A stretch of 64,000 bases of DNA from an uncultured bacterium (GTDB taxonomy: Bacteria; Planctomycetota; UBA8742; UBA2392), in the NCBI GenBank assembly GCA_938014885.1, contig CALLQI010000004.1:94578-158577 (forward strand), given 5' to 3'. The translations under genes were made by a program, and so were the position numbers. How positions within the stretch are numbered: the first letter of the stretch is position 1; each line of letters opens with the position of its first letter. The notes beneath the pieces were generated by a model. The model was not told the DNA's origin. It saw only the letters and a program-made list of their open reading frames with translations, and ran no database searches. Positions 1-64,000 of this stretch are shown here, piece after piece.

Positions 1-90
1 GTGGCGGCCGCGGTTGGAAAGGCGTCCGGCCAGCATCTTGAAGGGGATAGTGAGTTCGCGGTACGGCAGTTTCTTGCGCCAGCGTGCCAT
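1..90 (-). CDS. Hypothetical protein, N-terminal 30 codons only (gene runs off the window start)
   Basis: Reverse strand reads ATG GCA CGC TGG CGC AAG AAA CTG CCG TAC ... (MARWRKKLPYRELTIPFKMLAGRLSNRGRH) with GGAG 6 nt upstream of the ATG at 90..88. No recognisable family. Confidence 0.3.
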   Translation of the reverse strand, partial: MARWRKKLPYRELTIPFKMLAGRLSNRGRH

Positions 91-312
91 GGGCATCTCC
101 ATAACGACATGATATAGTCTATCACGCCGTTATCCAAACGAAATCCGGCATGAAGTGTACCAAGTGCCTGCACCGGCGAAGTACCCCCACCCTGGTATGT
201 GTGCTTGACGGGGTGCCTCGCGGCCTCAGAATCGCATTGCCGGAATTTTGGCACGCGCGGGATGCAACTTCGCGGGCCTTTATGGCGTATCATGTAGCAG
301 GAGGGTACACCC

Positions 313-744
313 ATGCGCCTGATGATGATGATGATGCTGCTGGCACTGATGACGGCCACACCGCTGGCCGCGCAGGACACCGGCGCGGGCCCGGCCGAAG
401 GCAAGACAGAAGAAAAGGAAGCCGAAAAGGAAGAAAAGCCCAAGATCACGGAGGCCGGCGCCAAGCTGCTGGAAGACGTGAACCTGGTGTACGACAAGTA
501 CTACGCGATCCTGCTGGACAAGACCAAGGCCGGCGAAAGCTACAGCTCAGATGAGGTTTGGGACACGGCGGTCAAGGAAGCGCGCAACGCGAAATACAAG
601 GACCGCAAAGAGTTCCACGCCGCGATCACGGCCATGCAGCGCACGGACCGCGTCTTCCGCAAAGAGATGCAGGCGGTCAGCACGGCCAAAGCCAAAGCCT
701 TCGCCGAAGCCGTCGAAAAGTGGGCTGAAGAGAAGCAGGAGTAA
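313..744 (+). CDS. Small secreted hypothetical protein (signal peptide MRLMMMMMLLALMTATPLAAQ, Lys/Glu-rich mature part)
   Basis: ATG preceded by AGGAGGG. Hydrophobic N-terminus with an AxA-like cleavage site. Followed by an intrinsic terminator. Confidence 0.5.
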   Translation: MRLMMMMMLLALMTATPLAAQDTGAGPAEGKTEEKEAEKEEKPKITEAGAKLLEDVNLVYDKYYAILLDKTKAGESYSSDEVWDTAVKEARNAKYKDRKEFHAAITAMQRTDRVFRKEMQAVSTAKAKAFAEAVEKWAEEKQE

Positions 745-758
745 GCGCCCCAACACAA

Positions 759-789
759 CAGCGCCCCCAACTCGGGGGCGCTGCTTTTT
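759..789 (+). terminator. Rho-independent terminator after the secreted-protein gene
   Basis: cagcgccccc / aactc / gggggcgctg forms a 10-bp GC stem followed by cTTTTT. It sits between convergent genes (313..744 on +, rho on -). Confidence 0.55.
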
Positions 790-833
790 CTGCACGGCAA
801 GGGCCCTGACCCCCAAGCCCGAATTCCCAATCC

Positions 834-2531
834 CTACCCCACATTCATGGACAGCAGGAACTCGGCGTTGTGCTGGGTCTTCTTCAGCTTTTCCTTCAAC
901 AGTTCCATGGCCTCAATCGGGTTCATGTCGTTGAGGATGCGGCGAAGCACCCACATGCGCTTTTGCTCGTCGGCTTCCAGCAGCAGCTCTTCCTTGCGCG
1001 TGCCGCTGCGGGTTACGTCGATGGCCGGGTACACGCGGCGGTCGGCGAGGCGGCGGTCCAGGTGCAGCTCGGCGTTGCCGGTGCCCTTGAACTCTTCGAA
1101 GATCACTTCGTCCATGCGGCTGCCGGTATCGATCAGCGCGGTGGCGATGATCGTCAGGCTGCCACCTTCTTCGATGTTACGCGCGGCACCAAAGAAGCGC
1201 TTGGGACGCTGCAGCGCGCTGGCATCGACGCCGCCGGTCAGGATCTTGCCGCTGTGCGGCTGTTCGGTGTTGTACGCGCGGCCAAGGCGGGTGATGCTGT
1301 CGAGCAGGATCACCACGTCAATCTTGTGCTCAACCAGGCGCTTGGCCTTGCCCAGCACCATTTCAGTCACCTGCACGTGGCGGCTGGCCGGTTCATCGAA
1401 TGTGCTGGCGATGACTTCGGCGTCGACGGTGCGCTCCATGTCGGTGACTTCTTCGGGGCGCTCGTCGATCAGCAGCACGATCACGTAGATGGCGGGGTGG
1501 TTCTGGCGGATCGCGTTGGCGATCTTCTGCAGGATCACAGTCTTGCCGGTGCGGGGCGGCGCGACAATCAGGCAGCGCTGTCCCATGCCGATCGGCGTCA
1601 CCAGGTCAATCACCCGCAGGTTCAGGTCGTTCTTACTTTCGAGGAAGATGCGCCGGTCAGGGTACAGCGGCGTCAGTTCATCGAATGGGACAACTTCAGA
1701 CAGCTTGTTCGGGTCTTCGCTGTTGACCTTTTCAACCTTCAGCAGCGCGAAGTAGCGTTCGTTGTCCTTGGGCGGGCGGATCTGGCCGCTGACCACGTGG
1801 CCGGATTTGAGGCCGAAGCGGCGGATCTGGCTGGGGCTGACGTAGATGTCGTCGGGGCTGGGCAGGTAGTTGTAATCAGGGCTGCGCAGGAAGCCGAAGC
1901 CTTCATTCAACACTTCCATCACGCCTTCGCCGAAGATCATGGCGCCGCGCTTCACGCGGTCTTTCAGCAGCTGGAAGATCAGGTCCTGCTTCTTCAGGCC
2001 GGACATGTCGAGCATGCCAAGCTGCCGCACATCGCGCTGCAAATGCTCCATCTTCATCTTCTGAAGGTCGTTCAGGTTGATGATGACGGGCGGTTCGCCG
2101 CTGGGTACCTGGGGCTGGACGTCCACGTTGGTGCCGTCGCCCAAATCCTGGTTCGGGGCCTCAACGCGCGCGGGCGGGGGTGGTGCCTGCGGCGGGGTAT
2201 CGCCGTTGTATGCCGGCGCTGCGGCCGGCTGCTCCGTGGCGATGGTGTTGCCGTTTTCGGTCGCGGCGTTTCCGTTGCCGGCCGCGTTGCCGTCGCGCTC
2301 ACGGGCGCGCATGGCGTCTTCGCGGGCCTGCTCGCGGGCTTCTTCACGTTCGCGCTGGGCTTCCATGCGGGCCATTTCGGCCTGCATGCTGGCGACTTCC
2401 GTGTGGATGTCGGTCAGCTTTTCCTTGCGGCTGCCGCCACCTCCGCCGCCTCCGCCGCGATTGCGACGTCCGCCTCCGCCACGCTGACGGCCACGACGTT
2501 TTTGGGTGTTGTTCTTTCCATCTCCGGTCAT
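834..2531 (-). CDS. rho: Transcription termination factor Rho with an RGG/Gly-rich N-terminal insertion
   Basis: Rho hallmarks read in translation: the RNA-binding OB region ...[11 protein letters not shown]..., Walker [16 protein letters not shown] and the C-terminal ATPase ending MNVG. The start is placed at ATG 2531 (GGAG upstream) rather than the ORF-track 2747, which would overlap coaE. The N-terminus contains [27 protein letters not shown]. Confidence 0.9.
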
Positions 2532-2664
2532 GATGACTCCTGTGTTCCGCGCCGCGTGAGGAACGCGGGGCGGTGCTGCGCGGGCCGGGCCGCCACTGAC
2601 GGGCGCACCCTGAAAGACCTGCGGCAGTACCGGGGTATCTGGTTGGGCCCCCGGCGGGCCTGGT

Positions 2665-3285
2665 TCACGGGCCTTTGCCCGACATGTCTCCGAAATACCT
2701 GCGCCAGATGATTTCCACCTGGGGTTCAAGATCCGCCACCGGGCCATTGTTATCGATAATGGCGTCGGCGCGGTTGCGCTTCACTTCAAGGTCAAGCTGA
2801 TGTGCCTGGCGGCGTTGCAACTCGCCTTCGGGCCATCCGCGTTTGCTGATCGCGCGGTCTTCGCGGATGTCTTCATCACAATCCACAAAGATCAGCGCCG
2901 TGTACTTTCCTTCATAGGCCCCGGACTCAAGCAGCAGGCTGATGTCCAGCACCACGGCCTTCGCATTCGGGTCCACGATGCCGGCGGCCAGCTTGGCTGC
3001 CGTGCGTTCGCGGATGCGCGGGTGCGTGATGCCGTTCAGCAGGGCGATCCGGCCTTCGTTGCCGAACACTGCCGCCGCCAGCTTGTCGCGCGCCACGTTG
3101 CCGTCCGCGTCGAAAATCTCGTTGCCAAAGGCCAGCCGCAGTTCGTTCTTCACGGCCGGGTCTTTCAGTACCGCGTGGCCTTCGAGGTCGGCGTCAATCA
3201 CCACGGCCCCGCGCCTGGCAAAACAGCGCGCCACTTCGGATTTGCCGGACGCCACGCCGCCGATCAGGGCAAACACGGGCTTCAC
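2665..3285 (-). CDS. coaE: Dephospho-CoA kinase
   Basis: P-loop IGGVASGKS at the N-terminus; length (206 aa) and overall similarity to CoaE. Confidence 0.85.
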
Positions 3286-3343
3286 GGTCTGCCTCGGCTT
3301 GCTTCACGGCGTGCGGCCTGGCCTGCGATAGTTGCCTGGTGCG

Positions 3344-4621
3344 TCATTCAGAAGGCATCCAGCCTTCGAGTGGTTGCAGGTCCTGTTCGGCCGCGGTGCC
3401 GGTAGCGCCCTCAAGCAGCGCGATGGCCTTTTCGCGGGCGCCGCGGCGCGCATCGCCGTCGGTGACACCCCTGCTGATGATTTCGAACGTGAACAGTTCG
3501 GTGCCGAACGCGATCACGCCCAGTGCCTGCTGTTCTGCCGTGCTGTCGCGATAGTCAAAGCTGACGATCGACAACGCGGCCTTGTGAATTCGCCCTGCTT
3601 CAAAGCGCGCGCTGGGTACATCGCGCCGTCGTTTGAAGGTGGTGTCCGCCCGGATGCGCTGTTTGAGGCCTTGTTCACCGGCAGCGTCCAGCCTGCGCAG
3701 CAGCAGCCAAGGTGAAGCGCCCTCGCCATCAATCTGAACTGTGGAATCGCCCCCGATTTTGCGGGCGAGATATCCGTCTGTCAGTGGAAGATTGAGGGTG
3801 CCCCCGGGGAAATGCAGCGTCCCCCGCAGCAGCTCGTCCATCGAACTGGAACACTTATGCTTCGGGGAACCTTCCAGCGCAAGCTCCCGCTTGATGGAAA
3901 TAGAGTCAAGGACCTGTTTTGCGGCAGTCCTGAGCCGACTGGGGTCCCCGGCTTCAAGCACCTCAACGACAATGCGGTACTCGGCCTCACGCCCCGCGAC
4001 AGTTCGCTCTCCGTATGCGACGTGAGCGTGACCCTCAACGGGGGACATGACTATGGCGATGTCGTCACGAAACACGACTTCGCCCATGTCGAGCTTCTTG
4101 TCCCAAGGGCCGCCACTACCGTTGTCGAGGGCTTTGCCACTGTTGTTGTCCATGAATCTCCGCGCAATCTCGCCGACGACTGCACCCTTTGGCTTGTCTG
4201 CACGAGTTAGCGCCAAGCTGATGTTCTTGGTTCCCGGTAGGTCAATCGCCATCAACTCCGTGCCGTACCAGTCCACGGGCCAGAGCTTGCTGCCTTTCGG
4301 CAGGTTGAACTCAAGCAGCACGCGGTTGGTGGCGTCTTCTTTCGGGGCAAGGCGCAGGCGGCGCTTCTGGTCGCGGTCGAAGCCCTCAAAATACTCGGGG
4401 TACTCGCGCTGGTCGTTCTGCACGAAGCTGAGCCACTGAATCCCGGCCTGCTTGCCGATGTCCAGGAAGTCACTTTGGGCCTCGCGTTCGCGCCACTCAT
4501 CAGGCTTCTCGGCATCGTCAAGCTCTTCACGCGTCGGAGGTCGCTGCGTGCCACTGCACGAGGCCAACAGGCCGGCAATCAGCAAAGCAGCGACGGTGCG
4601 GATGGCGTGTGTGGAGCGCAT
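3344..4621 (-). CDS. Hypothetical lipoprotein (about 425 aa)
   Basis: An internal start at ATG 4621 gives MRSTHAIRTVAALLIAGLLASCSG, a lipobox LAS-C. No family recognised. Confidence 0.55.
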   Translation of the reverse strand: MRSTHAIRTVAALLIAGLLASCSGTQRPPTREELDDAEKPDEWREREAQSDFLDIGKQAGIQWLSFVQNDQREYPEYFEGFDRDQKRRLRLAPKEDATNRVLLEFNLPKGSKLWPVDWYGTELMAIDLPGTKNISLALTRADKPKGAVVGEIARRFMDNNSGKALDNGSGGPWDKKLDMGEVVFRDDIAIVMSPVEGHAHVAYGERTVAGREAEYRIVVEVLEAGDPSRLRTAAKQVLDSISIKRELALEGSPKHKCSSSMDELLRGTLHFPGGTLNLPLTDGYLARKIGGDSTVQIDGEGASPWLLLRRLDAAGEQGLKQRIRADTTFKRRRDVPSARFEAGRIHKAALSIVSFDYRDSTAEQQALGVIAFGTELFTFEIISRGVTDGDARRGAREKAIALLEGATGTAAEQDLQPLEGWMPSE

Positions 4622-4813
4622 GGGTGGTGTCTCGTGTTTCGGGGTGCGGCCTTCAAGCCCGCAGGGCCGACAAGCATCCAAGCTAGGAGGCCGAAAGGGA
4701 TCAGGCGTCACACAAGCAAGGCAGTCAAAGAAAGCCGTGTGGAACAGACAACTAAGCACAGCCTACCGAACCTCGAACCTCCAACCTCGAATCTCCAACC
4801 TCCAACCCCCGCC

Positions 4814-7588
4814 TCACTTCGCTTCCAGCCAGTTCTCGCCGATCCCTACATCCACGTCCAAGGGCACCTTCAACTTCATCGCGCCCGCCATTACTTCGCG
4901 CACGAACTCGGCGCACTGTTTCGCTTCCTGCACAGGGGCTTCGAACACCAGTTCGTCGTGGACTTGCAGCAGCATCCGGTAGGGCAGCTTCTTCTTCTCG
5001 ATCGCGCGGTGCGCGTCCAGCATCGCCTGCTTGATCAGGTCGGCCGCCGTGCCTTGCAGCACCGTGTTGAACGCCTGCCTTTCCGCCTGCTTCCTTACCA
5101 TTACGTTCTTGCTGGTGATGTCCGGCAGGAAACGTTTGCGGCCGGCCAGCGTTTGCACGTACCCCAACTTGCGACACTCTTCCAGCACTTCGTCGGTCAG
5201 CGCAGCCACACGGGGGTGACTGTGGAAGTAGTTGTCGATGAACTCTTTGGCCTCCGTACGGCCGATGCCGAGCCCCTGGCTTAACCCAAACGCGCTTTGG
5301 CCGTACAGCACCGCGTAATTCACGGTTTTGGCGGTGTTGCGCTGTTCGGCATTCACGGCTTTGGCGTCGATGTGAAAGATGGCGGCCGCGGTGGCTTTGT
5401 GAATGTCGATGCCTTCCTTGAACGCCGCGATCATGTGTTTTTCGTCGGCGATGTGGGCCAGAATGCGCAGCTCAATCTGGCTGTAGTCGGCGCTGATCAG
5501 CTTCATGCCCTTGGCAGCGACAAACGCGCGGCGGATTTTCTTGCCGGTTTCGGTGCGGACCGGAATGTTCTGTACGTTCGGGTCCTTGCTGCTGAGCCGG
5601 CCCGTAGCAACGGTCTGGCGATAGGTCGTGTGCACGCGGTCTTCAGCGTCGGCGAGATCGGGCAACTGGTCAACGTACGTGGACTTAAGCTTGGTCAGGT
5701 GCCGCCATTCCAGAATCTTCGCGGGCAGCGCGTGCAGCGGCGCCAGCGCCTCCATCGATGACTGGTCGGTGCTGCGGCCGGTGCCCTTGGCGGTCTTGCC
5801 TTGTTCGGGCAGTTTCAGCTCATCGTACAGCACGACGCCAAGCTGCTTGGGTGAGCCAAGCGTGAACTCATGCCCCGCGAGCTGATAGCACTCGCGCTCG
5901 AGGGCATGGATGTCCTTGTCGAAGTCGGCCGCCAGCTCGGCCAGGTAAGGTTTGTCGATGCGGATGCCGCGGTGCTCCATGTGCGCGAGCACTTCAATCA
6001 GCGGGAACTCAAGGTCGCGGGCCAGCCCGTCCAGTTCCAGTTCTTTGATTTTGGGGGCCAAGGCTTCGTTCACGCGCAAGGCATAGTCGGCGAACTGCGC
6101 GGCGTACTGGCACACGCGCGCGGGGTCCTGCTGCATCAGCGGCGCGCGGGTCTTGGGGTCGCCGAACAGGTTGTCCCACTCAATCGTGTCGATGCCCAAG
6201 AACTCGCGGCTGAGGCTCGCCAGCTTGGCGTCTTCGCGTGACGGGTCCAGCAGGAACGCCTGCAACTTGGTGTCGCTGGCCACGCCGCGCAGGTCATGTC
6301 CGGCAAGCAGCAGCGCGCGCTGGTCAGCCTTCAAATCGTGGCCGACCTTGGCCAGCGCGGCGTCCTCCAGCTTGGGTGCCAGCACCTTCCAGATGTCTGC
6401 AGGCTTCAGTTCACCGTTCAGCGGCAGGTACCAGGCCTTGCTGGGGGCAATCGCCACGGCCACACCGGCCAGCGGCCCGTAGTTTTCGGCGGCGCAGTGT
6501 ACGGCCCAAGTCTTGGCTTTTCCGGCTTCTTTGGCAAAGGCTTCCAGTGCAGCCGCGCTGTCCACCAGCGTGTACGCGGAATCGGTGGCCGTCAGCGTTT
6601 TCACCCGGGCAGCCGGCATGGCACCGAACAAATCCTGCTGCGCGCCGGTGCTGGCGGGTTTGGCCTGCTTGCCGCGTTTGCCACCCTTGGCTTCGGGCGC
6701 CGGTGCTGCCGGTGCTTCGGCATCGGCAGCTTCCCAGCCCAGGTCTTTGATCACGGACTTGAAATTCAGCTCGTTCAGCAAGGGTTGCAGGACGGCCTGA
6801 TCGGGCTCGCGCAGGCGGCAGGTTTCCTTATCGAGCTTCACCCCGGGCACGTCGGTCTTGATCGTGACCAGTTGCTTTGACAGTGCGGCCTCAGGCTTGA
6901 AGGCAATCAGGTTTTCGCGGCGCTTGGGCTGCTTGATGCTTTCGGCCTGTGCCAGCACTTCGTCGAGCGTGCCGAACTGCTGGATCAGCTCAGCGGCGGT
7001 CTTCATGCCGATGCCTTTGGCACCGGGGATGTTATCGACGCTGTCGCCGGCCAGTGCCTGCATGTCGATGAACTGTTCAGGCGTGACGCCGAATTCGGCC
7101 TTCAGCTCGTCCACCCCGTAAAGGCTGTCATCGTCGGCATTGACCATCTTGATGTGCGGCGCCAGCAGCTGCTTGAGGTCTTTGTCCTTGCTGACCAGCC
7201 GCACTTCGATGCCATGGGCGGCCGACTGCGTGGCCAGGGTGCCGATCACGTCGTCGGCCTCGAATCCGGGCACCATCTCAATGGGGACGTTGAAGCCGCG
7301 CACGACCTGCTCAATGATCGGGATCTGGTCGCGCAGGTCTTCGGGCATCTCGCTGCGGTTGGCCTTGTATTGCGGGAAAATCTTGTCGCGGAACGTGCCG
7401 CCTTTGGGGTCGAGCGTGCATACCAGGTAATCCGGTTTGTACTGCCGGATCAGCTTTTGCAGCATGCGCGTGAACAGGTACACCGCGCCCACGGGCTTGC
7501 CACGCACCGTGCGGCCGCGCGCGGCGGGGCTGAAATAGGCACGGAAGATCTGGCTGTGTCCGTCGATGATGTAAAGGGTTTCAGGCAC
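4814..7588 (-). CDS. polA: DNA polymerase I
   Basis: N-terminal 5-prime nuclease (MPETLYIIDGHSQIFRAYF), central 3-prime-5-prime exonuclease-like region, C-terminal family A polymerase motifs (DYSQIELR, QVHDELVFE). Ends with a TGA stop. Confidence 0.95.
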   Translation of the reverse strand: MPETLYIIDGHSQIFRAYFSPAARGRTVRGKPVGAVYLFTRMLQKLIRQYKPDYLVCTLDPKGGTFRDKIFPQYKANRSEMPEDLRDQIPIIEQVVRGFNVPIEMVPGFEADDVIGTLATQSAAHGIEVRLVSKDKDLKQLLAPHIKMVNADDDSLYGVDELKAEFGVTPEQFIDMQALAGDSVDNIPGAKGIGMKTAAELIQQFGTLDEVLAQAESIKQPKRRENLIAFKPEAALSKQLVTIKTDVPGVKLDKETCRLREPDQAVLQPLLNELNFKSVIKDLGWEAADAEAPAAPAPEAKGGKRGKQAKPASTGAQQDLFGAMPAARVKTLTATDSAYTLVDSAAALEAFAKEAGKAKTWAVHCAAENYGPLAGVAVAIAPSKAWYLPLNGELKPADIWKVLAPKLEDAALAKVGHDLKADQRALLLAGHDLRGVASDTKLQAFLLDPSREDAKLASLSREFLGIDTIEWDNLFGDPKTRAPLMQQDPARVCQYAAQFADYALRVNEALAPKIKELELDGLARDLEFPLIEVLAHMEHRGIRIDKPYLAELAADFDKDIHALERECYQLAGHEFTLGSPKQLGVVLYDELKLPEQGKTAKGTGRSTDQSSMEALAPLHALPAKILEWRHLTKLKSTYVDQLPDLADAEDRVHTTYRQTVATGRLSSKDPNVQNIPVRTETGKKIRRAFVAAKGMKLISADYSQIELRILAHIADEKHMIAAFKEGIDIHKATAAAIFHIDAKAVNAEQRNTAKTVNYAVLYGQSAFGLSQGLGIGRTEAKEFIDNYFHSHPRVAALTDEVLEECRKLGYVQTLAGRKRFLPDITSKNVMVRKQAERQAFNTVLQGTAADLIKQAMLDAHRAIEKKKLPYRMLLQVHDELVFEAPVQEAKQCAEFVREVMAGAMKLKVPLDVDVGIGENWLEAK

Positions 7589-7716
7589 GGTAGGCAGTTT
7601 CGTTGGGGTGGGGCGCAGGCGGATGGTAACGGGGGTGCAAACCCTCTGTCCACATCAACCACATTCCGCTAGTATCTTTCGCGTGTGGGGGGCGACCGCC
7701 TTTAGCGGAGCCCACA

Positions 7717-8670
7717 ATGATCGGAGTGCGCCAAAGTATGGGTCACAACAAGTATACCGGCGATCTGCGGCAGGTAACGCAGTATCAGGCCGGCAATGTG
7801 GAAATCAACATTGCCAAGCACAGCGGCTACTGCTGGGGCGTTGACCGCGCGTATGAGCAGACCGTGGCTACTGCCAAGACCAAGGACGGCCCGGTTTACA
7901 CCTTCGGTCCGCTGATCCACAACCCGCAGACGATTGATGAGCTGCGCCGCGATTACGAAGTTGACTATCTGGGCACCGTCGATGACGAGCGCGCCGCCCC
8001 CGGCAGCACAGTCATCATCCGCACCCACGGTGTGCCGCCGGAAGTGCAGGACCAGTTCAAGGCCAAGGGCGTGGACGTGATCGACGCCACCTGCCCGTAC
8101 GTGCGCGTGACGCAGAACTACGCGCAGCTTCTGCACAAGCAGAAGTACCACGTCGTGATCATCGGCGACCCCAAGCACCCTGAAGTGATCAGCATCCTGG
8201 CCTACGCCAAGGGTGAAGGCACCGTGATCAAGCACCTGGAAGACCTGGGCAAGATCCCGCGCAACAAACGCCGCCTGGGCATTGTGGTGCAAAGCACGCT
8301 GATCCTGAAGAAGGTAAACGAGATCGTGAATGAGCTGCTGGCGCGCGCGCAGGAAGTGCGCGTGTTCAACACCATCTGCTACGTCACGACCGAACGCCAG
8401 GAAGACGCCGAGACCATCGCCAAGCAGAACGACCACGTGATCGTGATCGGCGGCCACGAAAGCAGCAACACCAAGAAGCTGGCCATCGTCGCCGAAAGCT
8501 TTGGTGCCAAGGCCCAGCTGATTGAAAGCCCGGAACAGATCGACTTCGCCCAGCTCGCCAACGCCAAGCGCATCGGCATTCTCGCCGGTGCCAGCACCCC
8601 GAACTGGCTGATCGACCAGGCCCGCGACCTGCTGATCGAGCATTTCAGCGGCCAGCCCGTCAGCGCCTGA
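7717..8670 (+). CDS. ispH: 4-hydroxy-3-methylbut-2-enyl diphosphate reductase
   Basis: SGYCWGVDRA cluster-ligand motif, LytB/IspH length and conserved blocks (IIRTHGV, ATCPYV, HESSNT). Confidence 0.9.
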   Translation: MIGVRQSMGHNKYTGDLRQVTQYQAGNVEINIAKHSGYCWGVDRAYEQTVATAKTKDGPVYTFGPLIHNPQTIDELRRDYEVDYLGTVDDERAAPGSTVIIRTHGVPPEVQDQFKAKGVDVIDATCPYVRVTQNYAQLLHKQKYHVVIIGDPKHPEVISILAYAKGEGTVIKHLEDLGKIPRNKRRLGIVVQSTLILKKVNEIVNELLARAQEVRVFNTICYVTTERQEDAETIAKQNDHVIVIGGHESSNTKKLAIVAESFGAKAQLIESPEQIDFAQLANAKRIGILAGASTPNWLIDQARDLLIEHFSGQPVSA

Positions 8671-8692
8671 GCCTGAGTCCGCGCAAACCAAA

Positions 8693-8719
8693 GGCCCGTC
8701 CAAAGCGGACGGGCCTTTT
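8693..8719 (+). terminator. Rho-independent terminator after ispH
   Basis: ggcccgtcc / aaagc / ggacgggcc stem-loop followed by TTTT. Confidence 0.6.
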
Positions 8720-8798
8720 GCATGGCAGCGCTGGCTGCCTCGTGTTGTGCTGGTTGTCTCGCGCTGTCACACTGGCCGCTCACTTACCGGGAGAAACC

Positions 8799-9401
8799 AT
8801 GTCGCATCGCACACGCACCGTACTGCTGGCGGCATTCGTGCTGGCCCTGGTCGGGTTGATCCCGGCCTCATCACAAGACAAAGAACCGGAACCGGAGCCC
8901 GAAATGCCATCACTGCTGACACCGGCCCACAAGCTGCTTGCCAGCCTGGAAGGCAAATTCGACACAGCGTCGCGCATGTGGATGGCCCCGGGCGCTGAGC
9001 CTGTGGCAAGCACCGGGGCCGTGACCCGCGTGTCGGTGCTGGACGGCCTGTTCCTGCGCGAGAGTTACTCGGTTGATGAAGGCCAGTTTGCCCACAAGGG
9101 CGAAATCAACTGGGGCTACAACACCGCCACGGGCAAGGTCCAGTACGTGCAGCTGGTTTCCACTTCGCCTGCCATGAATGTGTACGAAGGCGATTGGGAC
9201 GAAAAGGCAAAAGCGTTCACCGTGCGCTCGGCCTACAAAATGACCTGGCAAGGCACTGAGTACGACGTGAAGACGCGCATCGTGCTGACGGTCGAAAGCG
9301 CCGATAAGCAGAAGCTCGAAATCTTCAGCGCCTACGAAACCAAAGAGACCAAGATTCCCGAGTACCTTGAAATCGAGGTCAGCTACACACGCAAGAAGTA
9401 G
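8799..9401 (+). CDS. Secreted hypothetical protein (about 200 aa)
   Basis: ATG 8799 preceded by GGGAG. Signal peptide MSHRTRTVLLAAFVLALVGLIPASS. The rest of ORF 8718..9401 upstream is a TTG-started extension. Confidence 0.5.
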   Translation: MSHRTRTVLLAAFVLALVGLIPASSQDKEPEPEPEMPSLLTPAHKLLASLEGKFDTASRMWMAPGAEPVASTGAVTRVSVLDGLFLRESYSVDEGQFAHKGEINWGYNTATGKVQYVQLVSTSPAMNVYEGDWDEKAKAFTVRSAYKMTWQGTEYDVKTRIVLTVESADKQKLEIFSAYETKETKIPEYLEIEVSYTRKK

Positions 9402-9448
9402 CCGAGTCTTGCCGGTTCCGAGAGCCTGTCTGGAAACCCAGGCAGGCT

Positions 9449-10744
9449 CTAAGCCGTGCTGGCCGCGGTCGCGAACACTTCTTCGATGCAATCGAGCGCG
9501 AAGTCCAGCTCGCTGGGCGTGGCCACAATCGGCGGCGTGAAGCGCAGCACCCAGTGGTGCGTGTCTTTCACGATCAGCCCTTGCTCCAGCAGCTTCTCTG
9601 CAAAATGGTGCCCGTCGGGGCCTTCGTGCGTCAGCTCAATCCCGAACATCAGCCCGCGGCCACGCACTTCCTTGATTCGCGGGGAATCGGCGGCGATGCG
9701 CTTCAGGCGCTCAAGCACGGCCACGCCTTTTTCGGCGGCCTGGCGAGGCAGGTCTTCATGCTCAATGGCGGTCAGTGCCGCCAGCGCCACGCAGCTTGAA
9801 ATCGGGCAGCCGCCAAAGGTGCTGCCGTGGCTGCCGGGCCCGAACAGGTCCATCAGCGCCGCGTCGGCAAGGATGCCGCCCACGGGCGCGAAGCCGCCGC
9901 TGACACTCTTGCCAAAGCACAGGATGTCCGGCCGCGCGGAAGCGCCCTCGTGCTCCCACGCGAACAACTTGCCGGTGCGGCCCCAGCCAGTCTGCACTTC
10001 GTCCAGGATCAGCAGGAAGTTGTGCCTGCGCGCCAGTGCCTTCAGCCCGCTGAGGTAGCCCTGCGCGGGGATGTGAATGCCGCCTTCGCCCTGGATTGGC
10101 TCAACCATCACGGCCACGGTGTCGGGCGTGATTGCCATTTCGATTGCGGCCAGGTCATTGAACGGCACGCGCGTGAAGCCCGGCACGAACGGCCCAAAGC
10201 CGTCGCGCGCCGCCGTCTCGTCCGCATCAAACATCTGTGTCACGGTCAGCGTGCGGCCGTGGAAGCAGTGTTCCGCAAACAGGATCTGCGGCGTGCCCTT
10301 CACGCCCTTGACCCGCGCGCCCCAGCGCCGGGCCAGCTTGATCGCGGCCTCAGGGCCTTCGACACCGCCGTTGGCCGGAAGTACGCGCTCGAAACCGGTC
10401 ATGGCGGTGATCTTGCGGCCAAACTGCGCCAGCCACGGGTCGGGCAGGAAGCGGCCAAGCACTGTGGGTGCGTCGCTGTCGAGGAAGGCCTTCAGGGTTT
10501 CGCGCACCAGCGGGTGCCCGTGGCCCAGGTTGGCAGCCGAGTAGGCGGCCACACCGTCAAAGATGCGGCGGCCGCTGCGTGTGAACAGCCAGGGGCCTTC
10601 ACCGCGTACGATGGGGTCCAGGGTCAGCAGGCCGTAGTTGCGGGCCACGGTGGCCTGCAGGGTCGAAATGGTGTCCTCGGCGCTGAGGGCAGCGGTGTCG
10701 GTGAGCAGGCGGTGGGCAAGTTCGCGGGCGGTGTGGTGTTCCAT
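9449..10744 (-). CDS. Class-III (PLP) aminotransferase, ornithine/acetylornithine aminotransferase family
   Basis: Conserved PLP-aminotransferase blocks: ILDEVQTGWGRTG, and FGK-S with the Schiff-base Lys; length about 430 aa. Confidence 0.8.
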   Translation of the reverse strand: MEHHTARELAHRLLTDTAALSAEDTISTLQATVARNYGLLTLDPIVRGEGPWLFTRSGRRIFDGVAAYSAANLGHGHPLVRETLKAFLDSDAPTVLGRFLPDPWLAQFGRKITAMTGFERVLPANGGVEGPEAAIKLARRWGARVKGVKGTPQILFAEHCFHGRTLTVTQMFDADETAARDGFGPFVPGFTRVPFNDLAAIEMAITPDTVAVMVEPIQGEGGIHIPAQGYLSGLKALARRHNFLLILDEVQTGWGRTGKLFAWEHEGASARPDILCFGKSVSGGFAPVGGILADAALMDLFGPGSHGSTFGGCPISSCVALAALTAIEHEDLPRQAAEKGVAVLERLKRIAADSPRIKEVRGRGLMFGIELTHEGPDGHHFAEKLLEQGLIVKDTHHWVLRFTPPIVATPSELDFALDCIEEVFATAASTA

Positions 10745-10863
10745 GTCGTTCTCCGGCCGCAGTTTAGCGGGTTGGCGGGGGTGCGTAACCCCGGGAAAAC
10801 ACTGAACTATTGAAGGAATGGCTCGTTGGTAGAATGTTCAACATCCAAGTCACGAGGCCACTG

Positions 10864-12402
10864 ATGAAGACGATTTCCTGCGGCAGTTGCGGCATGCAAT
10901 ACGACGGTTCGGGCCTGCAGGCCGGCGTGCAGTTTCAATGCACGCAATGCGGCTCGATGGTGCTGGTAGGCGGTGGTCGCGCCCCGGCAGCCCCCGGCAA
11001 GGGTCGCGGCGGCACTCGCGCGGCCGGCCCGCAACCCGCGGCAGCCCCGCGCGGCCCGCAACCGGCGGCCCGTGCCAAGGCTGGGATGCCTCGTGGCCCC
11101 CGCGCGGCAGCCGGCGCACCCGGCGCGCAGCAAGAACGGCAAGTTTATGCGGCGCCGAAGAAGAGCAACTCCGGCGTGATCGTCGCCGTCATTATTGGCG
11201 TAGCGGTCGTGGGCCTGATCATCGCGATCGTGGTGTTCTCATCCAAGCCCTCGCCGCAAGAGCAGCAACAGGCTGCCCAGAAGGACCGTGCCAAGGAGAA
11301 TGAAGAGAAGGTCAATAAGCTCAATGCCGAAACCGACCAGAAGAACGCGGCCCTCAGCAAAACCATAAAGGCATCCGAAGACTTGGCCCCGGCCATTGAG
11401 GCCGCGCTGCGCAATGGCGACGGCAAAGTACTCGAGAACATGTTCGACTGGACCGTCTACGCGCTCTACATCAAGACGCTCTGGGACGCCGACGAAGAAA
11501 AGATCAAGGCCGGCGGCAGCGGCAGCATGTACCGCAACTCGCCGCTGATCGCCATGGGCACATGGGCCAAGGGCGAAGACGGCCGCTACACCGGCGGGTT
11601 TGACGCCACTTCCGTGCACGGGCCCGATTCGCTGCGCGACCGCGTGATGGGCTATCTCGGCAACTTTGTGTTCCAGGCACCCGAGCTGGCCATGGACCGC
11701 GACAAGACATTCGCGCCGCTTGAAAAGACCGGCCTTTCTATGGAAATCGGCGGCACCAAGTACCTCGGCCGCAAGGTGTTCATCACGTTTAAGGGGGACG
11801 GCGGCACCGCCAAAGAGTTCTGGGTGGGTGCGCCGCTGGGCAGTGACAACGTCAAGATTATCAACTATTTCGACAAGGGCGCCGCGAAGAAGATCGCCGA
11901 GAAAGAAGCCAAGAACCCCAAGGCCGACGACCGCGACCCCAGCAACCCGGACCGCAACCCGGCCAACCCTGACCGCAACCCGGACAACCCGGATAATCCG
12001 GACAACCCGGACGGCATGGAAGAAACCGGTATGGAACTGCCGCCGCTGGCCAAGACCAACGCCATGCCCACGGACGCGGCCCTGGAAAACATCATCAAAG
12101 ACATCAAGCGCGGGGCGTTCCCCAACGACGCGCGCCTCAAGACCATCAGCAGCGCCACCGACCGTAACCAGAAGAAGGCCGTGTTCGGCGCGTTGATTGA
12201 CTGCCTGATCGACGCCCACACCGCGGACGACCGCAACACCAAGGTCCGCGTCTCCGAAATCCTGCTGTCACAGTTCGGTGCCCGCAAGTACGCCGAATGG
12301 ACCAATGAAGACCTGACTTTCAGCATGCAGTTCGGAGTAGACCAGGAAGGCGGCGACAACATCTGCCGCCGCTGGCTGCTGCTGTACAACGAGTACCAGT
12401 AA
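10864..12402 (+). CDS. Zinc-ribbon membrane protein with a periplasmic domain and an NPD(R)NP repeat tract
   Basis: N-terminal CGSCG...x17...CTQCG zinc ribbon, a Pro/Ala/Arg-rich linker, one TM helix (VIVAVIIGVAVVGLIIAIVVF), a periplasmic region containing NPDRNPANPDRNPDNPDNPDNPD. A candidate TTGAAG-14nt-TAGAAT promoter lies at 10810..10835. Confidence 0.55.
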   Translation: MKTISCGSCGMQYDGSGLQAGVQFQCTQCGSMVLVGGGRAPAAPGKGRGGTRAAGPQPAAAPRGPQPAARAKAGMPRGPRAAAGAPGAQQERQVYAAPKKSNSGVIVAVIIGVAVVGLIIAIVVFSSKPSPQEQQQAAQKDRAKENEEKVNKLNAETDQKNAALSKTIKASEDLAPAIEAALRNGDGKVLENMFDWTVYALYIKTLWDADEEKIKAGGSGSMYRNSPLIAMGTWAKGEDGRYTGGFDATSVHGPDSLRDRVMGYLGNFVFQAPELAMDRDKTFAPLEKTGLSMEIGGTKYLGRKVFITFKGDGGTAKEFWVGAPLGSDNVKIINYFDKGAAKKIAEKEAKNPKADDRDPSNPDRNPANPDRNPDNPDNPDNPDGMEETGMELPPLAKTNAMPTDAALENIIKDIKRGAFPNDARLKTISSATDRNQKKAVFGALIDCLIDAHTADDRNTKVRVSEILLSQFGARKYAEWTNEDLTFSMQFGVDQEGGDNICRRWLLLYNEYQ

Positions 12403-12433
12403 TCGAGTACCAGCGATTGTGACCCGCAACACC

Positions 12434-12469
12434 GCAGCCTGCCCCCTGATCCGGGCAGGCTGCGTGCTT
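12434..12469 (+). terminator. Bidirectional intrinsic terminator between convergent genes
   Basis: gcagcctgccc / cctgatcc / gggcaggctgc perfect 11-bp stem, then gtgCTTTc. Confidence 0.55.
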
Positions 12470-14500
12470 TCAGTCGATCAGCTTCAGGCCGCGCGGCGAC
12501 AGGAATACCGCAAACGGGCGCCCCACGAACAGTTCGCGCTCGACGTAGGGCATGCGTTCGACCTGCAGATGTTCAATGTCGGCCAGGTTGATCCGCACAT
12601 AGCCGCCGCCTTCGGTGTAGAAGTCAATCGCCGCACGGCCCTGCCGGCGGGCGTGTTCCTTCAGCAGTGCCAGGGCCTTGGCCACGTCGCGGGCGTCAGC
12701 GCCTTCGGTGTCGCCGCGCTCGGCCGGCGTGAAGTGGGCTACCCGATACAGCATTTGCGAGGCGCTGTAGGTGTCGCCTTCGTTGATCGCGCGGGCCAGG
12801 ATTTCCATCAACGCGGGCTGGCTGGCGTGGTCCAGCGCGCCTGAGACTTCACTGTCCTTGAAGAACAGCGTCACCCGCGTCCAGAAGCGGCAATCGGCGC
12901 TGCCCGGCGAGTTGTCGCCCAGCACCAGGAAACGGTCGCCGTCCAGCCGCACGGCAAAGGGGTATTCGTCCAGGTCCGCCGGGCCGTCCAGCATCGTGCG
13001 GCCGACGTAGTACACGTCGCGATCAATCCCCAGCATCTTCACGGCGGCACCGGGGCCGATGCCCTTCAGCGCCAGCCGCGCTTTCCGGCCGCCGGGCGGT
13101 GTGGTCAGGGCCAGCCGGATCGCCTCTTCACTATCGAGTGCCATGCGCTTTTGCGCGTCGCGGGCGCGCAGTTGATCGAGCAAAGGTGAGCCGACGTCCA
13201 CTTCGGCCGCGGTCTCGCCGTCAAGCGCCACGCGCAGCAGGCCGTCCGCCAGCGAAAACTCGAGGACGAACTCGCCCGGGACCTCCAGTTTGGACAGCGC
13301 CCCGTCGGCCAGCGCATTGATGTTGCCGGTTTCGTCGCTGTGGGCCAGCGTTGCCCCGCCGCGGCCGGGGCCCAGCGTCAGCAGGTAGACGTCGCCGTCG
13401 CGGGTCAGTTGCACCGCAAGCTTGCCGTCTGAGGCCAGCTCAACCCGGGCGCGCAGGCGGATGTCCCCCACCACGCGGCGGCCGTAGAAGTCTTTGGGCG
13501 TTTCGACCTTGCCGAAGCTGGCGTCGTGATCCACGACGTCAGCGGGCTCGGCGCCCTTGCCGCGCGGGAACACGGCCTGCCCGTCCTGCTTCAGCGTGAT
13601 TACGCCATCGGCAAATGCGGCCGCGCCTTCGCGGTGGAAGTATTTGACCCAGTCAGAGGTTTCGGCCAGTTCATGCAGGATCGGCAGCCACAGGGTCTCG
13701 CGCGCTTCGCCATCTTTGCGCAGCAGGTTGATCGGCGCGGTATCGTGTTCTTTGACGTACACGTCGCCCTGGGCGATCAGCACCTGTTCGCCGGGCAGGG
13801 CCACGCAGCGCTTGACGTAGGGGTCGGTGCGGCGCAGCGGGTAGCGAAACACCACGGGCTCCCAGCGGCGGGGGTCGCGCCACTGGTAGGTGAATTTGTC
13901 CACGACCACGCGGTCGCCGTCAGTCAGGCTGCCGCGGCCGATGCTGCTGCCGATCAGCGTGGGCGCCATGCTGCCGGACGGGATCTGGAAGGCCTCAAGC
14001 GCGAAGTGCCACACCAGCAGCACGACCACCAGCGCCGCTGCCAGGCTTTCGATGTTGTCGAATATCTTGTCAACGAACGTGGGGTCTTTGGGGCGAATCT
14101 CGCGGCCCTTCACAAGCGCCTTTTCCGAAGCGCCACGCACCGCAAGCGCCGCCACGAATGCAAGCAGCCCGGCCAGGCTGGCAAAGCCCGACACGCGGTG
14201 CAGCGCCATCGCGAGCAGCGCGCAGCCCATCAGCGCCACCACCACGCCGCCGCGCGCGATGGGCGAAACGCCCTTGCGCCCCAGGTTCATGTACCACGAA
14301 GCCCCGGCCAGCAGCGGGATCAGCACCAGCACGGGAAAGCGCAGCCACACGCCGTCCAGGTGCGCGGGCATGAACAAGGCCACCAGCGCGCAAAGCCCAG
14401 CCAGCACGCAGGTGACGTCAGCGGCACGCCGCCGCCACGCGGGTTTTAAGCGCGCGTAGCCCTTCACGACGGGTTCCAGTTTGGCGTTTTCTTCAGCCAT
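12470..14500 (-). CDS. lepB: Signal peptidase I (S26) with an N-terminal multi-TM extension and a large inserted domain
   Basis: Box B IPSGSMAPTL (Ser nucleophile), box C GDRVVVDKF, box D VKRCVALPGE (general-base Lys), box E GDNSPGSADCRFW. Start at ATG 14500 (MAEENAKLEP). About 240 aa are inserted between boxes D and E. Confidence 0.75.
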   Translation of the reverse strand: MAEENAKLEPVVKGYARLKPAWRRRAADVTCVLAGLCALVALFMPAHLDGVWLRFPVLVLIPLLAGASWYMNLGRKGVSPIARGGVVVALMGCALLAMALHRVSGFASLAGLLAFVAALAVRGASEKALVKGREIRPKDPTFVDKIFDNIESLAAALVVVLLVWHFALEAFQIPSGSMAPTLIGSSIGRGSLTDGDRVVVDKFTYQWRDPRRWEPVVFRYPLRRTDPYVKRCVALPGEQVLIAQGDVYVKEHDTAPINLLRKDGEARETLWLPILHELAETSDWVKYFHREGAAAFADGVITLKQDGQAVFPRGKGAEPADVVDHDASFGKVETPKDFYGRRVVGDIRLRARVELASDGKLAVQLTRDGDVYLLTLGPGRGGATLAHSDETGNINALADGALSKLEVPGEFVLEFSLADGLLRVALDGETAAEVDVGSPLLDQLRARDAQKRMALDSEEAIRLALTTPPGGRKARLALKGIGPGAAVKMLGIDRDVYYVGRTMLDGPADLDEYPFAVRLDGDRFLVLGDNSPGSADCRFWTRVTLFFKDSEVSGALDHASQPALMEILARAINEGDTYSASQMLYRVAHFTPAERGDTEGADARDVAKALALLKEHARRQGRAAIDFYTEGGGYVRINLADIEHLQVERMPYVERELFVGRPFAVFLSPRGLKLID

Positions 14501-14560
14501 GGCGATGTGGTGAAGCAAGCTATATTGGCGCCCGTTTGGAACAACCGCACGGAGAGACAA

Positions 14561-15028
14561 ATGCTCAAGGCTGGCGACACCGCGCCCGACTTCAACCTGC
14601 CGGACCAGGACGAAAAGACGCACTCATTGAAAGACAATCGCGGCAAATGGGTCGTGCTGTTCGCATACCCCAAGGCCAACACCCCCGGCTGAACCAAAGA
14701 AGCCATTGCCTTCACCGGTCTGGTGAAAGACTTTGCCAAGCTGAACGCCGTCATCTACGGAATCAGCCCCGACAAACCCGCGGCCCAGAAAAAGTTTGAG
14801 GCCGACCACAGCCTGCGCGTGCCCTTGCTGTGCGACGTGGACAAGGCCGTAACCACGGCCTACGGCGCGTTCGGCAAGAAGATGATGTACGGCCGCGAGG
14901 TGCAGGGAATCATCCGCAGCACCTTCCTGATTGACCCCAAGGGCAAGCTCGCCCGCGTGTGGCCCAACGTAAAGGTAGACGGCCACGCGGAGGCGGTGCT
15001 GGTAGCGCTGAAAGAGCTGACGAAGTAG
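14561..15028 (+). CDS. bcp: Bcp-type 1-Cys peroxiredoxin with an in-frame TGA (14690..14692) at the peroxidatic Cys position; candidate selenocysteine protein
   Basis: Reads MLKAGDTAPDFNLPDQ...GKWVVLFAYPKANTPG-TGA-TKEAIAF...LIDPKGKL..., colinear with E. coli Bcp (...YFYPKAMTPGCTVQAC...). ORFs 14507..14692 and 14723..15028 are in the same frame, separated only by the TGA. GGAGAG lies upstream of ATG 14561. Confidence 0.6.
14711..14727 (+). other. SECIS-like hairpin 18 nt downstream of the in-frame UGA in bcp
   Basis: UUCACC-GGUCU-GGUGAA: a 6-bp stem with a GGU-containing apical loop, placed at the spacing expected for a bacterial SECIS. Confidence 0.4.
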
Positions 15029-15176
15029 GCGGGCAACAGACTGGCGACCAGATTCTGATTTCAGGCCAGGGTCGACAGTTCGCGGTCTCTCGGCTGTTTG
15101 TGGTAACCGTAGACTGCAAACCGTTAACCGTAAACCTTCGCGCTGACCGTGTTCGTCATGCACTTGCAGGCAATAG

Positions 15177-15210
15177 AAAACGGGCCAGCCGAAGCTGGCC
15201 CGTTTGCGTT
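15177..15210 (+). terminator. Bidirectional intrinsic terminator (bcp on + / secreted-protein gene on -)
   Basis: aaaACGGGCCAGC-cgaa-GCTGGCCCGTttgcgtt: a 10-bp stem flanked by an A-run and a T-rich tail. Confidence 0.6.
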
Positions 15211-15219
15211 GCGTATGAC

Positions 15220-16155
15220 TTACCAGTCGTAGTCGCTGACCCAGCCGGTGAACATGTTGCCGGCGTCCTTGTGGAAGTTGGCCGTGCCGTCGATGTCGAC
15301 GGTGACCTTGGTCGAGCGCTTGTTGGTTTCCCAGTCCATTTCTTCGCGGAAGCTGAGCACCAGGAAGGTGTTGCCCTTCTCTGAGCTGAACCAGTAAGCC
15401 AGCGAGTTGCCGTAACGGTTCAGCAGCAGGCGCGGCTTGGCGTTTTCGCCGCCGTTGCTGGCGATCTTGTTCAGGCGCTTGACCAGCAGGTCGTACGGGT
15501 CGGCACCTTCCTGCACGCCGCTGAGCAGATCCAGCGTCGAGGTCTGCCACTCGTCGAGGTGTTCCTTCAGCTTGGCGCCGTCGGACTTGCCCACGGCCTC
15601 GCGGATCGCCTTCACGCCCGGGGCGTTGTAGTCGATGCGGTATTCGTAGGGCGAGCCGCTGGTCAGGAACCAGTTGTAGACCTTCTTGTCGTCTTCGGCT
15701 TCCGGCGCAATGCGTGAGGTCTTGACCAGATGGGCCATGTCGCCGTTCTTGACCACGACGATGGCGTAGTTGCCGACCTTGCCCTGCTCAATGGCCATCA
15801 TCTGTTCTTCGTTCCATGCGGCCAGCACACCGGCCATCACCTGGATGTTGGTCTGTTCGCCGTCGCCGTCCCAGGACTTCTCGTCCAGGTAGTCGCGCGC
15901 GTCTTCCGCGATGCAGCTCTTCAGCCCGGCCATGTCCTTGGCCTTGGCGGCCTTGATGGCCTTGGTCAGCACTTCCGTCGGCGACTTGTGGCCTTCGGCG
16001 GTGCCTTCCTTGATCACCAGCTCTTTGACCGAGGGCACTTCGCCCATCAGCAGTTGGGTGCTTGAACCCTTGTTTTCATCCGCGTTAGCGGGCGACACAA
16101 TCGCGAAACTCATGGCCAGCGCCGCAGCGCCGGTCAGCATCAGCATCCTGCTCAT
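15220..16155 (-). CDS. Secreted hypothetical protein (about 310 aa)
   Basis: Start at ATG 16155 (MSRMLMLTGAAALAMSFAIVSPANA signal peptide) preceded by AAGGGGA. No family recognised. Confidence 0.55.
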   Translation of the reverse strand: MSRMLMLTGAAALAMSFAIVSPANADENKGSSTQLLMGEVPSVKELVIKEGTAEGHKSPTEVLTKAIKAAKAKDMAGLKSCIAEDARDYLDEKSWDGDGEQTNIQVMAGVLAAWNEEQMMAIEQGKVGNYAIVVVKNGDMAHLVKTSRIAPEAEDDKKVYNWFLTSGSPYEYRIDYNAPGVKAIREAVGKSDGAKLKEHLDEWQTSTLDLLSGVQEGADPYDLLVKRLNKIASNGGENAKPRLLLNRYGNSLAYWFSSEKGNTFLVLSFREEMDWETNKRSTKVTVDIDGTANFHKDAGNMFTGWVSDYDW

Positions 16156-16334
16156 CGATTTCCCCTTATCCGAAAAAAACGGCCCCATCAGAGGGCCCCT
16201 GTGTGGAAAAGCTTACTCCGGCGTGGATAAACGTCAATTAACGCCTGGTGACAAAGCCGCCTTGGTTGCGTAACCCCAACGCGGGCCTAAGCTGACGATA
16301 ACTTTGAACACGCATTTAAATTCGTGAGGCCGTC

Positions 16335-17489
16335 ATGGATTTCAACTTCACCGAAGAACAAACCATGTTCCAGCAGGCCGCCGCGGACTTCTGCAAGAAC
16401 GAAGTCGAGTCCGTGGCCATGAAGCTCGAGAACAGCAAAGAGTTCCCCGCGGAGCTTACGCAGCGTATGTCCGAGCTTGGCTTCATGGGGCTGGTCGTGC
16501 CCGAGCAATACGGCGGCGTCGGCGCGGATTACCTGGCCTACCTGCTGGTGGAAGGCGAAATCGCCAAGACCAGCATCAGTCTCAGCATGACGCTGGGTGC
16601 GCAGAACAGCCTGGTCGGGCTGCCGATGATCAACTTCGCCAGCGAAGAGTTGAAGCAGCGCTACCTGCCAAGCCTCGCCAGCGGCGAGAAGCTGGGCTGC
16701 TTTGCACTGACCGAGCCCGGGGCCGGCAGCGACCCCGCCGGCATGCGCACCACGGCCGTGAAGAAGGGCGACAAGTGGGTGCTGAACGGCACCAAGATCT
16801 ACATCACCAACGGCGCCGTGGCCAAACTCGCGATTGTGTGGGCGCGCACCGGCACCAAGCCCGACGGCAAGCCGCAGATCACGGCGTTCCTGGTCGATAA
16901 GGACGAAAGCCCATTCAAGGTAGGCACGGTCGAGGACAAGATGGGCGTGCACGCCAGCCCAACCACCGAGCTGATCTTCGAAGACTGCGAAGTGCCCGCC
17001 GGCAACGTGCTCGGCAAAGAAGGCGACGGTTTCAAGGTAGCGCTGCTGACGCTGAACACCGGGCGGCTGAGCGTCGCCACGCAATGCCTGGGCCTCGCAC
17101 AGGCGGCCTACGAGCGCGCCAAAAAGTTCGCGACCGAGCGCGAACAGTTCGGGCAGAAGCTGGCTGACTTCCAGGCCATAGCCTTCAAGCTCGCCGACAT
17201 GATCACCGAGATCAACGCCGCCAAAGGCCTGGTATGGCACGCCGTGTGGCTGAAAGAGCAACACGGGCTGAACGACCCGCGCTTCATCAGCATGGCCGCA
17301 CAGGCCAAGCTGTACGCCAGCGAAATGGCCGAGCGCGTAACCAGCGCATCAGTACAGATCCACGGCGGCTACGGCTACATGAAGGAATACAGAGTAGAAG
17401 AGTTCTTCCGCGCGGCGCGCCTGATGACCATCGTGGAAGGCACCAGCGAAATCCAAAGGCTGACCATTAGCCGCTGGGAACTGAAATAA
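16335..17489 (+). CDS. Acyl-CoA dehydrogenase
   Basis: ACAD fold signatures (LTEPGAGSD, catalytic region YGGYGYMKEY), 384 aa. Confidence 0.9.
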   Translation: MDFNFTEEQTMFQQAAADFCKNEVESVAMKLENSKEFPAELTQRMSELGFMGLVVPEQYGGVGADYLAYLLVEGEIAKTSISLSMTLGAQNSLVGLPMINFASEELKQRYLPSLASGEKLGCFALTEPGAGSDPAGMRTTAVKKGDKWVLNGTKIYITNGAVAKLAIVWARTGTKPDGKPQITAFLVDKDESPFKVGTVEDKMGVHASPTTELIFEDCEVPAGNVLGKEGDGFKVALLTLNTGRLSVATQCLGLAQAAYERAKKFATEREQFGQKLADFQAIAFKLADMITEINAAKGLVWHAVWLKEQHGLNDPRFISMAAQAKLYASEMAERVTSASVQIHGGYGYMKEYRVEEFFRAARLMTIVEGTSEIQRLTISRWELK

Positions 17490-17496
17490 AAGCAAA

Positions 17497-17606
17497 CCAG
17501 AGCCCGAGTGCGTAAGCACCGGGACCGCTGCCAGCGACGGCCGGACGCACGGCAACGGCGTCGAACCACGAAGCGCCACGAAGTACCACGAAGAACGGCA
17601 ACTTCG
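17497..17606 (+). repeat. Copy 1 of a roughly 110-nt intergenic repeat (accagagcccgAgtgcgtAagc...gaaccacgaagcgccacgaagtaccacgaagaac)
   Basis: About 85 percent identical to 18792..18899. Contains three tandem ccacgaag octamers. Lies immediately 3-prime of the ACAD stop. Confidence 0.6.
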
Positions 17607-17683
17607 ATCTAGCGTTTTCGACCGCTGATTCACGTTGACGATATGCGCATGGCACTTAGCTTGGGTGCCGGACGGAGACCGTC

Positions 17684-18772
17684 ATGCGCCATTCGCTGGA
17701 TTACGTTGACCCGCGCACCAAGTTCGAAAAGACCTACCGGGGCGCCGGACTTACATTTGGCCTCCTGGTTGGGCTGAACTCGGTGCTTCTGCTGGTGATC
17801 GCCAACTTCAGCGACGACGTATACGGGACCTATGCCGGCGAGCGGATGTTCATGAACGGCTTTGGCGTGGCGCTGGCCGGATTCACGGTCGGCATCACGA
17901 TCGCCCTGTTCAACAAGCAGCGGTGGGCCGCGTACCTGGCATTCATCATCACCGCGTTGCTGCTGGTGGCAGCCGTACTGGCTCAGGTCGTGGACATCTT
18001 CCCCGGCGGCGACGGGCCTTCTGGTGGGGGCGTGATTGGCATAGTGCTCGTCGCGCTGGCGACCATCGTGCAGTTCAATGCGGTCCGAATCCCGCGCCCG
18101 TATCAGCTAGCGCCTTCGCCGCGCCGCCTTGCCGAAGGGTATCCTTTGTTGCAGCCGTACAGTGCAACCCCTGCTGGCGACAGAAGTGCCGCACCACCCG
18201 GGATGCCGGTGAAGTACCCCTTGGGCAACTCGGGCATCGCGATGCTCGCAGTCTGCGGCCTGACGGTGCTGGCGGGGATCGGCATGTCCGTGTACGGGAT
18301 TGCGCTGGTATTGAACCCGGAAGTGGCGGAATGGGTGGTGGTCAGGGATGAAGTAATCGGCGTGCAACTCGAAATGCCCGGGCAGCCGCAGGATGTGCTG
18401 GAAACGCCCGACCTGACCATGAGCTACATCCGCACTCAAGAATATGCGGCCGAGTTCTGCACGGTGTCGATCACCTGCGTCGAGCTGCACGAAGGATTCG
18501 GTTTCAGGGAACAAGACGTCGCGCGCAGCCTCACGACCGGCGTGGACTACTCCAAGGCAACTGTTCTGTCCCGTGAAAGAATCCAAAGCAACGGCATCGA
18601 GATGCACGCCCTCATCCTGCACCGCGTGGATGGCTGGCATGAGTACAAGTGGGTGTTCCACACCACCTCGCACTGCGTGACGGTGATCGTCACGAAACCC
18701 CAGGGGCGCGATTTTCCCAGCGTGGACCGCGTCCTGGAGAGCATCCGCTACACCGTTCAACCGCCCGATTAG
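17684..18772 (+). CDS. Integral membrane hypothetical protein (four N-terminal TM helices plus a C-terminal soluble domain)
   Basis: Hydrophobic segments LLVGLNSVLLLVIANF, GVALAGFTVGITIALF, AAYLAFIITALLLVAAVLAQ, GIVLVALATIVQF; no family recognised. Flanked on both sides by the repeat element. Confidence 0.55.
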   Translation: MRHSLDYVDPRTKFEKTYRGAGLTFGLLVGLNSVLLLVIANFSDDVYGTYAGERMFMNGFGVALAGFTVGITIALFNKQRWAAYLAFIITALLLVAAVLAQVVDIFPGGDGPSGGGVIGIVLVALATIVQFNAVRIPRPYQLAPSPRRLAEGYPLLQPYSATPAGDRSAAPPGMPVKYPLGNSGIAMLAVCGLTVLAGIGMSVYGIALVLNPEVAEWVVVRDEVIGVQLEMPGQPQDVLETPDLTMSYIRTQEYAAEFCTVSITCVELHEGFGFREQDVARSLTTGVDYSKATVLSRERIQSNGIEMHALILHRVDGWHEYKWVFHTTSHCVTVIVTKPQGRDFPSVDRVLESIRYTVQPPD

Positions 18773-18791
18773 CAGCGCAACACTGGCCAAG

Positions 18792-18899
18792 ACCAGAGCC
18801 CGGGTGCGTGAGCGCGGGGCCCCCTGCCAGCGACAGCCAGACGTACGGCAACTGCTTTGAACCACGAAGCGCCACGAAATGCCACGAAGAACAGCAACT
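18792..18899 (+). repeat. Copy 2 of the roughly 110-nt intergenic repeat
   Basis: accagagcccgGgtgcgtGagc...gaaccacgaagcgccacgaaatgccacgaagaac. Same order, orientation and ccacgaag triplet as copy 1. Confidence 0.6.
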
Positions 18900-19004
18900 G
18901 CCGCATCGGATCACAGGCAATGGCCTTTGCGCGCCGGACCGCTGAGAAGCCCGTGGTGGAACTTGCCGTTATCCGTGTGAGTCCGTGGTTCCAAAGCCGT
19001 TGCC

Positions 19005-19193
19005 TCACGCCCAGGTTGCGGGGTCGTTGTGGATCAGGCCGCTGATGATGTACCACAGCACCCAGGCCATGCCGCCCAGCCACATGAGCTTGATCCACAG
19101 CGGGATGCGCTGGTGGCCGGTTTCCGGCGGGCCTTCCGGCAGTGCGGGCACGTGTGGCGTCTCTGCGGCGGATTGCGTTGTTGGCTCGGTCAT
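19005..19193 (-). CDS. Small single-TM membrane protein downstream of the cbb3 oxidase genes (CcoQ/CcoS-like position)
   Basis: 62 aa with a TM helix IPLWIKLMWLGGMAWVLWYIISGL; overlaps the preceding ORF by 4 nt (operonic). Confidence 0.4.
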   Translation of the reverse strand: MTEPTTQSAAETPHVPALPEGPPETGHQRIPLWIKLMWLGGMAWVLWYIISGLIHNDPATWA

Positions 19194-19453
19194 GGCTTGT
19201 CCTCCGCGATTGGTGGCGATATCGGAGCCACGTTCTCGGCACTCAGTACGGTCAATTCAGTCTGGTTGGATGTCGCAAAGCCGCCCACGCGCCAGTACGC
19301 GATGCACAGCATCAGCAGGCCGATGAACGACAGCCCGAACACGATGCCCACAAAGATCGCGGCGTCGTAGGCACCCTCCTCACAAAACAGGCACGCGTGC
19401 AGCGGCGAGGCCAGCAGCGGCAGCAGCAGCACGATCCAGCGCGAGCTTCGCAT
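19190..19453 (-). CDS. Small membrane protein in the cbb3 oxidase operon
   Basis: 87 aa, two hydrophobic helices, a CLFCEEG motif; ends 3 nt before the ccoOP stop. Confidence 0.4.
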   Translation of the reverse strand: MRSSRWIVLLLPLLASPLHACLFCEEGAYDAAIFVGIVFGLSFIGLLMLCIAYWRVGGFATSNQTELTVLSAENVAPISPPIAEDKP

Positions 19454-19455
19454 GG

Positions 19456-20673
19456 CTACTCCTTCACCTTGTACTGCTCACGATCAAACAGCGACGCCAT
19501 GTACGCGATCAGCGCATCGACCTCGGCGGGCTTCAGGTTCGGGAATGCCACCATGGCGCTGCCCGGGCGGCCTTCCTTCAACACGCGGCGCACTTCATCG
19601 GGGTGATACAACCGGTCGCGGAAGTGCTTCGGCGCCGGGCCGCCGGCAAACGACTTCGACATCGCGGCCGGGACGACTCCGTTTTCACCGTGGCAGGCCT
19701 GGCACTGCGTGCGGTACAGCTCGCGGCCTTGCGCCAGCACGGCTTCGCTGGCCTTGGCGGGGGCCAGCGCCGGCTTCAGCGCGGGCTCGCCCAGCGCGTT
19801 CACGTACTGGCTGAGCGCCCACAGGTCTTTCTCGGTCAGTTCGGCGAAGCTTGGCATGGCGCTGCCTTCGCTGCCCATGAACAGGATGCGGAACACTTCC
19901 TCGCGCGGCAGATAGCGCTTGGTCAGGTCGCTCGCGCCGGGCTTCAGGAAGTCAATCGCCAGCCCCTTGCCGTCGCCGGCCGTACCGTGGCAGCCGCTGC
20001 AGTAGTGCTGGAAAAGCTCCGCCCCGCGTGTGGCCTGTAACTCGGTGGCCTCGGGCGCGCCGGAGACCGTCACGCGGTCCGGCCACACCTGCTTGCGGAC
20101 TTCTTCTTTGAAGTGGATGCCGAGGTATTGCAGGTAGGCAACCAGGTCAGTGGCCTTTTCCGTGGGGATCCAAGTGTCGCCCTGCTGCTCAAACAGCCAC
20201 GAGTACTTGGGCATGATGCTGCCGGGCACGGTGGTGCGCGGGTTCCACAGGTGGGCGAGGTGCCAGTCGTCGCTGCGGCGACCTGCTTCGCGGCTCAGAT
20301 CCGGGCCGATGCGCCGCGTGCCGTACAGTTGCGGCACGTCGTGCATGGCTTCCCAGGCCTGGCTGCGCGGGCCGTAGCGGAACTCTTCGTTGGCGACCGG
20401 CCTCACGAACTGGCTGTGGCAGTGCCAGCAGCCCTCGGCGATGTAGATTTCGCGCCCGCGGCCGATGGCGTTGAGCTCGCCGTTTTCGTCAACGTAGGGG
20501 TTCACGAATTCTTCGGGTGGCTCCTGCCCGATTACGCTTAGCCACGGCAGAACGCCCATGGCCACGAACGACAGCAGAAAGAAGCCCACACCGGCCACGA
20601 GCAGCACAAACATCGGGCGCTCGGCTTTGCCTTCGGCGGGGGGCTTCGTGTGGTTATCGGCGGCTTCAGCCAT
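19456..20673 (-). CDS. cbb3-type cytochrome c oxidase fused CcoO/CcoP subunit (three heme-c sites)
   Basis: An N-terminal TM helix, then CWHCHS (CcoO-type monoheme), followed by CSGCHG and CQACHG (CcoP-type diheme). Start at ATG 20673 with GGAGG upstream; overlaps the ccoN stop by 8 nt. Confidence 0.85.
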   Translation of the reverse strand: MAEAADNHTKPPAEGKAERPMFVLLVAGVGFFLLSFVAMGVLPWLSVIGQEPPEEFVNPYVDENGELNAIGRGREIYIAEGCWHCHSQFVRPVANEEFRYGPRSQAWEAMHDVPQLYGTRRIGPDLSREAGRRSDDWHLAHLWNPRTTVPGSIMPKYSWLFEQQGDTWIPTEKATDLVAYLQYLGIHFKEEVRKQVWPDRVTVSGAPEATELQATRGAELFQHYCSGCHGTAGDGKGLAIDFLKPGASDLTKRYLPREEVFRILFMGSEGSAMPSFAELTEKDLWALSQYVNALGEPALKPALAPAKASEAVLAQGRELYRTQCQACHGENGVVPAAMSKSFAGGPAPKHFRDRLYHPDEVRRVLKEGRPGSAMVAFPNLKPAEVDALIAYMASLFDREQYKVKE

Positions 20674-22072
20674 TGGACACCTCCAGGCCAACTTTGCCGT
20701 TCTTGACGAAGAACAGATTCCAGACCAGGAACACCATGCTGAGCATCAGGAACACGCCGCTGATCGCGCGGGTCATCCAGAATGGCATGGCGGCCTCGAG
20801 CGAATCCTGCAGCGGCAGGGTGGTCAGCCAGAAGAAGCCCTGCATCAGGCCGGCGATGGTGTCCGGGATGTAGTACAGCACCCAGAACGCGATGAGCGTG
20901 ACCCAGAAGTGCGCCTCGGCCAGTTTGCGGTTGTAGCCCCGGCCGGTGATGCGCGGCCAGATCCAGTAGATGAAAGCGTACAGCCACCAGCTGAACACAC
21001 CGAACAGCGCCAGGTGCGCGTGCGCCACAACCCAGTCGGTGAAGTGCACCACCTGCTGCACTGATAGCAGCGCGTGGAACGGTCCCTGGGTGCAGGTCAC
21101 GATGTAGTTGAACAGGCCAAACGCCAGAAAGCGCAGCGGGATGTCGCTGGCAAGCTGGCTCCACTTGCCGCGCATGGTGGCAAAGAAGTTGTAGACCACG
21201 CTGTAGACCACGAAGATCAGCGTGAAGGTCAGCGGCACCGCAAGCATCTGCAACCACCAGGGCACCGGGCTGTAGAAGTAGTGGTGGCTGCCGCCCAGCG
21301 GGTAGAAGAAGGCCAGTGTCCAAAAGCCCAGCAGGCTCAGCTTATGGCTGGCAATCGGCTTCTTCAGCACCACGGGCAGCAGGTAATATATGATCGCCGC
21401 GCCCATCGGCGTCACCCACAGGCCCACCGCGTTGTGGATCCACAGGCCCGACAGCGCAGCCCCGGCCGCACCGGGCGCCACGAATGCCACGATGCTGTTG
21501 GCCATCACGAAGTTCAGCGCGGTGAAGATGAAGCCGAGAATCAGGTACCACGCGCTGACGTACAGGTTGCGCACGCCGGACAGCAGGATCGTGCCCACGC
21601 AGGAAACCAGCGTCGCCACGAAGCAGACGGCAAACGCGGCGTCGGCCCACCACGGGGCCTCAGTGTGTTCCACGGCCTGCGCGTGGCCCATCAGGATCGC
21701 GCCGCCGCCCAGCACCAGCGCCACCTGTGTCAGCGGCGCAAAGATCTTGGCCAGCTTGGGCAGAAACAGGTCGCGCCCCACCAAACGCGGGATCGCGTAG
21801 TAAGCGAACGCAAAGAACCCGTTCGTCAGCCACCCGAAGATCACGCTGTGCGTGTGGAACATGCGGATGCGGCCGAAACTCAGCGCGGCCGAATCGCCCA
21901 AAAACTCGGCGGCCTCGGGGCTGGTCAATCGATAACCCATCAGCGTGCCGCCAAGCATGCCGATGCCCAGCCACACGATGGCCGCAACGATATGGAATTT
22001 GACCAGTCCCAACTGGTCGGTTGGTGCGCGAACGGGCTTTGCAGGCGCGTCCTTGGGCTCTGTCTCCGGCAT
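20666..22072 (-). CDS. ccoN: cbb3-type cytochrome c oxidase subunit I
   Basis: 12-TM heme-copper oxidase with CcoN-like blocks (HTHSVIFGW, WVVAHAHLALFGVF). Start at ATG 22072 (MPETEPKD) with GGAGAG upstream. Confidence 0.9.
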   Translation of the reverse strand: MPETEPKDAPAKPVRAPTDQLGLVKFHIVAAIVWLGIGMLGGTLMGYRLTSPEAAEFLGDSAALSFGRIRMFHTHSVIFGWLTNGFFAFAYYAIPRLVGRDLFLPKLAKIFAPLTQVALVLGGGAILMGHAQAVEHTEAPWWADAAFAVCFVATLVSCVGTILLSGVRNLYVSAWYLILGFIFTALNFVMANSIVAFVAPGAAGAALSGLWIHNAVGLWVTPMGAAIIYYLLPVVLKKPIASHKLSLLGFWTLAFFYPLGGSHHYFYSPVPWWLQMLAVPLTFTLIFVVYSVVYNFFATMRGKWSQLASDIPLRFLAFGLFNYIVTCTQGPFHALLSVQQVVHFTDWVVAHAHLALFGVFSWWLYAFIYWIWPRITGRGYNRKLAEAHFWVTLIAFWVLYYIPDTIAGLMQGFFWLTTLPLQDSLEAAMPFWMTRAISGVFLMLSMVFLVWNLFFVKNGKVGLEVSNG

Positions 22073-22119
22073 GGCTCTCTCCGTGCGGGAATCGCTTCTG
22101 CACGGATACTGGCAACAAT

Positions 22120-22215
22120 CACGGCGCAATACAAGTAACTATAAAAAGGATAAAATAGCCCTAGTAACTCCTATATTTTGAATCCCTGTTATGTCTTTGA
22201 ACACATCTTTAATCG
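22120..22215. promoter_or_regulatory. AT-rich divergent promoter island between ccoN (-) and xseA (+)
   Basis: acaagtaactataaaaaggataaaatagccctagtaactcctatattttgaatccctgttatgtctttgaacacatctttaatcgc is sharply AT-rich in an otherwise high-GC sequence. It contains a direct repeat of AGTAACT. Confidence 0.35.
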
Positions 22216-22268
22216 CAAGCCCACGCCGCGCGCTCGCCGGGCGTCGCACCCTTCGCTACCATCCCGCC

Positions 22269-23465
22269 ATGCCTGAGCCGATCACCGTTACTGACCTCAG
22301 CAACCGTATCAAGCGCCACCTTGAGCCCGAGTTCGCCAGCGTGCTGGTGGCCGGCGAGATCGGCAACTTCCGCGGTCAGCACCATTCCGGCCACGTGTAC
22401 TGCAACTTCAAAGATGAAGGCGCGAGCATCCGGCTGATCATCTGGCGCGGCACCTTTGAGCGCCTGAAGTTCGCGCTGAAAGACGGGCTTGAGGTCATCA
22501 TCAACGGCAAGCTCGACGTCTACGCCCGCCGCGGCGAATACAGCCTGGTCGCCAACAGCATTGAGCCCCGCGGCGTCGGCGGACTGCAACTGGCCTTCCA
22601 GCAACTGGTGCAGCGCCTTGAGGCCGAAGGCCTGTTCGACGCCGAACGCAAGCGCCCGTTGCCGGCCTACCCGCGCCGTGTGGCCGTCATCACCAGCCCC
22701 ACCGGCGCCGCGATCCGCGACATCATCACCACCGCGCGCCGGCGCAACCGCCTCGTCGAGCTGCTGGTGGTGCCGGTGAAGGTCCAGGGTGACGGCGCCG
22801 GTGAAAGCGTCGCGCGCGCGATCCGCCGCCTGAACGCGCTGAACGCGGTGCTGGGCGTGGACGTGATCATCGCCGGGCGCGGCGGCGGCAGCCTGGAGGA
22901 CCTGTGGGCCTTCAACGAAGAAGTCGTGGCCCGCGCGATCTTCGAAAGCGAAATCCCCGTCGTCAGCGCCGTCGGCCACGAAGTGGACACCACTGTTGCC
23001 GACCTGGTCGCCGACGTGCGCGCGGCCACACCAACCGCCGCGGCGGAGCTGGTGGTGCCCGAGTACGCCTCAATGCTTGAGGCCGTGCAGGACCTGCGCA
23101 CGCGCCTCACGCGCGGGTTGCGCCACACCACGGAAATCTGGCGCGAAAGGCTGAGCACGCTGCAATCGCGGCTCGCGGCGATGGGCCCGGTGAACCAGGT
23201 GCGCCGCGAACAGCAGCGGCTGGATTACCTGTATGAGGGGATGGGCAACGCCATGCGCAACCTGCTGAAGTCGCGCAGTGCCGCGGCAACCGGACTGGGC
23301 CAGCGCCTTCACGCGCTAAGCCCGCTGGCGGTACTCGAGCGCGGCTACAGCATCACCCGCAACGAGGCCGGAAAGGTGCTGAAGTCGCCAACCGAAGCGG
23401 CACCGGGCGAAGTAATCGTAAGCAAACTGGCCCAGGGCGAACTGCGAAGCCGCATAGAAGGCTAG
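22269..23465 (+). CDS. xseA: Exodeoxyribonuclease VII large subunit
   Basis: N-terminal OB fold (GEIGNFRGQHHSGHVYCNFKDEGASIRLIIWRG) and the XseA catalytic region; start at ATG 22269. Confidence 0.9.
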   Translation: MPEPITVTDLSNRIKRHLEPEFASVLVAGEIGNFRGQHHSGHVYCNFKDEGASIRLIIWRGTFERLKFALKDGLEVIINGKLDVYARRGEYSLVANSIEPRGVGGLQLAFQQLVQRLEAEGLFDAERKRPLPAYPRRVAVITSPTGAAIRDIITTARRRNRLVELLVVPVKVQGDGAGESVARAIRRLNALNAVLGVDVIIAGRGGGSLEDLWAFNEEVVARAIFESEIPVVSAVGHEVDTTVADLVADVRAATPTAAAELVVPEYASMLEAVQDLRTRLTRGLRHTTEIWRERLSTLQSRLAAMGPVNQVRREQQRLDYLYEGMGNAMRNLLKSRSAAATGLGQRLHALSPLAVLERGYSITRNEAGKVLKSPTEAAPGEVIVSKLAQGELRSRIEG

Positions 23466-25036
23466 GCGTCCAGCTCAAGCAGGCGGTTCAGCAGGCGCTG
23501 CTTTTGCTCAAGGTAGCTGGCGGGTGGCAGCTTGCCGGCCTTGTAGGCGGCTTCCAGGTCAACGATTGCGGCCAGCATTTCGCCGCGCGTGCCGGGAACT
23601 TTGGCCAGCACCTCAAGCTGCTTTTCGCGCGGCTTGCGCGCCGTGGCCACCAGCGCGCCCGCAAACGCGAGCCCGAACAGGATCGCCAGCCACTGGAACA
23701 CCACGTTCATCTTGATGCTGTCCTGCTTCGGCGCCACTTCGTCCGTGGGCTGCGGCTGCATCGCGCCATCGGCCAGGCCTTCTTCGATGTCGCGCATGCG
23801 CTGCTGCGCGCTTTCACTGAAGCCGATCACCCACTGCGCGGCTTCGGCGGCGTATAGCGCGGGCTGCTGTGCGGCCGCGAAGCTCTGGCTTCCGCGATCC
23901 TGCACGGGCTCGTTGTACAGGCGGCGGTGGTTTTCGGGCGCAAAGGCGCGCAGTGTCGCGTCACCGCCGACGCGGGCCTTGGCATTGCCGACCTCAAGCG
24001 GAAACGCGCGTTCAAGCTGCACCTTGTCGCCGGGGCTCAAATGCAGCACGCCGCCGCGATGCATGACGCGAATCGTGAGTGTACCCGGCCCGCTGCTGCC
24101 CGCCGGCGGCACCGGGCGGCGGAACACCAGCTTGCCGCTGCGGCCGGAAGGCGACGGCGTCTCGATGTACAGCGTCTCGCCCGCGCCGAGGTTGTGCAGC
24201 GCGATGTCGTCATTCAGCGCGTGCCAGGTGTCGGCGCTGCTGTGGGCCTGGTTCGGGTAGGGCAGCTTGCCGCCGTGCATGGCGTCGGCACCGCCGAAGG
24301 TCCAAGCCAGCCGCGTAAGCTCGTCGGGCGCGGCGCTGCTTGGCGGCCAATAGTTCGTGCCCTGGAAAAAGAACAGTTGCGAGCCATACAGGTTCGGCAG
24401 CTGGCGTGCGGTCACGCCGGGCGGCACGGCCACGGGCAGCTCAAGCTCAAGCAGGGCACCGCGCGCGGGGTCGTTGTTCTGTACTCGGATCGTTTCGATG
24501 AACGTCAGCAGGCCGTACTTGAGGTCGGCGCGCACGGCCGGCACGACATCCAGTTCATGCGAAGCGATCACGAGTTGCGACAGTTCACCCCCGAGCGGAA
24601 AGTACTCAAGCTCAATCGCCGCCGAGGGTGCCGCCGCCGTCAAGAACACCTCGCGCGCCAGCGGCCACCACACGCCGTCGAGTTGCGCCGCCAGTGCCAG
24701 CCGCGTGTCCAGCGGCAACTCGGTGAAGGCAAAGCTGCCGTCGCCTTGCGCGGGCGTGAACCAGCTTTGTTGCGGCACGGCAGCACCGCCCAGCCCGCCA
24801 AATTGCGTGGTCGGGGTTTCGCCGCGTGCCAGCGCGCTCATCGCATCCTGCCAGGTGCCGGCCGTCAGTTCGTTGAAGGGCGGGCTGCCTTCGGGCAGTG
24901 CAACCGCGCCCACCAGCGCGGCGTCGGCCAGAAACTCGTTTTGCCCACTGCGGTCTTTCAGTTTGCCCGTGATGCTGCCCTGGGCCGCGAGCGCGGCAGG
25001 CAGGCACAGCAGAATCGCGAGCAGCGCTGGTCTCAT
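23462..25036 (-). CDS. Secreted protein with a C-terminal TM anchor and short cytoplasmic tail, last gene of the ccm operon
   Basis: Signal peptide MRPALLAILLCLPAALAAQG; a C-terminal TM VVFQWLAILFGLAFAGALVA; a tail ...DLEAAYKAGKLPPASYLEQKQRLLNRLLELDA. Overlaps the upstream gene by 4 nt. Confidence 0.55.
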   Translation of the reverse strand: MRPALLAILLCLPAALAAQGSITGKLKDRSGQNEFLADAALVGAVALPEGSPPFNELTAGTWQDAMSALARGETPTTQFGGLGGAAVPQQSWFTPAQGDGSFAFTELPLDTRLALAAQLDGVWWPLAREVFLTAAAPSAAIELEYFPLGGELSQLVIASHELDVVPAVRADLKYGLLTFIETIRVQNNDPARGALLELELPVAVPPGVTARQLPNLYGSQLFFFQGTNYWPPSSAAPDELTRLAWTFGGADAMHGGKLPYPNQAHSSADTWHALNDDIALHNLGAGETLYIETPSPSGRSGKLVFRRPVPPAGSSGPGTLTIRVMHRGGVLHLSPGDKVQLERAFPLEVGNAKARVGGDATLRAFAPENHRRLYNEPVQDRGSQSFAAAQQPALYAAEAAQWVIGFSESAQQRMRDIEEGLADGAMQPQPTDEVAPKQDSIKMNVVFQWLAILFGLAFAGALVATARKPREKQLEVLAKVPGTRGEMLAAIVDLEAAYKAGKLPPASYLEQKQRLLNRLLELDA

Positions 25037-25449
25037 GTCGATTCGGGTGGGTTTGGCTTGGCCGACTGCATCGCCGCCAGCTCGGCGTCGATCTTCTTGC
25101 GAGCATTCGCGCGGCGCTGGGTCAGCTGGTCCAGCTGCATGGTCAGGCGCTTGGCGGCATCGAGGGCTTCGGCGCGATGCTTGTTGAATGAGGCTTCATC
25201 GACGCGACCGGCCAGACGGTCGTCTTCCAGGTCTTTCAGCGCGCGCAGGGCTTCCTCGCGGCGGCGGCTGACGATGGCGTACTCGCTTTCGACGTCGCCC
25301 ACGAACCACAGGCGCTTGCGGCGCGCAAGCGGCCAAAGGGTCAGCAGCAGCATGCCAAACAGCAATGGTGCCACGCGCCAGTCAATTGCGGCAGCCAGCA
25401 TGGCGGGCGCGGCCGAGGCCAGTAGCACGATCATCAGGCCCTTGTTCAT
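25033..25449 (-). CDS. Two-TM membrane protein with a cytoplasmic helical tail (CcmI N-terminal-like position)
   Basis: TM1/TM2 then ...DLEDDRLAGRVDEASFNKHRAEALDAAKRL, a motif resembling the tail of the neighbouring 524-aa protein. 4-nt overlaps on both sides. Confidence 0.5.
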   Translation of the reverse strand: MNKGLMIVLLASAAPAMLAAAIDWRVAPLLFGMLLLTLWPLARRKRLWFVGDVESEYAIVSRRREEALRALKDLEDDRLAGRVDEASFNKHRAEALDAAKRLTMQLDQLTQRRANARKKIDAELAAMQSAKPNPPEST

Positions 25450-25934
25450 GGCTGGTCCATTTCCTTCAGCTCGTTGGCGATGCGGCTGTCGAGCGTGCTG
25501 TCGTTGGCGGGCAGCGGCGCGGTCTCATCGGCGCTTTCTTCGGCGCTGGTGCGTTTGCGGGTGACGGTCCAGTAGCCAAAGCCGAACGCCGTCGCCAGCA
25601 CCGCCAGGCTGATCAGCAGCACCGGGTACAGGCTGCTGTTTTCGGGCACCTGCAGCACTTCGGGCCCGAAGCGCTTCACCATCTCCTGCTTGACTTGCCC
25701 GGCGCTGAGTTTGGGGTCGCGCACCAGCTCACGCAGATAGGAGCGCTCGGCGTCTTTTGAGCTGCACACGTTGTGGCTGCACGTGAGCAGGTTTTCGCGG
25801 CAGCCGCAAATGCAGAATAACTGTTCGCCGACTTCCTGGTACAGGCGCTCGGCGTCGTCAGGCGCTCGGGTCTGGGCGCTTAGCGGTGTCGCCAGGGGCG
25901 CGGCAACCAGTAGCAGCAGGATCAGCAGCTTCAT
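25446..25934 (-). CDS. ccmH: Cytochrome c-type biogenesis protein CcmH/NrfF family with an atypical C-I-C-G-C motif
   Basis: Signal peptide, then LFCICGCRENLLTCS aligned to the CcmH LRCxxCQNQ thiol motif, and a C-terminal TM; sits 3-prime of ccmF. Confidence 0.6.
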   Translation of the reverse strand: MKLLILLLLVAAPLATPLSAQTRAPDDAERLYQEVGEQLFCICGCRENLLTCSHNVCSSKDAERSYLRELVRDPKLSAGQVKQEMVKRFGPEVLQVPENSSLYPVLLISLAVLATAFGFGYWTVTRKRTSAEESADETAPLPANDSTLDSRIANELKEMDQP

Positions 25935-28900
25935 GCCTTCCTCCGGCGGCGCATCGTCGGAAGGAAGGCCATCACCGTGCCCAGCGCAATGATCGTGAGG
26001 CCGGTGAGGCCCATCAGCATCTGCGGCTTGATGAAGAAGCGGAAGGTGCCGGTGCCGTCAAGCTGCACGTCCTGCAGGATGAAGTAGAAGTCGCCGCTGA
26101 CGCGCCGGTGGATCGCGGGATCTTTGATCGCTTCCTGGGCGCGCGGCGCACCAGTGCGCTTGTCGTAGAACACGCGCATTCCCGGCGTCAGCGACATGGC
26201 GTCAGCTTCAATCACCGCGATTTCAGCGTCGATGCGGGTCAGTGCCTCGGCCATGCCCGTTATCTCGGCTTCTTTGCGCGCCATTCGCAGGCCCGCCAGG
26301 CTCAGCGGCCGCAGGCTTGTGAGCGCCTTTTGCGACTCGTCATTACCTGCGCCCTGCAGAACGATGTTGCGAACCATTTCGTTGCGCGTCTCGACAGCGT
26401 GGGCCTCAAGCGCGACCGTAAGTTGCTCAAGGCGCTGCATGACTTCAAAGCGGCGGGCCAGGAAGTCGCGTTCATCGACATCCAGGCCAAAGGTCTGGGC
26501 GAATTGCCCGTCGCCCTGGCCGCCGGCCTGCTCCAGCACCATCTTGTGCACTTCCGGCTGCTCGGCCCCCAGCAGCACGCCTTCTTCAGCTGCGGTCTTG
26601 AACGCGCGCTCGATTTCATCCAGCCGCGCGTTCAGTGCGGCGCGGATTGCGCTGACTTTCTCAGGCGACAGGCCGGAAATCGCGCCTTCAAGCTGGCTCT
26701 GTCGCGCGAATTCGGCGTCTGTGGCGGCCTTCAACCGCGCGCGTCCGGAAGCCCACTCCACGGGGAATTGCGCGCCCGCGCCCAGCGCGCCGCGCACGAA
26801 CATGCTGGCCAGCAGTTGCCCGGCCTCAGCGTCGCTTGCGACCCCCACCGGTGCCGTGAACGCAAGCCGCTGCGCCTCGCCAAATGCCTTGATGTAAGCG
26901 TCCGTGTCCAGCCTGGCGGGCGGCGTGTAAGCAAAGATGCGCAGGCTGCTGTCGAAGCGCTCGTACACGACTTTGCGGTCGCGCTGGTTGGCACCCCAGA
27001 TCAGCGCTGCTGCCATGCGCGGGAACGCCTGCTGCAATTGCGGCGGCCACTCGTCGCCGAACTCGCGGTCGAAGTCAGCCTTTTGCGCGGCGACCAGCGC
27101 GTTGGCGTCCTTGTCCGGGTTCTGCCGCACGTAGCGCAGCATGTTCTCGTACACGGCTGCGCGTTCCGGGTCGCGGGCGAAGATTTCCTGCACCGCGTCC
27201 CAGCCCTCAGTGCGCGAGTTGTCGTCGTACACGACCAGCCAGCGTGTGGCCGTAAGCTTGTCTTCCAGCACCGCATAGCCGCCCGGCCGCGCGATCACGG
27301 TGCCTTCAGCCTCATAGAAGCTGCTGTAGTAAATGCCCAGCGCGATCAGCAGCACGCCGATGTGAACGATGTAGCCGCCGTAGCGCCGCCGGTTGGCCAG
27401 GCTGACCTTCAGCATCGCCACGGCCACATTCTCGCGGGTGCTGCGGCTGCGGGCGCGGGCGCCGGCAAAGAATTCCATGACGATGCAGGTGAAGGTGAAG
27501 GCGCAGATCGGCCACAGCGTCAGCTGCACGCACAGCCGCACGGCCGCTGCCGCGTTGGCGATGGTATCGTCACGCCCGAGCTCAATCAGCAGCTCGCTGC
27601 GCATCAGCCAGATCGTGTTCACGACCCCCACCAGGATTGCGGCCGCGACCGGTGCTGTGAACGCGCGCACAAGCTGCTTGCCGCTGTTGCGATGCCACGC
27701 CAGCGACGGGCCAATGCCCATCAGGATCAGCGTCAGCAGGAACAGCGGGATGTTGATCATGATGAAGGCGTCGGGCCCAAGCTCAGTGCCTTCCTTCAGC
27801 CCGTACAGGTTGCGCGTGATCACGGGCCAGAAGGTGATCACCAGCGTCACCAGTGCAATCGCGATCAGCGCCAGGTTGTTCAGCAGGAAGCTGCCCTCGC
27901 GCGAGACGATGTTTTCGAGGCGGCGGTCCGGCTTCAGCAGCGGGTAGCGCCAGACCACGGCCAGCAGGCTGCCGATCAGCACCACGCCGAGAAAGCCATA
28001 GAACCAGACATCCACGTCGCCGGTGGCACCAAAGGCGTGCACGCTGTTGATGATGCCGCTGCGCACCAGGAAGGTGCCGATCACGGTCATGCAGTACGTG
28101 ATGATGATCAGCGCGAACGACCACATGCGCAGGATGCCCCGGCGCTCGGTCACGATCACCGAATGGATGAACGCGGTGCCGGTCAGCCACGGGATGAAGC
28201 TGGCGTTTTCAACCGGGTCCCAGGCCCAATAGCCGCCCCAGCCTAGAATCTCATAGGCCCACAGCCCGCCCAGCGCGATGCCGATGGTCAAAAAGCCCCA
28301 GGCCGCCATCGTCCACAGGCGAATCGGCCGCAGCCAGCCTTCGCCTACTTCGCCCGCCAGCAGGCTGCCGACGGCGTACGCAAAGGGCACGGTCAGGCCG
28401 ACGAAGCCCAGGTACAGCATGGGCGGGTGAATCGCGACCCAGTAGTTGTGCAGGGCCGGGTTCATGCCGTTGCCGTCGTAGCACTGGTCGATCAGCGCCT
28501 TCTGCACCTCGGGTGAAAGCTTGGCCGGGTCGGTCAGGATCAGCCGGTGGATCTCGGCCAGTTTCAGGTTCTCGCCGCCCGACAGGTACGCCTGCTGGAT
28601 CAGGTGGATCATGTCGTTGGGGCCGCGGAAGCCGGGCTTGGCCATGGCCTCACCGACGGTCAGCGTGCCGTGCCAGTACAGCAGGCGCTTGTCTTCATCC
28701 AACGTCGCCCCCACCAGCCAGTTGTAGCTCAGCGCAAAGGGGCTGCTGCGCTGTGCGGCCTCGGTGACGCTGGGCTCAAGCGCAAAGAACGAGGCCATGT
28801 CCGAGGGGCTGGTAATAATGAAGAAGAAAAAGAACTGCACCACCGAAAGCACCAGCAGTACCCACGGCAAACGCCGGTCCGTGCGGTTGTGGCGCTGGGT

Positions 28901-29281
28901 GAAGGCAAACGTCGCCGAAAACCCGGTCAGGATGAAGCACCAGAAAAGCAGGCTGCCCTGCTGGCTTGCCCATAAGGCGCTGATCTTGAAGGCAAGCTCT
29001 TCGTTGTGTTCGGTGACGTGCTGGACATATCCGACGAAGAAGTAGCCGTTGAAGATGCCCACATACAGCAGCACGCAGCAGAACGCCGTCAGCGCAAACA
29101 GCGCGTACTGCGCGCGCCGTGCGGCATGGGCCAGCCGTTCATCCTTGCGCCACACGGCGGCGATACTCAGCCCCAGCGTGAACAGGATGAACAACAGGCC
29201 GAACTGCAGCGCCGCCTGCCCGGTCTGCATCAGCCGGATAGCCGAGGAAAGCTGCTCAATGGTTTCGATGCGGGCCAGCAT
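25931..29281 (-). CDS. ccmF: Cytochrome c heme lyase CcmF, unusually long (1116 aa) with an insertion of about 370 aa in the C-terminal periplasmic domain
   Basis: WWD signature WGGYWAWDPVEN, multiple TM helices, CcmF C-terminal block ...RVFYDKRTGAPRAQ...DFYFILQDVQ...GTFRFFIKPQMLMGLTGLTIIALG. The region EGTVIARPGGYAVLED...AMSLTPGM has no counterpart in typical 650-aa CcmF. Confidence 0.85.
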   Translation of the reverse strand: MLARIETIEQLSSAIRLMQTGQAALQFGLLFILFTLGLSIAAVWRKDERLAHAARRAQYALFALTAFCCVLLYVGIFNGYFFVGYVQHVTEHNEELAFKISALWASQQGSLLFWCFILTGFSATFAFTQRHNRTDRRLPWVLLVLSVVQFFFFFIITSPSDMASFFALEPSVTEAAQRSSPFALSYNWLVGATLDEDKRLLYWHGTLTVGEAMAKPGFRGPNDMIHLIQQAYLSGGENLKLAEIHRLILTDPAKLSPEVQKALIDQCYDGNGMNPALHNYWVAIHPPMLYLGFVGLTVPFAYAVGSLLAGEVGEGWLRPIRLWTMAAWGFLTIGIALGGLWAYEILGWGGYWAWDPVENASFIPWLTGTAFIHSVIVTERRGILRMWSFALIIITYCMTVIGTFLVRSGIINSVHAFGATGDVDVWFYGFLGVVLIGSLLAVVWRYPLLKPDRRLENIVSREGSFLLNNLALIAIALVTLVITFWPVITRNLYGLKEGTELGPDAFIMINIPLFLLTLILMGIGPSLAWHRNSGKQLVRAFTAPVAAAILVGVVNTIWLMRSELLIELGRDDTIANAAAAVRLCVQLTLWPICAFTFTCIVMEFFAGARARSRSTRENVAVAMLKVSLANRRRYGGYIVHIGVLLIALGIYYSSFYEAEGTVIARPGGYAVLEDKLTATRWLVVYDDNSRTEGWDAVQEIFARDPERAAVYENMLRYVRQNPDKDANALVAAQKADFDREFGDEWPPQLQQAFPRMAAALIWGANQRDRKVVYERFDSSLRIFAYTPPARLDTDAYIKAFGEAQRLAFTAPVGVASDAEAGQLLASMFVRGALGAGAQFPVEWASGRARLKAATDAEFARQSQLEGAISGLSPEKVSAIRAALNARLDEIERAFKTAAEEGVLLGAEQPEVHKMVLEQAGGQGDGQFAQTFGLDVDERDFLARRFEVMQRLEQLTVALEAHAVETRNEMVRNIVLQGAGNDESQKALTSLRPLSLAGLRMARKEAEITGMAEALTRIDAEIAVIEADAMSLTPGMRVFYDKRTGAPRAQEAIKDPAIHRRVSGDFYFILQDVQLDGTGTFRFFIKPQMLMGLTGLTIIALGTVMAFLPTMRRRRKA

Positions 29282-29301
29282 GAGCGAAAGCCTGCGTCCC
29301 G

Positions 29302-29751
29302 CTAGGGTTGGGGCGCCTGGGCCTCAGTGATTTCCTTGCCTTCGTAACGCGACGGGCACTGGGTTTGCATCTCAGTCGCCATGAAGACGCCTTTGGCGGC
29401 GTCATAGCGCCCGGTAAGTGTGACGTGGGCTGCCTTCTTGAGTCCCTGGGGCACATCGTCGCCTTCATAGATGACCATGATCTGGCGGGCGTTGGCACTT
29501 GGCTGCGCGCCCTCAGGCGGGATGTCGATGGCGGTGAAGCGCGTGGGCTTGAAGTCGTGCAGGATGTCCACGACCTGGGCCTTCACCTTCACCCGTTCAC
29601 CGTCGTAGTCGCTGCCGGTAAGCTGGCCAACGTCGCGATACTCAACGCCGCCTTCATACAGCGCAAGCGTCACCGCACCGCCGATGGCGGCCACGAACAG
29701 CAGAATCACGATCACGATCTTGACGCTCATGTAAGGCTCCGCGCCCATCAT
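29302..29751 (-). CDS. ccmE: Heme chaperone CcmE, CxxxY variant
   Basis: N-terminal TM, OB-fold region, heme-attachment segment ATEMQTQCPSRY where canonical CcmE has LAKHDENY; the His is replaced by Cys. Confidence 0.8.
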   Translation of the reverse strand: MMGAEPYMSVKIVIVILLFVAAIGGAVTLALYEGGVEYRDVGQLTGSDYDGERVKVKAQVVDILHDFKPTRFTAIDIPPEGAQPSANARQIMVIYEGDDVPQGLKKAAHVTLTGRYDAAKGVFMATEMQTQCPSRYEGKEITEAQAPQP

Positions 29752-30001
29752 GGGGCACGCAAATCGTTATAACAGGGGCAGTCACGGCCACAAGCAAAAC
29801 GCCCGGCGGCCGTGACCATGAAACGCGGCAGGCCTGTGCAAGCTTCGCCAATTCCGCCGGATGCTGCAGGAAAGTGCCCGGCGCTGTGACCTGCCGCAAA
29901 ACGCACCACTTTTCTGCCCATCCGCGGGCTTGCGGCTAAACGCTTTCGCGGCCGGGGCTTGCCTGCTATACCGGAAGGTCCGACACCGATAAGGAATCAC
30001 C

Positions 30002-31597
30002 ATGGCTAAGCGAGATATGGGCACTCGCAGCATCAAGCTGCCGGGCGGCGGCCAGCCGCCGCAGCCGCAACGTCCTTCCGGGCGCGCGCCGGCACCATCG
30101 GCGCCGAACAGCGACGTCGGCCGCGCAATGAGCGCGCTGGACGCCAACGCCGAAGTACGCGACCGCAGCCAGTTGCCCGCCAAGGTGAAGGTGATCACCC
30201 CGCAGGTGATCATGGGCATCGTGCAGAGCATCACCGACAAGTTCGGGATGGAGATCGACCGCGACGAATTTAACCAGCTGGTGCTGGCCCAGACGCAGAA
30301 CGAAATGCGCCTTCAGCAGGCCCAGGACCGGATTGAGCAATACAAGGGCGAGTACAAGAAGATCTACGACGCCTACGTGCAGTTGCAGCAGTCGATGAAA
30401 CAGTTGCAGGCCGGCGCCATGGGCAACCAGGAAATCGCCCAGCAGTACGAAGAACAAATCGCCGAGCTGCAGCAGCGCAACGCCCAGGCCGTCGACACCT
30501 ACATGTCGATCCAGCAGCAGCTGGATGAGACCACCGCAGCATATGAGCAGTTGCAGGATCAGATGCAGGCCGGCCTGTCCGAGCGCGAGCAGGACATCGC
30601 GCAGATGCAGCAGGAACTGGAAGAGCTGCGCGCCCAAGCCGGTAACTCTGCAGAGATTGAACAGCTTCGCACGCAAGTCGAATACCTCGAAGGCCAACTG
30701 GCGCAGGTTGAAAGCAGCAGCGCCCAGGCCAGCGAGGGCCTGAACCAGGAAGCCGACGCCCGCCAGGCCGCCGAGCAAGAACGCGACGAAGCCATCAGCC
30801 GCGCCAACGCCATCGAAGCCGAATTGCAGGCCCTTCAGCAGCAGCTGGAAGAAGAACGCCAGCAGGCCGAAACCATCCGCGCCGAAGCCGAACAACTGAA
30901 GCAGGAAGCCGAAAGCGCGGGCCAAAGCGCCGGTGCCGAAGTCGATGAACTCAAGCGCAAGCTGAAGGAAAGCGAACGCAGCCGCGCCAAGCTCGAGAAC
31001 ATGGAGATTGAACTCGAGAAGCTGCGCACGGCCGAAGGCGCGTGGCTTGAAGACAAGCGCCGCCTTGCCAGCCAGCTCAGCAACGAAACCAACAACCGCC
31101 GTGCCGCCGAAGAAAAGCTCAAGGCCATCGAAATGGGCGAAGTCCTGCCCGAGGCCGCCAAGGGCGCCGAAGAAAAGGCCAAAAAGGCCGAAGCCGCCGC
31201 CGCCGAAGCGCAAAAGCAGGTCGCCGAGCTCAAGAAGGAACTCGAGAAGGCCAAGGCCGGCGCAAGCAAAGCCGACAGCATGAGCGGCGAGTTGCAGCAG
31301 GCCAAGGACGCGCTGGCCAAGACCCAGGCTGAACTGAAGCAGCTTGAGGCCGACCTGGCCAAGTCAGGCAACGCGGCCAAAGAACTGGGCATGCTCAAGC
31401 GCAAGTTCGAAAACGTTGAGTCCGAACTCGAGGGCCTGCGCGCCGCCGAAGGCAAGTGGCTGGAAGAAAAGCGTCGCATGGCGGCCCAGCTCAGCAACGA
31501 AACCAACCTGCGCCGAGAGTTGGAAGACAAGTACAAATCCGAACTGAATGAAGCCCGCGCCGAAACTGAGGCCGGAAAAAAAAACTCCAGGCAGTAA
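30002..31597 (+). CDS. Coiled-coil protein, N-terminal portion (531 aa) ending just after an A9 tract
   Basis: Almost entirely heptad-like E/Q/A/L/K/R sequence. The stop TAA at 31595..31597 lies inside a hairpin immediately after the A9 run at 31576..31584. Confidence 0.6.
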   Translation: MAKRDMGTRSIKLPGGGQPPQPQRPSGRAPAPSAPNSDVGRAMSALDANAEVRDRSQLPAKVKVITPQVIMGIVQSITDKFGMEIDRDEFNQLVLAQTQNEMRLQQAQDRIEQYKGEYKKIYDAYVQLQQSMKQLQAGAMGNQEIAQQYEEQIAELQQRNAQAVDTYMSIQQQLDETTAAYEQLQDQMQAGLSEREQDIAQMQQELEELRAQAGNSAEIEQLRTQVEYLEGQLAQVESSSAQASEGLNQEADARQAAEQERDEAISRANAIEAELQALQQQLEEERQQAETIRAEAEQLKQEAESAGQSAGAEVDELKRKLKESERSRAKLENMEIELEKLRTAEGAWLEDKRRLASQLSNETNNRRAAEEKLKAIEMGEVLPEAAKGAEEKAKKAEAAAAEAQKQVAELKKELEKAKAGASKADSMSGELQQAKDALAKTQAELKQLEADLAKSGNAAKELGMLKRKFENVESELEGLRAAEGKWLEEKRRMAAQLSNETNLRRELEDKYKSELNEARAETEAGKKNSRQ

Positions 31598-31608
31598 CTG
31601 AACTGGAG
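31576..31608 (+). other. Slippery A_AAA_AAA heptamer (inside an A9 run) plus an adjacent 6-bp hairpin; candidate -1 frameshift or transcriptional slippage site
   Basis: gcc GGA AAA AAA AAC tcc ag...; CUCCAG (31585..31590) pairs with CUGGAG (31603..31608) around the in-frame stop. The -1 frame continues as KKKLQAVTELESQRDKAHRDREVSDRSLQVIEQECDSLRKQRDSLAQQLETLRAGGG..., joining ORF 31708..33933. Confidence 0.4.
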
Positions 31609-31707
31609 TCGCAGCGCGACAAAGCACACCGCGACCGCGAAGTCAGCGACCGATCACTGCAAGTCATCGAACAGGAATGTGACAGCCTTCGCAAACAGCG
31701 CGATTCG

Positions 31708-33933
31708 TTGGCGCAACAGCTTGAGACATTGCGTGCCGGTGGCGGCGAGAAAGCAGCCGAACTACAGGCCGCGCTGGCCGACGCCCAGGCCAACCTGAAG
31801 GATGCCGAGCACAAGCTGGCCGCACGTCAGGAACACGTCGCCAAGATCGCCGCCGAGTACGACGAACTGCGCAAAAAGCTCGCGGCCGCCGAAGCCGACG
31901 CAGCCGCGAAGGCCGAGCAACTGAAGGGTGCCAGCGCCGACAGCGACCGCCTGACCGCCCTGGACACGCAGTTGCACGACCAGGCCGAGGCGCTGGCCCG
32001 CGCCAAGGCCCAACTGGGCGAACGCGACGCCGAGCTTGAGAAAGCCGCAGCCGAGCAAGCCAAGCTGCGCACCGACCTTCGCACCACCGAGGCCGCGCGC
32101 GAAGCCCTTGCCCGCGAAGCCGACGAACTGCGCCGCCTGATGCAGGAAATGAACGACGCCAACCGCGCCGATGCGGAAGGCATCAACGACCGCGTAGAGG
32201 CCGTCGAGCGCCAACTGAAGGAAAAGGAAGACGCAGCCGCCCAGGCCGAGCTCGAGCGCGACGAAATTGCCGCGCAACTCAAAGACGCCCAGGCCGAAGT
32301 GCAAACCGCGCGCGCCGCCCGCGACGCCGCCCAGCAGTCCGCTGAACAAGCCGCCGAACAGGCCGAAGCCCTGCGCAAGCGCATCGGCGAACTCGAACGC
32401 AACGCCGGCCAGGCCGATGAGCTGCAGCGCCGCCTCGAAGGCCGCGACCGCCAGATTGAAGTGGCGCAGCAGCAGATCGCCGACCTGAAAGAAGAACTGA
32501 AGCTGGAAGAGGAAGAACGCAACCGGGCAGCCACCCAGTTGCAGCAGGCCCGCGACGCGGAAACCCGCGCCGTCGAACAACTGGAAGCAGCCGAGCAAGA
32601 GATCGCGGACCTGAAGGAAAAGCTGGCCGAGGCCGAACAGGCCGGAAGCTCGCAGAACGAGGCACTAGCCAGCCAGGCCGAGACCCTGCGCGAGCAGTTG
32701 AATGCGGCCCAGGACGCGGCCGAACAGGCCGGCCGCGAAGCACGCGAAGCCCGCCGCAACGCCGAGGACCTGACCGAGCGACTTGAGCAGGCACAGGCCG
32801 ACGCAGAGGCCGCCCGCGAAGCCCTGGAAAAGGCCAAAGCCGACGAAAGCGCGCTCAAGCCGCTGCGTGACGAAAACGCCGCGCTGAAGGCCCGCAACGA
32901 AGAGATCACCCGCAAACGCGACGAAGTCCTGCGCGGGCTGGAGACCGCAGTGGGCGAGCTGGACGCGCTGAAGGAAGTCATCGCCGGACGCGACGTGGAC
33001 CTGCGCACCGCCCGCGGTGAACTGGCCGAAAGCCGCGCCGAGGCTGAACAGCTTCGCAAGCAGCTTGAGGCCAAACAGGCCGAAGCCAGCGCGCTGGCCG
33101 GCAAGTCGACCGAAGGCGAACGTGAGCTGCGCAACAAACTGGAAAGCGCGACGGAAAAGCGCTTCGAAGCCGAGAAGGCGCTGGTCGAGGCCAAGGCACG
33201 CCTCGACAGCGAACAGCAGATGCGCGCCGAACAGCAGCGCCGCATTGAGCAGCTGGAAGACGCGCTGCGCCGCGAACGCGAGCAGGTGGACAAGTCCGCC
33301 CCGGCCGAGGCCCTGACGACCCTTTCAGGCCAGCTCGCCAGCGAACGCCAGAAGTGGGAACGCCTGACTGAGCAAAAGGACCGCGAAGCTGCCGAGCTGC
33401 AAAAGAAGCTGGACGAAGCCGAGTTGCGCGAGAACGAACTCGCAAGCCAGCTTGAAAGCGTGGAGCTGAGCCAGCAGGACGTAATGCGCGCCAAAGCCGT
33501 CGCAGGCCAGCGCCGCGCGCAGATCGAGCGCATGCAAAGCGACGTCGAAGGCGCACGCCGCCAGGCCAAAGAGGCCGAGACCTACTGGAAGTCAGAGATG
33601 ACCGAGTTCCAGCAAGAAGTGGCAGCACACCTTGAAGCCGCCGAAAACGGCGAAGAGGGCAGCGACGCGCGGCTGCAGAAGCTGATGGAAAAGCTGAAAG
33701 TCGGCATCGCCGACAAGTACGCCAAGCTGCGCCGCAAAGCCACCCGCACCGAAAAAGAGCTGCAGCAGACGCAGGACAAGCTGGCGGCGGTCGAGCGCGT
33801 CATGGCCAAGCGCGAAGAAGAAGAAGCGCGGCTGCGCAAACTGATCGAAGAAATGGAAGCCCGCGAGAACATCCCGGGCGCCAAGAAGCCTGAGGCGGAG
33901 CCCAAGAAGAAACCCGCGCGCAAGAAGAAGTAG
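31708..33933 (+). CDS. Coiled-coil protein, C-terminal portion (at least 741 aa); the -1 frame is open all the way back to the A9 tract
   Basis: Same E/A/Q/R/L-rich heptad composition as 30002..31597. The ORF-track start at 31708 is only a TTG; no independent SD or ATG. Ends KKPEAEPKKKPARKKK. Confidence 0.55.
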   Translation: MAQQLETLRAGGGEKAAELQAALADAQANLKDAEHKLAARQEHVAKIAAEYDELRKKLAAAEADAAAKAEQLKGASADSDRLTALDTQLHDQAEALARAKAQLGERDAELEKAAAEQAKLRTDLRTTEAAREALAREADELRRLMQEMNDANRADAEGINDRVEAVERQLKEKEDAAAQAELERDEIAAQLKDAQAEVQTARAARDAAQQSAEQAAEQAEALRKRIGELERNAGQADELQRRLEGRDRQIEVAQQQIADLKEELKLEEEERNRAATQLQQARDAETRAVEQLEAAEQEIADLKEKLAEAEQAGSSQNEALASQAETLREQLNAAQDAAEQAGREAREARRNAEDLTERLEQAQADAEAAREALEKAKADESALKPLRDENAALKARNEEITRKRDEVLRGLETAVGELDALKEVIAGRDVDLRTARGELAESRAEAEQLRKQLEAKQAEASALAGKSTEGERELRNKLESATEKRFEAEKALVEAKARLDSEQQMRAEQQRRIEQLEDALRREREQVDKSAPAEALTTLSGQLASERQKWERLTEQKDREAAELQKKLDEAELRENELASQLESVELSQQDVMRAKAVAGQRRAQIERMQSDVEGARRQAKEAETYWKSEMTEFQQEVAAHLEAAENGEEGSDARLQKLMEKLKVGIADKYAKLRRKATRTEKELQQTQDKLAAVERVMAKREEEEARLRKLIEEMEARENIPGAKKPEAEPKKKPARKKK

Positions 33934-33945
33934 GCAGTGCCGGGC

Positions 33946-34968
33946 TCAGCTTCCGGCCCAGGGGCGCTCGGCCACGGTGATCGGGACTTCGAGCTCAAGG
34001 CCCGCGCGGTTGATCGTCAGCTTTACCGTTTGGCCCGGTGCCAGCGAGTCTTCCAGCGTCAGCGCCTCGTGCATGCCATAGACTTCGACGGCGTCGATCT
34101 TGATCAGCACGTCGCCGGGCAAGACTCCGGCCACGGCGGCCGGGCTGCCGTCCACCAGCGGCCCGAACACCACGCGCAGGCGGCCGTAACCACCCGCGAA
34201 CATCTCCGTCGCCTGCTTGTAGCGCACTTCGCCGAACCAGCCGTGCGTGATCACTTCGCCCCGCAACAGCCGCAGCGCCTTCTCGCGCGCGGCCGCAGCC
34301 GGCATCGCAAAGGCCACGCCGGAATCGCCGGGGGTTTCGCGCATCGTGGTGATCAACGCGTTCAGGCCCAGCAGGCGGCCCTGCGCGTCGAAGATGCCGC
34401 CGCCGCTGTTGCCGGGGTTGGTGGGCGCGTCATGCTGGATCGCGTTCAGGTAAAGCCGCCCGGTTTCTTCGTTCAGGTAGCTGCGCTGCAGGGCGCTGAT
34501 CACGCCGTGCCCCACGCTGGGCTCACCGCCGAAGCGCGACGTGCCAAACGGGTTGCCCAGGTTCCAGACCATCGCGCCCGGGCGCGGCAACGCCGGCGCG
34601 ATCATCGCGGGGGACATGCGATCACCGATCCAGGTCTCGGCGCGGATCACGGCAAAATCGCTGACCGGGTCCGAGGCCACCAGCTGCGCGCGCACCGTGT
34701 ACCCGCCCGAAAGTAGCACCAGAATGCGCTGCGCGCCCTCCACCACATGATGCACGGTCATGATGTGGCCGGCGTTGTCCAGAATCACGCCCGAGCCAAA
34801 ACTGTCGCCGTCGCCTTGCTCAACCACCAGACCCACCACGCTGCGCAGGGCGCGCTGCAGGCCTTCTTCGGGCTTGATTGCGCCGTCGCCGGGCAGCGGC
34901 TCAACGGCGCGCGGGGCGGTCGCACAGCCCGCTAGCAGCACAAGCAGCAGCGTCGCAAGCGGCCTCAT
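33946..34968 (-). CDS. HtrA/DegP-family trypsin-like serine protease with a C-terminal PDZ domain (lipoprotein)
   Basis: Lipobox LLAGCAT; catalytic blocks TVHHVV (His), SDFAVIR (Asp), GNSGGGIFD (Ser); PDZ-like C-terminus. Confidence 0.8.
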   Translation of the reverse strand: MRPLATLLLVLLAGCATAPRAVEPLPGDGAIKPEEGLQRALRSVVGLVVEQGDGDSFGSGVILDNAGHIMTVHHVVEGAQRILVLLSGGYTVRAQLVASDPVSDFAVIRAETWIGDRMSPAMIAPALPRPGAMVWNLGNPFGTSRFGGEPSVGHGVISALQRSYLNEETGRLYLNAIQHDAPTNPGNSGGGIFDAQGRLLGLNALITTMRETPGDSGVAFAMPAAAAREKALRLLRGEVITHGWFGEVRYKQATEMFAGGYGRLRVVFGPLVDGSPAAVAGVLPGDVLIKIDAVEVYGMHEALTLEDSLAPGQTVKLTINRAGLELEVPITVAERPWAGS

Positions 34969-36110
34969 GCCTTCACCCCAAGGCCTGCGGCCAGCTCAAG
35001 GATCAGGCTGTCCAGCACCAGCAGCCCCGCGTCCGTGGCGCGCACGTGCGTCGGCGTTAGCTCCAGCAGGCCCTGCGCAACCAGGCGCGAGGCCGGCTCG
35101 GCACACAGTGTCGTGAAGCTGGCACCGGCGAACTGGTGAAAGCGTCGCAGGCTGACACCCTGCGTGAGGCGCAGGCCCATCAGCAGCAGCGTCTCGGCGC
35201 GCTCGGCGGGCGGCATCGCGGGCTCGGACACGGCGGGCAAACGGCCGGCTTCCAAAGCGTCGCAATAGGCCTTGAAGTCGCTCGGGTTGCGGTACACCTG
35301 CGCGTCAATCAGCCCGTGTGCGCCGGCACCCACGCCGTGCCAGTCGCCGAGCTGCCAGTACACGAGGTTGTGGCGGCATTCCTGGCCCATTGCTGCGAAG
35401 TTGCTGACCTCGTAGCGCGGCAGGCCCGCAGCGGCCAGCCTGTGGCCGACGTGCGTGAACATCGCGCGCTCGAGCTCCGGGTCGCAGGGTTGCACCTCGC
35501 CGCGTTCAAGTTGACGCGTCAAGGGCGTGTCGTCTTCGAATATCAGCGCATAGTAGCTGATGTGTGTGTTGCCCAACGCCAGCGCCCGGTCAATGTCGTG
35601 GTCCACCTGCGCCAGAGTCTGGCCCGGCAGCGCGAACATCAGGTCAACGCTGACGCGTTCGATACCGGCAGCGCGGGCCATGGCCACGGCGCCGGCGGCC
35701 GCATTCACATCATGCGCGCGGCCGAGGCCATGCAGGAATGCCGGGTCAAAGCTCTGCACGCCGAAGCTGGCGCGATCCACGCCCATGGCCTTCAACGCGT
35801 CGGCCTTGGCGGGCGTCAGCGTGCCCGGGTTGATCTCGCACGTGAACTCGGCGCAACTTGACAGGTCAAGATGGCGGTGCAATGCCGCCCCCAGCGTGTG
35901 CAGCTGCTCCGCCGAAAGCCGCGTGGGCGTGCCGCCGCCGATGAATACGGTGGCTGGCGAGAACCCGCGCGGGAAGCGCAGTGCCAGCTCGCGGTCCAGC
36001 GCGGCCAGATAGCGCTCGATGTCGGCGTCGCCGGCCACGCCGCTGTAGAAATCACAGTATTCGCACTTGCGTACGCAAAAGGGGATATGGATGTACAGGC
36101 TGGCGACCAT
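34965..36110 (-). CDS. hemW: Radical-SAM heme chaperone HemW (coproporphyrinogen III oxidase-like)
   Basis: CVRKCEYCDF (CxxxCxxC) cluster motif, GGGTPT, HemN-like C-terminal domain; overlaps the htrA-like gene by 4 nt. Confidence 0.85.
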   Translation of the reverse strand: MVASLYIHIPFCVRKCEYCDFYSGVAGDADIERYLAALDRELALRFPRGFSPATVFIGGGTPTRLSAEQLHTLGAALHRHLDLSSCAEFTCEINPGTLTPAKADALKAMGVDRASFGVQSFDPAFLHGLGRAHDVNAAAGAVAMARAAGIERVSVDLMFALPGQTLAQVDHDIDRALALGNTHISYYALIFEDDTPLTRQLERGEVQPCDPELERAMFTHVGHRLAAAGLPRYEVSNFAAMGQECRHNLVYWQLGDWHGVGAGAHGLIDAQVYRNPSDFKAYCDALEAGRLPAVSEPAMPPAERAETLLLMGLRLTQGVSLRRFHQFAGASFTTLCAEPASRLVAQGLLELTPTHVRATDAGLLVLDSLILELAAGLGVKA

Positions 36111-36191
36111 GGCATCACTGTAGCAGGCCGGGCCAAGGCGCGAACAGCCCGCGCCTTGCCGCTTGCCTGATGGGCCCTAACATCGCGCGCC

Positions 36192-36830
36192 ATGACGGAA
36201 GGCCCCAAACCCAGCCAGCTCAGCAAATGGCCCTTCGTGGCCGTGCTGCTGGCATCATTGGTCGCCGACATCGCGACCAAGGCCTGGGCCGACACCGTGA
36301 TCCGCCCCACCGACCCGCGCGTCACCGAAGTGATCCCCGGCTTCATTGCGTGGAAGTGGGCCGAAAACGAGGGCGCGGCCTTCAGCATCCTGCACGGCCG
36401 CCCGATGCTGCTGGCACTGATCGCGGGCACGATCCTGCTGGCGCTGTTCGTCTACGCCTGGCTGCTGGACCCGCGTCGCAAGCTGTTTCTGGTCGGGCTG
36501 GCGCTCGTGGCCTCGGGCGCGATCGGCAACCTGTACGACCGGCTGCTGCTGGGCCACGTGCGTGACTTCATTTTCTTTGACTTCGACCTGCCCGGCAAAG
36601 GCGTGAAGCTGCTGTTCTGGACAATCCCGGAACGCTGGCCGATCTTCAACGTCGCCGACATCGCCATCTTCGTAGGCGTATGCATCCTGATGGCGCTGAG
36701 TTTCAAAGCCGACAAGAAGGCCGAAAAGAAGGCAGCTACGACCGCAGAACCCAAGGCCGAACAGAAAAACGACACGCCGGCCGCAACCGAACCCAAGCCC
36801 GCCGCGGCGGAGGTCAGCCATGGCGCTTGA
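36192..36830 (+). CDS. lspA: Lipoprotein signal peptidase (signal peptidase II)
   Basis: Four TM helices, conserved NxGAAFS-like (ENEGAAFSIL) and FNVADIAI blocks. Confidence 0.9.
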   Translation: MTEGPKPSQLSKWPFVAVLLASLVADIATKAWADTVIRPTDPRVTEVIPGFIAWKWAENEGAAFSILHGRPMLLALIAGTILLALFVYAWLLDPRRKLFLVGLALVASGAIGNLYDRLLLGHVRDFIFFDFDLPGKGVKLLFWTIPERWPIFNVADIAIFVGVCILMALSFKADKKAEKKAATTAEPKAEQKNDTPAATEPKPAAAEVSHGA

Positions 36831-37737
36831 CCTGTCCGTGAAGCTGGGCCCGCTCGAGCTTGCCACCCCGCTGCTCACCGCCAGCGGCTGCAGCGGCTAT
36901 GGCAAAGAACTCGACCGCTACCATGACCTGAACGTCTACGGCGCGCTCGTCGGCAAAAGCATCAGCCGCAACCCGCGCCTGGGCAACCCCTACCCGCGCA
37001 CCGCTGAAACCGCCGCCGGTATGATCAACGCCATCGGCCTTCAAAATGAAGGCTTTGACGCCTTCATCCAGAACACGCTGCCCAAGATGCGCAGCTTCGG
37101 CACCAAGGCCATTGTCAACGTGGTCGGCCACGACTTCGACGAGTACGTGTGGCTGGTGGAACGCTTCGACAATGAAGAAGGCATTGCGGCGCTTGAACTG
37201 AACCTTAGCTGTCCCAACGTCGCGGGCGGCATGAAATTCGCCAGCGACGCCGGCGAGTGCGAGCGCCTGGTCGCCGCCTGCCGCGTGAAAACCCGCCTGC
37301 CGCTGATCGCCAAGCTATCGCCCAACGTCACCGACATTGGCGATATCGCCCTCGCAGCCGAGCGAGGGGGCGCAGATATCCTCAGCGCAATCAACACGCT
37401 GGTCGGCATGGCCGTGGATTGGCGCAAGCGCACGCCGCTGGTCGCGAATTTCACGGGCGGCCTCAGCGGCCCGGCGATCAAGCCCGTGGCGCTGCGTTGC
37501 GTGTGGCAGGCCGCGCGGGCCAGCAAGCTGCCGGTGATCGCGATTGGCGGCATCAGCAACGCCGACGACGTGCTTGAGTTCATGGTCGCCGGTGCCAGCG
37601 CGGTGCAGATCGGTACGATCCTGTTCATTGAGCCCGACGCCGGCAAGACCATCCACGCCGCGTTGAAGCAAAAGCTGCAGGACGCCGGCGTCCACCGCAT
37701 CCAGGACATCGTCGGAACACTAGCCAAGCCCGGATAG
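36820..37737 (+). CDS. pyrD: Dihydroorotate dehydrogenase, class 1 catalytic subunit
   Basis: TIM-barrel DHODH blocks: LNLSCPNV (catalytic Cys), GGISN, IGTIL. Confidence 0.9.
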   Translation: MALDLSVKLGPLELATPLLTASGCSGYGKELDRYHDLNVYGALVGKSISRNPRLGNPYPRTAETAAGMINAIGLQNEGFDAFIQNTLPKMRSFGTKAIVNVVGHDFDEYVWLVERFDNEEGIAALELNLSCPNVAGGMKFASDAGECERLVAACRVKTRLPLIAKLSPNVTDIGDIALAAERGGADILSAINTLVGMAVDWRKRTPLVANFTGGLSGPAIKPVALRCVWQAARASKLPVIAIGGISNADDVLEFMVAGASAVQIGTILFIEPDAGKTIHAALKQKLQDAGVHRIQDIVGTLAKPG

Positions 37738-37822
37738 CGGTGCGTTCCGAATGGGACAGTCCGCGCTGGATTCCGCTTGCGAAGCGGGGTCTGCGGCAGA
37801 CAATTATCGACCGGAGGCACCT

Positions 37823-38311
37823 GTGCCACGCTTGCCCGCTGTGGATGCATACATCGAAAAGGCCCAGCCGTTCGCCCGGCCAATTCTGAGAAAGCTGCGC
37901 GAGGTGATGCACAAGGCCTGCCCCGAGATCGAAGAGAAGATCAAGTGGGGCGTGCCGGCCTTTGACCACAAAGGGCCGCTAGCAGGCATGGCGGCTTTCA
38001 AGGCGCACGCAAGCTTTGGTTTCTGTAAGGCCAAACTGATGAAGGACCCGCAGCGCCTCTTCAACCCGGACGAAAAGGGAGGCATGTGGGGCGCGCGCAT
38101 CGCAAACGTGAAAGACCTGCCGCCCGAAAAGGTGCTGATCGCGTACATCAAGGAAGCCATCGCCCTGAATGAAAAGGGCATCAAGGCCACGCGCGAGCCC
38201 ACCAGTAAACCCGTGCCGAAAATGCCCGCCCATATGCTGGCCGCGCTGAAGAAGAACAAGCCCGCGCTGCAGACCTTCGAGGCCTTCCCGCCCAGCCACA
38301 AACGCGAGTGA
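37823..38311 (+). CDS. DUF1801/YdeI-OmdA family protein interrupted by an in-frame TGA; the conserved C-terminal motif continues to 38425
   Basis: GTG 37823 follows GGAGG. The product ...PSHKRE-TGA-IEWITEAKQEATREKRLKHAIEWMAEGKPRNWKYMKR; the segment after the TGA matches the conserved OmdA C-terminus (..reYvEWIeeAKkpETRakRi..). Possibly a pseudogene. Confidence 0.5.
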   Translation: MPRLPAVDAYIEKAQPFARPILRKLREVMHKACPEIEEKIKWGVPAFDHKGPLAGMAAFKAHASFGFCKAKLMKDPQRLFNPDEKGGMWGARIANVKDLPPEKVLIAYIKEAIALNEKGIKATREPTSKPVPKMPAHMLAALKKNKPALQTFEAFPPSHKRE

Positions 38312-38853
38312 ATCGAATGGATCACCGAGGCCAAGCAGGAAGCCACGCGCGAGAAACGCCTGAAGCACGCCATCGAGTGGATGGCTGAAGGCAAGCCCCG
38401 CAACTGGAAGTATATGAAGCGCTAAGCATGCGGCCGGATGATGCACCGGGGGCAGCACCGGGCTAGAATGCCACCATGGAATACCTGCTGCTTGCGCTGA
38501 TCGGCATCCCCGCCTGCCTGCTGGCCCTGGTGGTGCTCTTGCTGGTCACAGGGGTGATCCGCGACCCCAGCGGAGCCGGCCTCGTAGCAGCCAACTACCG
38601 ATCAAGCTGGCTGCAACGCCGCAGCTGAACCCCAGACAGCACACACAACGCGGCATCGACATCCCTGCCGGTGGCGTGCTCATGCGCTTCCAGCGCATGC
38701 GCCGGTTGGAAGCCGCTGAAACGCCACGGATTGGGATGCAACGCCATGCGGAAACCCTTCATCGCGGATGGCGATCCCGGGATGAATCCACTCCCGCGCA
38801 AGCGTTGCTATAACGAACACCGCGCAAGGGCACGGGGTTGGATGGGGCGTACC

Positions 38854-39855
38854 ATGAAGTTTCAGGACTACTACGAAATCCTTGGCGTCAAACGCGACGC
38901 CACCACCGAAGATATCAAGAAGGCCTACCGCAAGTTGGCCATGAAGTGGCACCCGGATCGCCACGAGCCGGCCACACGGGCCGATGCCGAGGCCCGCTTC
39001 AAGCAGATCAACGAAGCCAAAGAGGTCCTGACCGACCCCGAAAAGCGCGCCAAGTATGACCGCTTCGGCCAGAACTGGCAGCACGGGCAGGACTTCAACC
39101 CCGGCGGCAACTGGCGCAGCGCCAGCCCCGAAGACTTCTCGCAGTTCTTTGGCGGCGGCGGCGGTTTCTCAGACTTCTTTGCCAACATCTTCGGCGAAGA
39201 CGTGCAGCTCCGCACCCGCGCGCCAAGGCGCACTCGCGGTCGCGACTCACAGGCTGAGCTGCAACTGCCCGTCAGTGAGGCCATGGGCGGCGGCACCCGC
39301 GAATTCAACATCGGATTCGAACAGCGCTGCGACACCTGCCAGGGCACCGGCACGCTGGACGGCGAGCACTTCTGCTTTGCCTGCGGCGGTGTCGGCCGCA
39401 CCAGGGGCCACCGTACCGTGGAACTGCGCATTCCCGACGAGATCCGCGACGGCCTGGTGCTGCGGCTGCGCGGCATGGGCGAGGCCGGCAACGGGGGCGA
39501 TAACGGCGACCTTTACTTGACCTTGCGGCTGCACGAAGACGACACCTGGCGCATTCGCGGGCTGGACCTGTACGCCGACGTGCCCGTGGCCCCGTGGGAG
39601 GCAGTGGACGGCGCGCGCGTGGACCTGCGGACGTTCGACGGTACGGTGACATTGACGATTCCGCCCGGCACGCAAAGCGGCGCAAAGCTGCGCCTGCGCG
39701 GACTGGGATTGCGGAATGAAGAAGGCACACGGGGCGATCTGTACGCGGTGATCCGCATGGCCATGCCCGAAAACGCCAGCGAGCAGCAGCGCGAGCTTGC
39801 GCGGCAGATGAAGTCTTCCGGCCCCGGCACGGTAAAAGGCGGCGCACGCGCCTGA
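38854..39855 (+). CDS. DnaJ/CbpA-like co-chaperone (J domain plus a reduced zinc-finger region)
   Basis: DYYEILGV...HPD J-domain; a Gly/Phe-rich linker; only two CxxCxGxG pairs (CDTCQGTG, CFACGGVG); DnaJ C-terminal domains. Confidence 0.8.
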   Translation: MKFQDYYEILGVKRDATTEDIKKAYRKLAMKWHPDRHEPATRADAEARFKQINEAKEVLTDPEKRAKYDRFGQNWQHGQDFNPGGNWRSASPEDFSQFFGGGGGFSDFFANIFGEDVQLRTRAPRRTRGRDSQAELQLPVSEAMGGGTREFNIGFEQRCDTCQGTGTLDGEHFCFACGGVGRTRGHRTVELRIPDEIRDGLVLRLRGMGEAGNGGDNGDLYLTLRLHEDDTWRIRGLDLYADVPVAPWEAVDGARVDLRTFDGTVTLTIPPGTQSGAKLRLRGLGLRNEEGTRGDLYAVIRMAMPENASEQQRELARQMKSSGPGTVKGGARA

Positions 39856-39885
39856 GCGCGGGCGCAGTTCTGTCATTCCAGAGTG

Positions 39886-40656
39886 CTAGACCAGTCGCGT
39901 GATCAGGCGCAGCGCCTGCGGGTCGCGGTTCAGGCGGTCGGCGCCGCGGATCAGGTCCATGCAGTCAAAACCGCGCAGCGCGATCACGGCGGCTTCGCTC
40001 GGGCCCACGCGCTCGATGAATGCAAAGGCCTCGCCGGCGGTGGGCTGCCAGGCTTCGTTTTCAGCATAGCGCGCGAACAGCTTCAAGTGGGCCGATACAA
40101 AGGCCGCGCTGCGGCAGCCCTGGTTCTCGACCACCAGCCCGACTTTCAGCGCGCCGGGATAGTTGCCGCGGAAGTTGAACGTCGAAATCACCGCGCCGGT
40201 GCCGGCAAAGGGCGCGTCCACGGCCGCAATCGTGCGAGTGGCCGCCCCGGGCTCGCCGGTTGCAAAGCGCACCGAAGCAATGCGCACTTCACCGCTGGGG
40301 CGTGCGCACACGCGCTTTGCCAGCGCGCGGCCGGAACGGGTCTGGGTGCTGGTCAAGTAGTCAGCGACCTTTTCGCGGCCGATGCGCGCGGTCAGGTCGT
40401 TCAGCAGGAACTGGCAGGTCATCAGCACATTCTGGCCCTGGCGCGCGGCAAACCCGGCCGAGAAAACGGCGTCTGGGCGCAGGTTGCGGGGTGCGGCCAT
40501 CAGGGCGTGGTTGTTGCGTTCAAGGCGGTCGCACAGCCAACTGACGAAGCGGCGGGCCTCAAGCTGCACATCGCGCGGGTTGCTGCGCCGCATCACGGCT
40601 TCGAACTGGCGCGACAGGCGATCAGTGGCCTGGGCATCAACGAGCATGGTGGACAT
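39886..40656 (-). CDS. Hypothetical protein (256 aa)
   Basis: Long ORF with GC3-rich codon usage consistent with coding; no family recognised. Confidence 0.45.
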   Translation of the reverse strand: MSTMLVDAQATDRLSRQFEAVMRRSNPRDVQLEARRFVSWLCDRLERNNHALMAAPRNLRPDAVFSAGFAARQGQNVLMTCQFLLNDLTARIGREKVADYLTSTQTRSGRALAKRVCARPSGEVRIASVRFATGEPGAATRTIAAVDAPFAGTGAVISTFNFRGNYPGALKVGLVVENQGCRSAAFVSAHLKLFARYAENEAWQPTAGEAFAFIERVGPSEAAVIALRGFDCMDLIRGADRLNRDPQALRLITRLV

Positions 40657-40692
40657 GGCGGGTACCTCGGGCTGGTGTGCGAAGCGAAAAGG

Positions 40693-41442
40693 CTAGCGGC
40701 CGGCGCGCAGGCGCAGGATTGCTACCGGGTCGTCGGGTGTCTCGCTGACAACCTGCAACTGGCCGTCCACCAGTTTCAGCACCCGGGACAGGCAGCCGTT
40801 GCTGTCGGTGGACCAGATGGTGTACAGCTCTTCGCGGCCGTCGCCGTCGTGGTCGATAGTGACCATGTGGCGCAAGTTTTCATTGCCGCGGGACAAGTAA
40901 ACGCTGACAGGGGCTGAGTCGGCCTCCGCGGCGCTGTACAGACTGATGCGCACGGCCTGGCCTTCGGCTTCGCGGGCGACGCAGTGCATGCGGGCGTCGG
41001 TGTCGAACTGGCAGCGCACGGATGCGATCTGGCCTTCGCGGCCTTCGGGCAGGATCGCGGCTTCCACTTCGTCGTAGCTGAGGGTGGGCAATGCCACCGG
41101 CGGCTCGGAGAGGGCGTCGGCGCTTTCGGCCTCAGCCGCCAGAGGGATGCGGATGATGGTGCCTGAGTTGAGGCCCTGTCCAGCCTGGATGTCGTTGGCG
41201 CGGGCGATTTCGTCCCAGCGCTTGCCGGCGCCGTAGAAGCGTTCCGCAAGGCCCCACAGCGTGTCGCCGGGCTGTACGCGATACAGGATCATGCGCCGGT
41301 TCATGTCGACGTTGACCTGCGAGTAGTTTTCAAGTTCCGCGGCTTCGGCGTCGGTCATCTTGTCGAGGCCGAGCTTGAACAACATCACCGAGCCAACCAG
41401 CACCAGAAAACCGACGAGCAGCGTGAGGATGTTGTTCCGCAT
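40693..41442 (-). CDS. LysM-domain membrane-anchored protein
   Basis: Start at ATG 41442 (MRNNILTLLVGFLVLVGSVMLF TM). LysM: YRVQPGDTLWGLAERFYGAGKRWDEIARAN. Confidence 0.7.
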   Translation of the reverse strand: MRNNILTLLVGFLVLVGSVMLFKLGLDKMTDAEAAELENYSQVNVDMNRRMILYRVQPGDTLWGLAERFYGAGKRWDEIARANDIQAGQGLNSGTIIRIPLAAEAESADALSEPPVALPTLSYDEVEAAILPEGREGQIASVRCQFDTDARMHCVAREAEGQAVRISLYSAAEADSAPVSVYLSRGNENLRHMVTIDHDGDGREELYTIWSTDSNGCLSRVLKLVDGQLQVVSETPDDPVAILRLRAGR

Positions 41443-41636
41443 GACTGATCCGATATGTGCGCTGTGGAAGTTCCGACGCAATGCGACGGATGCCAGATTT
41501 GTCGGCGCAATCGGCTGCGGAAATTGAGTCAACTTCAGAATTGTTGCGGCAGGAAGTACTGAGGCACGATCACCGCGCCTCCAACACGACAACGGGCGCC
41601 GCGTGGGCGCCCGTTCTCTGCCTTATCTCTGCAAGG

Positions 41637-41840
41637 CTACAGCGGCTTGACGTTCTCCGCGGCCGGGCCTTTGCGCCCTTCGCCGATGGTGAACTCGACG
41701 GCCTGGCCTTCCTTGACCGACTTGAAGCCGTCGGACTGGATGGCCGAGTAGTGCACAAACAGATCGGCGCCGCCGTCGTCGGGGGTGATGAACCCGTAGC
41801 CTTTTTCATCGTTGAACCACTTCACTTTTCCTGTCGGCAT
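41637..41840 (-). CDS. Cold-shock protein (CspA family, 67 aa)
   Basis: [34 protein letters not shown]..., RNP1/RNP2 motifs; start at ATG 41840. Confidence 0.9.
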
Positions 41841-41959
41841 AGCTCTGACTCCACTTTCAACCTGCCCTGCCCGCCAAACCTGTTCGACGGCGCAAAGGCT
41901 TGTAACGAACGGCACAAATCATAGGCACGCGCGCGCCAAGCGCCACCACAATCGCGGCG

Positions 41960-43255
41960 CTAACTCCAGTACGGGTGGATATAGGCGTGCGAACCCTGGG
42001 TTGAAGCTTCAAAGGGGGGCATGTCAGACTCTGGCTTCAGAGTGTCGGTGCGCAGCAGAATCACGCCCGGGCGGTCGCTTCCGCCGGTGACGACGAAATA
42101 GGTGCCGTCCATGGTGACGGCGACACCGCGCGGCTGCGGGATGTCCTCGCCGCCGATGACTTCGCGGAATTTGCGGGCCTTTACGTCCCAGAAGGTCAGC
42201 AGGCCCTTGGCGCTGCCGTCCTGGGTGCGGCTGTCGCGCCCGTAGGGGTTGGTGGCTGCCAGCAGGCCTGACTTTTCGTGATAGGCCAGGCTGAGAGTTT
42301 CGCCCAGCATCGCGCTGACGACCGGTGCCGGCGAGGCCATCGTGGCCAGCTCGCCGCCGGTGGGCCGGATGCTGAGAGCCCCAAGGGCCGAGCGCGTGTC
42401 CAGGCCCTCGCGCATCGCGTGCGCGACCACCAGGTCGCCGCCCGGCGTGACCAGCAGGTGGCCGGCGTTGATCAGCGGGTTGTCGGGCCATGCCACTTTC
42501 TCGAGCAACTTGCCCGTGGCTACTTCGACATAGGCCACGTTGGGTTCAGCCCCGCCGTCGATGCTGCCGCCGCCGTTGGTGACGGCCACGATCTTGCCGC
42601 CATCGAGGAACTGGCAGTCGTGCGGCCACTCACCGTGGGTGGGGAAGTCGCCGATCACCGAAAAGTCGTCGGCGCGCCTCACGCTCATGCGACCGACGTA
42701 GGTTTCTTTGTCGTACTCGGTGGCATAGACCAGCGTGCCATCGGTGCTGTAGGCACCGTGGCCGTAGAATTCGCAGCCCGGGCTTGGGCGGATGCGGCCG
42801 ATGATTTCGTTGCGCTTGAGGTCAATCTCCGCGCCGCCGGGCCCCTTTTTCTCGAAGACCAGCACGCGGTTGGCGGCAAAGGGGTTGGCGATCACGCCGT
42901 GGGCCAGAAAGCCGATGTCGGTGATCAGCTTTTGCCTGGCGCCCTTGTCGCGAACGGCCTGGTCCAGGTTCAGCTGCGTGAAGATGTAGCGTTTTTCGCC
43001 GGTTTCGGCATTCAGCTGGCTGCCGCCGCAAAGCAACGTCCCGTAGACCAGCCCGGCGGTTGGCGGCTCGCCATGCTGGGCCTTGGGGCCGGTGTCGGCC
43101 GGCGGCTCGTTGGTGTTGCCGGGTGGCACGGGCGCGTTGGCGACGTTGGCTGGGCCGGTGTTACCGCCGCAGGCGGCCAGTAGCAGGCTGCCGGTTGCCC
43201 CGGCCTGCAGGAATGCGCGTCGGGCCCGATTGGGGCCTTGGTTGTCATGGGCCAT
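41960..43255 (-). CDS. Tat-exported lipoprotein, beta-propeller-like (DUF1513-like)
   Basis: N-terminal RRAFLQAGATGSLLLAACGG (twin-arginine plus lipobox); 431 aa; no catalytic motif recognised. Confidence 0.55.
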   Translation of the reverse strand: MAHDNQGPNRARRAFLQAGATGSLLLAACGGNTGPANVANAPVPPGNTNEPPADTGPKAQHGEPPTAGLVYGTLLCGGSQLNAETGEKRYIFTQLNLDQAVRDKGARQKLITDIGFLAHGVIANPFAANRVLVFEKKGPGGAEIDLKRNEIIGRIRPSPGCEFYGHGAYSTDGTLVYATEYDKETYVGRMSVRRADDFSVIGDFPTHGEWPHDCQFLDGGKIVAVTNGGGSIDGGAEPNVAYVEVATGKLLEKVAWPDNPLINAGHLLVTPGGDLVVAHAMREGLDTRSALGALSIRPTGGELATMASPAPVVSAMLGETLSLAYHEKSGLLAATNPYGRDSRTQDGSAKGLLTFWDVKARKFREVIGGEDIPQPRGVAVTMDGTYFVVTGGSDRPGVILLRTDTLKPESDMPPFEASTQGSHAYIHPYWS

Positions 43256-43379
43256 GGTGTCCTCCTGTGGCGGCGTCCGTTCCTCAACAGATTGGCCGCC
43301 CGGTGCCTGCGGGTTGATGTTAGCTTGGGCCGTGGTAGTTGTTGAGTGTAGTTACTGCGTATCACCGGCCGGAAAACCC

Positions 43380-44003
43380 ATGCGCCACCGCGACGTTGAG
43401 TCAGCACGCCAGGCCCTCGAAGACTGGAAAGCCCTGCGCGAACGCGTTGTGGCCGAGGGCGGCGAACAGTACGAGAAGCCTGTGCTGGTGCGCTTCTTGG
43501 CCAGCAACACCTTTGAAGTGATGGACCGCGACATCGTCGAGGACGAGTTTTACGTCCTGCGCAAATACCAGATCGTGCGCGAACTCGACGCCACGGGCGC
43601 CGACCTGGAACAGGCAATCCGCGAAACCCGAGGCCGTGACACCAGCCGCCAGGGCCCCCAGCGCGGTACCGGCCGCCACGGCCCGCAGCGCGGCAGCCAG
43701 CGCCACGGCCAGCGCAACAGCCAGCGTCATGCCGGCCAGCAGCGTCCCGACCGCGGCCCGCGCGGCGACAGCCCCGATCGCAGCGGAAGGCCCCCGCGCC
43801 CCGAGCGCCCGCAAGGCGAAGGCCAGCAGGAACAGACGCAGGGCGACCGCCCACGCGGCGACCGTCCGCAGGGTGACCGGCCGCAAGGTGAACGATCCGG
43901 GCGCCGCCGCCGTCGTCGCGGCCCGCGCCGCGGACCACGCCCCGGCCAAAGCGGAACCGGCAGCCAGGGCCCGGCCCCATCCGCGCCCCCGCCTGCGGCT
44001 TGA
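43380..44003 (+). CDS. Hypothetical protein with a structured N-terminal domain and an Arg/Gly/Gln/Pro-rich disordered tail
   Basis: ATG 43380 (MRHRDVESARQALEDWKAL...), then RGTGRHGPQRGSQRHGQRNSQRH...GDRPRGDRPQGDRPQGERSGRRRRRRGPRRGPRPG. The upstream part of ORF 43083..44003 overlaps the convergent lipoprotein gene and is rejected. Confidence 0.5.
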   Translation: MRHRDVESARQALEDWKALRERVVAEGGEQYEKPVLVRFLASNTFEVMDRDIVEDEFYVLRKYQIVRELDATGADLEQAIRETRGRDTSRQGPQRGTGRHGPQRGSQRHGQRNSQRHAGQQRPDRGPRGDSPDRSGRPPRPERPQGEGQQEQTQGDRPRGDRPQGDRPQGERSGRRRRRRGPRRGPRPGQSGTGSQGPAPSAPPPAA

Positions 44004-44097
44004 CCCTTGTTGGGACGCATGTTGAAGTTCGCGGCGTTATAACCTGCGGCCGTCTGGCCCCTGAGTTTCGAAGTGTGCGCATTGCCCGGAGATTGCC

Positions 44098-44766
44098 ATG
44101 ACAGAAATCGACCCACGCCTGCTGCAGGGACGTCTCGCCGATGAAGATGAAGACGATGACGAAGGCGACAACGAAAACGGCGAAGAAAACGGTAAGGACA
44201 AGAACGGCAAAAACGGCGGGCCCGACCCGCTGGCGATGCGCCTGCTGAAGTCACGCACGATCATCATCAGCCGTGGCGTCGATGACAAGCTTGCGGCCTC
44301 AACCATTGCGCAGCTTCGCATCCTTGAAGATGACGACGCCAAGAAGCCGATCACATTCATCGTCAACAGCCCGGGTGGCAGCGCCGACAGCGGCTTTGCG
44401 ATCCTGGACTACGCGCGCTTCGTGAAGCCGCCGATACGCAGTATCGTCTGCGGTATCTGCGCCAGCGCGGCCGTGATGATTCACCTTGCCGCCGAAAAGC
44501 AGAACCGCTTCGCCACGCCTTCCAGCCGATTCCTGCTGCACCAGCCCAGCATGGCAGCCCGCGGCCAGGCCAGCGACCTGGAAATCCTGAGCGCCGAAAT
44601 CGACCGGTTGAAGCTGTACTACAACCAGATCGTGGCCCAGGAGACCGGCCGCCCGCTCAAGCAGGTCGAGAAAGACGTGCACCGCGACTTCTGGATCCCC
44701 GCAGAGGCCGCCGTCGAATACGGGCTGATCAAGGCCGTGGTCAAGTCACGCAGCGAGATCGAGTAA
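44098..44766 (+). CDS. clpP: ClpP-family serine protease paralog with an acidic N-terminal extension (orphan, no clpX adjacent)
   Basis: VNSPGGS, the Ser in GICASAAV, the His in LLHQP, the Asp in VHRDF and the C-terminal AEAAVEYGLI all align with E. coli ClpP. The first roughly 45 aa are DEDEDDDEGDNENGEENGKDKNGKNGG. Confidence 0.8.
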   Translation: MTEIDPRLLQGRLADEDEDDDEGDNENGEENGKDKNGKNGGPDPLAMRLLKSRTIIISRGVDDKLAASTIAQLRILEDDDAKKPITFIVNSPGGSADSGFAILDYARFVKPPIRSIVCGICASAAVMIHLAAEKQNRFATPSSRFLLHQPSMAARGQASDLEILSAEIDRLKLYYNQIVAQETGRPLKQVEKDVHRDFWIPAEAAVEYGLIKAVVKSRSEIE

Positions 44767-46097
44767 TGGTGTTGCGCTGCGCGGTCCTGCTGGCGTTTTG
44801 CATGCTCGTCCTTGCCGGGTGCGAGGGCGACTTTGACCAGCGCGTCGAAGAAGCAGGCACACAGGGCCCCGGCGCCGGAAGCACAGGCAGCATCGTCAAC
44901 CCTGACAGCAACTTCGTGCGCGGTTTCGCCAGCACCGGCGGTGCCGTGCGCAACGCCGTCGTGACTCTGCGTCCGATCAACGACGACGGCAGCATCGACT
45001 TCACGGAAGCTGGCCTGCTTGGCACCGGCTTCACGTTCAGCAACGGGATTTACCAGGTCAGCCTGCGGCGTCAGTACCGCGGGCCGATCCTGGTTGAAAT
45101 CCGGGGCCAGAACACGCTGGCCGTGCCCAGCGATGTCGGCAACCCGGCAACGGCCCGTACTGAGAAATTTCACCCCATGAACCCGGGGCACGTGATGTAC
45201 AGCGTGCTGCCGCACTATGACGACTACAGCACCGGCGACACGCACGTCACGCCGCTGACCACCGTGGCCGTGATGCGCGGCCTCTCGTTCGACGGCAGCA
45301 TCGCCGGCGTGACGGGCGGCGTGGGGATGGGGATGTTCGGCCTGATGTGCCAGCAGGTGGCGCGCTACTTCGGCCTTGAGCGAATTCGCGCCGTCAGCCC
45401 CACCGATTTCGCGCTGTCGGGCGGCCTGCCGGGTAGCAAGAATTACTCGTACGTGCTGGCGGCACTCAGCCAGGTGGCCAAGGACTTCGGCGTCGCGAAC
45501 ATCAACGACTTCTGGCTTGGCATGTCGCAGGACGCCTTCGACGACGGCGTGTTGAACGGCAGCATCGGATATGTGCCCAACACCGCGGTGCCGATGCCGG
45601 ACCTTTCGGCGTCGGGCCTGATCGGCGATGCACTGTTCAACAACTACCTGGACCCGAACAACCTTGAGCGCATTCCCGGCACCGACAACACCGAAGTGAC
45701 GCCCGGCTCTTCGCTGGGGCAACTGGTTACGCACCTCGACACCGCGCGCGACATCAACGCAATCGTGCTGGACTACGAGCTGACTGTGCGCATTCCGGAC
45801 GACATGACCCTTGCCCAGGGCGACATCGTCTACACCCGCACCACGGTCCTGAAGCGGCTGGGCAACGGAACGAACTTTCACCCGTTTGGCGATTCTGGCG
45901 GGCCCGGCTTTGTCGAGTTCGACTTCGTGAGCAGCTCACCGGCCAACGTGGGCGTGCAGCCGTTCGGCCGCATTGTCGTAAACCCGCTGGCACCGGACGG
46001 CGACTACACGATCACGCTGAACGTAAGCCCGCGCGCCGGGCAGACCTTCATCACCGGCCCCAGCGACAGCTACAGCTTCACCGTCCGCGTACGCTAG
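44766..46097 (+). CDS. Hypothetical lipoprotein (443 aa), translationally coupled to the clpP-like gene
   Basis: The start overlaps the clpP-like stop (TAATG). Lipobox LVLAGCEG. No family recognised. Confidence 0.55.
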   Translation: MVLRCAVLLAFCMLVLAGCEGDFDQRVEEAGTQGPGAGSTGSIVNPDSNFVRGFASTGGAVRNAVVTLRPINDDGSIDFTEAGLLGTGFTFSNGIYQVSLRRQYRGPILVEIRGQNTLAVPSDVGNPATARTEKFHPMNPGHVMYSVLPHYDDYSTGDTHVTPLTTVAVMRGLSFDGSIAGVTGGVGMGMFGLMCQQVARYFGLERIRAVSPTDFALSGGLPGSKNYSYVLAALSQVAKDFGVANINDFWLGMSQDAFDDGVLNGSIGYVPNTAVPMPDLSASGLIGDALFNNYLDPNNLERIPGTDNTEVTPGSSLGQLVTHLDTARDINAIVLDYELTVRIPDDMTLAQGDIVYTRTTVLKRLGNGTNFHPFGDSGGPGFVEFDFVSSSPANVGVQPFGRIVVNPLAPDGDYTITLNVSPRAGQTFITGPSDSYSFTVRVR

Positions 46098-46125
46098 GCA
46101 GCCCCGCTCGACCGTTGGCATGCAA

Positions 46126-46156
46126 GAAATGCGGGGCGCGTCACGCCCCGCATTTC
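46126..46156 (+). terminator. Bidirectional intrinsic terminator between the lipoprotein gene (+) and rtcB (-)
   Basis: gaaatgcggggcg-cgtca-cgccccgcatttc: a 13-bp perfect stem, followed by TTCTTC. Confidence 0.6.
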
Positions 46157-46158
46157 TT

Positions 46159-47382
46159 CTAACCCTTCACGCACACTACCTGCTTCAGCGTGTGGACGAT
46201 CTCCACCAGGTCCTTCTGGGCTTCCATGACCGCGTCGATGTCCTTGTACGCGGCCGGGGTTTCGTCGATCACGTCCTTGTCCTTGCGGCACTCGACGCCT
46301 TCCGTGGCGGCCACGTGGTCGCGCACCGTGAAGCGGCGCTTGGCCTCGCCACGGCTCATCGCGCGGCCGGCACCGTGGCTGCACGAGCAGAAGCTTTCCG
46401 GGTGGCCCTTGCCGCAAACGATGTAGCTGCGGGCACCCATGCTGCCCGGGATGATGCCAAACTCGCCCTTCTTGGCGCTGACGGCGCCCTTGCGGGTCAC
46501 GAACAGCATTTCACCGTAATGCTCTTCGCGCTCAACGTAGTTGTGGTGGCAATTCACCACCATCTCGTCGGCGGTGAACTCGGGCACGCCGGGCGTGCGC
46601 GCGACGGCCGCAATCACCGCGCGCATCATGCACTCGCGGTTGATGCGCGCGAACTCCTGCGCCCACGAAACCGCGCGGACGTAATCGTCGAAGTGCTCGG
46701 CACCTTCTTCAAAGTAGGCCAGGTTTTCGTCCGGCAGGTTCTTCACGTGATGCTGCATGTCCTTCTTTGCCAGCTCAATGAAGTGCGTGCCGATACGGTT
46801 GCCCACGCCACGCGAGCCCGAGTGCAGCATCAGCCACACACGCGAATCCTGGTCGATGCACACTTCGATGAAGTGATTGCCCGTGCCCAGCGTGCCCAGG
46901 TGATGCACCGGGTGCGCGTTGCGCGACAGCTTCGGGTGGCGCGCCACCAGCTCATCATAGCCGGCGGCCAGCTTGGCAAACGCGTTCACGTGGCCCTCCG
47001 GCGGGGTGCGCCAGGCGCCGCGGTCGTTGCGGCCGCCGCCGTCGGTGCGGCCGTGGGGTACGCGCTCTTCAATCGCGCGGCGGATGTCTCCCAGCTTGTC
47101 GGGCAGGTCTTCGGCGCGCAGGCTGGTGCGGACCGCGCACATGCCGCAGCCGATATCGACGCCCACAGCGGCCGGGATAATCGCACTCTTGGTCGGGATC
47201 ACCGAGCCCACAGTGGCACCCATGCCCCAGTGCACGTCGGGCATTGCGGCGACCCACTTGTGAACGACCGGCAGACGCGCGACGTTCAGCAGCTGCTGGC
47301 GCGCTTCGGCCTCAAATTCGACGCCATCCACCCATGCCTTGATCGGCTTGGCGCCGTGTGCTGTGATCAGTTCGTAGTTCAT
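46159..47382 (-). CDS. rtcB: RNA-splicing ligase RtcB
   Basis: RtcB metal-binding blocks (DIGCGMC, HNYV..., HGAGR); start at ATG 47382 with GGAG upstream; 407 aa. Confidence 0.9.
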   Translation of the reverse strand: MNYELITAHGAKPIKAWVDGVEFEAEARQQLLNVARLPVVHKWVAAMPDVHWGMGATVGSVIPTKSAIIPAAVGVDIGCGMCAVRTSLRAEDLPDKLGDIRRAIEERVPHGRTDGGGRNDRGAWRTPPEGHVNAFAKLAAGYDELVARHPKLSRNAHPVHHLGTLGTGNHFIEVCIDQDSRVWLMLHSGSRGVGNRIGTHFIELAKKDMQHHVKNLPDENLAYFEEGAEHFDDYVRAVSWAQEFARINRECMMRAVIAAVARTPGVPEFTADEMVVNCHHNYVEREEHYGEMLFVTRKGAVSAKKGEFGIIPGSMGARSYIVCGKGHPESFCSCSHGAGRAMSRGEAKRRFTVRDHVAATEGVECRKDKDVIDETPAAYKDIDAVMEAQKDLVEIVHTLKQVVCVKG

Positions 47383-47514
47383 CCGGTCTCCGTTGCTGTA
47401 TTCATTTGTAGCCCAACGCACGCGAGTTTCGCGTGTCTGCCCGGCGCCGCAACCGCAAATGACAAACGCCAGGGGCCGTTGTGCGGACCCCTGGCGTTTT
47501 CGCGATTCGTGATG

Positions 47515-48630
47515 CTAGCGCACGGAACTGTCGGGCTTGGGCTCAGACTTCTGCAGGTACACCCACACGTAGGGCTTGCGGTTGAAGGGCGCCTTGCGGG
47601 TGCCTTCCTTGGCCGGTTCGGTGTTGGCCCACATGGAGTAACCGCCGACCACGAGATCCAGCTTGCCGTCGCCGTTGTAGTCGATCACGTCAAAGTACAG
47701 TCCCGCGTCGGCGCGCACCGCGCCTTCGGCGTCTTTCTTGGCGGGGGCAATCAGCGCCTTGGGCGCGTCGAACTTTGGCTCGCCCTTTTTGCCGGTGTTG
47801 CGGGCCCAGAACACGCCGCCGCCTTCACCGTTGCCGTAGGTGTCGCCGAACGTGCCGAACAGCAGGTCGTCCACGCCGTCTTTGTCCCAGTCCAGCAGGC
47901 GCGGCGAAGTGACCTTGCCGCCCAGTTCAAGCGGCTTGTCGCCGGACATGATGCGCTTGCTGATGGTTGCATACTTGGGCTCTTTGGTGCTGCCCTCGTT
48001 CAGGTTCAGCCACAGGCCGCCGTTGCGGTCGCCGAGGATGATGTCGAGGTCGCCATCGGCGTCCCAGTCCCATGCAAAGGCCGAAATGCAGTGGGCGCCG
48101 CCCTGGGCTGCGTCGGTCATGTTCTTGCTGGTCCACTTGCGGGTTTCGTAGTCCCAGTACTGGGACAGGATGATGCGCGCGCCTTCGCTGTTCTTGACCT
48201 GCGATGGCGTCTGGAAGCCTTCTTTGCTGCCGAAGCTCACCCAAGGCGAGCCGTCAAACGTGGCGGTGAAGATGTCAGTGATGCCGTCGCCGTTGAAGTC
48301 CACAAACTGTGGGGCCATCCCGATGCATCACCAGTTGTTGAATTTCAAAGGCTTGCCATCGGCACCGTTCAGCGTCTTTTCTTCGCCCCAACCGTCTTCG
48401 GTGCGGGTGCTTACCGTCAGGCTGCCACGCAGGTCGCCGATCACCATCTCGATCTTGCCGTCTCCGTCGATGTCATGCAGCGCGGGCGAAGGATACAGAC
48501 GGTCCGCGGTGCCCAGCTTGTGGCCGAGCGGGGCATCGCCGGCCTTGAGTTGCACCGGTGCCTCAAACGTCTGTGCGGACAGTACCGTCGCGGCAAGCGC
48601 GCAGGCTGCTGCCAAGGTCGGTTTCATCAT
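47515..48630 (-). CDS. Secreted FG-GAP/VCBS-repeat beta-propeller protein interrupted by one in-frame TGA (48328..48330)
   Basis: ORFs 48328..48630 and 47515..48318 are in the same frame; the reverse strand reads ...KPLKFNNW-TGA-CIGMAPQFVDFNGDGITDIF.... Repeated DxDGDG/DxNGDG calcium-binding loops occur on both sides (DIDGDGKIE, DFNGDGITD, DWDADGDLD, DWDKDGVDD, DYNGDGKLD). Confidence 0.55.
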
Positions 48631-48762
48631 GCGTAGTCTCCTTGTAAGTCGGTCGGGGCCTTGCCCGGGGTCGCGTATGATACGCGCTGATTCGACCGGC
48701 TACTAAGTGAATCCCGCCTGCCTTCCTTTGACCGATATGCCCTGCCTGCTATTGTCGATTTC

Positions 48763-49962
48763 ATGGAAAAGGTCGTCATGGCGTACTCGGGCGGGCAAAG
48801 CACCACCGCTGCCCTGCACTGGCTTAAGCGCTCGCGCGGGATGCGCGTTGTGGCAGTCGCGCTGAACCTGGGCCAGGGGGGCGACTTTGACGAAGTCGCC
48901 AACCGCGCCATTGAGGCCGGTGCGGATTCAGTCCACGCCATTGATCGCCGGCGCACCTTTGTGAAGCAGTATTGCTTCAAAGCCCTGCGGGCCTCGGCGC
49001 GCTATGAAGGGGCGTATTACCTGTCAGCCGCGCTGTCGCGCCCGCTGATCGCAACCGAGCTTGTGGCCATGGCGCAGGAAGAAGGCGCGCGCTACATAGC
49101 CCACGGGGCACCTCCCAAAGGCAACGACCAGTTCCGCTTCGAGTGCGCGGTGGCAGCCCTGGACCCTGCGCTGCGCAGCATTGCCCCGATGCGCGAATGG
49201 AGCCTGCAAACCCGCGAAGAAGTGCTGGGCTACCTGAAGCAGAACAACTTGCCCTCCGGCGACAGCACCGAGCGCACCTACAGCAGCGATCGCAACCTGT
49301 GGGGAGTGCGCAGCAGTGCCGGTGAGCTTGAAGACCCAGGCCTGCCCGTGCCGGAATCAACCTACCAGATCACCACCAGCCCTGCGCAGGCCCCCGACGA
49401 GCCCGCCGACGTGGAACTGAAGTTCCATCAGGGCGAACCCGTAAGCCTGAACGGCAAGAAGCTGCAACCCGTGGAGCTGGTCGAAGAGCTTGAGCAAATC
49501 GCCGGTGCCCACGGAGTCGGCCGCTTTGACACCATTGAGGACCGCATTCTCGGCTTCAAGAGCCGCGAAGTGTATGAAGCCCCGGCCGCGCACGTGCTGC
49601 ACATCGCGCACGATGAACTCGAGAAGCTGACCCTGGACGCCGAGTTCATTGAGATGAAGCCGATGCTCGCCCAGCGGTACGCTGAGCTGGTGTACGACAG
49701 CCGCTGGTTCTCAAGGCTGCGCGAGAGCCTGGACGCGTTCTTCCGCGAAAGCCAGCAGTACGTGACCGGCACCGTGAAGCTGCGCCTGTACAAGGGCAGC
49801 GTAACCGTGCAGGGCCGCCACAGCGAGTTCAGCATCTATGACAGTGAGGCCAGCCGGCGCCACCACAGCGGCGGCATTCCGGCCGCCAGCATCGCGGGCT
49901 ACCTTGAACTGCGCCGCCTGAACCAGATGACCCACAGTTTCAAACAGCGTCCGAAGTTCTGA
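48763..49962 (+). CDS. argG: Argininosuccinate synthase-like protein (divergent ATP-pyrophosphatase motifs)
   Basis: AYSGGQSTT (canonical AYSGGLDTS) and HGAPPKGNDQFRFE (canonical HGATGKGNDQVRFE); the ArgG C-terminal region is conserved; 399 aa. Confidence 0.75.
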   Translation: MEKVVMAYSGGQSTTAALHWLKRSRGMRVVAVALNLGQGGDFDEVANRAIEAGADSVHAIDRRRTFVKQYCFKALRASARYEGAYYLSAALSRPLIATELVAMAQEEGARYIAHGAPPKGNDQFRFECAVAALDPALRSIAPMREWSLQTREEVLGYLKQNNLPSGDSTERTYSSDRNLWGVRSSAGELEDPGLPVPESTYQITTSPAQAPDEPADVELKFHQGEPVSLNGKKLQPVELVEELEQIAGAHGVGRFDTIEDRILGFKSREVYEAPAAHVLHIAHDELEKLTLDAEFIEMKPMLAQRYAELVYDSRWFSRLRESLDAFFRESQQYVTGTVKLRLYKGSVTVQGRHSEFSIYDSEASRRHHSGGIPAASIAGYLELRRLNQMTHSFKQRPKF

Positions 49963-49969
49963 TCGGCGC

Positions 49970-51721
49970 TCAGTTGGCCTTGCGTTCTGTGGCCAGCGCG
50001 GCCTCCAGCGTCGGGTGGAAACTCAGTTCACCCGGGGCTTCTTCGATGTGCGCCTTGGCCATGGCACGCCGAGGTTGCGGGCAGACCCCCACCATGCACA
50101 CGCGAACACCCTGAGAGCGCAGCTTGCCCAGCAGGCTTTCCAGCGCGACCAGGCCGGTCACGTCCATGGCCGGGACCGCGTGCATATCCAGCACCAGCAC
50201 TTTCTCACTGCCGGTGGTCTGGATCGCGCTGATGGCTTTGTCGGCCGCGCCAAAGAACAGCGGACCCGCGATCTCGTAAAGCATCACGCCTTGCGGCAGC
50301 GGCTCACGCGCGGCGGCCCCATTGCCGACCACGCGCGCGCCCGAGATTTCAGCCATGCGCCGCATGAACAGCAGCGCGGCCAGCACAATGCCCACGCTGA
50401 CCGCAATCACCATGTCAAAGACCACCGTAAGCGCAAAGCAAAGCAGCAGCACCACCAAATCGCTGCGCGGGGCCACGCGAAGCATGTGCACGAAGTGCTT
50501 GGCGTCGCTCATGTTCCAGGCCACCACCAGCAGCAGCGCCGCCAGACCCGCCATCGGCAGATAGCCCAGCACCGGTGCCAGCGCCATTACTACCGCCAAC
50601 AGGAACAATGCATGCGTCAGGGCCGCAATTGGGCTGCGCCCGCCGTTGCGCACATTGGTTGCGGTACGGGCGATCGCGCCCGTGGCCGCAAATCCGGCAA
50701 AGAAGGGCGCCACCAGGTTGCCCAGCCCCTGGCCCACGAGTTCCGCATCGGGGTCATGGCGTGTGCCGGCCATGCCGTCGGCGACGACGGCTGAAAGCAG
50801 CGATTCAATGGCACCCAATGCCGCAATGGCAAATGCGGGGCCGATCAGCGCCCGCACCAGCGCCCAGTCCATATGCAGCGGCTGCCCATCCGGCCCCGGC
50901 AGCGACCAGGGCAACACCGGAAGCGGCGGCAACTGCGGAATGCCGGGCATGGTCACGCCATCCTTCACGTAGCTGAATCGACCAGCGATGGTCGCCGGCT
51001 GCACGCCCGCGAACTCGGACAGTGCATAGGCCAGGCCCGCCGCCAGCGCTATGGCCACCAGCGGGCCAGGGATCTTGCGGGTGATGCGCGGCCACACCAG
51101 CAGCAGTGCCAGTGTCACGCCGCCGACCAGCGCGTCGGCCCACGAAACGGAGGGCATGGCAGATGCAAGGTCGGCAATGCGGTTCCAGTAATGGTCGCCG
51201 CTGGGCGTGACGTTCAGCCCAAGAAAGTCCTTCACCTGCAACGTGGCGATCACTACGGCAATGCCCGCGGTGAAACCCGTCGTAACCGGGTAGGGCACAA
51301 ACTGCACCAGCTTGCCCAGCCGCGCCAGACCCATCACGACCAGGATTGCGCCCGCCATCAGCGATGCCAGCGCAAGCCCGCCCAGCCCGTACTGGGCGGA
51401 AATCGGGGCCAGCAGCACCACAAACGCCGCTGTCGGGCCTGAGACGTTCAGTCGGCTGCCGCCCGTTACGGCAATCAGCCCGCCCGCGACAATGGCCGTG
51501 TACAGCCCGTGCTGCGGCGGCACGCCGGACGCAATCGCCAGCGCCATCGCCAGCGGCAGCGCCACGATGCCCACGATCACCCCTGACACGATGTCAGCCC
51601 GCAGTTTGCGGCCGCTGTAGCCTTCGCGCAGCGTGCCGCGCAACGCGGTCGCAAACGGGAAAGTACGCCACTGGCCCGCCGCCACGTGGCGGCGACTTCG
51701 CTGAGGTTCTGTGCCCGGCAT
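49970..51721 (-). CDS. SulP-family anion (sulfate/bicarbonate) transporter with a C-terminal STAS domain
   Basis: Multi-TM SulP core (GLYTAIVAGGLIAVTGGSRLNVSGPTAAF) and a STAS domain; start at ATG 51721. Confidence 0.85.
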   Translation of the reverse strand: MPGTEPQRSRRHVAAGQWRTFPFATALRGTLREGYSGRKLRADIVSGVIVGIVALPLAMALAIASGVPPQHGLYTAIVAGGLIAVTGGSRLNVSGPTAAFVVLLAPISAQYGLGGLALASLMAGAILVVMGLARLGKLVQFVPYPVTTGFTAGIAVVIATLQVKDFLGLNVTPSGDHYWNRIADLASAMPSVSWADALVGGVTLALLLVWPRITRKIPGPLVAIALAAGLAYALSEFAGVQPATIAGRFSYVKDGVTMPGIPQLPPLPVLPWSLPGPDGQPLHMDWALVRALIGPAFAIAALGAIESLLSAVVADGMAGTRHDPDAELVGQGLGNLVAPFFAGFAATGAIARTATNVRNGGRSPIAALTHALFLLAVVMALAPVLGYLPMAGLAALLLVVAWNMSDAKHFVHMLRVAPRSDLVVLLLCFALTVVFDMVIAVSVGIVLAALLFMRRMAEISGARVVGNGAAAREPLPQGVMLYEIAGPLFFGAADKAISAIQTTGSEKVLVLDMHAVPAMDVTGLVALESLLGKLRSQGVRVCMVGVCPQPRRAMAKAHIEEAPGELSFHPTLEAALATERKAN

Positions 51722-52019
51722 GGCTGATGCGGCGGCTTCTGGGCGCGCCGTACTCCGGCGCAAGGCGGCTGTGCGTGACGCTCGTCAGCCCGTCTGCGGT
51801 CGCCGCGACAATCGCGCGGCACAACGGCATCATAGGGGCAGGAAGGCAGGCTGCAACCAGCCCGCCAACGTAGAGGACGCGGCTGGTCCTGTTCCCGCAC
51901 GCAGCGCTGCAAACCCGAGCCGCTGCTACCCGTTTGCATCGGCGGCCAGCCTTGCTATCTTTCCGCCCAATCAGCAAGGCGAGGCGACGTGGAACGAAGT
52001 GGAACCAGGACCAGCACAT

Positions 52020-52045
52020 GCGACGCTAACGGCGTCGCTTTTTTT
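52020..52045 (+). terminator. Intrinsic terminator/attenuator in the pyrB leader, 35 nt upstream of the pyrB start
   Basis: GCGACGC-taacg-GCGTCGC followed by TTTTTTT. A 3-codon mini-ORF ATG CGA CGC TAA (52018..52029) overlaps the 5-prime arm. Confidence 0.55.
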
Positions 52046-52079
52046 GTGCCCTGCACCGGCGTCTGCGCGGAGAACTGCC

Positions 52080-53054
52080 ATGACTGAACCCGCGCCGCTG
52101 CTTTGGAAGCGCAAAGACCTGCTGGGTCTCGAAGAGCTTTCGCGCGAAGAAATCCTGCACGTGCTCGACACCGCGCGCGGCTTCTCGGAAATCAGCACCC
52201 GAAGCATCAAGAAGGCCCCTGCACTGCGCGGCAAAGTCGTGCTGAACCTGTTCTTTGAGCCCAGTACCCGCACCAAGGCCAGCTTCAGCCTGGCCGCGCA
52301 ACGCCTCAGCGCCGACCTGGTCGATATCGTCAAAGAAGCCAGCAGCGCCGTGAAAGGCGAAACGCTGGTCGACACCGGCTGCAACCTGCAGGCTATGGGC
52401 GTCGACATCGTGATCCTTCGCCACCAGCAGGCCGGTGCGCCGCACCTGTTGGCGCGCAGCCTGGACGCCTGTGTGGTAAACGCCGGCGACGGCACCCATG
52501 AGCACCCGACGCAGGGCTTGCTCGATATCTTCACGATGCGCGAGAAGTTTGGCGACTTGACCGGCAAGAAGATAGCGCTGGTGGGCGACATCACCCACAG
52601 CCGCGTGGCGCGCAGCAACATCTGGGGCCTGCGTAAACTGGGCGCCGAGGTAGGCATCATCGGGCCGCGAACCCTTCTGCCGGGCGCATTCCGTGAACTC
52701 GGCGTGAACCTGCATTATCACCTGGATGAAGTGCTGGACCACTACGACGTGTTCAACATCCTGCGCATCCAGATGGAACGCCAGAAGAAGGGCATGTTCC
52801 CCAGTGTGCGCGAATACCACCACTTGTACGGCATTGATTCGCGCCGCGTGAAAAAAATGAAGCCCCATGCGCTGATCATGCACCCGGGCCCGATCAACCG
52901 CGGCGTTGAGATCAGCCAGGAAGTAGCCGACGGCGACCACAGCGTGATCCTGCGCCAGGTCACCAACGGGCTGGCTGTGCGCATGGCAGTGCTGGTACTC
53001 GTGCAATCAGCCCAGCCGGCCACTCACGGCTCAGGGAGGTACGAGCATGCCTGA
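52080..53054 (+). CDS. pyrB: Aspartate carbamoyltransferase catalytic subunit
   Basis: STRTR carbamoyl-phosphate motif, HPTQ, HPGP; ATG 52080 preceded by GGAGAA; the upstream part of ORF 51711..53054 is leader sequence. Confidence 0.9.
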   Translation: MTEPAPLLWKRKDLLGLEELSREEILHVLDTARGFSEISTRSIKKAPALRGKVVLNLFFEPSTRTKASFSLAAQRLSADLVDIVKEASSAVKGETLVDTGCNLQAMGVDIVILRHQQAGAPHLLARSLDACVVNAGDGTHEHPTQGLLDIFTMREKFGDLTGKKIALVGDITHSRVARSNIWGLRKLGAEVGIIGPRTLLPGAFRELGVNLHYHLDEVLDHYDVFNILRIQMERQKKGMFPSVREYHHLYGIDSRRVKKMKPHALIMHPGPINRGVEISQEVADGDHSVILRQVTNGLAVRMAVLVLVQSAQPATHGSGRYEHA

Positions 53055-53976
53055 TGCCGCCGCGACACAAGCAGCCGCAAAGCCTGCGCCGCTTCAGATA
53101 CCGCGCCATCTTCACGCGATACTGCTGCTGTCGGTGCTGATTGTTGCCGGACTCGCCGGGCTGCGCTTCCTGAACCGCGTTGCGGTATTCCCCCCCACCC
53201 TGAAAGACGCGTCTGTCGGGCCGCGCGTGGCGGCCGAACGCACGGATGTTCGCGAAGCACGCATCCCCACCGAAGACGGGCTTTCCCTATACGGCTGGGT
53301 CCAGGGCCGCGATGCAGCGCCCCGCAAGATCATCATGTTCGGCGGCAACGCTGAGTACACCGGCCCCAGCGCGCAGATGTACGCCGACCGCTGCGCCGCA
53401 CTGGACTGCCAGTTCTTGATCTTTGACTATCGCGGTTTCGCCAACAGCCCCGGCCAGCCCAGCGAACACGGCCTGTATCGCGACGCGCGCGGCGCGTACA
53501 ACTTTGCGATCACCGAACTGGGCTGGAAGCCCGCGCAGATCATCCTGTGGGGCCGCAGCCTCGGCGGCGCCGTAGCGATCCGCCTGGCACACGAACTGCA
53601 GGCTGAAACCCGCCGCGAAGCGCTGAAAGACGGCGCACCGGCGGCCGCGCTGCTGCTGGAAGCTCCGTTTCTCAGCATCGGTGCCATGGGCAAGCACTAC
53701 TACCCGTGGCTGATCAAGCCCGAGTGGTTCGCCTACACGATCATGGACAACGGCAAGCTCGCCGCCGACCTGAAGCTGCCGGTGTTTCAACTGCACGGCG
53801 ACAAGGACGAAATCATCCCCTTCGAACAGGGCGAAGCGCTGCACGCGGCCTTCAAGGGTCCCAAACAATTCCTGCGCCTTGAGGGCGTGATGCATAACAA
53901 CGTATGGCAGGACGAGGCCCGCACGAAGCGGATCGACCAGGCCATGGACGAGTTTCTGAATAAGCACGCGCCATGA
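53047..53976 (+). CDS. Alpha/beta-hydrolase fold protein (membrane-anchored), inserted between pyrB and the DHOase-like gene
   Basis: TM helix LLLSVLIVAGLAGL; GRSLGG nucleophile elbow; Asp/His downstream (HGDKDEIIP, MHNN). Confidence 0.7.
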   Translation: MPDAAATQAAAKPAPLQIPRHLHAILLLSVLIVAGLAGLRFLNRVAVFPPTLKDASVGPRVAAERTDVREARIPTEDGLSLYGWVQGRDAAPRKIIMFGGNAEYTGPSAQMYADRCAALDCQFLIFDYRGFANSPGQPSEHGLYRDARGAYNFAITELGWKPAQIILWGRSLGGAVAIRLAHELQAETRREALKDGAPAAALLLEAPFLSIGAMGKHYYPWLIKPEWFAYTIMDNGKLAADLKLPVFQLHGDKDEIIPFEQGEALHAAFKGPKQFLRLEGVMHNNVWQDEARTKRIDQAMDEFLNKHAP

Positions 53977-55289
53977 GTGAAACCATTCTCATCAAAGGCG
54001 GCTACCTGCTTGACCCGGCCACGGGCAAGGAAGGCGTCGGCGACGTGCTGATTGCCGGCGGCAAGATCGTGGCAGCGGGCAACGTGAGACTCGCCGATGC
54101 CCAGAAATCAAGCCCCGACGGCCACGTCGAGGTGCTGCAATGCGAAGGCCTTCATGTTGCACCGGGCCTTGTGGATCTGCGCGCCCACATGGGCGAGCCC
54201 GGCCACGACAGCGAAGAAACCATTGCCCACGGCGCGGAAGTGGCCGTCCACGGCGGCTTCACCACCGTCGCCTGCCTGCCTGACACCGAACCCGCGAACG
54301 ACAACGTGGCATCGGCCTTGTTCGTGCGGCGCCAAAGCGAACAGGCCGGTTTTGCCGACGTGTGGCCGGTTTGCGCCCTGACCCGCAACCGCGAAGGTCG
54401 CGAGCTTACCGAGATCGGCCAGCTCGTTGAGGCCGGCGCGGTCGCCTTCAGCGATGAGCAGCGCGGCTCGGATACGCCCGCGGCCATCCTGCGCGGGATG
54501 AGTTACGCCAGCATGTTTGACCGCGCGGTGATTGAGTACGCGCAAGACCCCGAGCTCGCGGGCGGCGTGATGAACGCGGGCTATGAATCCGCGCTCGCAG
54601 GCCTGTCCGGCCTTCCGGCGGTCGCCGAAGAGCTCGCGATTGCGCGCGCCTGCATGTTCGCGCGCGAAACCGGCTGCCACTTTCACGCGGGCAAGTTGAC
54701 CTCACGCAACGCGGTGCGGGCGGTCAAGCGCGCGCGCAAGCTGGGAGTGCGCGTCACAGCCGAAGTCTGCGCGCATCACCTGGCTGTGACCGACGACGAA
54801 GTCCGCAAGGCCTACGACACCAACCTGAAGGTGTTCCCGCCGTTTCGCACGCGCGAAGACATCGCCTGGCTCAAGCGCGGCCTGCGCGAGGGCGTGATCG
54901 ACTGCATCGTAAGCGGGCACAGGCCCGTGCCGCCCCAGTTGAAGGAACTTGAATTCGGCGCTGCACCGTTCGGCAGCGTCGGGCTTGAGACTGCACTGGC
55001 CGTGGCACTGACTGAACTGGTGCACACATCAGAGCTGCCGCTGCTGGCTGCGATCACCAAGCTGACGCTGAACCCGGCCAAAGTCCTGCGTCTGGACAAG
55101 CGCAAGGGCAGCCTGTCACCCGGCACCGACGGCGACCTGTGTATCTTCGACCTCAAGTCCGAATGGCAGGTCACCGAATCGGCCCTGTTCAGCCACGCCA
55201 AGAACTCGGCGCTGCTCGGCCGCACGCTGAAAGGCCGCCCCAAGTTCACCGTCACCCGCAACCGGGTGATTGACCTGGGCATGCGCTAG
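53973..55289 (+). CDS. pyrC: Dihydroorotase-like protein, probably a non-catalytic PyrC-prime type
   Basis: Amidohydrolase/DHOase fold but VDLRAHMGEPG where active DHOases have D-x-H-x-H-LREPG (the first metal-ligand His is Arg). Overlaps the preceding gene by 4 nt; follows pyrB as in PyrB/PyrC-prime organisms. Confidence 0.75.
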   Translation: MSETILIKGGYLLDPATGKEGVGDVLIAGGKIVAAGNVRLADAQKSSPDGHVEVLQCEGLHVAPGLVDLRAHMGEPGHDSEETIAHGAEVAVHGGFTTVACLPDTEPANDNVASALFVRRQSEQAGFADVWPVCALTRNREGRELTEIGQLVEAGAVAFSDEQRGSDTPAAILRGMSYASMFDRAVIEYAQDPELAGGVMNAGYESALAGLSGLPAVAEELAIARACMFARETGCHFHAGKLTSRNAVRAVKRARKLGVRVTAEVCAHHLAVTDDEVRKAYDTNLKVFPPFRTREDIAWLKRGLREGVIDCIVSGHRPVPPQLKELEFGAAPFGSVGLETALAVALTELVHTSELPLLAAITKLTLNPAKVLRLDKRKGSLSPGTDGDLCIFDLKSEWQVTESALFSHAKNSALLGRTLKGRPKFTVTRNRVIDLGMR

Positions 55290-56734
55290 CGGTGCCGGAT
55301 CGGAATCTTGCGCGGGGCTGTTGGGTCTGCGTGTTTCACGTGGCCGGTGCGGCGGTGATTGCCGCGGAAGGTGCTCCAGCCCGGGCCGCTGCCCTTGAGC
55401 TTGATTGCCATCGCGCGGCCGTAATTGCCCTTGAAGTTGTCGGTCGAAGTGCCGACGCCGACAACGACGAAGCACTCCAACTTGCCGTCGCGGTCAAAGT
55501 CGCCGACCAGCGGTGCCGAAGAAATCTCTTCCCACTGCGCGCCCTTGAAGCCGGCATCGAAGCGAAACACCTCGCGGCCGTCGCTGCCACCAACGGCCAC
55601 CACGGCGCACCTGTCGTGAAACAGCACGTCCAGCTTGCCGTCGCCGTCGGCGTCACAGAAAGCCACGCCGCGATCAAGCCCGCCCTGCAGTTTCACCTTC
55701 CATAGCTGGTTGCCGTCGGCGGCGGCAAGGCAATACAGGTTGCGCCCGCCGAACACGAGTTCGTCTTTGCCGTCAGCGTTGATGTCGCCCACGGTGATCG
55801 GCGCGAACAGGTAGTCGTCGTAATGCTTGGTCCAGACCTGATTGCCCTTCTGGTCCAGTGCGTAGACGTCGCCCTGGCAGGTCGCCATGTAGATGGTTTT
55901 CTCGTCCTGGCTAAGGGCCACGCCGTGGTACATGCCCATCGACTTGTCGTCGCCCGCGGTGGTGAAGGTCCACAGCGCTTCGCCGTCTTTGCCGTTGATC
56001 GCGTGAATGCCGTGGTCGCCGCGCCAGGTGGAGATGATTACGTCCAGCACCTTGTCGCCGTTCAGGTCGGTCAGCACAGGCTCAGACTGGATGCAGCCCT
56101 TGTACTTGCGCTCCCACAGCAGTTTCTGCTCCTTGGCCGAGTAGCAACTGATGGTGCCCTTGCCGTCGCCCAGCCACATGCTGCCGATGACGAATTCGAG
56201 GGTGCCGTCACCGTCGAGGTCGGCAACCGCGACCGGTGAATCGGTGCTGTTGGGCAGCTTGAACTTCCAACGCAGAGTGCCGTCGGGCGCAATGTTGTAG
56301 AAGTGCCCGCTGGATGAATCGGCGCTCATCACTTCCAGCTTGCCGTCCCCGTCCAAATCATAGATCGCAACCGAGGCATCCAGCGGCCCGGCGTCGGACT
56401 TGAACTTCCACGTTACTTCGCCGGTTGCTGCCTTCACGCAAAACAGGTGCTGTTCGCCGAAGTAGGTGCCGAACACGATCTCAGGTTTGTTGTCGCCGTC
56501 CAGGTCGGCAAACGCACCCGAGCCCTTCAGGTCACTCTTCAGGTCAAACTGCCACAGCACGCCTTCGGGCAATGCGGGCTTGCGGCGCAGCTCCTCGATG
56601 TCCTTGCGCAGTTTCGCGGCCTCTTCTTCAAGCGCCTTGGCGCGCTTCTCCAGTTCATCTAGCCGCGCGTCGTCGTCGGCGTGGGCGACGCCAGTCAGCG
56701 CAAGCAAGAGGGCCAGGATCGCGAAAGTTCGCAT
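55286..56734 (-). CDS. Secreted PQQ-like/FG-GAP beta-propeller repeat protein with an N-terminal coiled coil
   Basis: Start at ATG 56734 (signal peptide MRTFAILALLLALTGVAHA); repeated D-L/I-D/N-GDG-K/T-x-E/D blocks and repeated W-K/T-F/Y-K/T motifs. Confidence 0.7.
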   Translation of the reverse strand: MRTFAILALLLALTGVAHADDDARLDELEKRAKALEEEAAKLRKDIEELRRKPALPEGVLWQFDLKSDLKGSGAFADLDGDNKPEIVFGTYFGEQHLFCVKAATGEVTWKFKSDAGPLDASVAIYDLDGDGKLEVMSADSSSGHFYNIAPDGTLRWKFKLPNSTDSPVAVADLDGDGTLEFVIGSMWLGDGKGTISCYSAKEQKLLWERKYKGCIQSEPVLTDLNGDKVLDVIISTWRGDHGIHAINGKDGEALWTFTTAGDDKSMGMYHGVALSQDEKTIYMATCQGDVYALDQKGNQVWTKHYDDYLFAPITVGDINADGKDELVFGGRNLYCLAAADGNQLWKVKLQGGLDRGVAFCDADGDGKLDVLFHDRCAVVAVGGSDGREVFRFDAGFKGAQWEEISSAPLVGDFDRDGKLECFVVVGVGTSTDNFKGNYGRAMAIKLKGSGPGWSTFRGNHRRTGHVKHADPTAPRKIPIRHR

Positions 56735-56812
56735 GGTGACTCCGGTAGTCTGGGAAGGTGTCCGCATCAAGGTCGCAAAGTCCGGCCAAAACAGCAACCG
56801 TACCCTGCAAAG

Positions 56813-56849
56813 AAAACACACCCGGGGATTTCTCCGCCGGGTGTGTGTG
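56813..56849 (-). terminator. Intrinsic terminator after the Crp/Fnr-family gene
   Basis: Reverse strand: cacacacccggcggagaaatccccgggtgtg hairpin followed by TTTTCTTT. Confidence 0.45.
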
Positions 56850-56868
56850 AGCGTTTTGCTGCGAAAGG

Positions 56869-57585
56869 CTACGCTTCGGCCATCTGGCGCAGGCGCTTGC
56901 GTGACAGCAGGGTCACGCGCTTGCCGCTGGCCTTGAGGATGCCTTCCTTTTCCATGCGGCTGAAACCGCGTGACACGACTTCGCGCACGGTGCCGATCTG
57001 GGCTGCGATCTCGCTTTGCGTGTACGGCAGCACCAGCATCAGTTCGTTGTCGCCGGCGTCGGGGTGGTTTTCAGTCACCCACGTGTCCAGCCACGAAGCC
57101 AGGCGGTTGTGCGCGTCCTTCAGGCTGAGCTGGTCCACGAGGTCCAGCATGCTGGAGTAGCGCTTGCCTTGTTCGGTCAGGATTGCGACGGCCAGTGCGG
57201 GCTCGCGGTGCATCAGCTCGCGGATCGAGGGCAGGTCAATCTCTGCGATCTCGGTGGCCGTGCGGGCGATGCAGCTTACGGGCATCGCGCGGTACGGGTT
57301 GGTCAACGATGTCAGGCCGAACACATCGTGCGGCCCGGCATAACCGAACACCTGTTCCTTGCCGGCCTTGTTGACCCGGTAGAACTTGAGCTGGCCGTTC
57401 AACACCACGCAAAAGGCGCGCGGGGGCTGGCCGGCGGACAGGTAGGTCTCGCCCTCTTCGAGGCGGCGGACACGGGCGCGGCTTTCCAGACGGCTGAGCA
57501 CGTCTTCAGAAAGGCCTTTGAACAGGGGGATCTCTTTGATCATTTCAGTGGCGTGCATCGAGGTGGGTCCTTTCAAAGGAGGCAT
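56869..57585 (-). CDS. Crp/Fnr-family transcriptional regulator
   Basis: cNMP-binding-like beta-roll N-terminal region and a C-terminal HTH (...SQSEIAAQIGTVREVVSRGFSRMEKEGIL). No N-terminal Cys cluster, so not a classical O2-sensing FNR. The start may be at 57585, 57558 or 57543. Confidence 0.8.
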   Translation of the reverse strand: MPPLKGPTSMHATEMIKEIPLFKGLSEDVLSRLESRARVRRLEEGETYLSAGQPPRAFCVVLNGQLKFYRVNKAGKEQVFGYAGPHDVFGLTSLTNPYRAMPVSCIARTATEIAEIDLPSIRELMHREPALAVAILTEQGKRYSSMLDLVDQLSLKDAHNRLASWLDTWVTENHPDAGDNELMLVLPYTQSEIAAQIGTVREVVSRGFSRMEKEGILKASGKRVTLLSRKRLRQMAEA

Positions 57586-57637
57586 AGTTCCGCCCAGCTA
57601 AAGGAACGAACCAGTACCCCTGAGACTTCCCGGACCG

Positions 57638-57958
57638 CTAGAACATACCGGGGAAGTTAACGCCCCCGGTTACCTTGGCCATCTCGGCCTGTTTCAGCTC
57701 TTCGGCCTTCTTCAGCCCGTTATTGACGGCTGCAACAACCAGGTCTTCCAGCAGCGACAAGTCGTCAGGATCAACAGCATCGGGCGAGATTTCGATCTTC
57801 ACGAGCTCCTGCGCGCCGGAGCAGATCACCTTCACAAGTCCGTCGCCGGCCGCACCTTCCACGTATCTTTCCTTCAGCTCTTCCTGGATTTTGCCCATGT
57901 CGCGTTGCATGCGCTGGGCCTGCTTCATCAGGTCGCCAAAGTTTCCGAGCCCTGCCAT
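57638..57958 (-). CDS. ybaB: Nucleoid-associated protein YbaB/EbfC
   Basis: 106 aa, MAGLGNFGDLMKQAQRMQ..., conserved YbaB family sequence; directly downstream of dnaX as in most bacteria. Confidence 0.9.
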   Translation of the reverse strand: MAGLGNFGDLMKQAQRMQRDMGKIQEELKERYVEGAAGDGLVKVICSGAQELVKIEISPDAVDPDDLSLLEDLVVAAVNNGLKKAEELKQAEMAKVTGGVNFPGMF

Positions 57959-58004
57959 AGCCTCTCCCGAAGTGGGTGTAATATAAATGACTGGTTAGCT
58001 GCAC

Positions 58005-58022
58005 TCAAGTGTGATTGTTCAA
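58005..58022. promoter_or_regulatory. 7-bp inverted repeat GTGATTG-tt-CAATCAC (CRP/FNR-type palindrome) in the AT-rich dnaX-ybaB spacer
   Basis: A perfect 7+7 inverted repeat with half-sites of the TGTGA/TCACA class, in an AT-rich 70-nt gap in otherwise GC-rich DNA. A Crp/Fnr-family regulator is encoded 450 nt away. Confidence 0.35.
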
Positions 58023-58028
58023 TCACAA

Positions 58029-59321
58029 CTATTTTGCACGAAATTGCCGTTTTATAGCCTCCAGTGCCGCCTGCTCACGCTCGTTCGGCCCACTTGAGGC
58101 CGTCGGTGCCGGCACCGGGTTGCTGCGTATCTCTTGTGCCGGCGCAGGGTTCGGTGCGTCGGCTACTTCATCAAGGCGCTTCAGCAGGGTCTCAAGTGAC
58201 TCCAAACGACCCAGCATGGACAGTTTTACGAATGTCGTCTCGACGACCACCCGAGGATATGCCGCACGTCGCACCCTTTGGCGGCAATCCGTGAGCAACT
58301 CGGCCAGGTAAACCAACCCTTGAAGCCCGAACAATTGCGAAGTTTTCATCAGTCGCGGAGCCTCATCGGCGGCGAGGTCCAGCGCCCGCGTGTCGCCGGC
58401 TCCGGCCTGCAGCAGCAGCAGCGTGCGCGTCAGCGCCACCAGTGACCCCAGCACTTCGCTGACATCCTTGCCGCTGTCAAAGACTTCTTCCGCGAACAAG
58501 ATGCCCGCGCGCGCGTCGCCGCCGGCCAGCGATTCCAGCAGCGCCAGCAGTTTGGGGCGCGAGACCAGGCCGAATATCTTCTCGGCATCTGCCAGCTTGG
58601 GCTCAGTGCCCGCAAACGCCACCAGCTGGTCCAGCCGCGACAGCGCGTCGCGCATGCCGCCCTCGGCCATTTCCGCGATTGCGCGCAACACGCCTTCGCC
58701 GGGCGAGATGCTTTCCTGGCCGCAGATGTACTCTAGGCGCGCCACGGTTTCCGCAATCGTCACGCGGCGGAAGTCATAGCGCTGGCAGCGCGACAGAATC
58801 GTTTCGGGGATCTTTTCGGGGTTCGTCGTCGCCAGGATGAACTTCACGTGCGGCGGCGGCTCTTCCAGTGTCTTCAGCAGCGCGTTGAATGCGCTGGTCG
58901 AAAGCATGTGCACTTCGTCGATGATGAAAATGCGGTAGCGGCCTCGGGCCGGACGCGTGTCCACGCGCTCAAGCCGCTCGCGGATGTCATCGACGCGGCT
59001 GTTGCTGGCGGCGTCCATCTCGACGACATCCAGGTCTTCGCTGCGGGCGATGTCGATGCACGATTCGCACTGGCCGCAGGGCTCAAACTCGCCGGACTTG
59101 TTGCCTTCCTTGCGGCGCAGGCAGTTCAGCGCCGCGGCCAGCATTCGCGCGCTGGTGGTCTTGCCCGTCCCGCGCGAGCCCGTGAACAGAAACGCCTGCG
59201 CGACGCGGTTGGTGGTGATGGCATTGCCCACGGCCTTCACGACATGAGGCTGCCCGATCAAGTCCGCAAATCGCGCGGGCCGATACTTGCGGGCAAGCAC
59301 AGTGTAGTTGTGTTCAGCCAT
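58029..59321 (-). CDS. dnaX: DNA polymerase III subunit gamma/tau, short form (431 aa; domains I-III, no extended tau C-terminus)
   Basis: Walker A GSRGTGKTT, Zn module CGQCESC, DEVHML, SRC motif SRCQ; start at ATG 59321 (MAEHNYTVLARKYRP). The upstream part of ORF 58029..59762 is rejected. Confidence 0.9.
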   Translation of the reverse strand: MAEHNYTVLARKYRPARFADLIGQPHVVKAVGNAITTNRVAQAFLFTGSRGTGKTTSARMLAAALNCLRRKEGNKSGEFEPCGQCESCIDIARSEDLDVVEMDAASNSRVDDIRERLERVDTRPARGRYRIFIIDEVHMLSTSAFNALLKTLEEPPPHVKFILATTNPEKIPETILSRCQRYDFRRVTIAETVARLEYICGQESISPGEGVLRAIAEMAEGGMRDALSRLDQLVAFAGTEPKLADAEKIFGLVSRPKLLALLESLAGGDARAGILFAEEVFDSGKDVSEVLGSLVALTRTLLLLQAGAGDTRALDLAADEAPRLMKTSQLFGLQGLVYLAELLTDCRQRVRRAAYPRVVVETTFVKLSMLGRLESLETLLKRLDEVADAPNPAPAQEIRSNPVPAPTASSGPNEREQAALEAIKRQFRAK

Positions 59322-59365
59322 CGGGCGTATTGGACACGGGCGGGCGACAGTGGTCAATTCAGGGG

Positions 59366-59818
59366 TCAATTCAGGCTTAATGGCACTTCGTACATCTTTG
59401 CAATCGCAACATAAACCCAGTTGGCCACGAAAACGGCCGCTACGGCAAACCAGAACGCGCGGCGCAGGTTCTTGCTGCCGGTGATCACCAGCCGCCGCTT
59501 GAAGGGCAGCACCATGAAAAGCCAGCTCAGCGCGCCCCATACCAGCAAGGCGAACACCACCAGCGCAAGCGGGTTGTAGCGCACCGCAAGCTCGAACCTG
59601 CCCAGCATCAGCGCAGTGACCGCGCGCGTGCCGCCGCACAACGGGCAAGCGAATCCGGTGTAGCGCAGCGGGCTGTGGATCGCGGGCATCCAGTCCACGG
59701 CGTACGAAAGCGGGATGTACACGGCCGCACCGACAAGCAGTAGCAACGCGTACAATTCCCACGGCGAGGGAAAGCGGTTGGCAGGCTTGTCCAGCAGCAC
59801 ACGCATGGGCGGCAGCAT
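59366..59818 (-). CDS. DUF2752-family membrane protein
   Basis: CPLCGGTRA motif followed by hydrophobic helices, 150 aa. Confidence 0.6.
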   Translation of the reverse strand: MLPPMRVLLDKPANRFPSPWELYALLLLVGAAVYIPLSYAVDWMPAIHSPLRYTGFACPLCGGTRAVTALMLGRFELAVRYNPLALVVFALLVWGALSWLFMVLPFKRRLVITGSKNLRRAFWFAVAAVFVANWVYVAIAKMYEVPLSLN

Positions 59819-59830
59819 AGCAGCGGGCGG

Positions 59831-60340
59831 CTACGTGCCCACTTGCTGGGGCTTGGGCTTGACGGTGACTTCCACCTTCATGTCGCGGAGGCGCTCAAAG
59901 TCCAGCCGGCGGCGGCGCAGCGGCCACCAGTCGTACAGCAGAATCTCAAGCGGCCGCCACATCGCCACCCAACCGCCGATCATGAAGCCCTCACGCACAA
60001 GTTCAGCCCACGCCGCGTGCCCAAACGCCGTATACACTGCGTGGCCGACGGCAAAGCACGCCACCAGGACCACCAGCCCGATTGCCAGGCTGGCGCGGCC
60101 GCGACGCATCAGGTCACGGAACTCGTTGCGAGTGAGTTGCGCCATCTGGTCGAAGTAGTTGCGCGTGCCCTGCTCGATCTGCGCCTGGTGGTCCACGCCG
60201 GGTTTGGGCTCGGTGATCTCAACCCGCAGCGTCAGCGCGTGGTGTCGCGGGATTTCGCGCGCCCACGAGGTAATGAAGTGCGCGGCGTCATCATCAAGAT
60301 CGCGTTCAATGAACGGGTCCGGGTCCAGCGAATTGAACAT
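59831..60340 (-). CDS. Hypothetical membrane-associated protein (about 170 aa)
   Basis: The internal start MFNSLDPDPF is chosen so as not to overlap the upstream hydrolase gene. One TM (LAIGLVVLVACFAV). No family recognised. Confidence 0.4.
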   Translation of the reverse strand: MFNSLDPDPFIERDLDDDAAHFITSWAREIPRHHALTLRVEITEPKPGVDHQAQIEQGTRNYFDQMAQLTRNEFRDLMRRGRASLAIGLVVLVACFAVGHAVYTAFGHAAWAELVREGFMIGGWVAMWRPLEILLYDWWPLRRRRLDFERLRDMKVEVTVKPKPQQVGT

Positions 60341-60392
60341 CTGCGCCGCTTCGCGCAACCGCAGGCGGATTACCCCGGATTTTGCGTCCTCG

Positions 60393-61115
60393 TCAGCCAC
60401 GCAAGTGTTCCGCGAAAAGGGCGAATGTGTGGCGCCAGGCGTCGTCAGCTTTGTCGGCGCGGTAGTCAGGGCGCTGATCGCAGGCGAATCCGTGGCCGGC
60501 ATCATGGTAAACGATGATCTCGAATTTCGCGCCCACAGAGGCGAGCTTGTGCGCGATGGCCTCAACCTGCGCTTCAGGAATCATCGCGTCATTCTGCCCG
60601 TAGAACAGCCGCAGGTTCGCACGCAACTTCGGCGCCAGCTCAAGGCTCGGCGGTCCGCCGCCTGGGCGCGTAGTGCTGATTCCCCCACCGTAAAAGCATG
60701 CGGCCGCCTTCATGCCGGGCAACGTGGCCGCCAGGAACGTCACGTGCCCGCCGAAGCAGAAGCCGACGCAACCGATGTCGCGAACGCCCTGAGCCTCAAG
60801 CCAGGCCATGCAAGCCTTAGTGTCGTCAAACAGGCCGTCCAGCGTGCAGGCTTCCTTATGTTTGCGGCCTTCGGTAACGCCCGCGCTGTCGTAGCCGACC
60901 TCAAAGCGAGGTGCTGTGCGATGGAAAATGTCGGGCGCGATCACTAGATAGCCCTGCGCGGCCACGCGCTGCGCGACATCACGGATGTGTGCGTTGACGC
61001 CGAAGATTTCCTGGAAGACGATCACCCCGCCACGCGGCGCAGCAGACGGCCGCGCGACGAAGCCGCTGAGGCCGTCTGCCAGCGTAACCCATTCCGCTTG
61101 CGCCTCAGGGGCCAT
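60393..61115 (-). CDS. Dienelactone hydrolase-family protein
   Basis: Alpha/beta hydrolase with the DLH-type nucleophile in GFCFGG and a conserved HGF near the C-terminus; start at ATG 61115. Confidence 0.75.
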   Translation of the reverse strand: MAPEAQAEWVTLADGLSGFVARPSAAPRGGVIVFQEIFGVNAHIRDVAQRVAAQGYLVIAPDIFHRTAPRFEVGYDSAGVTEGRKHKEACTLDGLFDDTKACMAWLEAQGVRDIGCVGFCFGGHVTFLAATLPGMKAAACFYGGGISTTRPGGGPPSLELAPKLRANLRLFYGQNDAMIPEAQVEAIAHKLASVGAKFEIIVYHDAGHGFACDQRPDYRADKADDAWRHTFALFAEHLRG

Positions 61116-61731
61116 CGGTGCCTTTGAAATATTCGCGGTACCAAGGGTGATCAAGGAAGTCGAATGCCGCCGGGTCCACGACAAAATCGGGCTCGAGCAA
61201 TTGCAGCAAACGCTGAACACTCAGGTGATCGCGCTGCGCGATGATTGGCACACCGGCGCGGTGCAGTGCGGCCGCGGCCACACCCCGCCCCTGCTGGTAC
61301 ACCTTGGCGGCCGGGTCGCCGAGGTAAACGACGTGCGAGCCGCATGACGGGCTGATGTCGAGCATGATCGCGACGTCAACCTTGTGCTCGCGGGCCTGGG
61401 CGACCATGGCCTCGGCGGCGCGCAGCATTCCGGGCGTCCAGTCGGTGCCATCCACGGCGCGCATGGTGGCCTTGCCGTCGAGGACGTCATCACCGTGGCC
61501 GCCGTGCAGGCTCGAAAACGCACGCGGGGTGCCGAAAGAGAAGTGCTCAGGACAAAAGCGAACGGCCTGCACACGCGGGTGTTTGGCAATGCGTTGCAGC
61601 ACCTCAGGGTTGAAGCCTTTGCCATCCCAGGTGCAGCTTTCGCCCAGCAGGCAGGCGCTGAACAGAATGCGCAGAGGCCGCTCGGTCAGGATCGCGGCCA
61701 GTCGGGCAAGATCATGTCGAGGGGTGTGCAT
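61105..61731 (-). CDS. DUF523-family protein (TudS-like Fe-S desulfidase family)
   Basis: CPEHFSFGTPRA motif (DUF523 CPE..G..PR) with additional conserved Cys residues; overlaps the hydrolase start by about 10 nt. Confidence 0.6.
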   Translation of the reverse strand: MHTPRHDLARLAAILTERPLRILFSACLLGESCTWDGKGFNPEVLQRIAKHPRVQAVRFCPEHFSFGTPRAFSSLHGGHGDDVLDGKATMRAVDGTDWTPGMLRAAEAMVAQAREHKVDVAIMLDISPSCGSHVVYLGDPAAKVYQQGRGVAAAALHRAGVPIIAQRDHLSVQRLLQLLEPDFVVDPAAFDFLDHPWYREYFKGTDGP

Positions 61732-61895
61732 GGGTTTTGGGGTTGGGGGATCGGGGTCAGGGCTTAGAGGTTAGGTTGTAGGTTGTAGCGAGGCCGCAGG
61801 CGCGAGACAGGAGTCGAGGGGAAGTCTGGCCTTCACATCTACCCCGGAACTCCAGATTCGTCTCCCCAAGCCCCAAGCCCGAGACCCCAAGCCCC
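61732..61895. repeat. Intergenic run clusters: a G-run cluster on + (61732..61762), a C-run cluster on + (61864..61895), and tandem GGTTGTA units between them
   Basis: GGGttttGGGGttGGGGGatcGGGGtcaGGG and CCCCaagCCCCaagCCCgagaCCCCaagCCCCC; both fit G-quadruplex/i-motif sequence patterns (four or more runs of at least 3 G/C with loops of 7 nt or less). Confidence 0.4.
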
Positions 61896-61899
61896 CGGC

Positions 61900-62997
61900 C
61901 TACACACTGAACCGGAAGTGCATCACGTCGCCGTCCTGCACGACATACTCTTTGCCTTCGGTGCGCATCTTGCCGGCTTCCTTGGCGCCTTGTTCGCCGT
62001 TGTGGGCCGCGAAATCGGCGTAGGCGATGGTTTCGGCGCGGATGAAGCCCTTCTCAAAGTCACTGTGAATCTTGCCCGCGGCCACCGGCGCGGTGTCGCC
62101 GGCGACGATGGTCCAGGCGCGCACTTCCTTCACGCCGGCCGTGAAGTAGGTGCGCAGGCCCAGCAGCCGGTAACCCGCCTGGATCAGGCGGTCCAGGCCG
62201 CTCTCACTCAGGCCCAGGCCCTCCATGAACTCGCGGCGCTCGGCGGCGGGCAGGCGTGCGATGTCGCCTTCGATCTTGCTGCTCACGATCACGCACTGTG
62301 CGCCTTCTTCAGCGGCGATGCGCTTGACCACGTCGCTGTGTTTGTTGCCGTTGGGCAGTTCGTCTTCGCCCACGTTGGCCACGTACAGCACCGGCTTGCG
62401 GGTCAGCAGGCACAGTTCGCGCGCGATGTACTCGTGCTGCGGCTCAATTTCGACGGTGCTGGCGGCCTTGGCTTCATCCAATACCGGCTTCAGCCGGTTC
62501 AGGATTTCTACGCGCAGCTTCTCTTCTTTGTCGCCGCCGCGGGCTAGCTTCTCGGCCTTCTCGAGGCGCTTGGTAACGGTCTCAAGGTCCTTGAGTGCAA
62601 GCTCGGTCTGGATCACGCGGATGTCGCGCTCAGGGTCCACGCTGTTGCTGACGTGAATCACGTTGGGGTCTTCAAAGCAGCGCACAACATGCGCGATCGC
62701 GTCCACGTCGCGGATGTGCATCAGGAACTTGTTGCCAAGCCCTTCGTTCTTGGAGGCACCCTCAACCAGGCCGGCGATGTCTTCAAACTGGATTGTGGCC
62801 GGCACCACCTTCTGCGGCTTCACGATCTCGGTCAGCTTGTCGATGCGCGGGTCCGGTACCACCACCGTGCCGGTGTTGGGCTCAATGGTGCAGAAAGGAT
62901 AATTCGCGGCGGCCGCAATCTCGCTGGCCGTGATCGCGTTGAACAGCGTGCTTTTGCCCACGTTGGGAAGCCCGACGATGCCGCACTTGAAGCCCAT
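61900..62997 (-). CDS. ychF: Ribosome-binding ATPase YchF
   Basis: [17 protein letters not shown]-loop, the NxxE variant of the G4 motif, C-terminal TGS domain; 365 aa. Confidence 0.9.
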
Positions 62998-63172
62998 GAA
63001 CTGCCTTTCGTTGCTGCGTTGAGATGCCGCGTGAAGCTGTCCTTGAAAGGGGCGGAATTATAGGCGCGGCCGCGTTGCGCGCCATAACGTGCATCGGCGA
63101 CTCGCACCGGCTGCCCCCGGGGTGGCGCGTGGCCGCGTGCGCCCCTACACTGCCGCGCTTTGCGGAGCCTGC

Positions 63173-64000
63173 GTGCTGGGAATTCTTGAACATCCGAACT
63201 GGGACCCCGTGATCTTTACGATCAAAGAGCCCCAGCTTGCCCTGCGCTGGTACGGCCTGATGTATGTGCTGGCCTTCACCATCGGCTACTTCATCCTGCG
63301 CTGGCTGCAAAAGATCGGCTACCTGCGCGTCAAGGCCGAAGACGTCACCAACGTGATCGTGGTCGGTGTGCTGGGCACGTTCCTGGGCGGGCGGCTGGGT
63401 TACCTGCTGTTCTACCAGTTCGACAAGCTGGTGGTCGGCAAAGGCGGCCACACGATTGGTGAGCGCTTCAGCATGATTTACTCGGTGTGGGACGGCGGCA
63501 TGAGCTTCCACGGCGGGGTGTTCGGCGTGGCGATTGCCGTGATCATTTACGCGTGGCGCAGGAAGTACAGCTTCTGGAACATCATCGACGCCTCGGCCCA
63601 CCTGGTGCCGCTGGGCGTGGCACTGGTGCGTTGCGGCAACTTCATTAATGGTGAGCTTTACGGGCGCATGATTACGGATGCCGACGGCAAGCCCGTCTAC
63701 GACGAGGCCAAGCTGCCGTGGTACGCGATGAAGTTCCCGACCGAGCAAACCGACCAGAACGCGCGCATCCAGTTGCAGCGCGCCATTGAGCGCGACTACC
63801 TGGCCGCAAACCCGGACGCAGCCGACATCCCCAACAAGATCTACCACGTGCCGCCGGTGAAGCCCGAAGTGTGGACACAGGTGAAAGAGCACTTCCCCGG
63901 CCGCTATCCCAGCCAGATCGTGCAGTTCCTGTTCGAAGGCGTGCTGGTGCTGCTGTCGATCTGGGTGCTGCGCCGCTTCGTGAAGAAGCCCGGCCAGCTC
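63173..64000 (+). CDS. lgt: Prolipoprotein diacylglyceryl transferase (3-prime end outside the window)
   Basis: GTG start about 5 nt after GGAG; reads VLGILEHPNWDPVIFTIKEPQLALRWYGLMYVLAFTIGYF..., colinear with the E. coli Lgt N-terminus (..[24 protein letters not shown]..); Lgt signature region GGRLGY. Not in the ORF track because no stop codon lies inside the window. Confidence 0.8.
   Translation, partial: MLGILEHPNWDPVIFTIKEPQLALRWYGLMYVLAFTIGYFILRWLQKIGYLRVKAEDVTNVIVVGVLGTFLGGRLGYLLFYQFDKLVVGKGGHTIGERFSMIYSVWDGGMSFHGGVFGVAIAVIIYAWRRKYSFWNIIDASAHLVPLGVALVRCGNFINGELYGRMITDADGKPVYDEAKLPWYAMKFPTEQTDQNARIQLQRAIERDYLAANPDAADIPNKIYHVPPVKPEVWTQVKEHFPGRYPSQIVQFLFEGVLVLLSIWVLRRFVKKPGQL

Follow-up and report, generated by a model that had tools for sequence, protein, structure and literature searches.

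Comparative sequence evidence for a probable selenocysteine-containing PrxQ/Bcp-type peroxiredoxin in an uncultured planctomycete

A 64,000-nucleotide stretch of DNA from an uncultured member of the Planctomycetota, referred to here in its entirety as the window, very probably encodes a selenocysteine (Sec)-containing peroxiredoxin of the PrxQ/Bcp type. The complete coding sequence occupies positions 14561..15028 of the forward strand and comprises 155 codons, with a UGA at codon 44 that would be read as Sec and a terminal TAG at 15026-15028. The UGA (14690..14692, forward strand) is located at the peroxidatic position, T41-P-G-U44-T, and its assignment as a Sec codon is based on protein alignment and on comparative TGA counts. 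The gene had been put forward as a candidate selenoprotein in the original prediction, and this proposal is strengthened by the conservation of the TGA in independent assemblies and species and by purifying selection downstream of it. In every assembly examined, bcp was called as one ORF of 43 aa and another of 101 aa; as the gene is split by gene callers, what is probably an intact antioxidant selenoenzyme therefore enters the records in pieces or as a pseudogene. The Planctomycetota lineage of the window is also implied to decode Sec. The value of the finding lies in annotation and evolution, with no new concepts involved.

The original prediction joined two ORFs in the same frame into one full-length Bcp. 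This reconstruction of the protein was upheld by its length and by its Pfam match, but the GTG at 14507 from which the first ORF was drawn is an arbitrary start, the real one being the ATG at 14561. A Shine-Dalgarno-like GGAGAG (14551..14556, forward strand) was recognized by reading of the sequence 4 nt 5' of this ATG, and the intergenic stretch preceding the ATG is identical to that of the window in contigs L001 and L002. Within the frame from 14561 to 15028 the TGA at 14690-14692 is the sole in-frame TGA, there is neither a frameshift nor a second stop, and the peptide across residue 44 reads ...ANTPG-U-TKEAIAFTGLVK. With Cys placed at codon 44, the read-through product matched the Pfam AhpC-TSA profile (PF00578) at E = 5.2e-40 and 136.7 bits, against a cut-off of 26, over profile positions 2-122 of 124, and matched the Pfam Redoxin profile at E = 2e-22. 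The top NCBIfam models were PrxQ (160.8 bits) and PRK09437 thiol peroxidase (Bcp) (131.8 bits), both scores being under the equivalog cut-offs, and no NCBIfam model attained its cut-off; PrxU scored 41 bits against a cut-off of 270. The nearest solved structures were Xanthomonas campestris BCP entries (PDB 3gkk, 5iiz, and others), which matched residues 21-152 at E = 3e-33. The protein is assigned to the BCP/PrxQ subfamily and not to the PrxU type. No sigma-70-like promoter was found in a scan of positions 14300-15300, and a terminator scan of the same interval returned one antisense terminator-like site only, at chance level.

Over its full length the window Bcp could be aligned with Bcp/PrxQ proteins of 155 aa that have Cys in column 44. 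When it was aligned with its 19 best database homologues, 18 of which are full-length, the codon-44 TGA coincided with a peroxidatic Cys that is invariant in the 18 full-length sequences, P0001-P0011 among them, in agreement with the position originally claimed for the TGA. The active site reads P37-K-A-N-T41-P-G-U44, which fits PxxxTxxC(U), and across the 19 homologues the catalytic Arg (R119) was invariant and T41 nearly so. Cys-type BCP/PrxQ proteins, such as X. campestris BCP and E. coli Bcp, share their length, the YPKxxTPGxT motif, and the catalytic Arg with the window protein, whereas the latter has Sec for the peroxidatic Cys and both of its resolving-Cys positions are empty. A resolving Cys had already been described as absent, and the alignment confirmed this: the +5 position, which we take to be the equivalent of E. 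coli Bcp Cys50, is Ile49, and Glu occupies the position aligned with Xanthomonas BCP Cys84. The single Cys of the window protein, C90, is not conserved in the alignment. As judged from these residues, the window Bcp falls in a 1-Cys-type subgroup that is still within the Bcp/PrxQ family.

To date the TGA, alleles of the gene were compared. The window's own 101-aa downstream ORF, as found on the NCBI/ENA record (a 469,213-bp contig), belongs to a database cluster of 101-aa fragments (at least 90% identity) whose members begin at the first GTG after the TGA. Ten contigs from 10 different ENA/SRA samples were fetched (L001, L002, L167, and L168-L174), and TGA was present at codon 44 in all 11 contigs when the window was included, representing five distinct alleles. 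On the 3' side of the TGA, pN/pS was 0.00-0.12 over all allele pairs (Nei-Gojobori), with pS of up to 0.33 and pN of at most 0.024; between the window and L001, 26 of the 27 codons that differ in this part do so synonymously. Purifying selection evidently acts on both sides of the TGA, and strongly downstream. Because five alleles share the TGA and downstream pN/pS is confined to 0.00-0.12, a base-call error was excluded, as was recent inactivation by mutation; these were the alternatives kept in reserve by the original prediction (a recent TGC-to-TGA change or a miscalled base), and other species also carry the TGA. A sequencing or assembly error at base 14692 has only the general prior of single-base errors in its favor, whereas the same base is seen in the 10 other contigs, obtained from different runs and with different assemblers, and in eight species-level MAGs, leaving such an error a practically negligible chance.

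The TGA was also followed across species. In a scan using one genome per GTDB species, the nearest relatives were Planctomycetota MAGs with 66-74% amino acid identity, and TGA was present in eight of the 10 nearest species representatives (L003-L006 and L009-L012), with TGC in the other two (L007 and L008). A metagenome scan of 80 relatives returned 17 sequences with TGA and 62 with TGC or TGT, and one was unscored. The more distant TGA carriers in the Planctomycetota Bcp clade number 10, made up of eight species genomes and two metagenome contigs. This distribution bears on the possibility that bcp is a pseudogene, inactivated by a TGC-to-TGA nonsense mutation and with its remaining frame still undecayed. 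A one-base change from TGC or TGT would suffice, the nearest full-length homologue, P0001/L163 at 82% identity, carries TGC, and the window holds one real TGA pseudogene, the ydeI-like gene described below. Against this, the TGA is common to the five alleles and to the 10 more distant Planctomycetota relatives, the downstream pS and pN values are those of a constrained protein, the frame is free of frameshifts and second stops, and the catalytic T41 and R119 are intact, so that inactivation is regarded as extremely improbable.

Codons 45-54, which lie between the TGA and the GTG at 14723, have amino acids that are conserved across species. Among the 12 Sec-form (TGA) sequences compared, codons 45-50 (TKEAIA) showed synonymous variation with the amino acids kept, except for one A-to-D change at codon 50. 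The pattern of substitution shows codons 45-54 to behave as translated sequence even though they are 5' of any restart codon, which means that reading would pass through the UGA. The same codons speak to a split gene, in which the UGA is a true stop and two products are made, a 43-residue peptide and, by re-initiation at GTG 14723, a protein of 101 residues. These are the very 43- and 101-aa ORFs that gene callers annotate, and the GTG follows the stop by 30 nt in the same frame. However, conserved amino acids at codons 45-54 with synonymous variation at 45-50 are expected only if these codons are translated, and the peroxidatic residue would be in neither piece. Furthermore, the GTG is inside the conserved hairpin with no obvious ribosome-binding site, and the Cys-form orthologues (TGC or TGT) are single 155-aa proteins; a split gene is considered very unlikely, and a continuous frame with Sec at codon 44 remains the preferred reading.

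The window's gene neighborhood is common to at least nine of the 10 distant Planctomycetota TGA carriers. It consists of a large S26 signal-peptidase-like (lepB-like) gene, divergent and upstream of bcp, and of an unannotated 322-aa ORF (orf322) and an acyl-CoA dehydrogenase downstream. Genes for a cbb3 oxidase are also located within the 64-kb window. Because TGA and TGC/TGT loci have the same flanking genes, the Sec and Cys loci are positional orthologues. In a neighbor-joining tree, constructed without support values, Sec and Cys forms were interleaved, which suggests several switches between them. TGA was found in two unrelated Bcp clades as well, giving three separate clades in all. One of these, from Binatia, "delta proteobacterium," and Syntrophobacter entries, reads TPG-U-TKEAC and differs from the window Bcp in retaining the +5 resolving Cys; the other, from Bacteriovoracaceae and Desulfomonilia, reads TSG-U-TRQAV with TGA. 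The syntenic Sec and Cys orthologues provide a data set for Sec/Cys interconversion and for the gain or decay of SECIS elements.

A hairpin downstream of the TGA had been proposed as a SECIS element. The candidate (14709..14729, forward strand) was delimited by the RNAalifold consensus and has a core stem formed by 14711-14716 and 14722-14727 (UUCACC/GGUGAA), and a flanking C14709-G14729 pair is possible across a C-A mismatch. Its apical loop, GGUCU (14717..14721, forward strand), is the presumed SelB contact, being conserved and sharing its sequence with the tip of the SECIS in E. coli fdhF. The stem begins 18 nt after the TGA, as originally described, and the loop 24 nt after it (14693-14716). 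In the window sequence by itself, however, the hairpin is no more than would be expected by chance. Its energy was -7.2 kcal/mol (ViennaRNA), and the minimum free energy (MFE) of 14685-14760 was indistinguishable from that of shuffled sequences (z = -0.19). Approximately 3.4% of the TGA triplets in the window precede a hairpin with 6 or more Watson-Crick pairs under the same loop and spacing rules, and when G-U pairs were allowed, 17-21% had a rule-meeting hairpin. With 50-60 nt of context, the window MFE favored a competing hairpin, and the pair probability of the SECIS candidate was 0.04-0.29. Single-sequence folding was rejected as a test of the hairpin, given this z score and the competing fold that wins the MFE. 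Rfam at gathering thresholds gave no match over the whole window, and a permissive Rfam search of 14450-15250 gave chance-level matches only; as no bacterial SECIS family was matched, this result counts neither way. It is the comparative evidence, and not the window sequence itself, that takes the finding beyond chance.

For the 12 Sec-form sequences taken together, RNAalifold gave exactly this hairpin as the consensus, with seven pairs and the GGUCU loop, and 94% of the cells were paired, against 30-56% when the 3' partner was slid. No compensatory covariation was seen in the stem within the clade, the stem being invariant, and support for the hairpin is therefore one of conservation and not of covariation. 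Codons F51-T52-G53-L54-V55 showed no synonymous variation and form the only run of five single-codon columns in the gene, in which 23 of 96 degenerate conserved columns have a single codon. The Gly53 codon is the non-preferred GGT in all 11 Sec forms with Gly at this position, whereas all other invariant Gly columns use GGC. Loop bases 2 and 3 (G and U) were invariant in all 12 Sec forms, and the first G was present in 11, with A in L012. Relatives that have AAG in place of AAA at codon 56, as most do, form a stem of 7-8 bp, and the pair probability of the hairpin was at least 0.95 in most relatives. In 10 of the 11 other Sec forms the whole-segment MFE structure included the hairpin or its core, with whole-segment energies of -8.2 to -16.0 kcal/mol.

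Among the Cys-form orthologues, three of the four distinct sequences had lost the stem or the GGU, with changes to GGC..GCA in L163, ACG GGA in L007, and TTT..GGC..CAC in L008. In the fourth, L164 (TGT), the sequence of stem and loop is fully preserved, and RNAfold predicted no such hairpin for it in a 50-nt context. L164 may be a recent Sec-to-Cys reversion, and, given this sequence, the conservation of the hairpin may in part reflect amino acid and codon constraints. The other two Sec-Bcp clades have hairpins of their own, GCUUGCG-GGUUC-CGCGAGC and CGUCUC-GGUCA-GAGACG, with GGU-containing loops that start 18-19 nt after the UGA. Taken across the relatives, the comparison shows a putative SECIS-type hairpin to be conserved at the RNA level specifically in Sec forms; the originally proposed hairpin thus stands as a conserved element, without standing on the window alone.

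The published bSECIS model calls for a loop of 3-9 nt, an upper stem of 4-16 bp, a G as the first or second base of the loop in a G[G|U] pattern, a UGA-to-loop distance of 16-37 nt, and an energy of -7.5 kcal/mol or lower (PMC13188914, Fig. 2A). The window hairpin agrees with the rules for loop (5 nt), stem (6 bp), position of the G, and spacing (24 nt), and falls short of the energy threshold by 0.3 kcal/mol (-7.2 versus -7.5) because codon 56 is AAA and not the AAG of most relatives. Like the SECIS of E. coli fdhF, the sequence of which was confirmed by 5413 E. coli records with 100% identity, it is an in-frame hairpin that directly follows the UGA, and the apical GGUCU(G) is the same in the two, with GGU-CUG (Gly-Leu) encoding the loop. 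In fdhF, the G and U bases of the SECIS loop contact SelB. The two elements differ in that the UGA-to-loop distance is 24 nt in the window and 18 nt in fdhF, their stem sequences are unrelated, and the window stem is a simple helix of 6-8 bp without the bulged U or long lower stem of fdhF.

No tRNA-Sec was found in the 64-kb window or in 25 fetched loci, and SelA, SelB, and SelD were not detected by Pfam among the 30 largest window genes. Searches by tblastn using E. coli SelA, SelB, and SelD as queries returned nothing in the window and 162 loci, in a database build for which a positive control worked. Absence of sel genes from the window and loci is expected by chance; in a genome several megabases long they would be expected in other parts. 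Several Planctomycetes are reported to possess the gene set for Sec insertion (PMC4807772). TGA is the stop codon of 23 of the 52 genes delimited in the window, which excludes genome-wide reassignment of TGA and agrees with the earlier description of TGA as an ordinary stop elsewhere and of bcp as a case of local recoding. Read-through of the UGA without SelB and with a residue other than Sec, for instance through a local suppressor or near-cognate decoding as Trp or Cys, draws some support from the Sec machinery not having been seen in the window or fetched loci. It is nevertheless a highly unlikely explanation: there is no general reassignment, the codon stands at a redox-active Cys, the kind of site at which Sec and Cys regularly replace one another, a hairpin fitting the SelB-type SECIS is conserved specifically in TGA forms, and an enzyme with Trp as its peroxidatic residue would be inactive.

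The window was also scanned for recoding in general, by looking for high-GC3 ORFs that extend past a TGA or have a partner in the same frame beyond it, and only bcp and a ydeI-like gene were returned. The ydeI-like gene (TGA at 38309-38311) was rejected as a recoded gene because its homologues all have Tyr at this position, and it was classed as an ordinary pseudogene. P0241, which shares a 90%-identity cluster with the window copy, is a full-length protein in which Tyr stands at the TGA position; in the window copy a conserved Trp is also replaced by Cys, and a Tyr/Phe position is occupied by His. This pseudogene serves as an internal control, with which the behavior of bcp contrasts.

In the mechanism proposed for Sec insertion, translation would start at ATG 14561, and with UGA 14690-14692 in the A site the hairpin (14711-14727) would be positioned directly ahead of the ribosome. 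There the GGUCU loop would recruit SelB-GTP-Sec-tRNA(Sec), Sec would be inserted as residue 44, and translation would continue to the TAG at 15026, giving a product of ~17 kDa. The source genome would presumably contain selA, selB, selC, and selD, and in the absence of selenium or SelB termination would be expected after 43 residues. U44 would be part of a canonical site (P37xxxT41xxU44 and R119) in which the selenolate attacks peroxide to form selenenic acid. Because both known resolving-Cys positions are empty, the oxidized Sec would most likely be reduced directly by an external thiol reductase of the thioredoxin or glutaredoxin type, as in 1-Cys Bcp.

As the original prediction stated, Prx-like selenoproteins are an established class: Sec-peroxiredoxins with TxxU numbered 12 proteins in a 2006 survey (PMC1794560) and 91 proteins in 78 organisms in 2016 (PMC5029168), and they are listed in a 2026 review (PMC13188914). 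These proteins ("Prx," PF00578, TxxU) include PrxU of Eubacterium acidaminophilum and Prx from Syntrophobacter, Anaeromyxobacter, and Geobacter; a Syntrophobacter MAG locus (L052) has a TGA-form relative of the window protein. In common with the window gene they have the AhpC-TSA fold, UGA at the peroxidatic position of PxxxTxxC, Cys-form homologues, and a SECIS hairpin within the coding region just 3' of the UGA. The window protein differs from those listed in its BCP/PrxQ subfamily, its Planctomycetota lineage, and the splitting of its gene by gene callers. In the literature library searched, no paper was found that names a Sec-Bcp/PrxQ or one from Planctomycetota, the family being catalogued as "Prx" only. 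The Sec-Prx family has long been catalogued, and the window gene adds a member to it without changing what is known of selenoproteins.

A more tentative proposal, and one that is rather doubtful at present, is that the Planctomycetota subclade is a mechanistically distinct "1-Sec" PrxQ, in which a reductant resolves the selenenic acid directly without a resolving Cys, and whose positional orthologues have undergone several Sec/Cys switches, each reversion being followed by decay of the SECIS. If true, this switching would constitute a natural experiment on what Sec costs oxygen-respiring organisms and what it gains them, oxygen respiration being indicated by the cbb3 oxidase genes of the window. 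It was also observed that TGA-form Bcp is abundant in public MAGs, and the isolate names of MAGs with this Planctomycetota lineage presumably point to wastewater or activated sludge.

In the window bcp gene, the 3' arm of the SECIS hairpin can pair instead with a downstream CUUUGCC (GGUGAAA/UUUGCC, 14722..14738, forward strand), an option confined to the window allele, in whose predicted ensemble it predominates. Most relatives carry AAG at codon 56, and there the SECIS hairpin is favoured. The stem and loop sequence (TTCACC GGTCT GGTGAA) is intact in one of the four distinct Cys-form orthologues, a gene with TGT at the Sec/Cys codon (L164, 4157..4624; Logan SRR33696285); the other three differ. 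This hairpin is absent from the RNAfold prediction made with 50 nt of context. For the L164 gene the two alternatives are a reversion from Sec to Cys in the very recent past and a pre-adapted hairpin.

Sec-encoding Bcp sequences also form two other clades, each with a hairpin of its own. One is found in Binatia, "delta proteobacterium" and Syntrophobacter entries (loci L043, L052, L054, L056, L058, L061, L063, L066-L069 and L072, and many of L106-L161) and pairs as GCUUGCG-GGUUC-CGCGAGC; in a sub-group the 3' arm reads CCGUGAU, with pairing preserved through G-U wobbles. Because members of this clade keep the resolving Cys at +5 (TPG-U-TKEAC-GF), they should form an intramolecular selenenylsulfide. 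The third clade, from Bacteriovoracaceae and Desulfomonilia (L070, L071 and L076), has the active site TSG-U-TRQAVSV and the hairpin CGUCUC-GGUCA-GAGACG.

A second in-frame TGA in the window (38309-38311) lies in a gene of the ydeI/OmpD-associated family (37823..38425, forward strand), at a position where every homologue has the conserved Tyr of REYIEW. Downstream of the TGA, the sequence of 37 codons is still near-identical to that of homologues. The window copy also departs from conserved residues elsewhere, with W replaced by C and Y by H. P0241, a relative belonging to the same 90%-identity cluster, is uninterrupted over its full length and has Tyr at the TGA position. The gene is most likely a young pseudogene, a reading preferred over recoding of its TGA.

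The divergent neighbour of bcp (12470..14501, reverse strand) encodes an S26 signal-peptidase-like protein that is unusually long, at about 676-717 aa, with the Pfam domain covering residues 190-296 only. The pairing of the two genes is kept in all Planctomycetota relatives examined, whether the Bcp is of the Sec or the Cys form. The window also contains cbb3-type cytochrome oxidase genes (19456..22129, reverse strand), comprising a CcoN-like COX1 and a FixO fused to c-type cytochrome domains, which suggests that the organism respires oxygen, a background relevant to a Sec-dependent peroxidase. At 49970..51763 (reverse strand) lies a gene for an anion permease of the SulP family that carries a STAS domain; uptake of selenite or sulfate is sometimes discussed for members of this family.

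Irregular Bcp loci were noted in other MAGs. In a Sumerlaeia MAG (L042), the first ~40 codons of bcp occur in a truncated second copy (~9997..10120) that stops just short of the active-site Cys, with a complete Cys-type bcp directly downstream. At two further MAG loci (L079 and L080), the Bcp frame is lost at or shortly after the active site, probably through frameshift errors or pseudogene formation.

Follow-up and report, generated by a model that had tools for sequence, protein, structure and literature searches.

Repeated intergenic units at gene 3′ ends as probable remnants of a dispersed hairpin repeat of Planctomycetota

Three related intergenic sequences, referred to here as copies A, B and C, were identified in the window, this being the whole 64-kb stretch of DNA that was analysed. 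These are best explained, with a probability of roughly 60%, as arms, either solo or decayed, of a dispersed hairpin repeat of the REPIN, BOX or MITE kind, with A being a duplicated B-type unit and all of the window copies likely being relics. The explanation draws on the organization of the copies in the window, on a repeat family with the same register found in metagenome-assembled genomes (MAGs) of Planctomycetota, and on the fate of the copies in closely related strains.

Repeat copies in the window

A repeat search of the window identified two gap-free direct repeats of 108 nt with 86% identity (blastn E ~1.7e-22 within the window), namely copy A (17496-17603, plus strand) and copy B (18792-18899, plus strand). 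The first-pass annotation had described two direct copies of ~110 nt with ~85% identity, which is upheld here with corrected borders. The similarity between A and B has abrupt limits at both ends (MAFFT alignment), and the weaker similarity that had been thought to continue for a further ~40 nt comes down to a single common 9-mer (GACCGCTGA) which lies at differing offsets and is not significant. Searches of the 64-kb window with blastn, blastn-short and a family HMM (with --max) gave no further full-length copies. Both copies do lie directly 3′ of a plus-strand gene, as had been noted, with A starting 6 nt past the stop codon of an acyl-CoA dehydrogenase gene (16335-17489, plus strand), which possesses three ACAD Pfam domains, and B starting 19 nt past the stop codon of an ORF for a 362-aa orphan membrane protein (17684-18772, plus strand), a gene which is enclosed by the two copies. 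The neighbourhood of the window is one of core housekeeping genes, including rho, polA, dnaX, xseA, argG, clpP, and ychF.

Copy A is modular in structure, comprising a 5′ hairpin, a middle segment and a right-type arm, the last of these consisting of GGCAACGGCGTCGAA, three decamers and GAACGGCAACT. The triple octamer motif of these arms was absent in shuffled sequences. In copy A the array (17566-17593, plus strand) has three exact CCACGAAG octamers at 17566, 17576, and 17586, which are in an exact 10-nt phase. Three octamers had been assigned to each copy; this is correct for A, but the array of copy B (18862-18889, plus strand) has just two exact ones, CCACGAAG at 18862 and 18882, with the unit between them at 18872 (CCACGAAA) matching in seven of eight positions. 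The repeat is non-coding. A and B have 17 differences in a 111-nt comparison (15 of them within the 108-nt repeat) which are spread over the codon phases as 5/7/5, and the antisense ORFs across the copies show no Pfam match; a protein-coding nature for A and B was ruled out on these grounds, in agreement with the initial view of the antisense ORFs.

The third copy (C) was overlooked in the first reading and surfaced through a predicted long-range pairing in the folded B region, where the start of the arm pairs with a stretch ~120 nt downstream. It is an inverted partial arm (~18958-19004, minus strand) with two CACGGA-type decamers, and its minus-strand sequence (19004-18958), GGCAACGGCTTTGGAACCACGGACTCACACGGATAACGGCAAGTTCC, aligns with the arm half of both A and B. 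Copy C adjoins the stop codon (19005-19007) of a minus-strand ORF for a 62-aa protein (19005-19193), the last gene of a cbb3-type oxidase cluster which also contains ccoN, a FixO-cytochrome c fusion and, in all, two small ORFs. As copy C abuts this stop codon, all three copies are situated just 3′ of a gene and in the orientation of that gene. Copies B and C are convergent and form a degenerate inverted pair between the 3′ ends of convergent genes, the pair having an inverted repeat of 11-20 nt and an overall folding z of ~0.

A repeat family in Planctomycetota

The 3′ 60 nt of A and B read CNGANG-N4-GCAACNGC-N3-GAA-[CCACGAAGNN]x3-AACRGCAA and are in register with repeats of Planctomycetota MAGs. 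Of the possibilities raised at the outset, that of a REP/MITE-like repeat is thus the one that gained support, as this part of both copies belongs to a family which is multi-locus in several of these MAGs. Both copies show the register of the family, which is CNGANG-N4-GCAACNGC-N3-RAA, followed by three decamers with CCACNAAG octamers and then GAACRGC. The gap-free alignment of the arms can be summarized as C(T/A)GA(T/C)G-N4-GCAACTGC-N3-RAA-CCACGAAG-NN-CCAC(G/T/C)AAG-NN-CCACGAAG-AAC(G/A)GC. An nhmmer search, using a profile made from the window copies, matched Planctomycetota loci in register and well beyond the pattern with which the collection had been searched.

This pattern, CCACGAA-N3-CCACGAA-N3-CCACGAA, was used to scan a genome collection and matched at least 115 loci in many phyla. 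In a control of viral contigs the CCACGAA triple had 4 matches, with three composition-matched 7-mers having 9, 1, and 12, while no 7-mer forms such a period-10 triple in 0.8 Mb of unselected metagenome DNA. The raw count is therefore no evidence alone and flank-only scoring was relied on. For this, a position weight matrix (PWM) was derived from six MAG arms, using only the 35 columns that flank the masked search pattern. It placed copy B first (27.5 bits) and copy A second (17.9 bits) of 127,876 window positions, with the next position scoring 2.2 bits. Along with a DUF1579 protein and NCBIfam scores far under the cut-offs, these family matches suggest that the window itself belongs to Planctomycetota.

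The canonical element of the family is ~175 nt long and is conserved across the MAGs FR_29, HK-STAS-PLAN-36, and Bin_90R, with at least 6-9 loci in each of the first two among the matches listed. It has two facing arms, each possessing GCAACTGC, a short linker and three phased CCACGAAG decamers, in a layout of left arm, ~19-nt loop and right arm, with a conserved extension beyond it. Across the MAGs, a mismatch (CCAC[T/C]AAG) is always present in the central unit of the right arm. The octamer spacers are rich in purines when each arm is read in its own orientation, and those of one arm do not complement those of the other. The element forms a ~110-nt hairpin and folds at -59.6 kcal/mol (z = -6.9), with GCAACTGC-AAAAAC before the hairpin and GCAGTTGC-TTTTCATC after it. 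With an A-run before each arm in its own orientation, a T-run follows the hairpin in both reading directions. A compensatory change was found for 1 of 19 pairs; the element is essentially without covariation since its octamers never vary. It has no match to a family in Rfam, and neither the window unit nor the canonical element had a match in the plasmid database. With gene context at the MAG loci being assigned by a home-made simple gene caller based on GC3 contrast, a location between divergent gene starts was uncommon among the matches listed, at 2 of 24 Planctomycetota loci and 11 of 79 loci overall. As regards the features of a MITE, the canonical copies have inverted arms, and no consistent target-site duplication was seen flanking the element in an alignment of nine copies. 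A description of the decamer family was not found in the literature searched, nor was an Rfam model, and it therefore appears to be undescribed.

These features suggest that the canonical element may be a bidirectional intrinsic terminator whose copies proliferated as those of REPINs, BOX elements or MITEs do. On the favoured reading, copies B and C are the remnant of a convergent pair between convergent genes, matching the canonical arrangement, and copy A is a second B-type unit, most likely the product of an ancient duplication or recombination event at this locus that involved the orphan gene. The 5′ hairpin and the middle segment are common to A and B and are absent from the MAG copies, which makes A and B the closest known relatives of one another and points to such an event. 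In the lineage of the window, only this one arm cluster is found in ~85 kb (the 64-kb window together with the six contigs of relatives described below), so that mobility in this genome is putative. The window copies are probably relics, given that A lacks a partner arm, that B and C are degraded, that the window copies have no U-tract, and that they were missed by a terminator scan, which found no terminator-like sites in 17490-17690 or in 18780-19010. Any function that depends on their sequence is probably slight or absent at present.

The locus in close relatives

For comparison with close relatives, six small contigs (L116-L121) were recovered via members of the protein clusters. In the strain that is 96-98% identical (L118 and L121), copies A, B, and C are all present, with one octamer of copy B reading CCAGCAAG and copy C having three decamers in L121 as opposed to two in the window. 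The 93% identical L120 has a copy A with differences at 8 of 108 positions, these including CCACGAAT and a GUAU loop in the 5′ hairpin. In L116 and L119 (87% identical) the order of A, gene and B is kept, and copy A has lost one decamer plus another ~18-30 nt. Copy B of L116 breaks off after ~45 nt; the next ~400 nt consist of other, unrelated GC-rich palindromes, and these have taken the place of copy C as well. In L117, another 93% relative, homology stops exactly at the stop codon of the dehydrogenase, with different genes lying beyond. The arrangement of A, gene and B is old, being present in relatives down to 87% identity. Beyond these contigs, a 22-base degenerate pattern had no match in metagenome DNA, and a protein-anchored metagenome scan gave dehydrogenase relatives of at most 50% identity and no orthologous loci.

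Between the window and L120 the differences in copy A (7.4%) compare with 16% at third codon positions (p = 0.006). This low divergence may hint at some constraint, possibly arising from the promoter or 5′ UTR of the orphan gene; the rest of the intergenic region containing A, with 3 differences in 80 nt (3.8%, p = 0.0006), is more conserved than copy A. In the case of copy B, the window and L121 differ at 5 of 108 positions as against 1.9% at third positions (p = 0.06), so B is if anything evolving faster. Constraint on the copies is weak and uneven overall, since octamers mutate, the number of decamers varies, and copies shrink or are overwritten in close relatives.

These comparisons also bear on the main rival reading of the phased octamers, in which an oligomeric or multi-domain protein would use them as a binding platform, either on DNA or on RNA, with the arms being functional oriented cis elements at gene 3′ ends. 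The site could be that of a termination, roadblock or processing factor, or the arms could be transposase-binding subterminal repeats, with the hairpin being secondary; in the DNA version, three sites would be spaced one helical turn apart. The exact 10-nt period with invariant octamers and variable spacers is consistent with such a platform, as are the conserved mismatch in the middle of the right arm across MAGs and the like orientation of all three window copies relative to the upstream gene. The purine-rich, non-complementary spacers also suit oriented recognition sites better than they suit selection purely for a hairpin, and it is the conservation of copy A above third codon positions in one comparison that keeps this reading alive. 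However, there are octamer substitutions in relatives of 93-98% identity, the number of units varies, copies are deleted in relatives of 87% identity, and no candidate protein was identified. In Caldilineaceae (Chloroflexota), moreover, entire modules change in concert to CACGGAG, CGCGGAG or CGCGAAG, which is more readily explained by slippage and homogenisation than by recognition of one fixed sequence. A binding platform is on balance considered unlikely.

The tandem arrays of Caldilineaceae have the same grammar as the family described above, with three decamers, GAAC, NGCAAC hexamers and ACCTTTTGT. A flank-only matrix from Caldilineaceae ranks copy B 6th and copy A 624th in the window, and from these sequence matches the link to the window arms is suggestive only. 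A broader reading would take GCAAC-N3-TTTG-[CCACGAAGNN]x3-AAC-NGCAAC to be one functional unit across phyla, which would be read by a conserved factor or carried on an unrecognised cross-phylum mobile element. It would then appear as inverted pairs in Planctomycetota, as long tandem arrays in Caldilineaceae and as gene-adjacent solo triples in Acidobacteriota. This is regarded as quite unlikely; if it were true, the element would belong to a new class of non-coding elements that is widespread in bacteria, as opposed to being a repeat of one lineage.

The orphan gene and local duplication

The orphan gene lying between A and B has only its self-match among the 5.8 billion proteins searched, and it belongs to a three-member cluster at 90% identity. 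Its differences from the L116 version are distributed over the codon positions as 18/19/71, and it shares 83% amino-acid identity with the L120 version, as against 99.5% for the acyl-CoA dehydrogenase. The orphan is a real gene which is under purifying selection and fast-evolving.

The presence of this gene between two direct copies had suggested the footprint of a local duplication. In its strict form this would be a purely local segmental duplication that came with the insertion or creation of gene 17684-18772, with no wider family being involved. The 5′ hairpin and middle segment, which A and B have in common and the MAG copies are missing, agree with this, as do the position of A and B on either side of an orphan confined to this small clade and the finding of no other copy in the 64-kb window or in 30 kb of DNA from the relatives. 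A local duplication of a family member is retained as part of the favoured explanation, but the claim that there is no wider family does not hold: B and A take ranks 1 and 2 with the flank-only PWM, and copy C lies outside the duplicated segment, with its CACGGAT-type arm being matched at nearly every base by an arm at a Planctomycetaceae locus (L058). A local duplication and nothing more is accordingly an improbable account of the repeat.

RNA structure

It had also been proposed that the repeat could be a small RNA or a 3′-UTR protein-binding module, and a structured small RNA or 3′-UTR regulatory RNA specific to the adjoining genes was considered for the 108-nt unit. The 5′ hairpin is the sole recurrent structure and is kept in five of seven versions of the unit. 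In copy A (17503-17523, plus strand) it has the form CCCG-A-GUGC [GUAA] GCAC-CGGG, with ACCGCUGCC directly 3′ of it and no U-tract after it, and in copy B (18798-18820, plus strand) it has a GUGA loop and a U-A pair that has become U-G. Across the versions the loop is GUAA, GUAU, GUGA or GAAA, and there are no compensatory changes. The persistence of this hairpin, the mostly GNRA-type loops (GUAA, GUGA, and GAAA), the single U-A to U-G change, and the folding of copy A, which is slightly better than that of shuffled sequences (z = -2.2), would all be in keeping with a structured RNA.

Other results do not favour it. For copy B there is no folding advantage over shuffled sequences (z = +1.6, or 0.0 for a longer stretch), one version has the GUAU loop, and the hairpin is lost from the L116 and L119 versions of copy A. 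RNAalifold analysis of five versions predicted 20 pairs with none showing compensatory change and with an unfavourable covariation term. Rfam 15 gave no match at gathering score in the whole window, and noise alone at E <= 10 over 17300-19200; no tRNA or tmRNA was found, and no promoter-like site was detected upstream of the 108-nt unit. The small RNA or 3′-UTR module of the first-pass annotation gained no support, taking the absence of an Rfam match and of compensatory pairs together with octamers that mutate in near-identical strains and an element that is truncated in relatives, and a structured RNA specific to the adjoining genes is judged very improbable. The repeat is best seen not as a gene-specific or riboswitch-like regulator and instead as a leftover of a dispersed palindromic repeat.

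Significance of the repeat

The repeat marks a place of gene-order change, with synteny to L117 ending at the stop codon of the dehydrogenase and the orphan gene lying between two of the copies. The build of the family is also unusual in that both arms of its terminator-like hairpin contain invariant octamers in phase. Should the family be confirmed as a terminator or mobile repeat in common use among Planctomycetota, it would be of help in the annotation of 3′ ends, in the interpretation of assembly breaks and in the avoidance of spurious ORFs.

Comparison with known systems

Integron-type attC sites, which would mark the orphan as a gene cassette, resemble A and B in being similar repeats of ~100 nt directly 3′ of consecutive same-strand genes, one of these an orphan, but the possibility is negligible, as the unit ends without R/L core sites (RYYYAAC or GTTRRRY), is not an imperfect palindrome, has no tyrosine recombinase (integrase) among the scanned ORFs of its housekeeping neighbourhood, and would have a conserved acyl-CoA dehydrogenase as its first “cassette”.

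REPs are defined as palindromes of 20-40 nt with a GTAG or CGTC tag (PMC3733652). The family described here is similar to REPs and REPINs in being short, non-coding, multi-copy and extragenic, and in its scarcity in promoter regions and its probable link to termination or mRNA 3′ ends (PMC3733652; PMC3116915). As with REPINs, inverted doublets give rise to a long hairpin and leftover single units are common; the canonical Planctomycetota copies do form such a hairpin, with the window keeping the degenerate B/C pair alone. However, the arm here (GGCAAC...decamers...GCAAC) differs in being ~50 nt long with phased decamers and in not folding on itself, the folding unit being the separate 5′ hairpin. 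GTAG occurs in neither copy, and CGTC occurs once in copy A (GGCGTCGAA), with CTTTG being present there in copy B and in L120. As the decamer unit fails in both the palindrome and the tag features, it was not filed as a REP. Neither a RAYT gene nor a transposase gene was found when ~38 ORFs of the window were compared with Pfam or NCBIfam models.

BOX elements of Streptococcus pneumoniae and MIRUs of mycobacteria are intergenic, modular repeats with variable-number sub-units, a stable secondary structure and copy-number variation between strains, their sub-units being 45 nt for boxB and 51-77 nt for MIRU. The decamer family shares these traits, its short tandem sub-units likewise varying in number. 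However, there is no sequence similarity, the hosts are unrelated, and each sub-unit in this family spans 10 nt and holds an invariant octamer.

Ordinary terminators do not form a conserved dispersed sequence family, and the window copies differ from them in being solo arms without a U-tract. The canonical element nevertheless resembles bidirectional intrinsic terminators in its very stable hairpin, with an A-run before and a T-run after, and in its frequent position between convergent genes.

Copy A of the repeat and the downstream spacer

The 80 nt that separate copy A (17496-17603, plus strand) from the start codon of the orphan membrane-protein gene (17684-18772, plus strand), namely window 17604-17683, show only 3 differences from L120, a 93% identical relative, a rate well under that at third codon positions. 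The spacer also contains the sequence TTGACG-N17-TAGCTT, a possible promoter of the orphan gene. Two contigs of a closely related strain (96-98% identical), both from one sequencing run, end within the octamer run of copy A; L118 ends at window position 17595 and L121 starts at 17567, giving an overlap of 29 nt. In short-read assemblies this repeat appears to cause fragmentation. Across the whole window the plus strand has 21 occurrences of the heptamer CCACGAA and the minus strand has one; only 6 of the 21 on the plus strand lie inside the repeats.

Corresponding positions in relatives

The dehydrogenase gene upstream of copy A (16335-17489, plus strand) has 93% nucleotide identity to its counterpart in the small contig L117, where similarity to the window stops exactly at the stop codon of this gene (region L117:1199-1350). 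Beyond it lie unrelated genes, these being small ORFs, a sigma-70 region-2 protein and dnaA. The stop codon is closely followed by a direct repeat, GACGCAGAG-N7-GACGCAGAG-TAAC, which loosely resembles the decamer grammar. In L116, an 87% identical relative, the facing arms of copies B and C are replaced by approximately 400 nt dense in other GC-rich palindromes (L116:1478-1884), including two occurrences of CCCGCCATTGGCGGGCGTCCCCAGCC and several more hairpins. The gap between the convergent genes seems to be a collecting place for repeats.

Other genes of the window

A gene for Rho termination factor (834-2747, minus strand) encodes 637 aa, with a long N-terminal extension of approximately 270 residues preceding the RNA-binding domain. 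The minus-strand gene at 12470-14623 encodes a 717-aa protein matching signal peptidase I only in part (residues ~190-350); its counterpart in L118 has 676 aa. A cbb3-type oxidase cluster (19005-22129, minus strand) comprises ccoN, a pair of small ORFs of 87 aa and 62 aa, and a 411-aa fusion protein possessing FixO and two or three cytochrome c domains in a single chain, with all of its proteins scoring far under the NCBIfam cut-offs.

Arrays and RNA matches at other loci

In L072, a Planctomycetota MAG contig, the Rfam family Acido-Lenti-1 was matched twice in opposed orientation (L072:4489-4619), at 43 bits and 38 bits, each exceeding the gathering score, and three CCACGAAG-type arms lie a few hundred bases away. 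The Caldilineaceae loci L105, L106, L017, L036 and L087 carry 40-75-nt modules in long tandem arrays, each module running from ACCTTTTGT through three decamers and GAAC to NGCAAC hexamers. Within these arrays entire modules change together among CCACGAAG, CCACGGAG, CCGCGGAG and CGCGAAG, a switching that is like that of a minisatellite in homogenisation.

Follow-up and report, generated by a model that had tools for sequence, protein, structure and literature searches.

The window, by which we mean the whole 64,000 nt stretch of uncultured Planctomycetota DNA analysed here, carries a long gene that is divided by a run of nine A (A9) into ORF1 and a continuation in the -1 frame. The zero-frame codons across the tract are GGA AAA AAA AAC TCC AGG CAG TAA; A_AAA_AAA (31576..31582) and A_AAA_AAC (31579..31585) both lie in zero-frame phase. 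Between TGA 31567..31569 and the TAG ending at 33933 the -1 frame contains no stop and reads ...GRKKKLQAVTELESQRDKAHRD... through the tract. Insertion of one A into the tract produces a single uninterrupted protein of 1310 aa, and the trans-frame peptide predicted for this long product is EAGKKKLQAVTELESQR. The A9 run, the -1 slippery heptamer, the zero-frame stop and the open -1 frame leading into ORF2 had been described in the initial annotation, and their coordinates and codons were confirmed. The same applies to its statement that ORF2 lacks an ATG and has TTG as its nearest start-like codon; this TTG, the first start-like codon of the ORF2 frame, is located at 31708. The A9 run is the longest homopolymer of the window (64% GC), followed by three runs of 7. 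All features are listed in Table 1.

Table 1. Features of the split coiled-coil gene in the window
Feature	Position	Strand	Remarks
AAGGA upstream of ORF1	29991..29995	+	6 nt ahead of ATG
ORF1, zero frame	30002..31597	+	531-aa short product, C-terminal end ...ETEAGKKNSRQ*
GC-rich hairpin CCG.GCC-N8-GGCCGG	31555..31575	+	ends one base before the tract
Sole stretch where a frame change can link both ORFs	31570..31594	+	bounded by TGA 31567..31569 (ORF2 frame) and TAA 31595..31597
A9 recoding site (putative)	31576..31584	+	zero frame GG[A AAA AAA AA]C; family-invariant KKK after one added A or a -1 ribosome shift
Hairpin ACUCCAG/CUGGAGU around UAA	31584..31590 with 31603..31609	+	predicted fold; 7-bp stem and 3-bp inner stem
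-1-frame continuation	31585..33933	+	782 codons and TAG; C-terminal 60% of the predicted ~1310-aa long product
Zero-frame stop TAA	31595..31597	+	3 codons past the tract
Third-frame TGA	31599..31601	+	4 codons past the tract; slippage products outside the long frame would also terminate here

The gene product is a long coiled coil without recognisable domain. No Pfam family scored above the gathering score, profile searches against the PDB gave nothing significant, and neither a signal peptide nor a surface-protein domain was detected. Some sources label homologues as SMC/Rad50-type 'chromosome segregation ATPase'. The likeness to SMC/Rad50 proteins consists of the long heptad-rich coiled coil and of weak HMM matches to SMC coiled-coil arms. 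An assignment as SMC/Rad50 ATPase was rejected: NCBIfam models gave 34-75 bits against cut-offs of 567-1087, the matches are confined to coiled-coil segments, and the head and hinge domains are absent.

Relatives of the gene come from MAGs or metagenome contigs only, none from an isolate, with GC contents of 58-68%. Comparison of orthologues, as suggested in the initial annotation, revealed a single A9 or A10 tract, never shorter than 9, in all 35 related loci that cover the site. Counting A/T runs in 450 kb of the window and related loci gave 38 of length 6, seven of length 7, none of length 8, 22 of length 9 and nine of length 10. All 31 runs of at least 8 are the tract site. The run is therefore not accidental, in line with the view that such a run is unusual in GC-rich DNA. 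The KKK encoded by the tract is invariant and uses the codons AAA AAA AAA in all 22 aligned sequences; in the remaining invariant Lys columns AAG prevails. AAA makes up 22-39% of the Lys codons in the family genes, whose further KKK runs are rich in AAG. Among 130 invariant degenerate columns, just nine have an invariant codon as well; three of these are the consecutive minor-codon triplet of the tract, and six are GC-ending codons (TAC, CAG, three CGC and AAG). The tract is kept at synonymous sites in diverged orthologues against codon bias, as expected of a slippage site. With at least nine A within a coding sequence in the window and in all 35 loci, its length is about that of the RNA:DNA hybrid.

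Seventeen distinct loci are in frame at the tract and encode the protein as one ORF, whereas 16 show the -1 split of the window (the window itself, 13 species-representative MAGs and two metagenome contigs). Single-ORF orthologues, for which the initial annotation had proposed to look, thus make up one part of the family; that they keep the tract too had not been anticipated. All 16 shifted loci have the zero-frame stop at the same position, three codons past the tract, without indel variation, and this stop is made from the rare long-frame codons GTA-A, ATA-G or ATA-A. In some loci A-starting Ile codons lengthen the tract to 10, and within the shifted clade A9 and A10 arise by substitutions alone, without indels. 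The 13 shifted MAGs are GTDB species representatives; their contigs are named in SPAdes or MEGAHIT style or are long assemblies of a single contig, and short-read or long-read status was judged from contig names alone. The in-frame L003 has a tig-style name like the shifted L013.

Frame state and run length are fixed within clades (L013/15/20/25, L012/21/29/30 and L017/19) across dS 0.18-1.15. The only close pair that differs in frame state is L037 and L024. The L037 gene is 99.4% identical to that of L024, with A10 for A9 and four more homopolymer indels in the same gene; because of these accompanying indels, the tract difference is a sequencing or assembly error. In a rough NJ tree the in-frame L001 nests inside the shifted clade.

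The alternative frames close soon after the tract. In 26 of 26 loci a stop follows KKK within 0-3 codons in the frame that lies one base short of the long frame (gene medians 24-61), and the second off-frame closes within 3-19 codons in these loci. The joint P for both stops is 0.001-0.03 per locus, and at least six different codon solutions are used. This corresponds to the close stops of Thermus dnaX, except for the second stop of L004/6/7/24, the most distant in-frame clade, where the -1-frame stop is 17-19 codons off, a distance not below the gene median.

Conservation of ORF2 sets in with the first codon past the tract. Third-position variability directly after the tract is 0.88 in the -1 frame versus 0.48 and 0.42, and dN/dS of the ORF2 part (0.08-0.17) is about equal to that of the ORF1 part, at dS 0.18-1.15. 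A scan from the ORF2-frame stop, which lies 9-54 nt 5' of the tract, to a point at least 123 nt 3' of it found no start-like codon in 11 of 14 loci. The conserved RDKALKDRDVAERSLNVIEEENE is likewise encoded ahead of the frame's first start-like codon in 11 of the 14, and in the window the invariant R551, S552, L553, V555 and E557 are encoded at about 31651..31671, ahead of the TTG. No promoter-like site was found inside the gene. An ORF1-only gene call ending in ...EAGKKNSRQ exists for one relative (P0010). The data strongly support a conserved recoding site that would yield products of ~530 aa and ~1300 aa from one gene. With the gene split by one base, slippage of polymerase or ribosome would be the sole route to the full-length protein in the clade of the window. 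The initial annotation had left four explanations side by side: its one-gene reading with products of 531 aa and ~1300 aa is thereby strongly supported, assembly error and phase variation have become very unlikely, and -1 ribosomal frameshifting and transcriptional slippage remain.

Slippage of RNA polymerase, as in Thermus dnaX and Mg-chelatase genes, is the most likely mechanism in our analysis, as the maintenance of at least nine A in both frame configurations points to the polymerase. We consider it fairly probable that one chromosomal gene gives two proteins via its slippery A9-10 tract with the slip at transcription. Standard decoding of the window DNA would give the 531-aa N-terminal coiled-coil protein, ending three codons past the tract. 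RNA polymerase would stutter on the nine template T and add one A, and ordinary translation of the resulting A10 mRNA (GGA AAA AAA AAA CUC...) would, by analogy with Thermus dnaX, produce the full-length protein of ~1310 aa. Transcripts with other A counts would terminate at the stops 3-4 codons downstream. The GC-rich hairpin in front of the tract could serve as a terminator-like aid to polymerase slippage; it is found in some relatives and is not significant family-wide. In the related in-frame clades the long form would be made by default and the short form by slippage. The clade of the window would have fixed a configuration shorter by 1 nt (A10 to A9, in the context GGA-AAA-AAA-AAA), with the default inverted and both products kept. 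The sequences show the tract with its conservation at the nucleotide level, the conserved split, the stops close by and purifying selection on both halves; we infer the slip at transcription rather than at translation, and likewise the proportion of the products and what the two forms do in the cell. That two isoforms are needed is our assumption. A more speculative reading, which we regard as improbable, holds that the tract serves the whole family to adjust how much short coiled coil is made relative to long, through polymerase stuttering, possibly in response to ATP level or elongation rate. The default would have been inverted in one clade by a single-base change with both products kept, and the two forms would co-assemble into a cytoskeleton-like or nucleoid-associated structure.

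Programmed -1 ribosomal frameshifting or sliding on A_AAA_AAA or A_AAA_AAC is possible, though rather unlikely. The mRNA would stay A9 and some ribosomes would move back by one base at the tandem Lys codons, which would give the same GKKKLQAV... junction. Sliding of ribosomes along repeated AAA codons is known from E. coli (PMC4363877). In prokaryotes, A_AAA_AAA is among the known sites of shifting, and reporters with A_AAA_AAA_AA yielded 40% frameshifted product in E. coli (PMC3711429). The in-phase heptamer of the window (GGA AAA AAA AAC) has its counterpart in every configuration of the family and could do the same job or contribute; moreover, -1 is the frame required. For pure frameshifting, however, seven A would do and A_AAA_AAG would be the better heptamer, yet at least nine uninterrupted A are found in 35 of 35 loci, and the conserved stops in the frame of one A lost or two gained would be superfluous. 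The initial annotation had emphasised a dnaX-type heptamer with a stimulatory hairpin enclosing the UAA. A stable hairpin is indeed predicted just downstream in the window (fold of 31576..31640: -21.6 kcal/mol, z = -3.1), but it is specific to the window: none of the 13 other shifted orthologues in the comparison has it. RNAalifold with 14 shifted sequences detected neither a structure near the tract nor covariation, and single folds vary by locus, so this emphasis was not upheld. Classical -1 stimulators lie about 5-9 nt downstream; the window hairpin begins 0-2 nt past the tract, which is too near for such a stimulator. Inspection of the tract-context alignments by eye revealed no conserved SD-like element at suitable spacing (about 10-14 nt) upstream; type-1 sequences have a GAGG 4 nt ahead of the tract, and type-2 sequences (GCCGCCGT, GAGTCCGT) lack it.

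In a phase-variable contingency locus, slipped-strand mispairing of the DNA would toggle the long protein within the population. The tract is a coding-region homopolymer, and in-frame and out-of-frame states both exist in the family; however, the fixed states within clades, with the error-ridden L037 as the only exception among close pairs, and an ORF2 part that is under purifying selection as strong as that of ORF1 in the 'off' clade make this very unlikely, and the surface features sought in the protein were not detected. We give equally little credence to gene fission or decay, by which ORF1 and ORF2 would be independently expressed after a frameshift mutation, or ORF2 would be a dead remnant. 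Gene callers do yield ORF1-only proteins (P0010) and the TTG at 31708 is available, but the region's most conserved peptide falls into the start-free stretch past the tract, ORF2 has a low dN/dS, no promoter-like site lies within the gene, and the A tract, on which fission would have left no constraint, is invariant. A pseudogene was rejected, the identical split being common to 16 loci and constraint downstream not relaxed. Least credible is a homopolymer error in an ordinary 1310-aa gene with a true A10: although A9/A10 runs are error-prone, as illustrated by L037 and by L012, whose gene has one A too many in an A5 run at another place, and another lineage (L038) has an in-frame GGA-A10 version, genuine errors look otherwise (the extra A of L012 is absent from the near-identical L029/L030), in-frame A10 tracts were assembled intact in L003, L009, L010, L018 and L038, and the split tracks phylogeny, L001 apart, and recurs without length scatter in 15 other loci, which stem from independent projects and assemblers. 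Together, the conserved split, the conservation of ORF2 without a start of its own and the low dN/dS render error, pseudogene, fission and phase variation very unlikely.

The gene would be a new natural example of programmed recoding in a coiled-coil gene of uncultured Planctomycetota, for which the conserved sequence features provide strong support. The cell biology of this phylum is poorly understood. Conserved programmed slippage is rare in ordinary cellular, non-mobile and non-viral genes, with dnaX, mxiE and Mg-chelatase among the few examples, and should the ratio-setting reading hold, the gene would join a small number of cellular genes, other than dnaX and outside mobile elements, whose transcriptional recoding is obligatory and conserved. 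The in-frame clade and its out-of-frame sister clade form a natural experiment on the way in which a frameshift is first tolerated and later fixed in a gene, thanks to a slippery tract. Since a protein-database search returned in-frame members only, and one ORF1-only gene call exists, annotation pipelines probably mark such genes as frameshifted pseudogenes or as two hypothetical ORFs. With the site recognised, at least 14 species-level genomes would gain a correctly annotated ~1300-aa protein.

Among known systems, E. coli dnaX (-1 ribosomal frameshift at A_AAA_AAG with SD and hairpin) shares the in-phase Lys-codon heptamer and two products per gene. The family differs from it in that it has no conserved downstream hairpin and, as judged by eye, no SD at 10-14 nt, its heptamer ends in A instead of G, and its run is always at least 9. 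In Shigella flexneri mxiE (T9/U-run), two overlapping ORFs are fused by a non-templated nucleotide at a homopolymer to give a longer protein (PMC1088944), as proposed for the window; mxiE, however, encodes a small regulator and resides on a virulence plasmid, and the cited literature contains no in-frame clade of mxiE orthologues that keeps the tract. Thermus thermophilus dnaX (tau/gamma) resembles the family in having a sense-strand A9 in a GC-rich cellular gene and long and short products from one gene. Its A9 undergoes transcriptional slippage, with +1 A as the commonest product, stops are near in both alternative frames and slippage does without an RNA stimulator (PMC1088944, PMC5009743). 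Exactly this layout is found in the family's in-frame clades. In contrast to Thermus dnaX, the protein is an unrelated coiled coil without ATPase, the tract is located ~40% along the gene instead of at seven-eighths, and the default product of the window clade would be the short one. Two-ORF dnaX genes with A10 have been described from Chlorobi and others in the GeneTack survey, and Mg-chelatase genes exist in split and fused forms, for which shifting in E. coli amounted to 40% with 9 A and 63% with 11 A (PMC3711429). This survey took in just two Planctomycetes genomes (PMC3711429), so the coiled-coil cluster is not in it. The gene family and phylum of the window differ from these cases, but the dichotomy is the same: genes that are fused in some species consist in others of two ORFs joined by a -1 shift at 9-11 A, and the window is of the latter type.

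Re-reading and folding of the window bore out the sequence facts of the initial annotation, namely the two ORFs of the coiled-coil gene, the A9 tract, the open -1 frame and a hairpin after the run. Its remarks that such a run is unusual in GC-rich DNA and that ORF2 has no ATG also held: at 64% GC the window has no longer homopolymer, the next longest being three runs of seven, and the first start-like codon of the -1 frame is a TTG. ORF1 ends with the codons GGA AAA AAA AAC TCC AGG CAG TAA, which gives the short form the C-terminus AETEAGKKNSRQ. The frame change is confined to 31570..31594, a segment that includes the A9 run, and one A added to the run results in an unbroken protein of 1310 aa.

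Features of the coiled-coil gene and its surroundings in the window, with the two types of shifted tract
Feature	Position	Strand	Remarks
ORF1	30002..31597	+	ATG start, AAGGA in front
Open -1 frame (ORF2)	after TGA 31567..31569 to TAG 33931..33933	+	reads GRKKKLQAVTELESQRDKAHRD...
A9 tract	31576..31584		
First start-like codon of -1 frame	31708		TTG
Third-frame stop	31599..31601	+	TGA
Duplicated motif	31022..31102 and 31436..31516		residues ~341-367 and ~479-505 of the fused protein; LRTAEGAWLEDKRRLASQLSNETNNRR, LRAAEGKWLEEKRRMAAQLSNETNLRR
Upstream hairpin	31555..31575		adjoins the tract
Downstream hairpin	31584..31590 with 31603..31609		3-bp inner stem
CcmF-like and CcmE-like genes	25931..29751	-	directly upstream, divergent from the coiled-coil gene; CcmF-like protein of 1116 aa with a long extension past its Pfam domains
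HtrA-like protease and HemN-like radical SAM genes		-	downstream of the coiled-coil gene
Shifted type 1			GCC GGA AAA AAA AAC TCC AGG CAG TAA; A9
Shifted type 2			CC GTA AAA AAA AAA TCG AAG AAG TAA; A10

A search with the fused sequence in a database of 5.8 billion proteins revealed six homologues of 874-1289 aa. Each is a single ORF across the junction with KKK at this position, and in their DNA this KKK is always encoded by AAA AAA AAA (for example GGG AAA AAA AAA CTC, GGT AAA AAA AAA CTG, GAC AAA AAA AAA ATA and CTC AAA AAA AAA CTC). Of the Lys codons used by these genes only 22-39% are AAA, and KKK runs elsewhere in them are rich in AAG. Scanning one genome per GTDB species yielded 20 loci, all in Planctomycetota MAGs; a metagenome scan contributed 8 further loci and additional look-ups the loci L037-L040. 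Exactly one A9 or A10 was present at the site in all 35 related loci that cover it. Counting of A/T runs in 450 kb of non-redundant sequence gave 38 of length six, 7 of length seven, none of length eight, 22 of length nine and 9 of length ten, and every run of at least eight (31/31) was the tract site. A codon alignment of 22 sequences contained 130 invariant amino acid columns with degenerate codons. The codon was invariant as well in nine of these, three being the consecutive AAA AAA AAA, a minor codon, and the remaining six ending in G or C (TAC, CAG, three times CGC, AAG). The invariant triplet of a minor codon and the restriction of A/T runs of at least eight to this site indicate that the tract is selected at the nucleotide level.

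Word-indexed protein searches detected few family members (6 and 3 matches) and exhaustive HMMER only 8 representatives; the family is therefore small and known from metagenomes only. A distant homologue of 614 aa (26% identity; L039:1835-3679, L040:1611-3455) displays the N-terminal (ELPDQVKVIT...) and C-terminal (AYWKKEM..., GKYSKLRKK) motifs of the family without the long rod; it has no A run longer than six and no tract.

The tract is found in two configurations. In 17 distinct loci it is in frame, standing in codon phase 0 or, in L038, as GGA plus A10. In 16 loci (the window, L012-L017, L019-L023, L025, L026, L029 and L030) the arrangement is identical to that of the window: the first A occupies a third codon position, the zero frame ends three codons past the tract and the -1 frame runs on for 590-990 codons, or for only 344 in L023, where it reaches an N-run (scaffold gap). 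Only substitutions (G to T ahead of the run, C to A behind it) separate the two types of shifted tract, and an indel at the tract was seen in none of the 16. The in-frame sequence of L038, GGA AAA AAA AAA CTC, is type 1 plus one A; the shifted state may therefore descend from an A10 ancestor that lost a single base. A rough NJ tree placed the in-frame loci in outer clades and the shifted loci in one large clade, with the in-frame L001 nesting beside L022 and L023.

Both configurations retain an uninterrupted run of at least nine A, which in several lineages is extended to ten by an Ile codon starting with A. In 26/26 loci the frame that falls one base short of the long one is closed within 0-3 codons, compared with gene medians of 24-61 codons, and this early closure is brought about by at least six different codon solutions, the rare GTA-A, ATA-G and ATA-A among them. 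The remaining off-frame closes within 3-19 codons. We consider it very likely that the tract is a site of genuine, conserved recoding. Transcription is probably its main level: slippage of the RNA polymerase is favoured because a run of at least nine A is conserved, no conserved RNA structure accompanies it and both off-frames close early. Ribosomal -1 shifting or sliding is a candidate since A_AAA_AAA is in phase everywhere, and ribosomes do slide on poly-A (PMC4363877). Seven A would however suffice for the heptamer and A_AAA_AAG would serve better, yet at least nine A are kept, and ribosomal shifting appears rather unlikely to be the main route, although it may contribute alongside polymerase slippage. 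As to the tRNA-Lys repertoire, the window contains no tRNA gene.

The initial annotation had also described a hairpin directly after the run, enclosing the zero-frame UAA. As a predicted fold in the window this hairpin was confirmed (-21.6 kcal/mol for 31576..31640, z -3.1), beginning 0-2 nt past the tract. Its role as a conserved stimulator was rejected: RNAalifold found no structure near the tract in 14 shifted sequences, and in single folds of orthologues, which vary between loci, the hairpin was absent. Of the two elements, the tract is conserved among orthologues and the hairpin is not. The upstream hairpin, which the window shares with a number of its relatives, is terminator-like and recalls the stimulator of Roseiflexus IS630 (PMC5009743). 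Compared with all positions in the same genes, its median percentile was 0.38 family-wide and ~0.13 in the shifted clade, which is not significant; it is at most a hint of a possible slippage aid.

Sequencing or assembly error, an option of the initial annotation, is very unlikely. The split is common to 16 loci from different projects, whose contig names, the sole basis for assembly technology here, suggest SPAdes (NODE_...cov), MEGAHIT (k97), CLC and long single-contig assemblies. Judged by isolate names, the samples may be mostly of wastewater type. In-frame A10 tracts are intact in the assemblies of L003, L009, L010, L018 and L038, and in-frame L003 and shifted L013 share a tig-style contig name. 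Real errors look different. The gene on the JGI metagenome contig L037 (L037:247-4119), 99.4% identical to that of L024, has gained or lost a single base at five places, each a C or A homopolymer; one of them is the tract, where it has A10 instead of A9. As a result it is broken into four called ORFs. The contig looks like an error-prone assembly and is useful as a negative control. In L012 (MAG FR_29; L012:9939-10060, compared with L029:8439-8560 and L021:9942-10060) an extra A near the 3' end gives GCGCGAAAAAAGTACC (A6) where the near-identical L029 and L030 have A5. This shifts the frame of the Lys-rich C-terminal tail, results in a spurious 1506-aa reading and has the appearance of a common assembly error in a homopolymer; the A9 split is common to all three.

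Fission of the gene or its decay to a pseudogene is very unlikely as well. The sequences argue for translation of ORF2 from the tract onward: directly after the tract, variability at -1-frame codon positions 1, 2 and 3 was 0.48, 0.42 and 0.88, and a near-invariant peptide, RDKALKDRDVAERSLNVIEEENE, lies downstream. The ORF2-frame stop lies 9-54 nt upstream of the tract, and from there to a point at least 123 nt past the tract no ATG, GTG or TTG is present in 11 of 14 shifted loci. No promoter-like site for ORF2 was detected within the gene. Pairwise comparison of closely related shifted species (dS 0.18-1.15) gave a dN/dS of 0.08-0.17 in the ORF2 part and 0.06-0.20 in the ORF1 part. These low values indicate purifying selection on both halves and argue that ORF2 is translated and constrained, the tract having stayed unchanged during synonymous turnover. 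On/off phase variation, likewise raised earlier, is very unlikely since the frame state follows the clades without scatter.

Profile searches of Pfam, NCBIfam and PDB revealed no family above threshold. Function could not be read from domains, as the only matches were sub-threshold ones to SMC/Rad50 coiled-coil arms (34-75 bits versus cut-offs of 567 and above). The AlphaFold model of residues 1-140 (pLDDT 64.7) shows a disordered P/Q-rich tail, two short helices, which are conserved (RDRSQLPxKVKVITPQVI...), and then a long helix, with no globular domain. The motif LRxAEGxWLEEKRRxAxQLSNETNxRR is present twice, the second copy ~20 residues before the tract, and is the best-conserved part of the family's N-terminal half. 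The C-terminal region is also conserved (GQRRAQIERMQ, HLEAAE, DKYAKLRR), and its end is a basic tail. The N-terminal motifs and the two repeats would be retained in the short form, whose sequence would stop before the variable rod, the conserved C-terminal region and the basic tail. We speculate that the protein might have a structural or scaffolding role in which the two forms co-assemble.

The neighbours of the gene in the window are housekeeping genes (CcmF, CcmE, HtrA-like, HemN-like, XseA, DHODH, DnaJ), and none of them has a match in the 6 kb that flank each related locus on either side. DnaB lies upstream of the gene in two in-frame loci only. In L003:3080-5792 and L007:2673-4719, dnaB is followed by one or two small unannotated ORFs and the coiled-coil gene on the same strand, which is not so in the window. 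This proximity might point, weakly, to a connection with replication or the nucleoid.

The search of the 5.8-billion-protein database returned in-frame members only, and exhaustive HMMER an ORF1-only gene call ending in ...EAGKKNSRQ, from which we infer that annotation treats the shifted members as pseudogenes or split ORFs. The literature search brought up no paper joining Planctomycetes, this protein and slippage, and the GeneTack survey included no more than two Planctomycetes genomes (PMC3711429). Programmed slippage at poly-A is of a known kind; the literature searched has no example from this gene family or its phylum, nor one of in-frame clades paired with shifted ones. In Thermus thermophilus dnaX, slippage on nine A produces transcripts with extra A, and off-frame stops yield the short product (PMC1088944, PMC5009743); the coiled-coil family shares this layout of an A run with stops in both off-frames. 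When Mg-chelatase genes were tested in E. coli, the shifted product amounted to 10% with 7 A, 40% with 9 A and 63% with 11 A, and two-ORF dnaX genes bear A10 (PMC3711429). The split-versus-fused pattern of the coiled-coil family matches both of these cases (PMC3711429).

Follow-up and report, generated by a model that had tools for sequence, protein, structure and literature searches.

Canonical clpP genes usually adjoin clpX, often in the order tig-clpP-clpX. The two-ClpP systems of Chlamydia, Mycobacterium, Listeria and Leptospira form mixed ClpP1-ClpP2 barrels composed of two different rings. In such systems one of the clpP genes is located away from clpX, and the protein it encodes functions only together with its paralog (PMC9823225). 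ClpP2 of Pseudomonas aeruginosa (PaClpP2) is active only within a ClpP1(7)-ClpP2(7) barrel, to which ClpX binds via the ClpP1 ring only (PMC12451819; PMC13056064). The clefts of the ClpP2 ring are occluded by residues 187-199 and its portal is blocked by residues 14-20, while residues 1-13 are disordered and unprocessed (PMC12451819; PMC13056064). The role of this short disordered N-terminus is still open, since its deletion made the protein insoluble (PMC12451819).

The genome data considered here are a single stretch of DNA of 64 kb, hereafter the window. At positions 43380-46097 it carries three genes on the plus strand, which encode a protein with a basic tail (207 aa), a ClpP homologue (222 aa; 44098-44766) and a lipoprotein (443 aa; 44766-46097). 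The conserved left-hand neighbour is a divergently transcribed DUF1513 gene on the minus strand (41960-43255; Pfam DUF1513, 101.8 bits), whose position and orientation are kept in three relative loci (L001, L002 and L003). A gap of 94 nt separates the upstream gene from clpP; no terminator-like site was found in it on the plus strand, and a Shine-Dalgarno-like GGAG read from the sequence (44088-44091, plus strand) falls inside it, 6 nt 5' of the ClpP ATG. At its 3' end, clpP shares a TAATG stop/start overlap with the lipoprotein gene (44764-44768, plus strand), read from the sequence exactly as a preliminary description of this DNA had it. When synteny was compared, the arrangement proved to be kept in relatives: the lipoprotein gene lies directly 3' of clpP in all 22 species with a ClpP identity of at least 68 %, and the full trio is present in 15 of these 22 close species. 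Gene order, stop/start overlap and the acidic extension of ClpP discussed below all recur in dozens of species and are therefore not due to chance.

The gene at 44098-44766 probably encodes an accessory ClpP subunit of the "ClpP2 type" that is predicted to be catalytically competent. Its catalytic core (aa 49-222; 44242-44766, plus strand, with the TAA stop at 44764-44766) is matched by CLP_protease, NF009205 and PDB chains, the Pfam model (PF00574; peptidase S14; cut-off 20.2 bits) covering residues 47-217 with a score of 184 bits. The sequence contexts previously assigned to the catalytic triad (GICASAAV, LLHQP and VHRDF) are all found. Ser123 (codon 44464-44466), His148 (44539-44541) and Asp197 (44686-44688) align with E. 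coli Ser97, His122 and Asp171 and are invariant in 20 family members, and the handle region is intact (GQASD, R196-D197). These preserved elements, together with public MAG records that call the protein "ATP-dependent Clp protease proteolytic subunit", would fit a sole housekeeping ClpP with a lineage-specific N-terminus, clpX and clpA/C being located elsewhere. We regard this as unlikely, as the score for the canonical equivalog TIGR00493 is half of what that model demands (156.3 bits, cut-off 308.6) and the highest-scoring NCBIfam model is NF009205, to which PaClpP2 also belongs. On this model the window ClpP reaches 212.1 bits, below the curated cut-off of 228, and PaClpP2 itself 263.7 bits; for four ClpP relatives NF009205 is again the best model, with 217.7-231.8 bits, one of them passing the cut-off. 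The second-best model, PRK14512, gives 191 bits and is likewise below its cut-off (251). In the PDB, the nearest chains belong to P. aeruginosa ClpP2 (9ndj_P and 7m1l_A; 147 bits, residues 29-221); the score is 144.5 bits for ClpP of H. pylori, 127 bits for ClpP of E. coli and 117 bits for PaClpP1.

Several points temper the ClpP2-type reading. The margin in bits over canonical ClpPs is small (147 versus 144.5 for H. pylori), and identity to PaClpP2 is only about 41 %, so that a transfer of quaternary behaviour is an extrapolation. An identity as SppA (S49) was rejected at 15.6 bits for TIGR00706 (cut-off 155), as was one as a phage prohead ClpP-like protease at 66 bits for NF045542 (cut-off 120), and no phage context was found in the window.

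The residues at which Clp ATPases dock on canonical ClpP are partly replaced. In E. coli ClpP the cleft that receives the IGF loop is lined by Tyr60, Tyr62, Phe82, Ile90, Met92, Phe112 and Leu114. We aligned the window ClpP with PaClpP2 and with an E. coli ClpP sequence identical to PDB 1tyf. Phe82, Ile90 and Phe112 are retained in the window ClpP, while Tyr60 is replaced by a threonine (Thr86, invariant in the family), Tyr62 by isoleucine, Met92 by cysteine and Leu114 by threonine. The canonical N-terminal hairpin sequence is absent, an acidic run standing in its place. At the other end of the protein, the C-terminus VVKSRSEIE aligns with IIVSEREI of PaClpP2, which is part of the cleft-filling residues 187-199. 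Judged from sequence, the window ClpP would thus combine a non-canonical disordered N-terminus with a C-terminal tail able to occlude the docking cleft. Both the missing hairpin, which gates the pore and contacts the ATPase, and the replaced Tyr60, Tyr62 and Leu114 argue against a housekeeping role.

The genomic position of the gene points in the same direction. Partners were sought by Pfam scans of the 57 main ORFs of the window, by an HMM search for ClpP and by a phmmer search of all six frames with E. coli ClpX, a query validated against PDB 8e91. Neither clpX, clpA/C, any other AAA+ Clp ATPase, trigger factor (tig) nor a second clpP was found anywhere in the 64 kb, which extends the earlier remark that clpX, clpA and tig are not adjacent. 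In all of 80 loci from related species, clpX-like genes and additional clpP copies are likewise absent within 8 kb, a further point against the housekeeping alternative. The initial view of an orphan ClpP paralog distinct from housekeeping ClpXP is thus upheld by the TIGR00493 score, the lost hairpin and cleft residues, and the lack of a nearby clpX in these 80 loci.

The N-terminal extension (aa 1-48; 44098-44241, plus strand) consists of a MTEIDPRLLQGRL motif, an acidic D/E/N/G/K run and a G/P linker. Its 48 residues before helix A include 16 D/E and 6 K/R, giving a net charge of -10; residues 15-41 are D, E, N, G and K only, and part of the segment is encoded by a (GAAGAC)x6 repeat (44143-44179). 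The preliminary description had counted 45 extra residues. The acidic extension is real, but its size was overstated: mature E. coli ClpP itself carries about 19 residues ahead of helix A, which leaves a net excess of about 25-30. Homologues conserve no alternative start further downstream, and the extension is therefore taken to be translated. A run of at least three D/E is present in 69 distinct N-termini of the subfamily and absent in 12, the carriers including Planctomycetota, Ca. Eisenbacteria and Brocadiia. Since the extension is common to the ClpP subfamily, it is not special to this locus. An element of the form hydrophobic-R-[LF]-(D/E)n recurs across the subfamily, and its conservation suggests a specific binding function of the tail, beyond that of a passive disordered plug, which is a point against the ClpP2-type reading. 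A literature search for polyacidic N-terminal extensions of ClpP returned nothing relevant.

By analogy with PaClpP2, we infer that the window ClpP forms a heptameric ring stacked on a canonical ClpP ring in a mixed ClpP1-ClpP2 barrel, the partner ring being assumed and its gene presumably located elsewhere in the genome. The unfoldases ClpX and ClpA/C would dock on the canonical ring only, and substrates would enter via that ring. The ClpP2-type ring would add active sites of its own, differing in cleavage preference, but would itself be unable to recruit an ATPase, because it lacks the N-terminal beta-hairpin, because Tyr60, Tyr62 and Leu114 of the IGF-loop cleft have given way to Thr, Ile and Thr, and because its C-terminal tail, R-x-E-I-E, corresponds to the part of PaClpP2 that folds into the cleft. 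The acidic N-terminus may represent an enlarged form, shared by the whole subfamily, of the short disordered N-terminus of PaClpP2. It would reside at or near the closed distal pore, and its most likely role there is to tune gating or product specificity. With seven tails of about 45 residues each, one half of the chamber would be almost full, so that the tails probably protrude at least in part.

What do the neighbouring genes add to this picture? The upstream protein consists of a folded N-terminal domain (aa 1-85; 43380-43634, plus strand), for which the AlphaFold2 pLDDT is mostly above 90 between residues 10 and 90, and of a disordered basic tail rich in R, G, Q and P (aa 86-207; 43635-44003 with the stop, plus strand), with a pLDDT of about 50. 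Its start, MRHRD, is conserved in homologues. In the AlphaFold2 model the head runs helix, strand, strand, short helix, strand, helix; the alignment contains 25 invariant columns, and the EVMDRDIVEDEFYV motif of the head is invariant. The tail, described at the outset as a poly-basic stretch of about 120 aa opposite in charge to the ClpP extension, indeed comprises 122 aa with a net charge of +18, compared with -10. It is built partly of in-frame tandem repeats with periods of 27, 15 and 12 nt, by which it has been expanded, and ends in a RRRRRRGPRRGPRPG motif; the motif RRRxRRxxRRG is conserved. The tails of relatives vary between 58 and 126 aa, yet their net charge is steady at +14 to +21. 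The protein has no Pfam or NCBIfam match and, against the PDB, neither a profile match with E<0.1 nor a Foldseek match with E<0.05. A known Clp adaptor such as ClpS was considered and rejected, no sequence or fold similarity being seen in Pfam, NCBIfam or the PDB. Only 8 clusters among 1.84 billion representatives are related to it at E<1e-10. The head is a lineage-specific orphan family, and the protein as a whole is probably a clade-specific small binder of nucleic acids or polyanions.

The opposite charges of the two tails (+18 and -10) invite the idea that the three genes form a self-contained envelope or regulatory proteolysis module, in which the basic tail binds the acidic ClpP extension as substrate, adaptor or inhibitor and the lipoprotein represents the envelope side. 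All three genes share one strand and lie close together, with the 94-nt gap followed by a 1-nt overlap, and the trio is kept in 15 of 22 close species. Moreover, envelope-related genes recur immediately 5' of clpP in relatives: lgt in loci L006/L026, L025 and L028, and an Rce1-like/CPBP membrane protease in L003/L023, L007 and L011. However, the acidic extension is a subfamily-wide trait that is also found where the basic-tail gene is absent, namely in all 58 loci with a ClpP identity of at most 67 % and in L025-L028. Neither in charge nor in length are the two tails correlated (Spearman rho -0.34, p 0.17, n 18), and an extra gene is inserted between the basic-tail gene and clpP in 4 of the 15 species. 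The characterised member of the best-matching family is, in addition, inactive alone (PMC12451819). The proposed charge pairing is therefore not supported, and the link between the upstream protein and ClpP is a loose one. The module as a whole now appears improbable: best model and closest structure both lead to PaClpP2, which forms one ring of a ClpP1-ClpP2 barrel (PMC12451819) and so does not support a self-contained unit.

The tie to the downstream gene is much tighter. The lipoprotein starts with a signal peptide and lipobox, MVLRCAVLLAFCMLVLAG-C19 (44766-44822, plus strand), the signal peptide ending in LAGC. Cys19 is invariant in 36 homologues, in which the lipobox, as read from the alignment, varies as L-[AS]-[GA]-C; G21, D24 and Q25 of the CxGDFDQR motif that follows are also invariant. 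The mature protein (44823-46097, plus strand; AlphaFold2 mean pLDDT 87.8, pTM 0.83) begins with a disordered G/S/T linker (aa 20-46), which leads to an N-terminal beta-sandwich (about aa 50-152), a helical domain (about aa 163-324) with the invariant cluster D248/D256/D259/D260/N264/S266, and a C-terminal Ig-like sandwich (aa 339-442). No sequence relative was found in Pfam, NCBIfam or the PDB, a weak hint of DUF1935 is seen in 15 of the 36 family members, and a Foldseek search of the PDB with the model returned matches to generic Ig-like domains only. Of 23 distinct junctions with clpP, 13 show the 1-nt overlap and 21 have a gap of at most 6 nt. This stop/start coupling shows that ClpP and the lipoprotein are co-expressed in this Planctomycete clade, which means co-expression only and implies no physical link. 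As a signal peptide is lacking in ClpP, whereas the lipoprotein is exported, the two belong to different compartments and direct contact is unlikely; this speaks against the module and against the envelope proteolysis suggested earlier. The strictly conserved coupling, for its part, has no place in the PaClpP2 model and is a counterpoint to it.

TepA of Bacillus subtilis, a ClpP-like protein reported to be needed for efficient preprotein translocation, offers an analogue for another reading of this coupling. The window ClpP might be an export-linked cytoplasmic peptidase that clears signal peptides or untranslocated precursors and is tied to the co-translated lipoprotein and to lipoprotein-maturation genes. 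The conserved coupling itself, the lgt and CPBP protease genes found 5' of clpP in the relative loci named above and a weak similarity to the SppA domain (TIGR00706, E 0.0096) are in line with such a function. We nevertheless hold it to be doubtful at best. The SppA score is far under its cut-off (15.6 versus 155 bits), the lipoprotein neighbour is absent in 57 of the 58 more distant subfamily loci (ClpP identity of at most 67 %), and the remaining support is gene neighbourhood, from which the window departs in that its lgt and lspA lie far from the clpP-lipoprotein operon. One could also imagine that the tails serve as a docking device on the distal face of the barrel. A hydrophobic-R-[LF] anchor followed by (D/E)n, present seven times per ring, would catch polybasic disordered proteins such as the RG-tail neighbour and, with no ATPase involved, either pass them into the barrel or sequester them, an activity stoichiometrically tied to the envelope lipoprotein by the coupling; we consider this very unlikely.

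To our knowledge, work on accessory ClpP rings has been confined almost entirely to pathogens. The subfamily of the window ClpP provides a natural series in which the N-terminal region is expanded to 25-50 residues, strongly acidic and equipped with a conserved short motif. It spans Planctomycetota, Ca. Eisenbacteria and anammox bacteria and could show what this segment does. Also of interest is the strict stop/start coupling, which pairs a subunit of a cytoplasmic protease with a lipoprotein that is exported.

Among the described systems, the accessory ring of P. aeruginosa (PA3326; PDB 7M1L and 9NDJ chain P; NF009205/PRK12553 subfamily) is the nearest, being the one with the same best model and the closest structure. 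Like the window ClpP, it is encoded by an orphan gene away from clpX, has an intact Ser-His-Asp triad and replaces the beta-hairpin by a non-canonical, charged, disordered N-terminus; RDFW, RFLLHQPS and a C-terminal x-S-[ER]-x-E-I tail are common to both. The two differ in the segment before helix A, which is about 48 residues long and acidic (-10), with the hydrophobic-R-[LF]-(D/E)n element, in the window ClpP and only about 20 residues long in PaClpP2. They also differ in Tyr60 and Leu114, retained in PaClpP2 and changed to Thr here, in the NF009205 score, which is just under the cut-off for the window ClpP, and in the coupling to a lipoprotein gene, none being described for PaClpP2. With canonical ClpP (E. 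coli, PDB 1TYF; TIGR00493) the window ClpP shares the PF00574 fold family, the triad, and the handle and ring-ring contact residues, whereas the N-terminal hairpin and the propeptide sequence are missing, the cleft residues are replaced and the gene is not beside clpX or tig. For the systems of Chlamydia, Mycobacterium, Listeria and Leptospira no polyacidic N-terminal extension is described; the assignment of rings to ATPases varies among such systems (e.g., Chlamydia and Mycobacterium), and their behaviour is therefore not transferable. Most likely, this locus represents a further member of the known accessory-ClpP class, accompanied by two orphan neighbour genes, rather than a new kind of machine.

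Three genes on the + strand fill the region 43380–46097. The first (43380–44003) encodes a protein of 207 residues whose start, MRHRD, is conserved. It is separated by 94 nt (44004–44097) from clpP (44098–44766, 222 residues), which has a GGAG 6 nt 5' of its ATG and matches the Pfam family CLP_protease with 184 bits over residues 47–217. The TAA stop of clpP and the ATG of the lipoprotein gene that follows (44766–46097, 443 residues, signal peptide ending in LAGC) have one base in common within a TAATG at 44764–44768 (+). G+C lies at 61–69 % in the window and third-position G+C is strong in the frames of the three genes. The motifs, charges and stop/start overlap listed in a preliminary description of this DNA can all be recognized in the sequence. 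The N-terminal extension of the ClpP is likewise present, but the "about 45 extra residues" ascribed to it are an overstatement: since about 19 residues precede helix A in canonical mature ClpP, the net excess is only about 25–30. This figure derives from an alignment with E. coli ClpP (identical to 1tyf) and PaClpP2, the ClpP2 of P. aeruginosa (PA3326), in which the canonical N-terminal sequence is wholly replaced in the ClpP studied here.

The arrangement was assessed at six loci obtained by exact protein look-up and at 80 species loci. The latter are the best of at least 391 relatives found when one genome of each species was scanned; flanks of 8 kb were kept with them if the contig was long enough. 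Homologues with a named organism come nearly all from Planctomycetes/Planctomycetota, and all are from metagenome-assembled genomes. Among the best 80, the lipoprotein gene lies directly downstream of clpP on the same strand in all 22 species whose ClpP identity is 68 % or more; synteny of the pair is therefore conserved. At 13 of 23 distinct junctions the two genes share one base, and at 21 the stop and the start lie within 6 nt, although the choice of start codon favoured the nearest one, so that coupling may be overestimated at a few of them. More distantly, a lipoprotein homologue with 28–31 % identity adjoins clpP convergently in one relative (L004), and another, to which the lipoprotein profile gives 169 bits, follows clpP in the same orientation (L031); at the other 57 more distant loci of the best 80 the gene is absent from the clpP flanks, up to 8 kb. 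As for the three-gene arrangement proposed initially, the clpP-lipoprotein pair thus stands, while the upstream gene with its basic tail is only a partial member: 15 of the 22 close species have it, next to clpP in 11 and set apart by 1.1–2.6 kb in four; none was found at the remaining loci of the best 80. Three of these four inserts code for an Rce1-like/CPBP membrane protease, namely those of L007, L011 and, by precomputed Pfam match, L003 (identical with locus L023); the fourth species with an insert is L020. In L025, L026 (the same as L006) and L028, lgt, coding for prolipoprotein diacylglyceryl transferase, lies upstream of clpP in place of the basic-tail gene. Membrane or envelope genes, encoding either the intramembrane protease or Lgt, are thus recurrent immediately upstream of the pair. 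Judged by gene order, the ClpP sits in a conserved predicted operon.

The lipoprotein itself is modelled well (pLDDT 87.8). In the model a linker is followed by a beta-sandwich, then by a helical domain in which a cluster of Asp/Asn is invariant, and last by an Ig-like sandwich. In Pfam, where the family members were also scanned one by one, there was no more than a weak hint of DUF1935, a profile search of the PDB returned no match, and Foldseek found generic Ig-like domains only. The invariant residues of the helical domain (D248, D256, D259, D260, N264 and S266, in …DFWLGMSQDAFDDGVLNGS…) make the segment 248–266 look like a putative metal- or calcium-binding loop. The idea of a self-contained envelope module, put forward in the preliminary description, is not supported.

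The best 80 relatives originate from Planctomycetota, Ca. Eisenbacteria, Brocadiia (Ca. Kuenenia among them), Ca. Uabimicrobium and a few other groups. In almost every one of them, 13–50 residues at the N-terminus form a region of negative charge. A run of at least three D/E occurs in 69 distinct N-termini from this set and in none of 12 others. In Ca. Eisenbacteria some ClpP2-type N-termini consist, for example, of MSRLWPFKY followed by 11–13 consecutive Asp; at L048, L061, L068 and L074, which stem from this phylum and other MAGs, the acidic N-termini are encoded about 40 codons ahead of the ClpP core. The acidic run usually follows a hydrophobic-R-[LF] pair, as in TRL-DEDD, WRF-DDDD and PRLA-EDD, which suggests a short functional motif rather than mere low complexity; in the wider form hydrophobic-R/K-[LFY], a pair directly before the run recurs across phyla. 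In the clpP of the window, a (GAAGAC)x6 repeat forms part of the acidic run. A mis-called clpP start can be dismissed, the extension and its N-terminal motif being conserved in frame across species, and by this comparison the acidic extension is a trait of the whole ClpP subfamily. The ClpP chamber measures about 51 angstrom. From residue volumes, seven tails of about 45 residues are estimated to fill some 34,000 cubic angstroms, about half of the chamber, and the tails therefore probably protrude at least in part.

The upstream protein comprises an 85-residue domain predicted with confidence (pLDDT above 90) and the basic tail. It belongs to no Pfam or NCBIfam family, and neither a profile search nor Foldseek on the confident model revealed a relative in the PDB. 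When all 1.84 billion representative proteins were scanned with HMMER, only 8 clusters matched, and every one of them belongs to the clade. The tail varies from 58 to 126 residues among relatives, with a net charge steady at +14 to +21. Owing to in-frame tandem repeats, which in the window are of 27, 15 and 12 nt (43641–43945), it is about twice as long in the window and in the related locus L001 as in most relatives, still with a net charge near +18. The tail had been paired with the oppositely charged extension of the ClpP, but charge and length of the two do not co-vary significantly (rho -0.34, p 0.17, n=18), which speaks against this pairing.

The genes around the operon are ordinary ones, coding for DUF1513, a cold-shock protein, a LysM protein, DnaJ, RtcB, FG-GAP proteins, argininosuccinate synthase and a SulP transporter; neither Rfam nor a tRNA search gave a match in the window. 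Three housekeeping proteins encoded in the window are unusually long: Rho (834–2780, - strand) is extended at its N-terminus by about 235 residues, a CcmF-like protein of 1130 residues (25931–29323, - strand) has about 440 outside its CcmF domains, and a 717-residue protein (12470–14623, - strand) has only a short match to signal-peptidase S26 (residues 190–296). Two consecutive ORFs in different frames at 29993–33933 (+), of 534 and 787 residues, encode Q/E/A/K-rich coiled-coil without a Pfam family in a region with an AT skew of 0.46–0.54, and may represent one gene of about 1300 codons split by a frameshift. On the - strand, an in-frame TGA at 48328–48330 (…KFNNW-TGA-CIGMAPQFVDFNGDG…) parts a 100-residue signal-peptide ORF (48328–48630) from a 267-residue FG-GAP ORF in the same frame (47515–48318). 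It could mark a pseudogene or a site of recoding, or stem from an error in sequencing; the RNA downstream contains no SECIS-like structure (z-score 0.40).

Partners of ClpP were sought by Pfam annotation of the 57 main ORFs and by six-frame searches with a ClpP HMM and, using phmmer, with E. coli ClpX (query validated against PDB 8e91). No second clpP, clpX, clpA/C or trigger factor gene was detected in the 64 kb, which extends to the whole window the earlier remark that no clpX, clpA or tig is adjacent. Together with the low score obtained with the canonical equivalog model TIGR00493 (156 bits for a cut-off of 309), this bears out the view that we are dealing with an orphan ClpP and not with the housekeeping ClpXP. 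A phage prohead protease is ruled out by a score under the cut-off and the lack of phage genes, and an exported ClpP by the lack of a signal peptide. The top NCBIfam model is NF009205 (PRK12553 subfamily), with 212 bits just below its cut-off of 228; the same model ranks first for four relatives (218–232 bits) and gives PaClpP2 264 bits. The nearest solved chains, 9ndj_P and 7m1l_A, are both P. aeruginosa ClpP2. In the literature we found neither an account of ClpP paralogs from Planctomycetes nor one of an acidic extension on a ClpP.

When the protein is aligned with the E. coli enzyme and PaClpP2, its catalytic triad is seen to be retained, as are the residues of the ring-ring contact, whereas the canonical hairpin sequence is absent and E. 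coli Tyr60/Tyr62/Met92/Leu114 are replaced by Thr/Ile/Cys/Thr. PaClpP2 is an orphan paralog whose lone heptamer is inactive and whose activity requires a ClpP1(7)-ClpP2(7) barrel, with ClpX docking on the ClpP1 ring only; its docking clefts are occupied by its own C-terminal residues 187–199, its axial portal is shut by residues 14–20, and residues 1–13 are disordered, unprocessed and directed into the chamber (PMC12451819; PMC13056064). By analogy with this enzyme at 41 % identity, from which its quaternary behaviour with a presumed partner ring is inferred, the simplest reading is that the ClpP of the window would be an accessory ring subunit acting on a ring of canonical ClpP whose gene would lie elsewhere. 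It shares with PaClpP2 the motifs RDFW and RFLLHQPS and the C-terminal VVKSRSEIE tail, and is best placed among the accessory peptidases of the ClpP2 type, as a new form of them.
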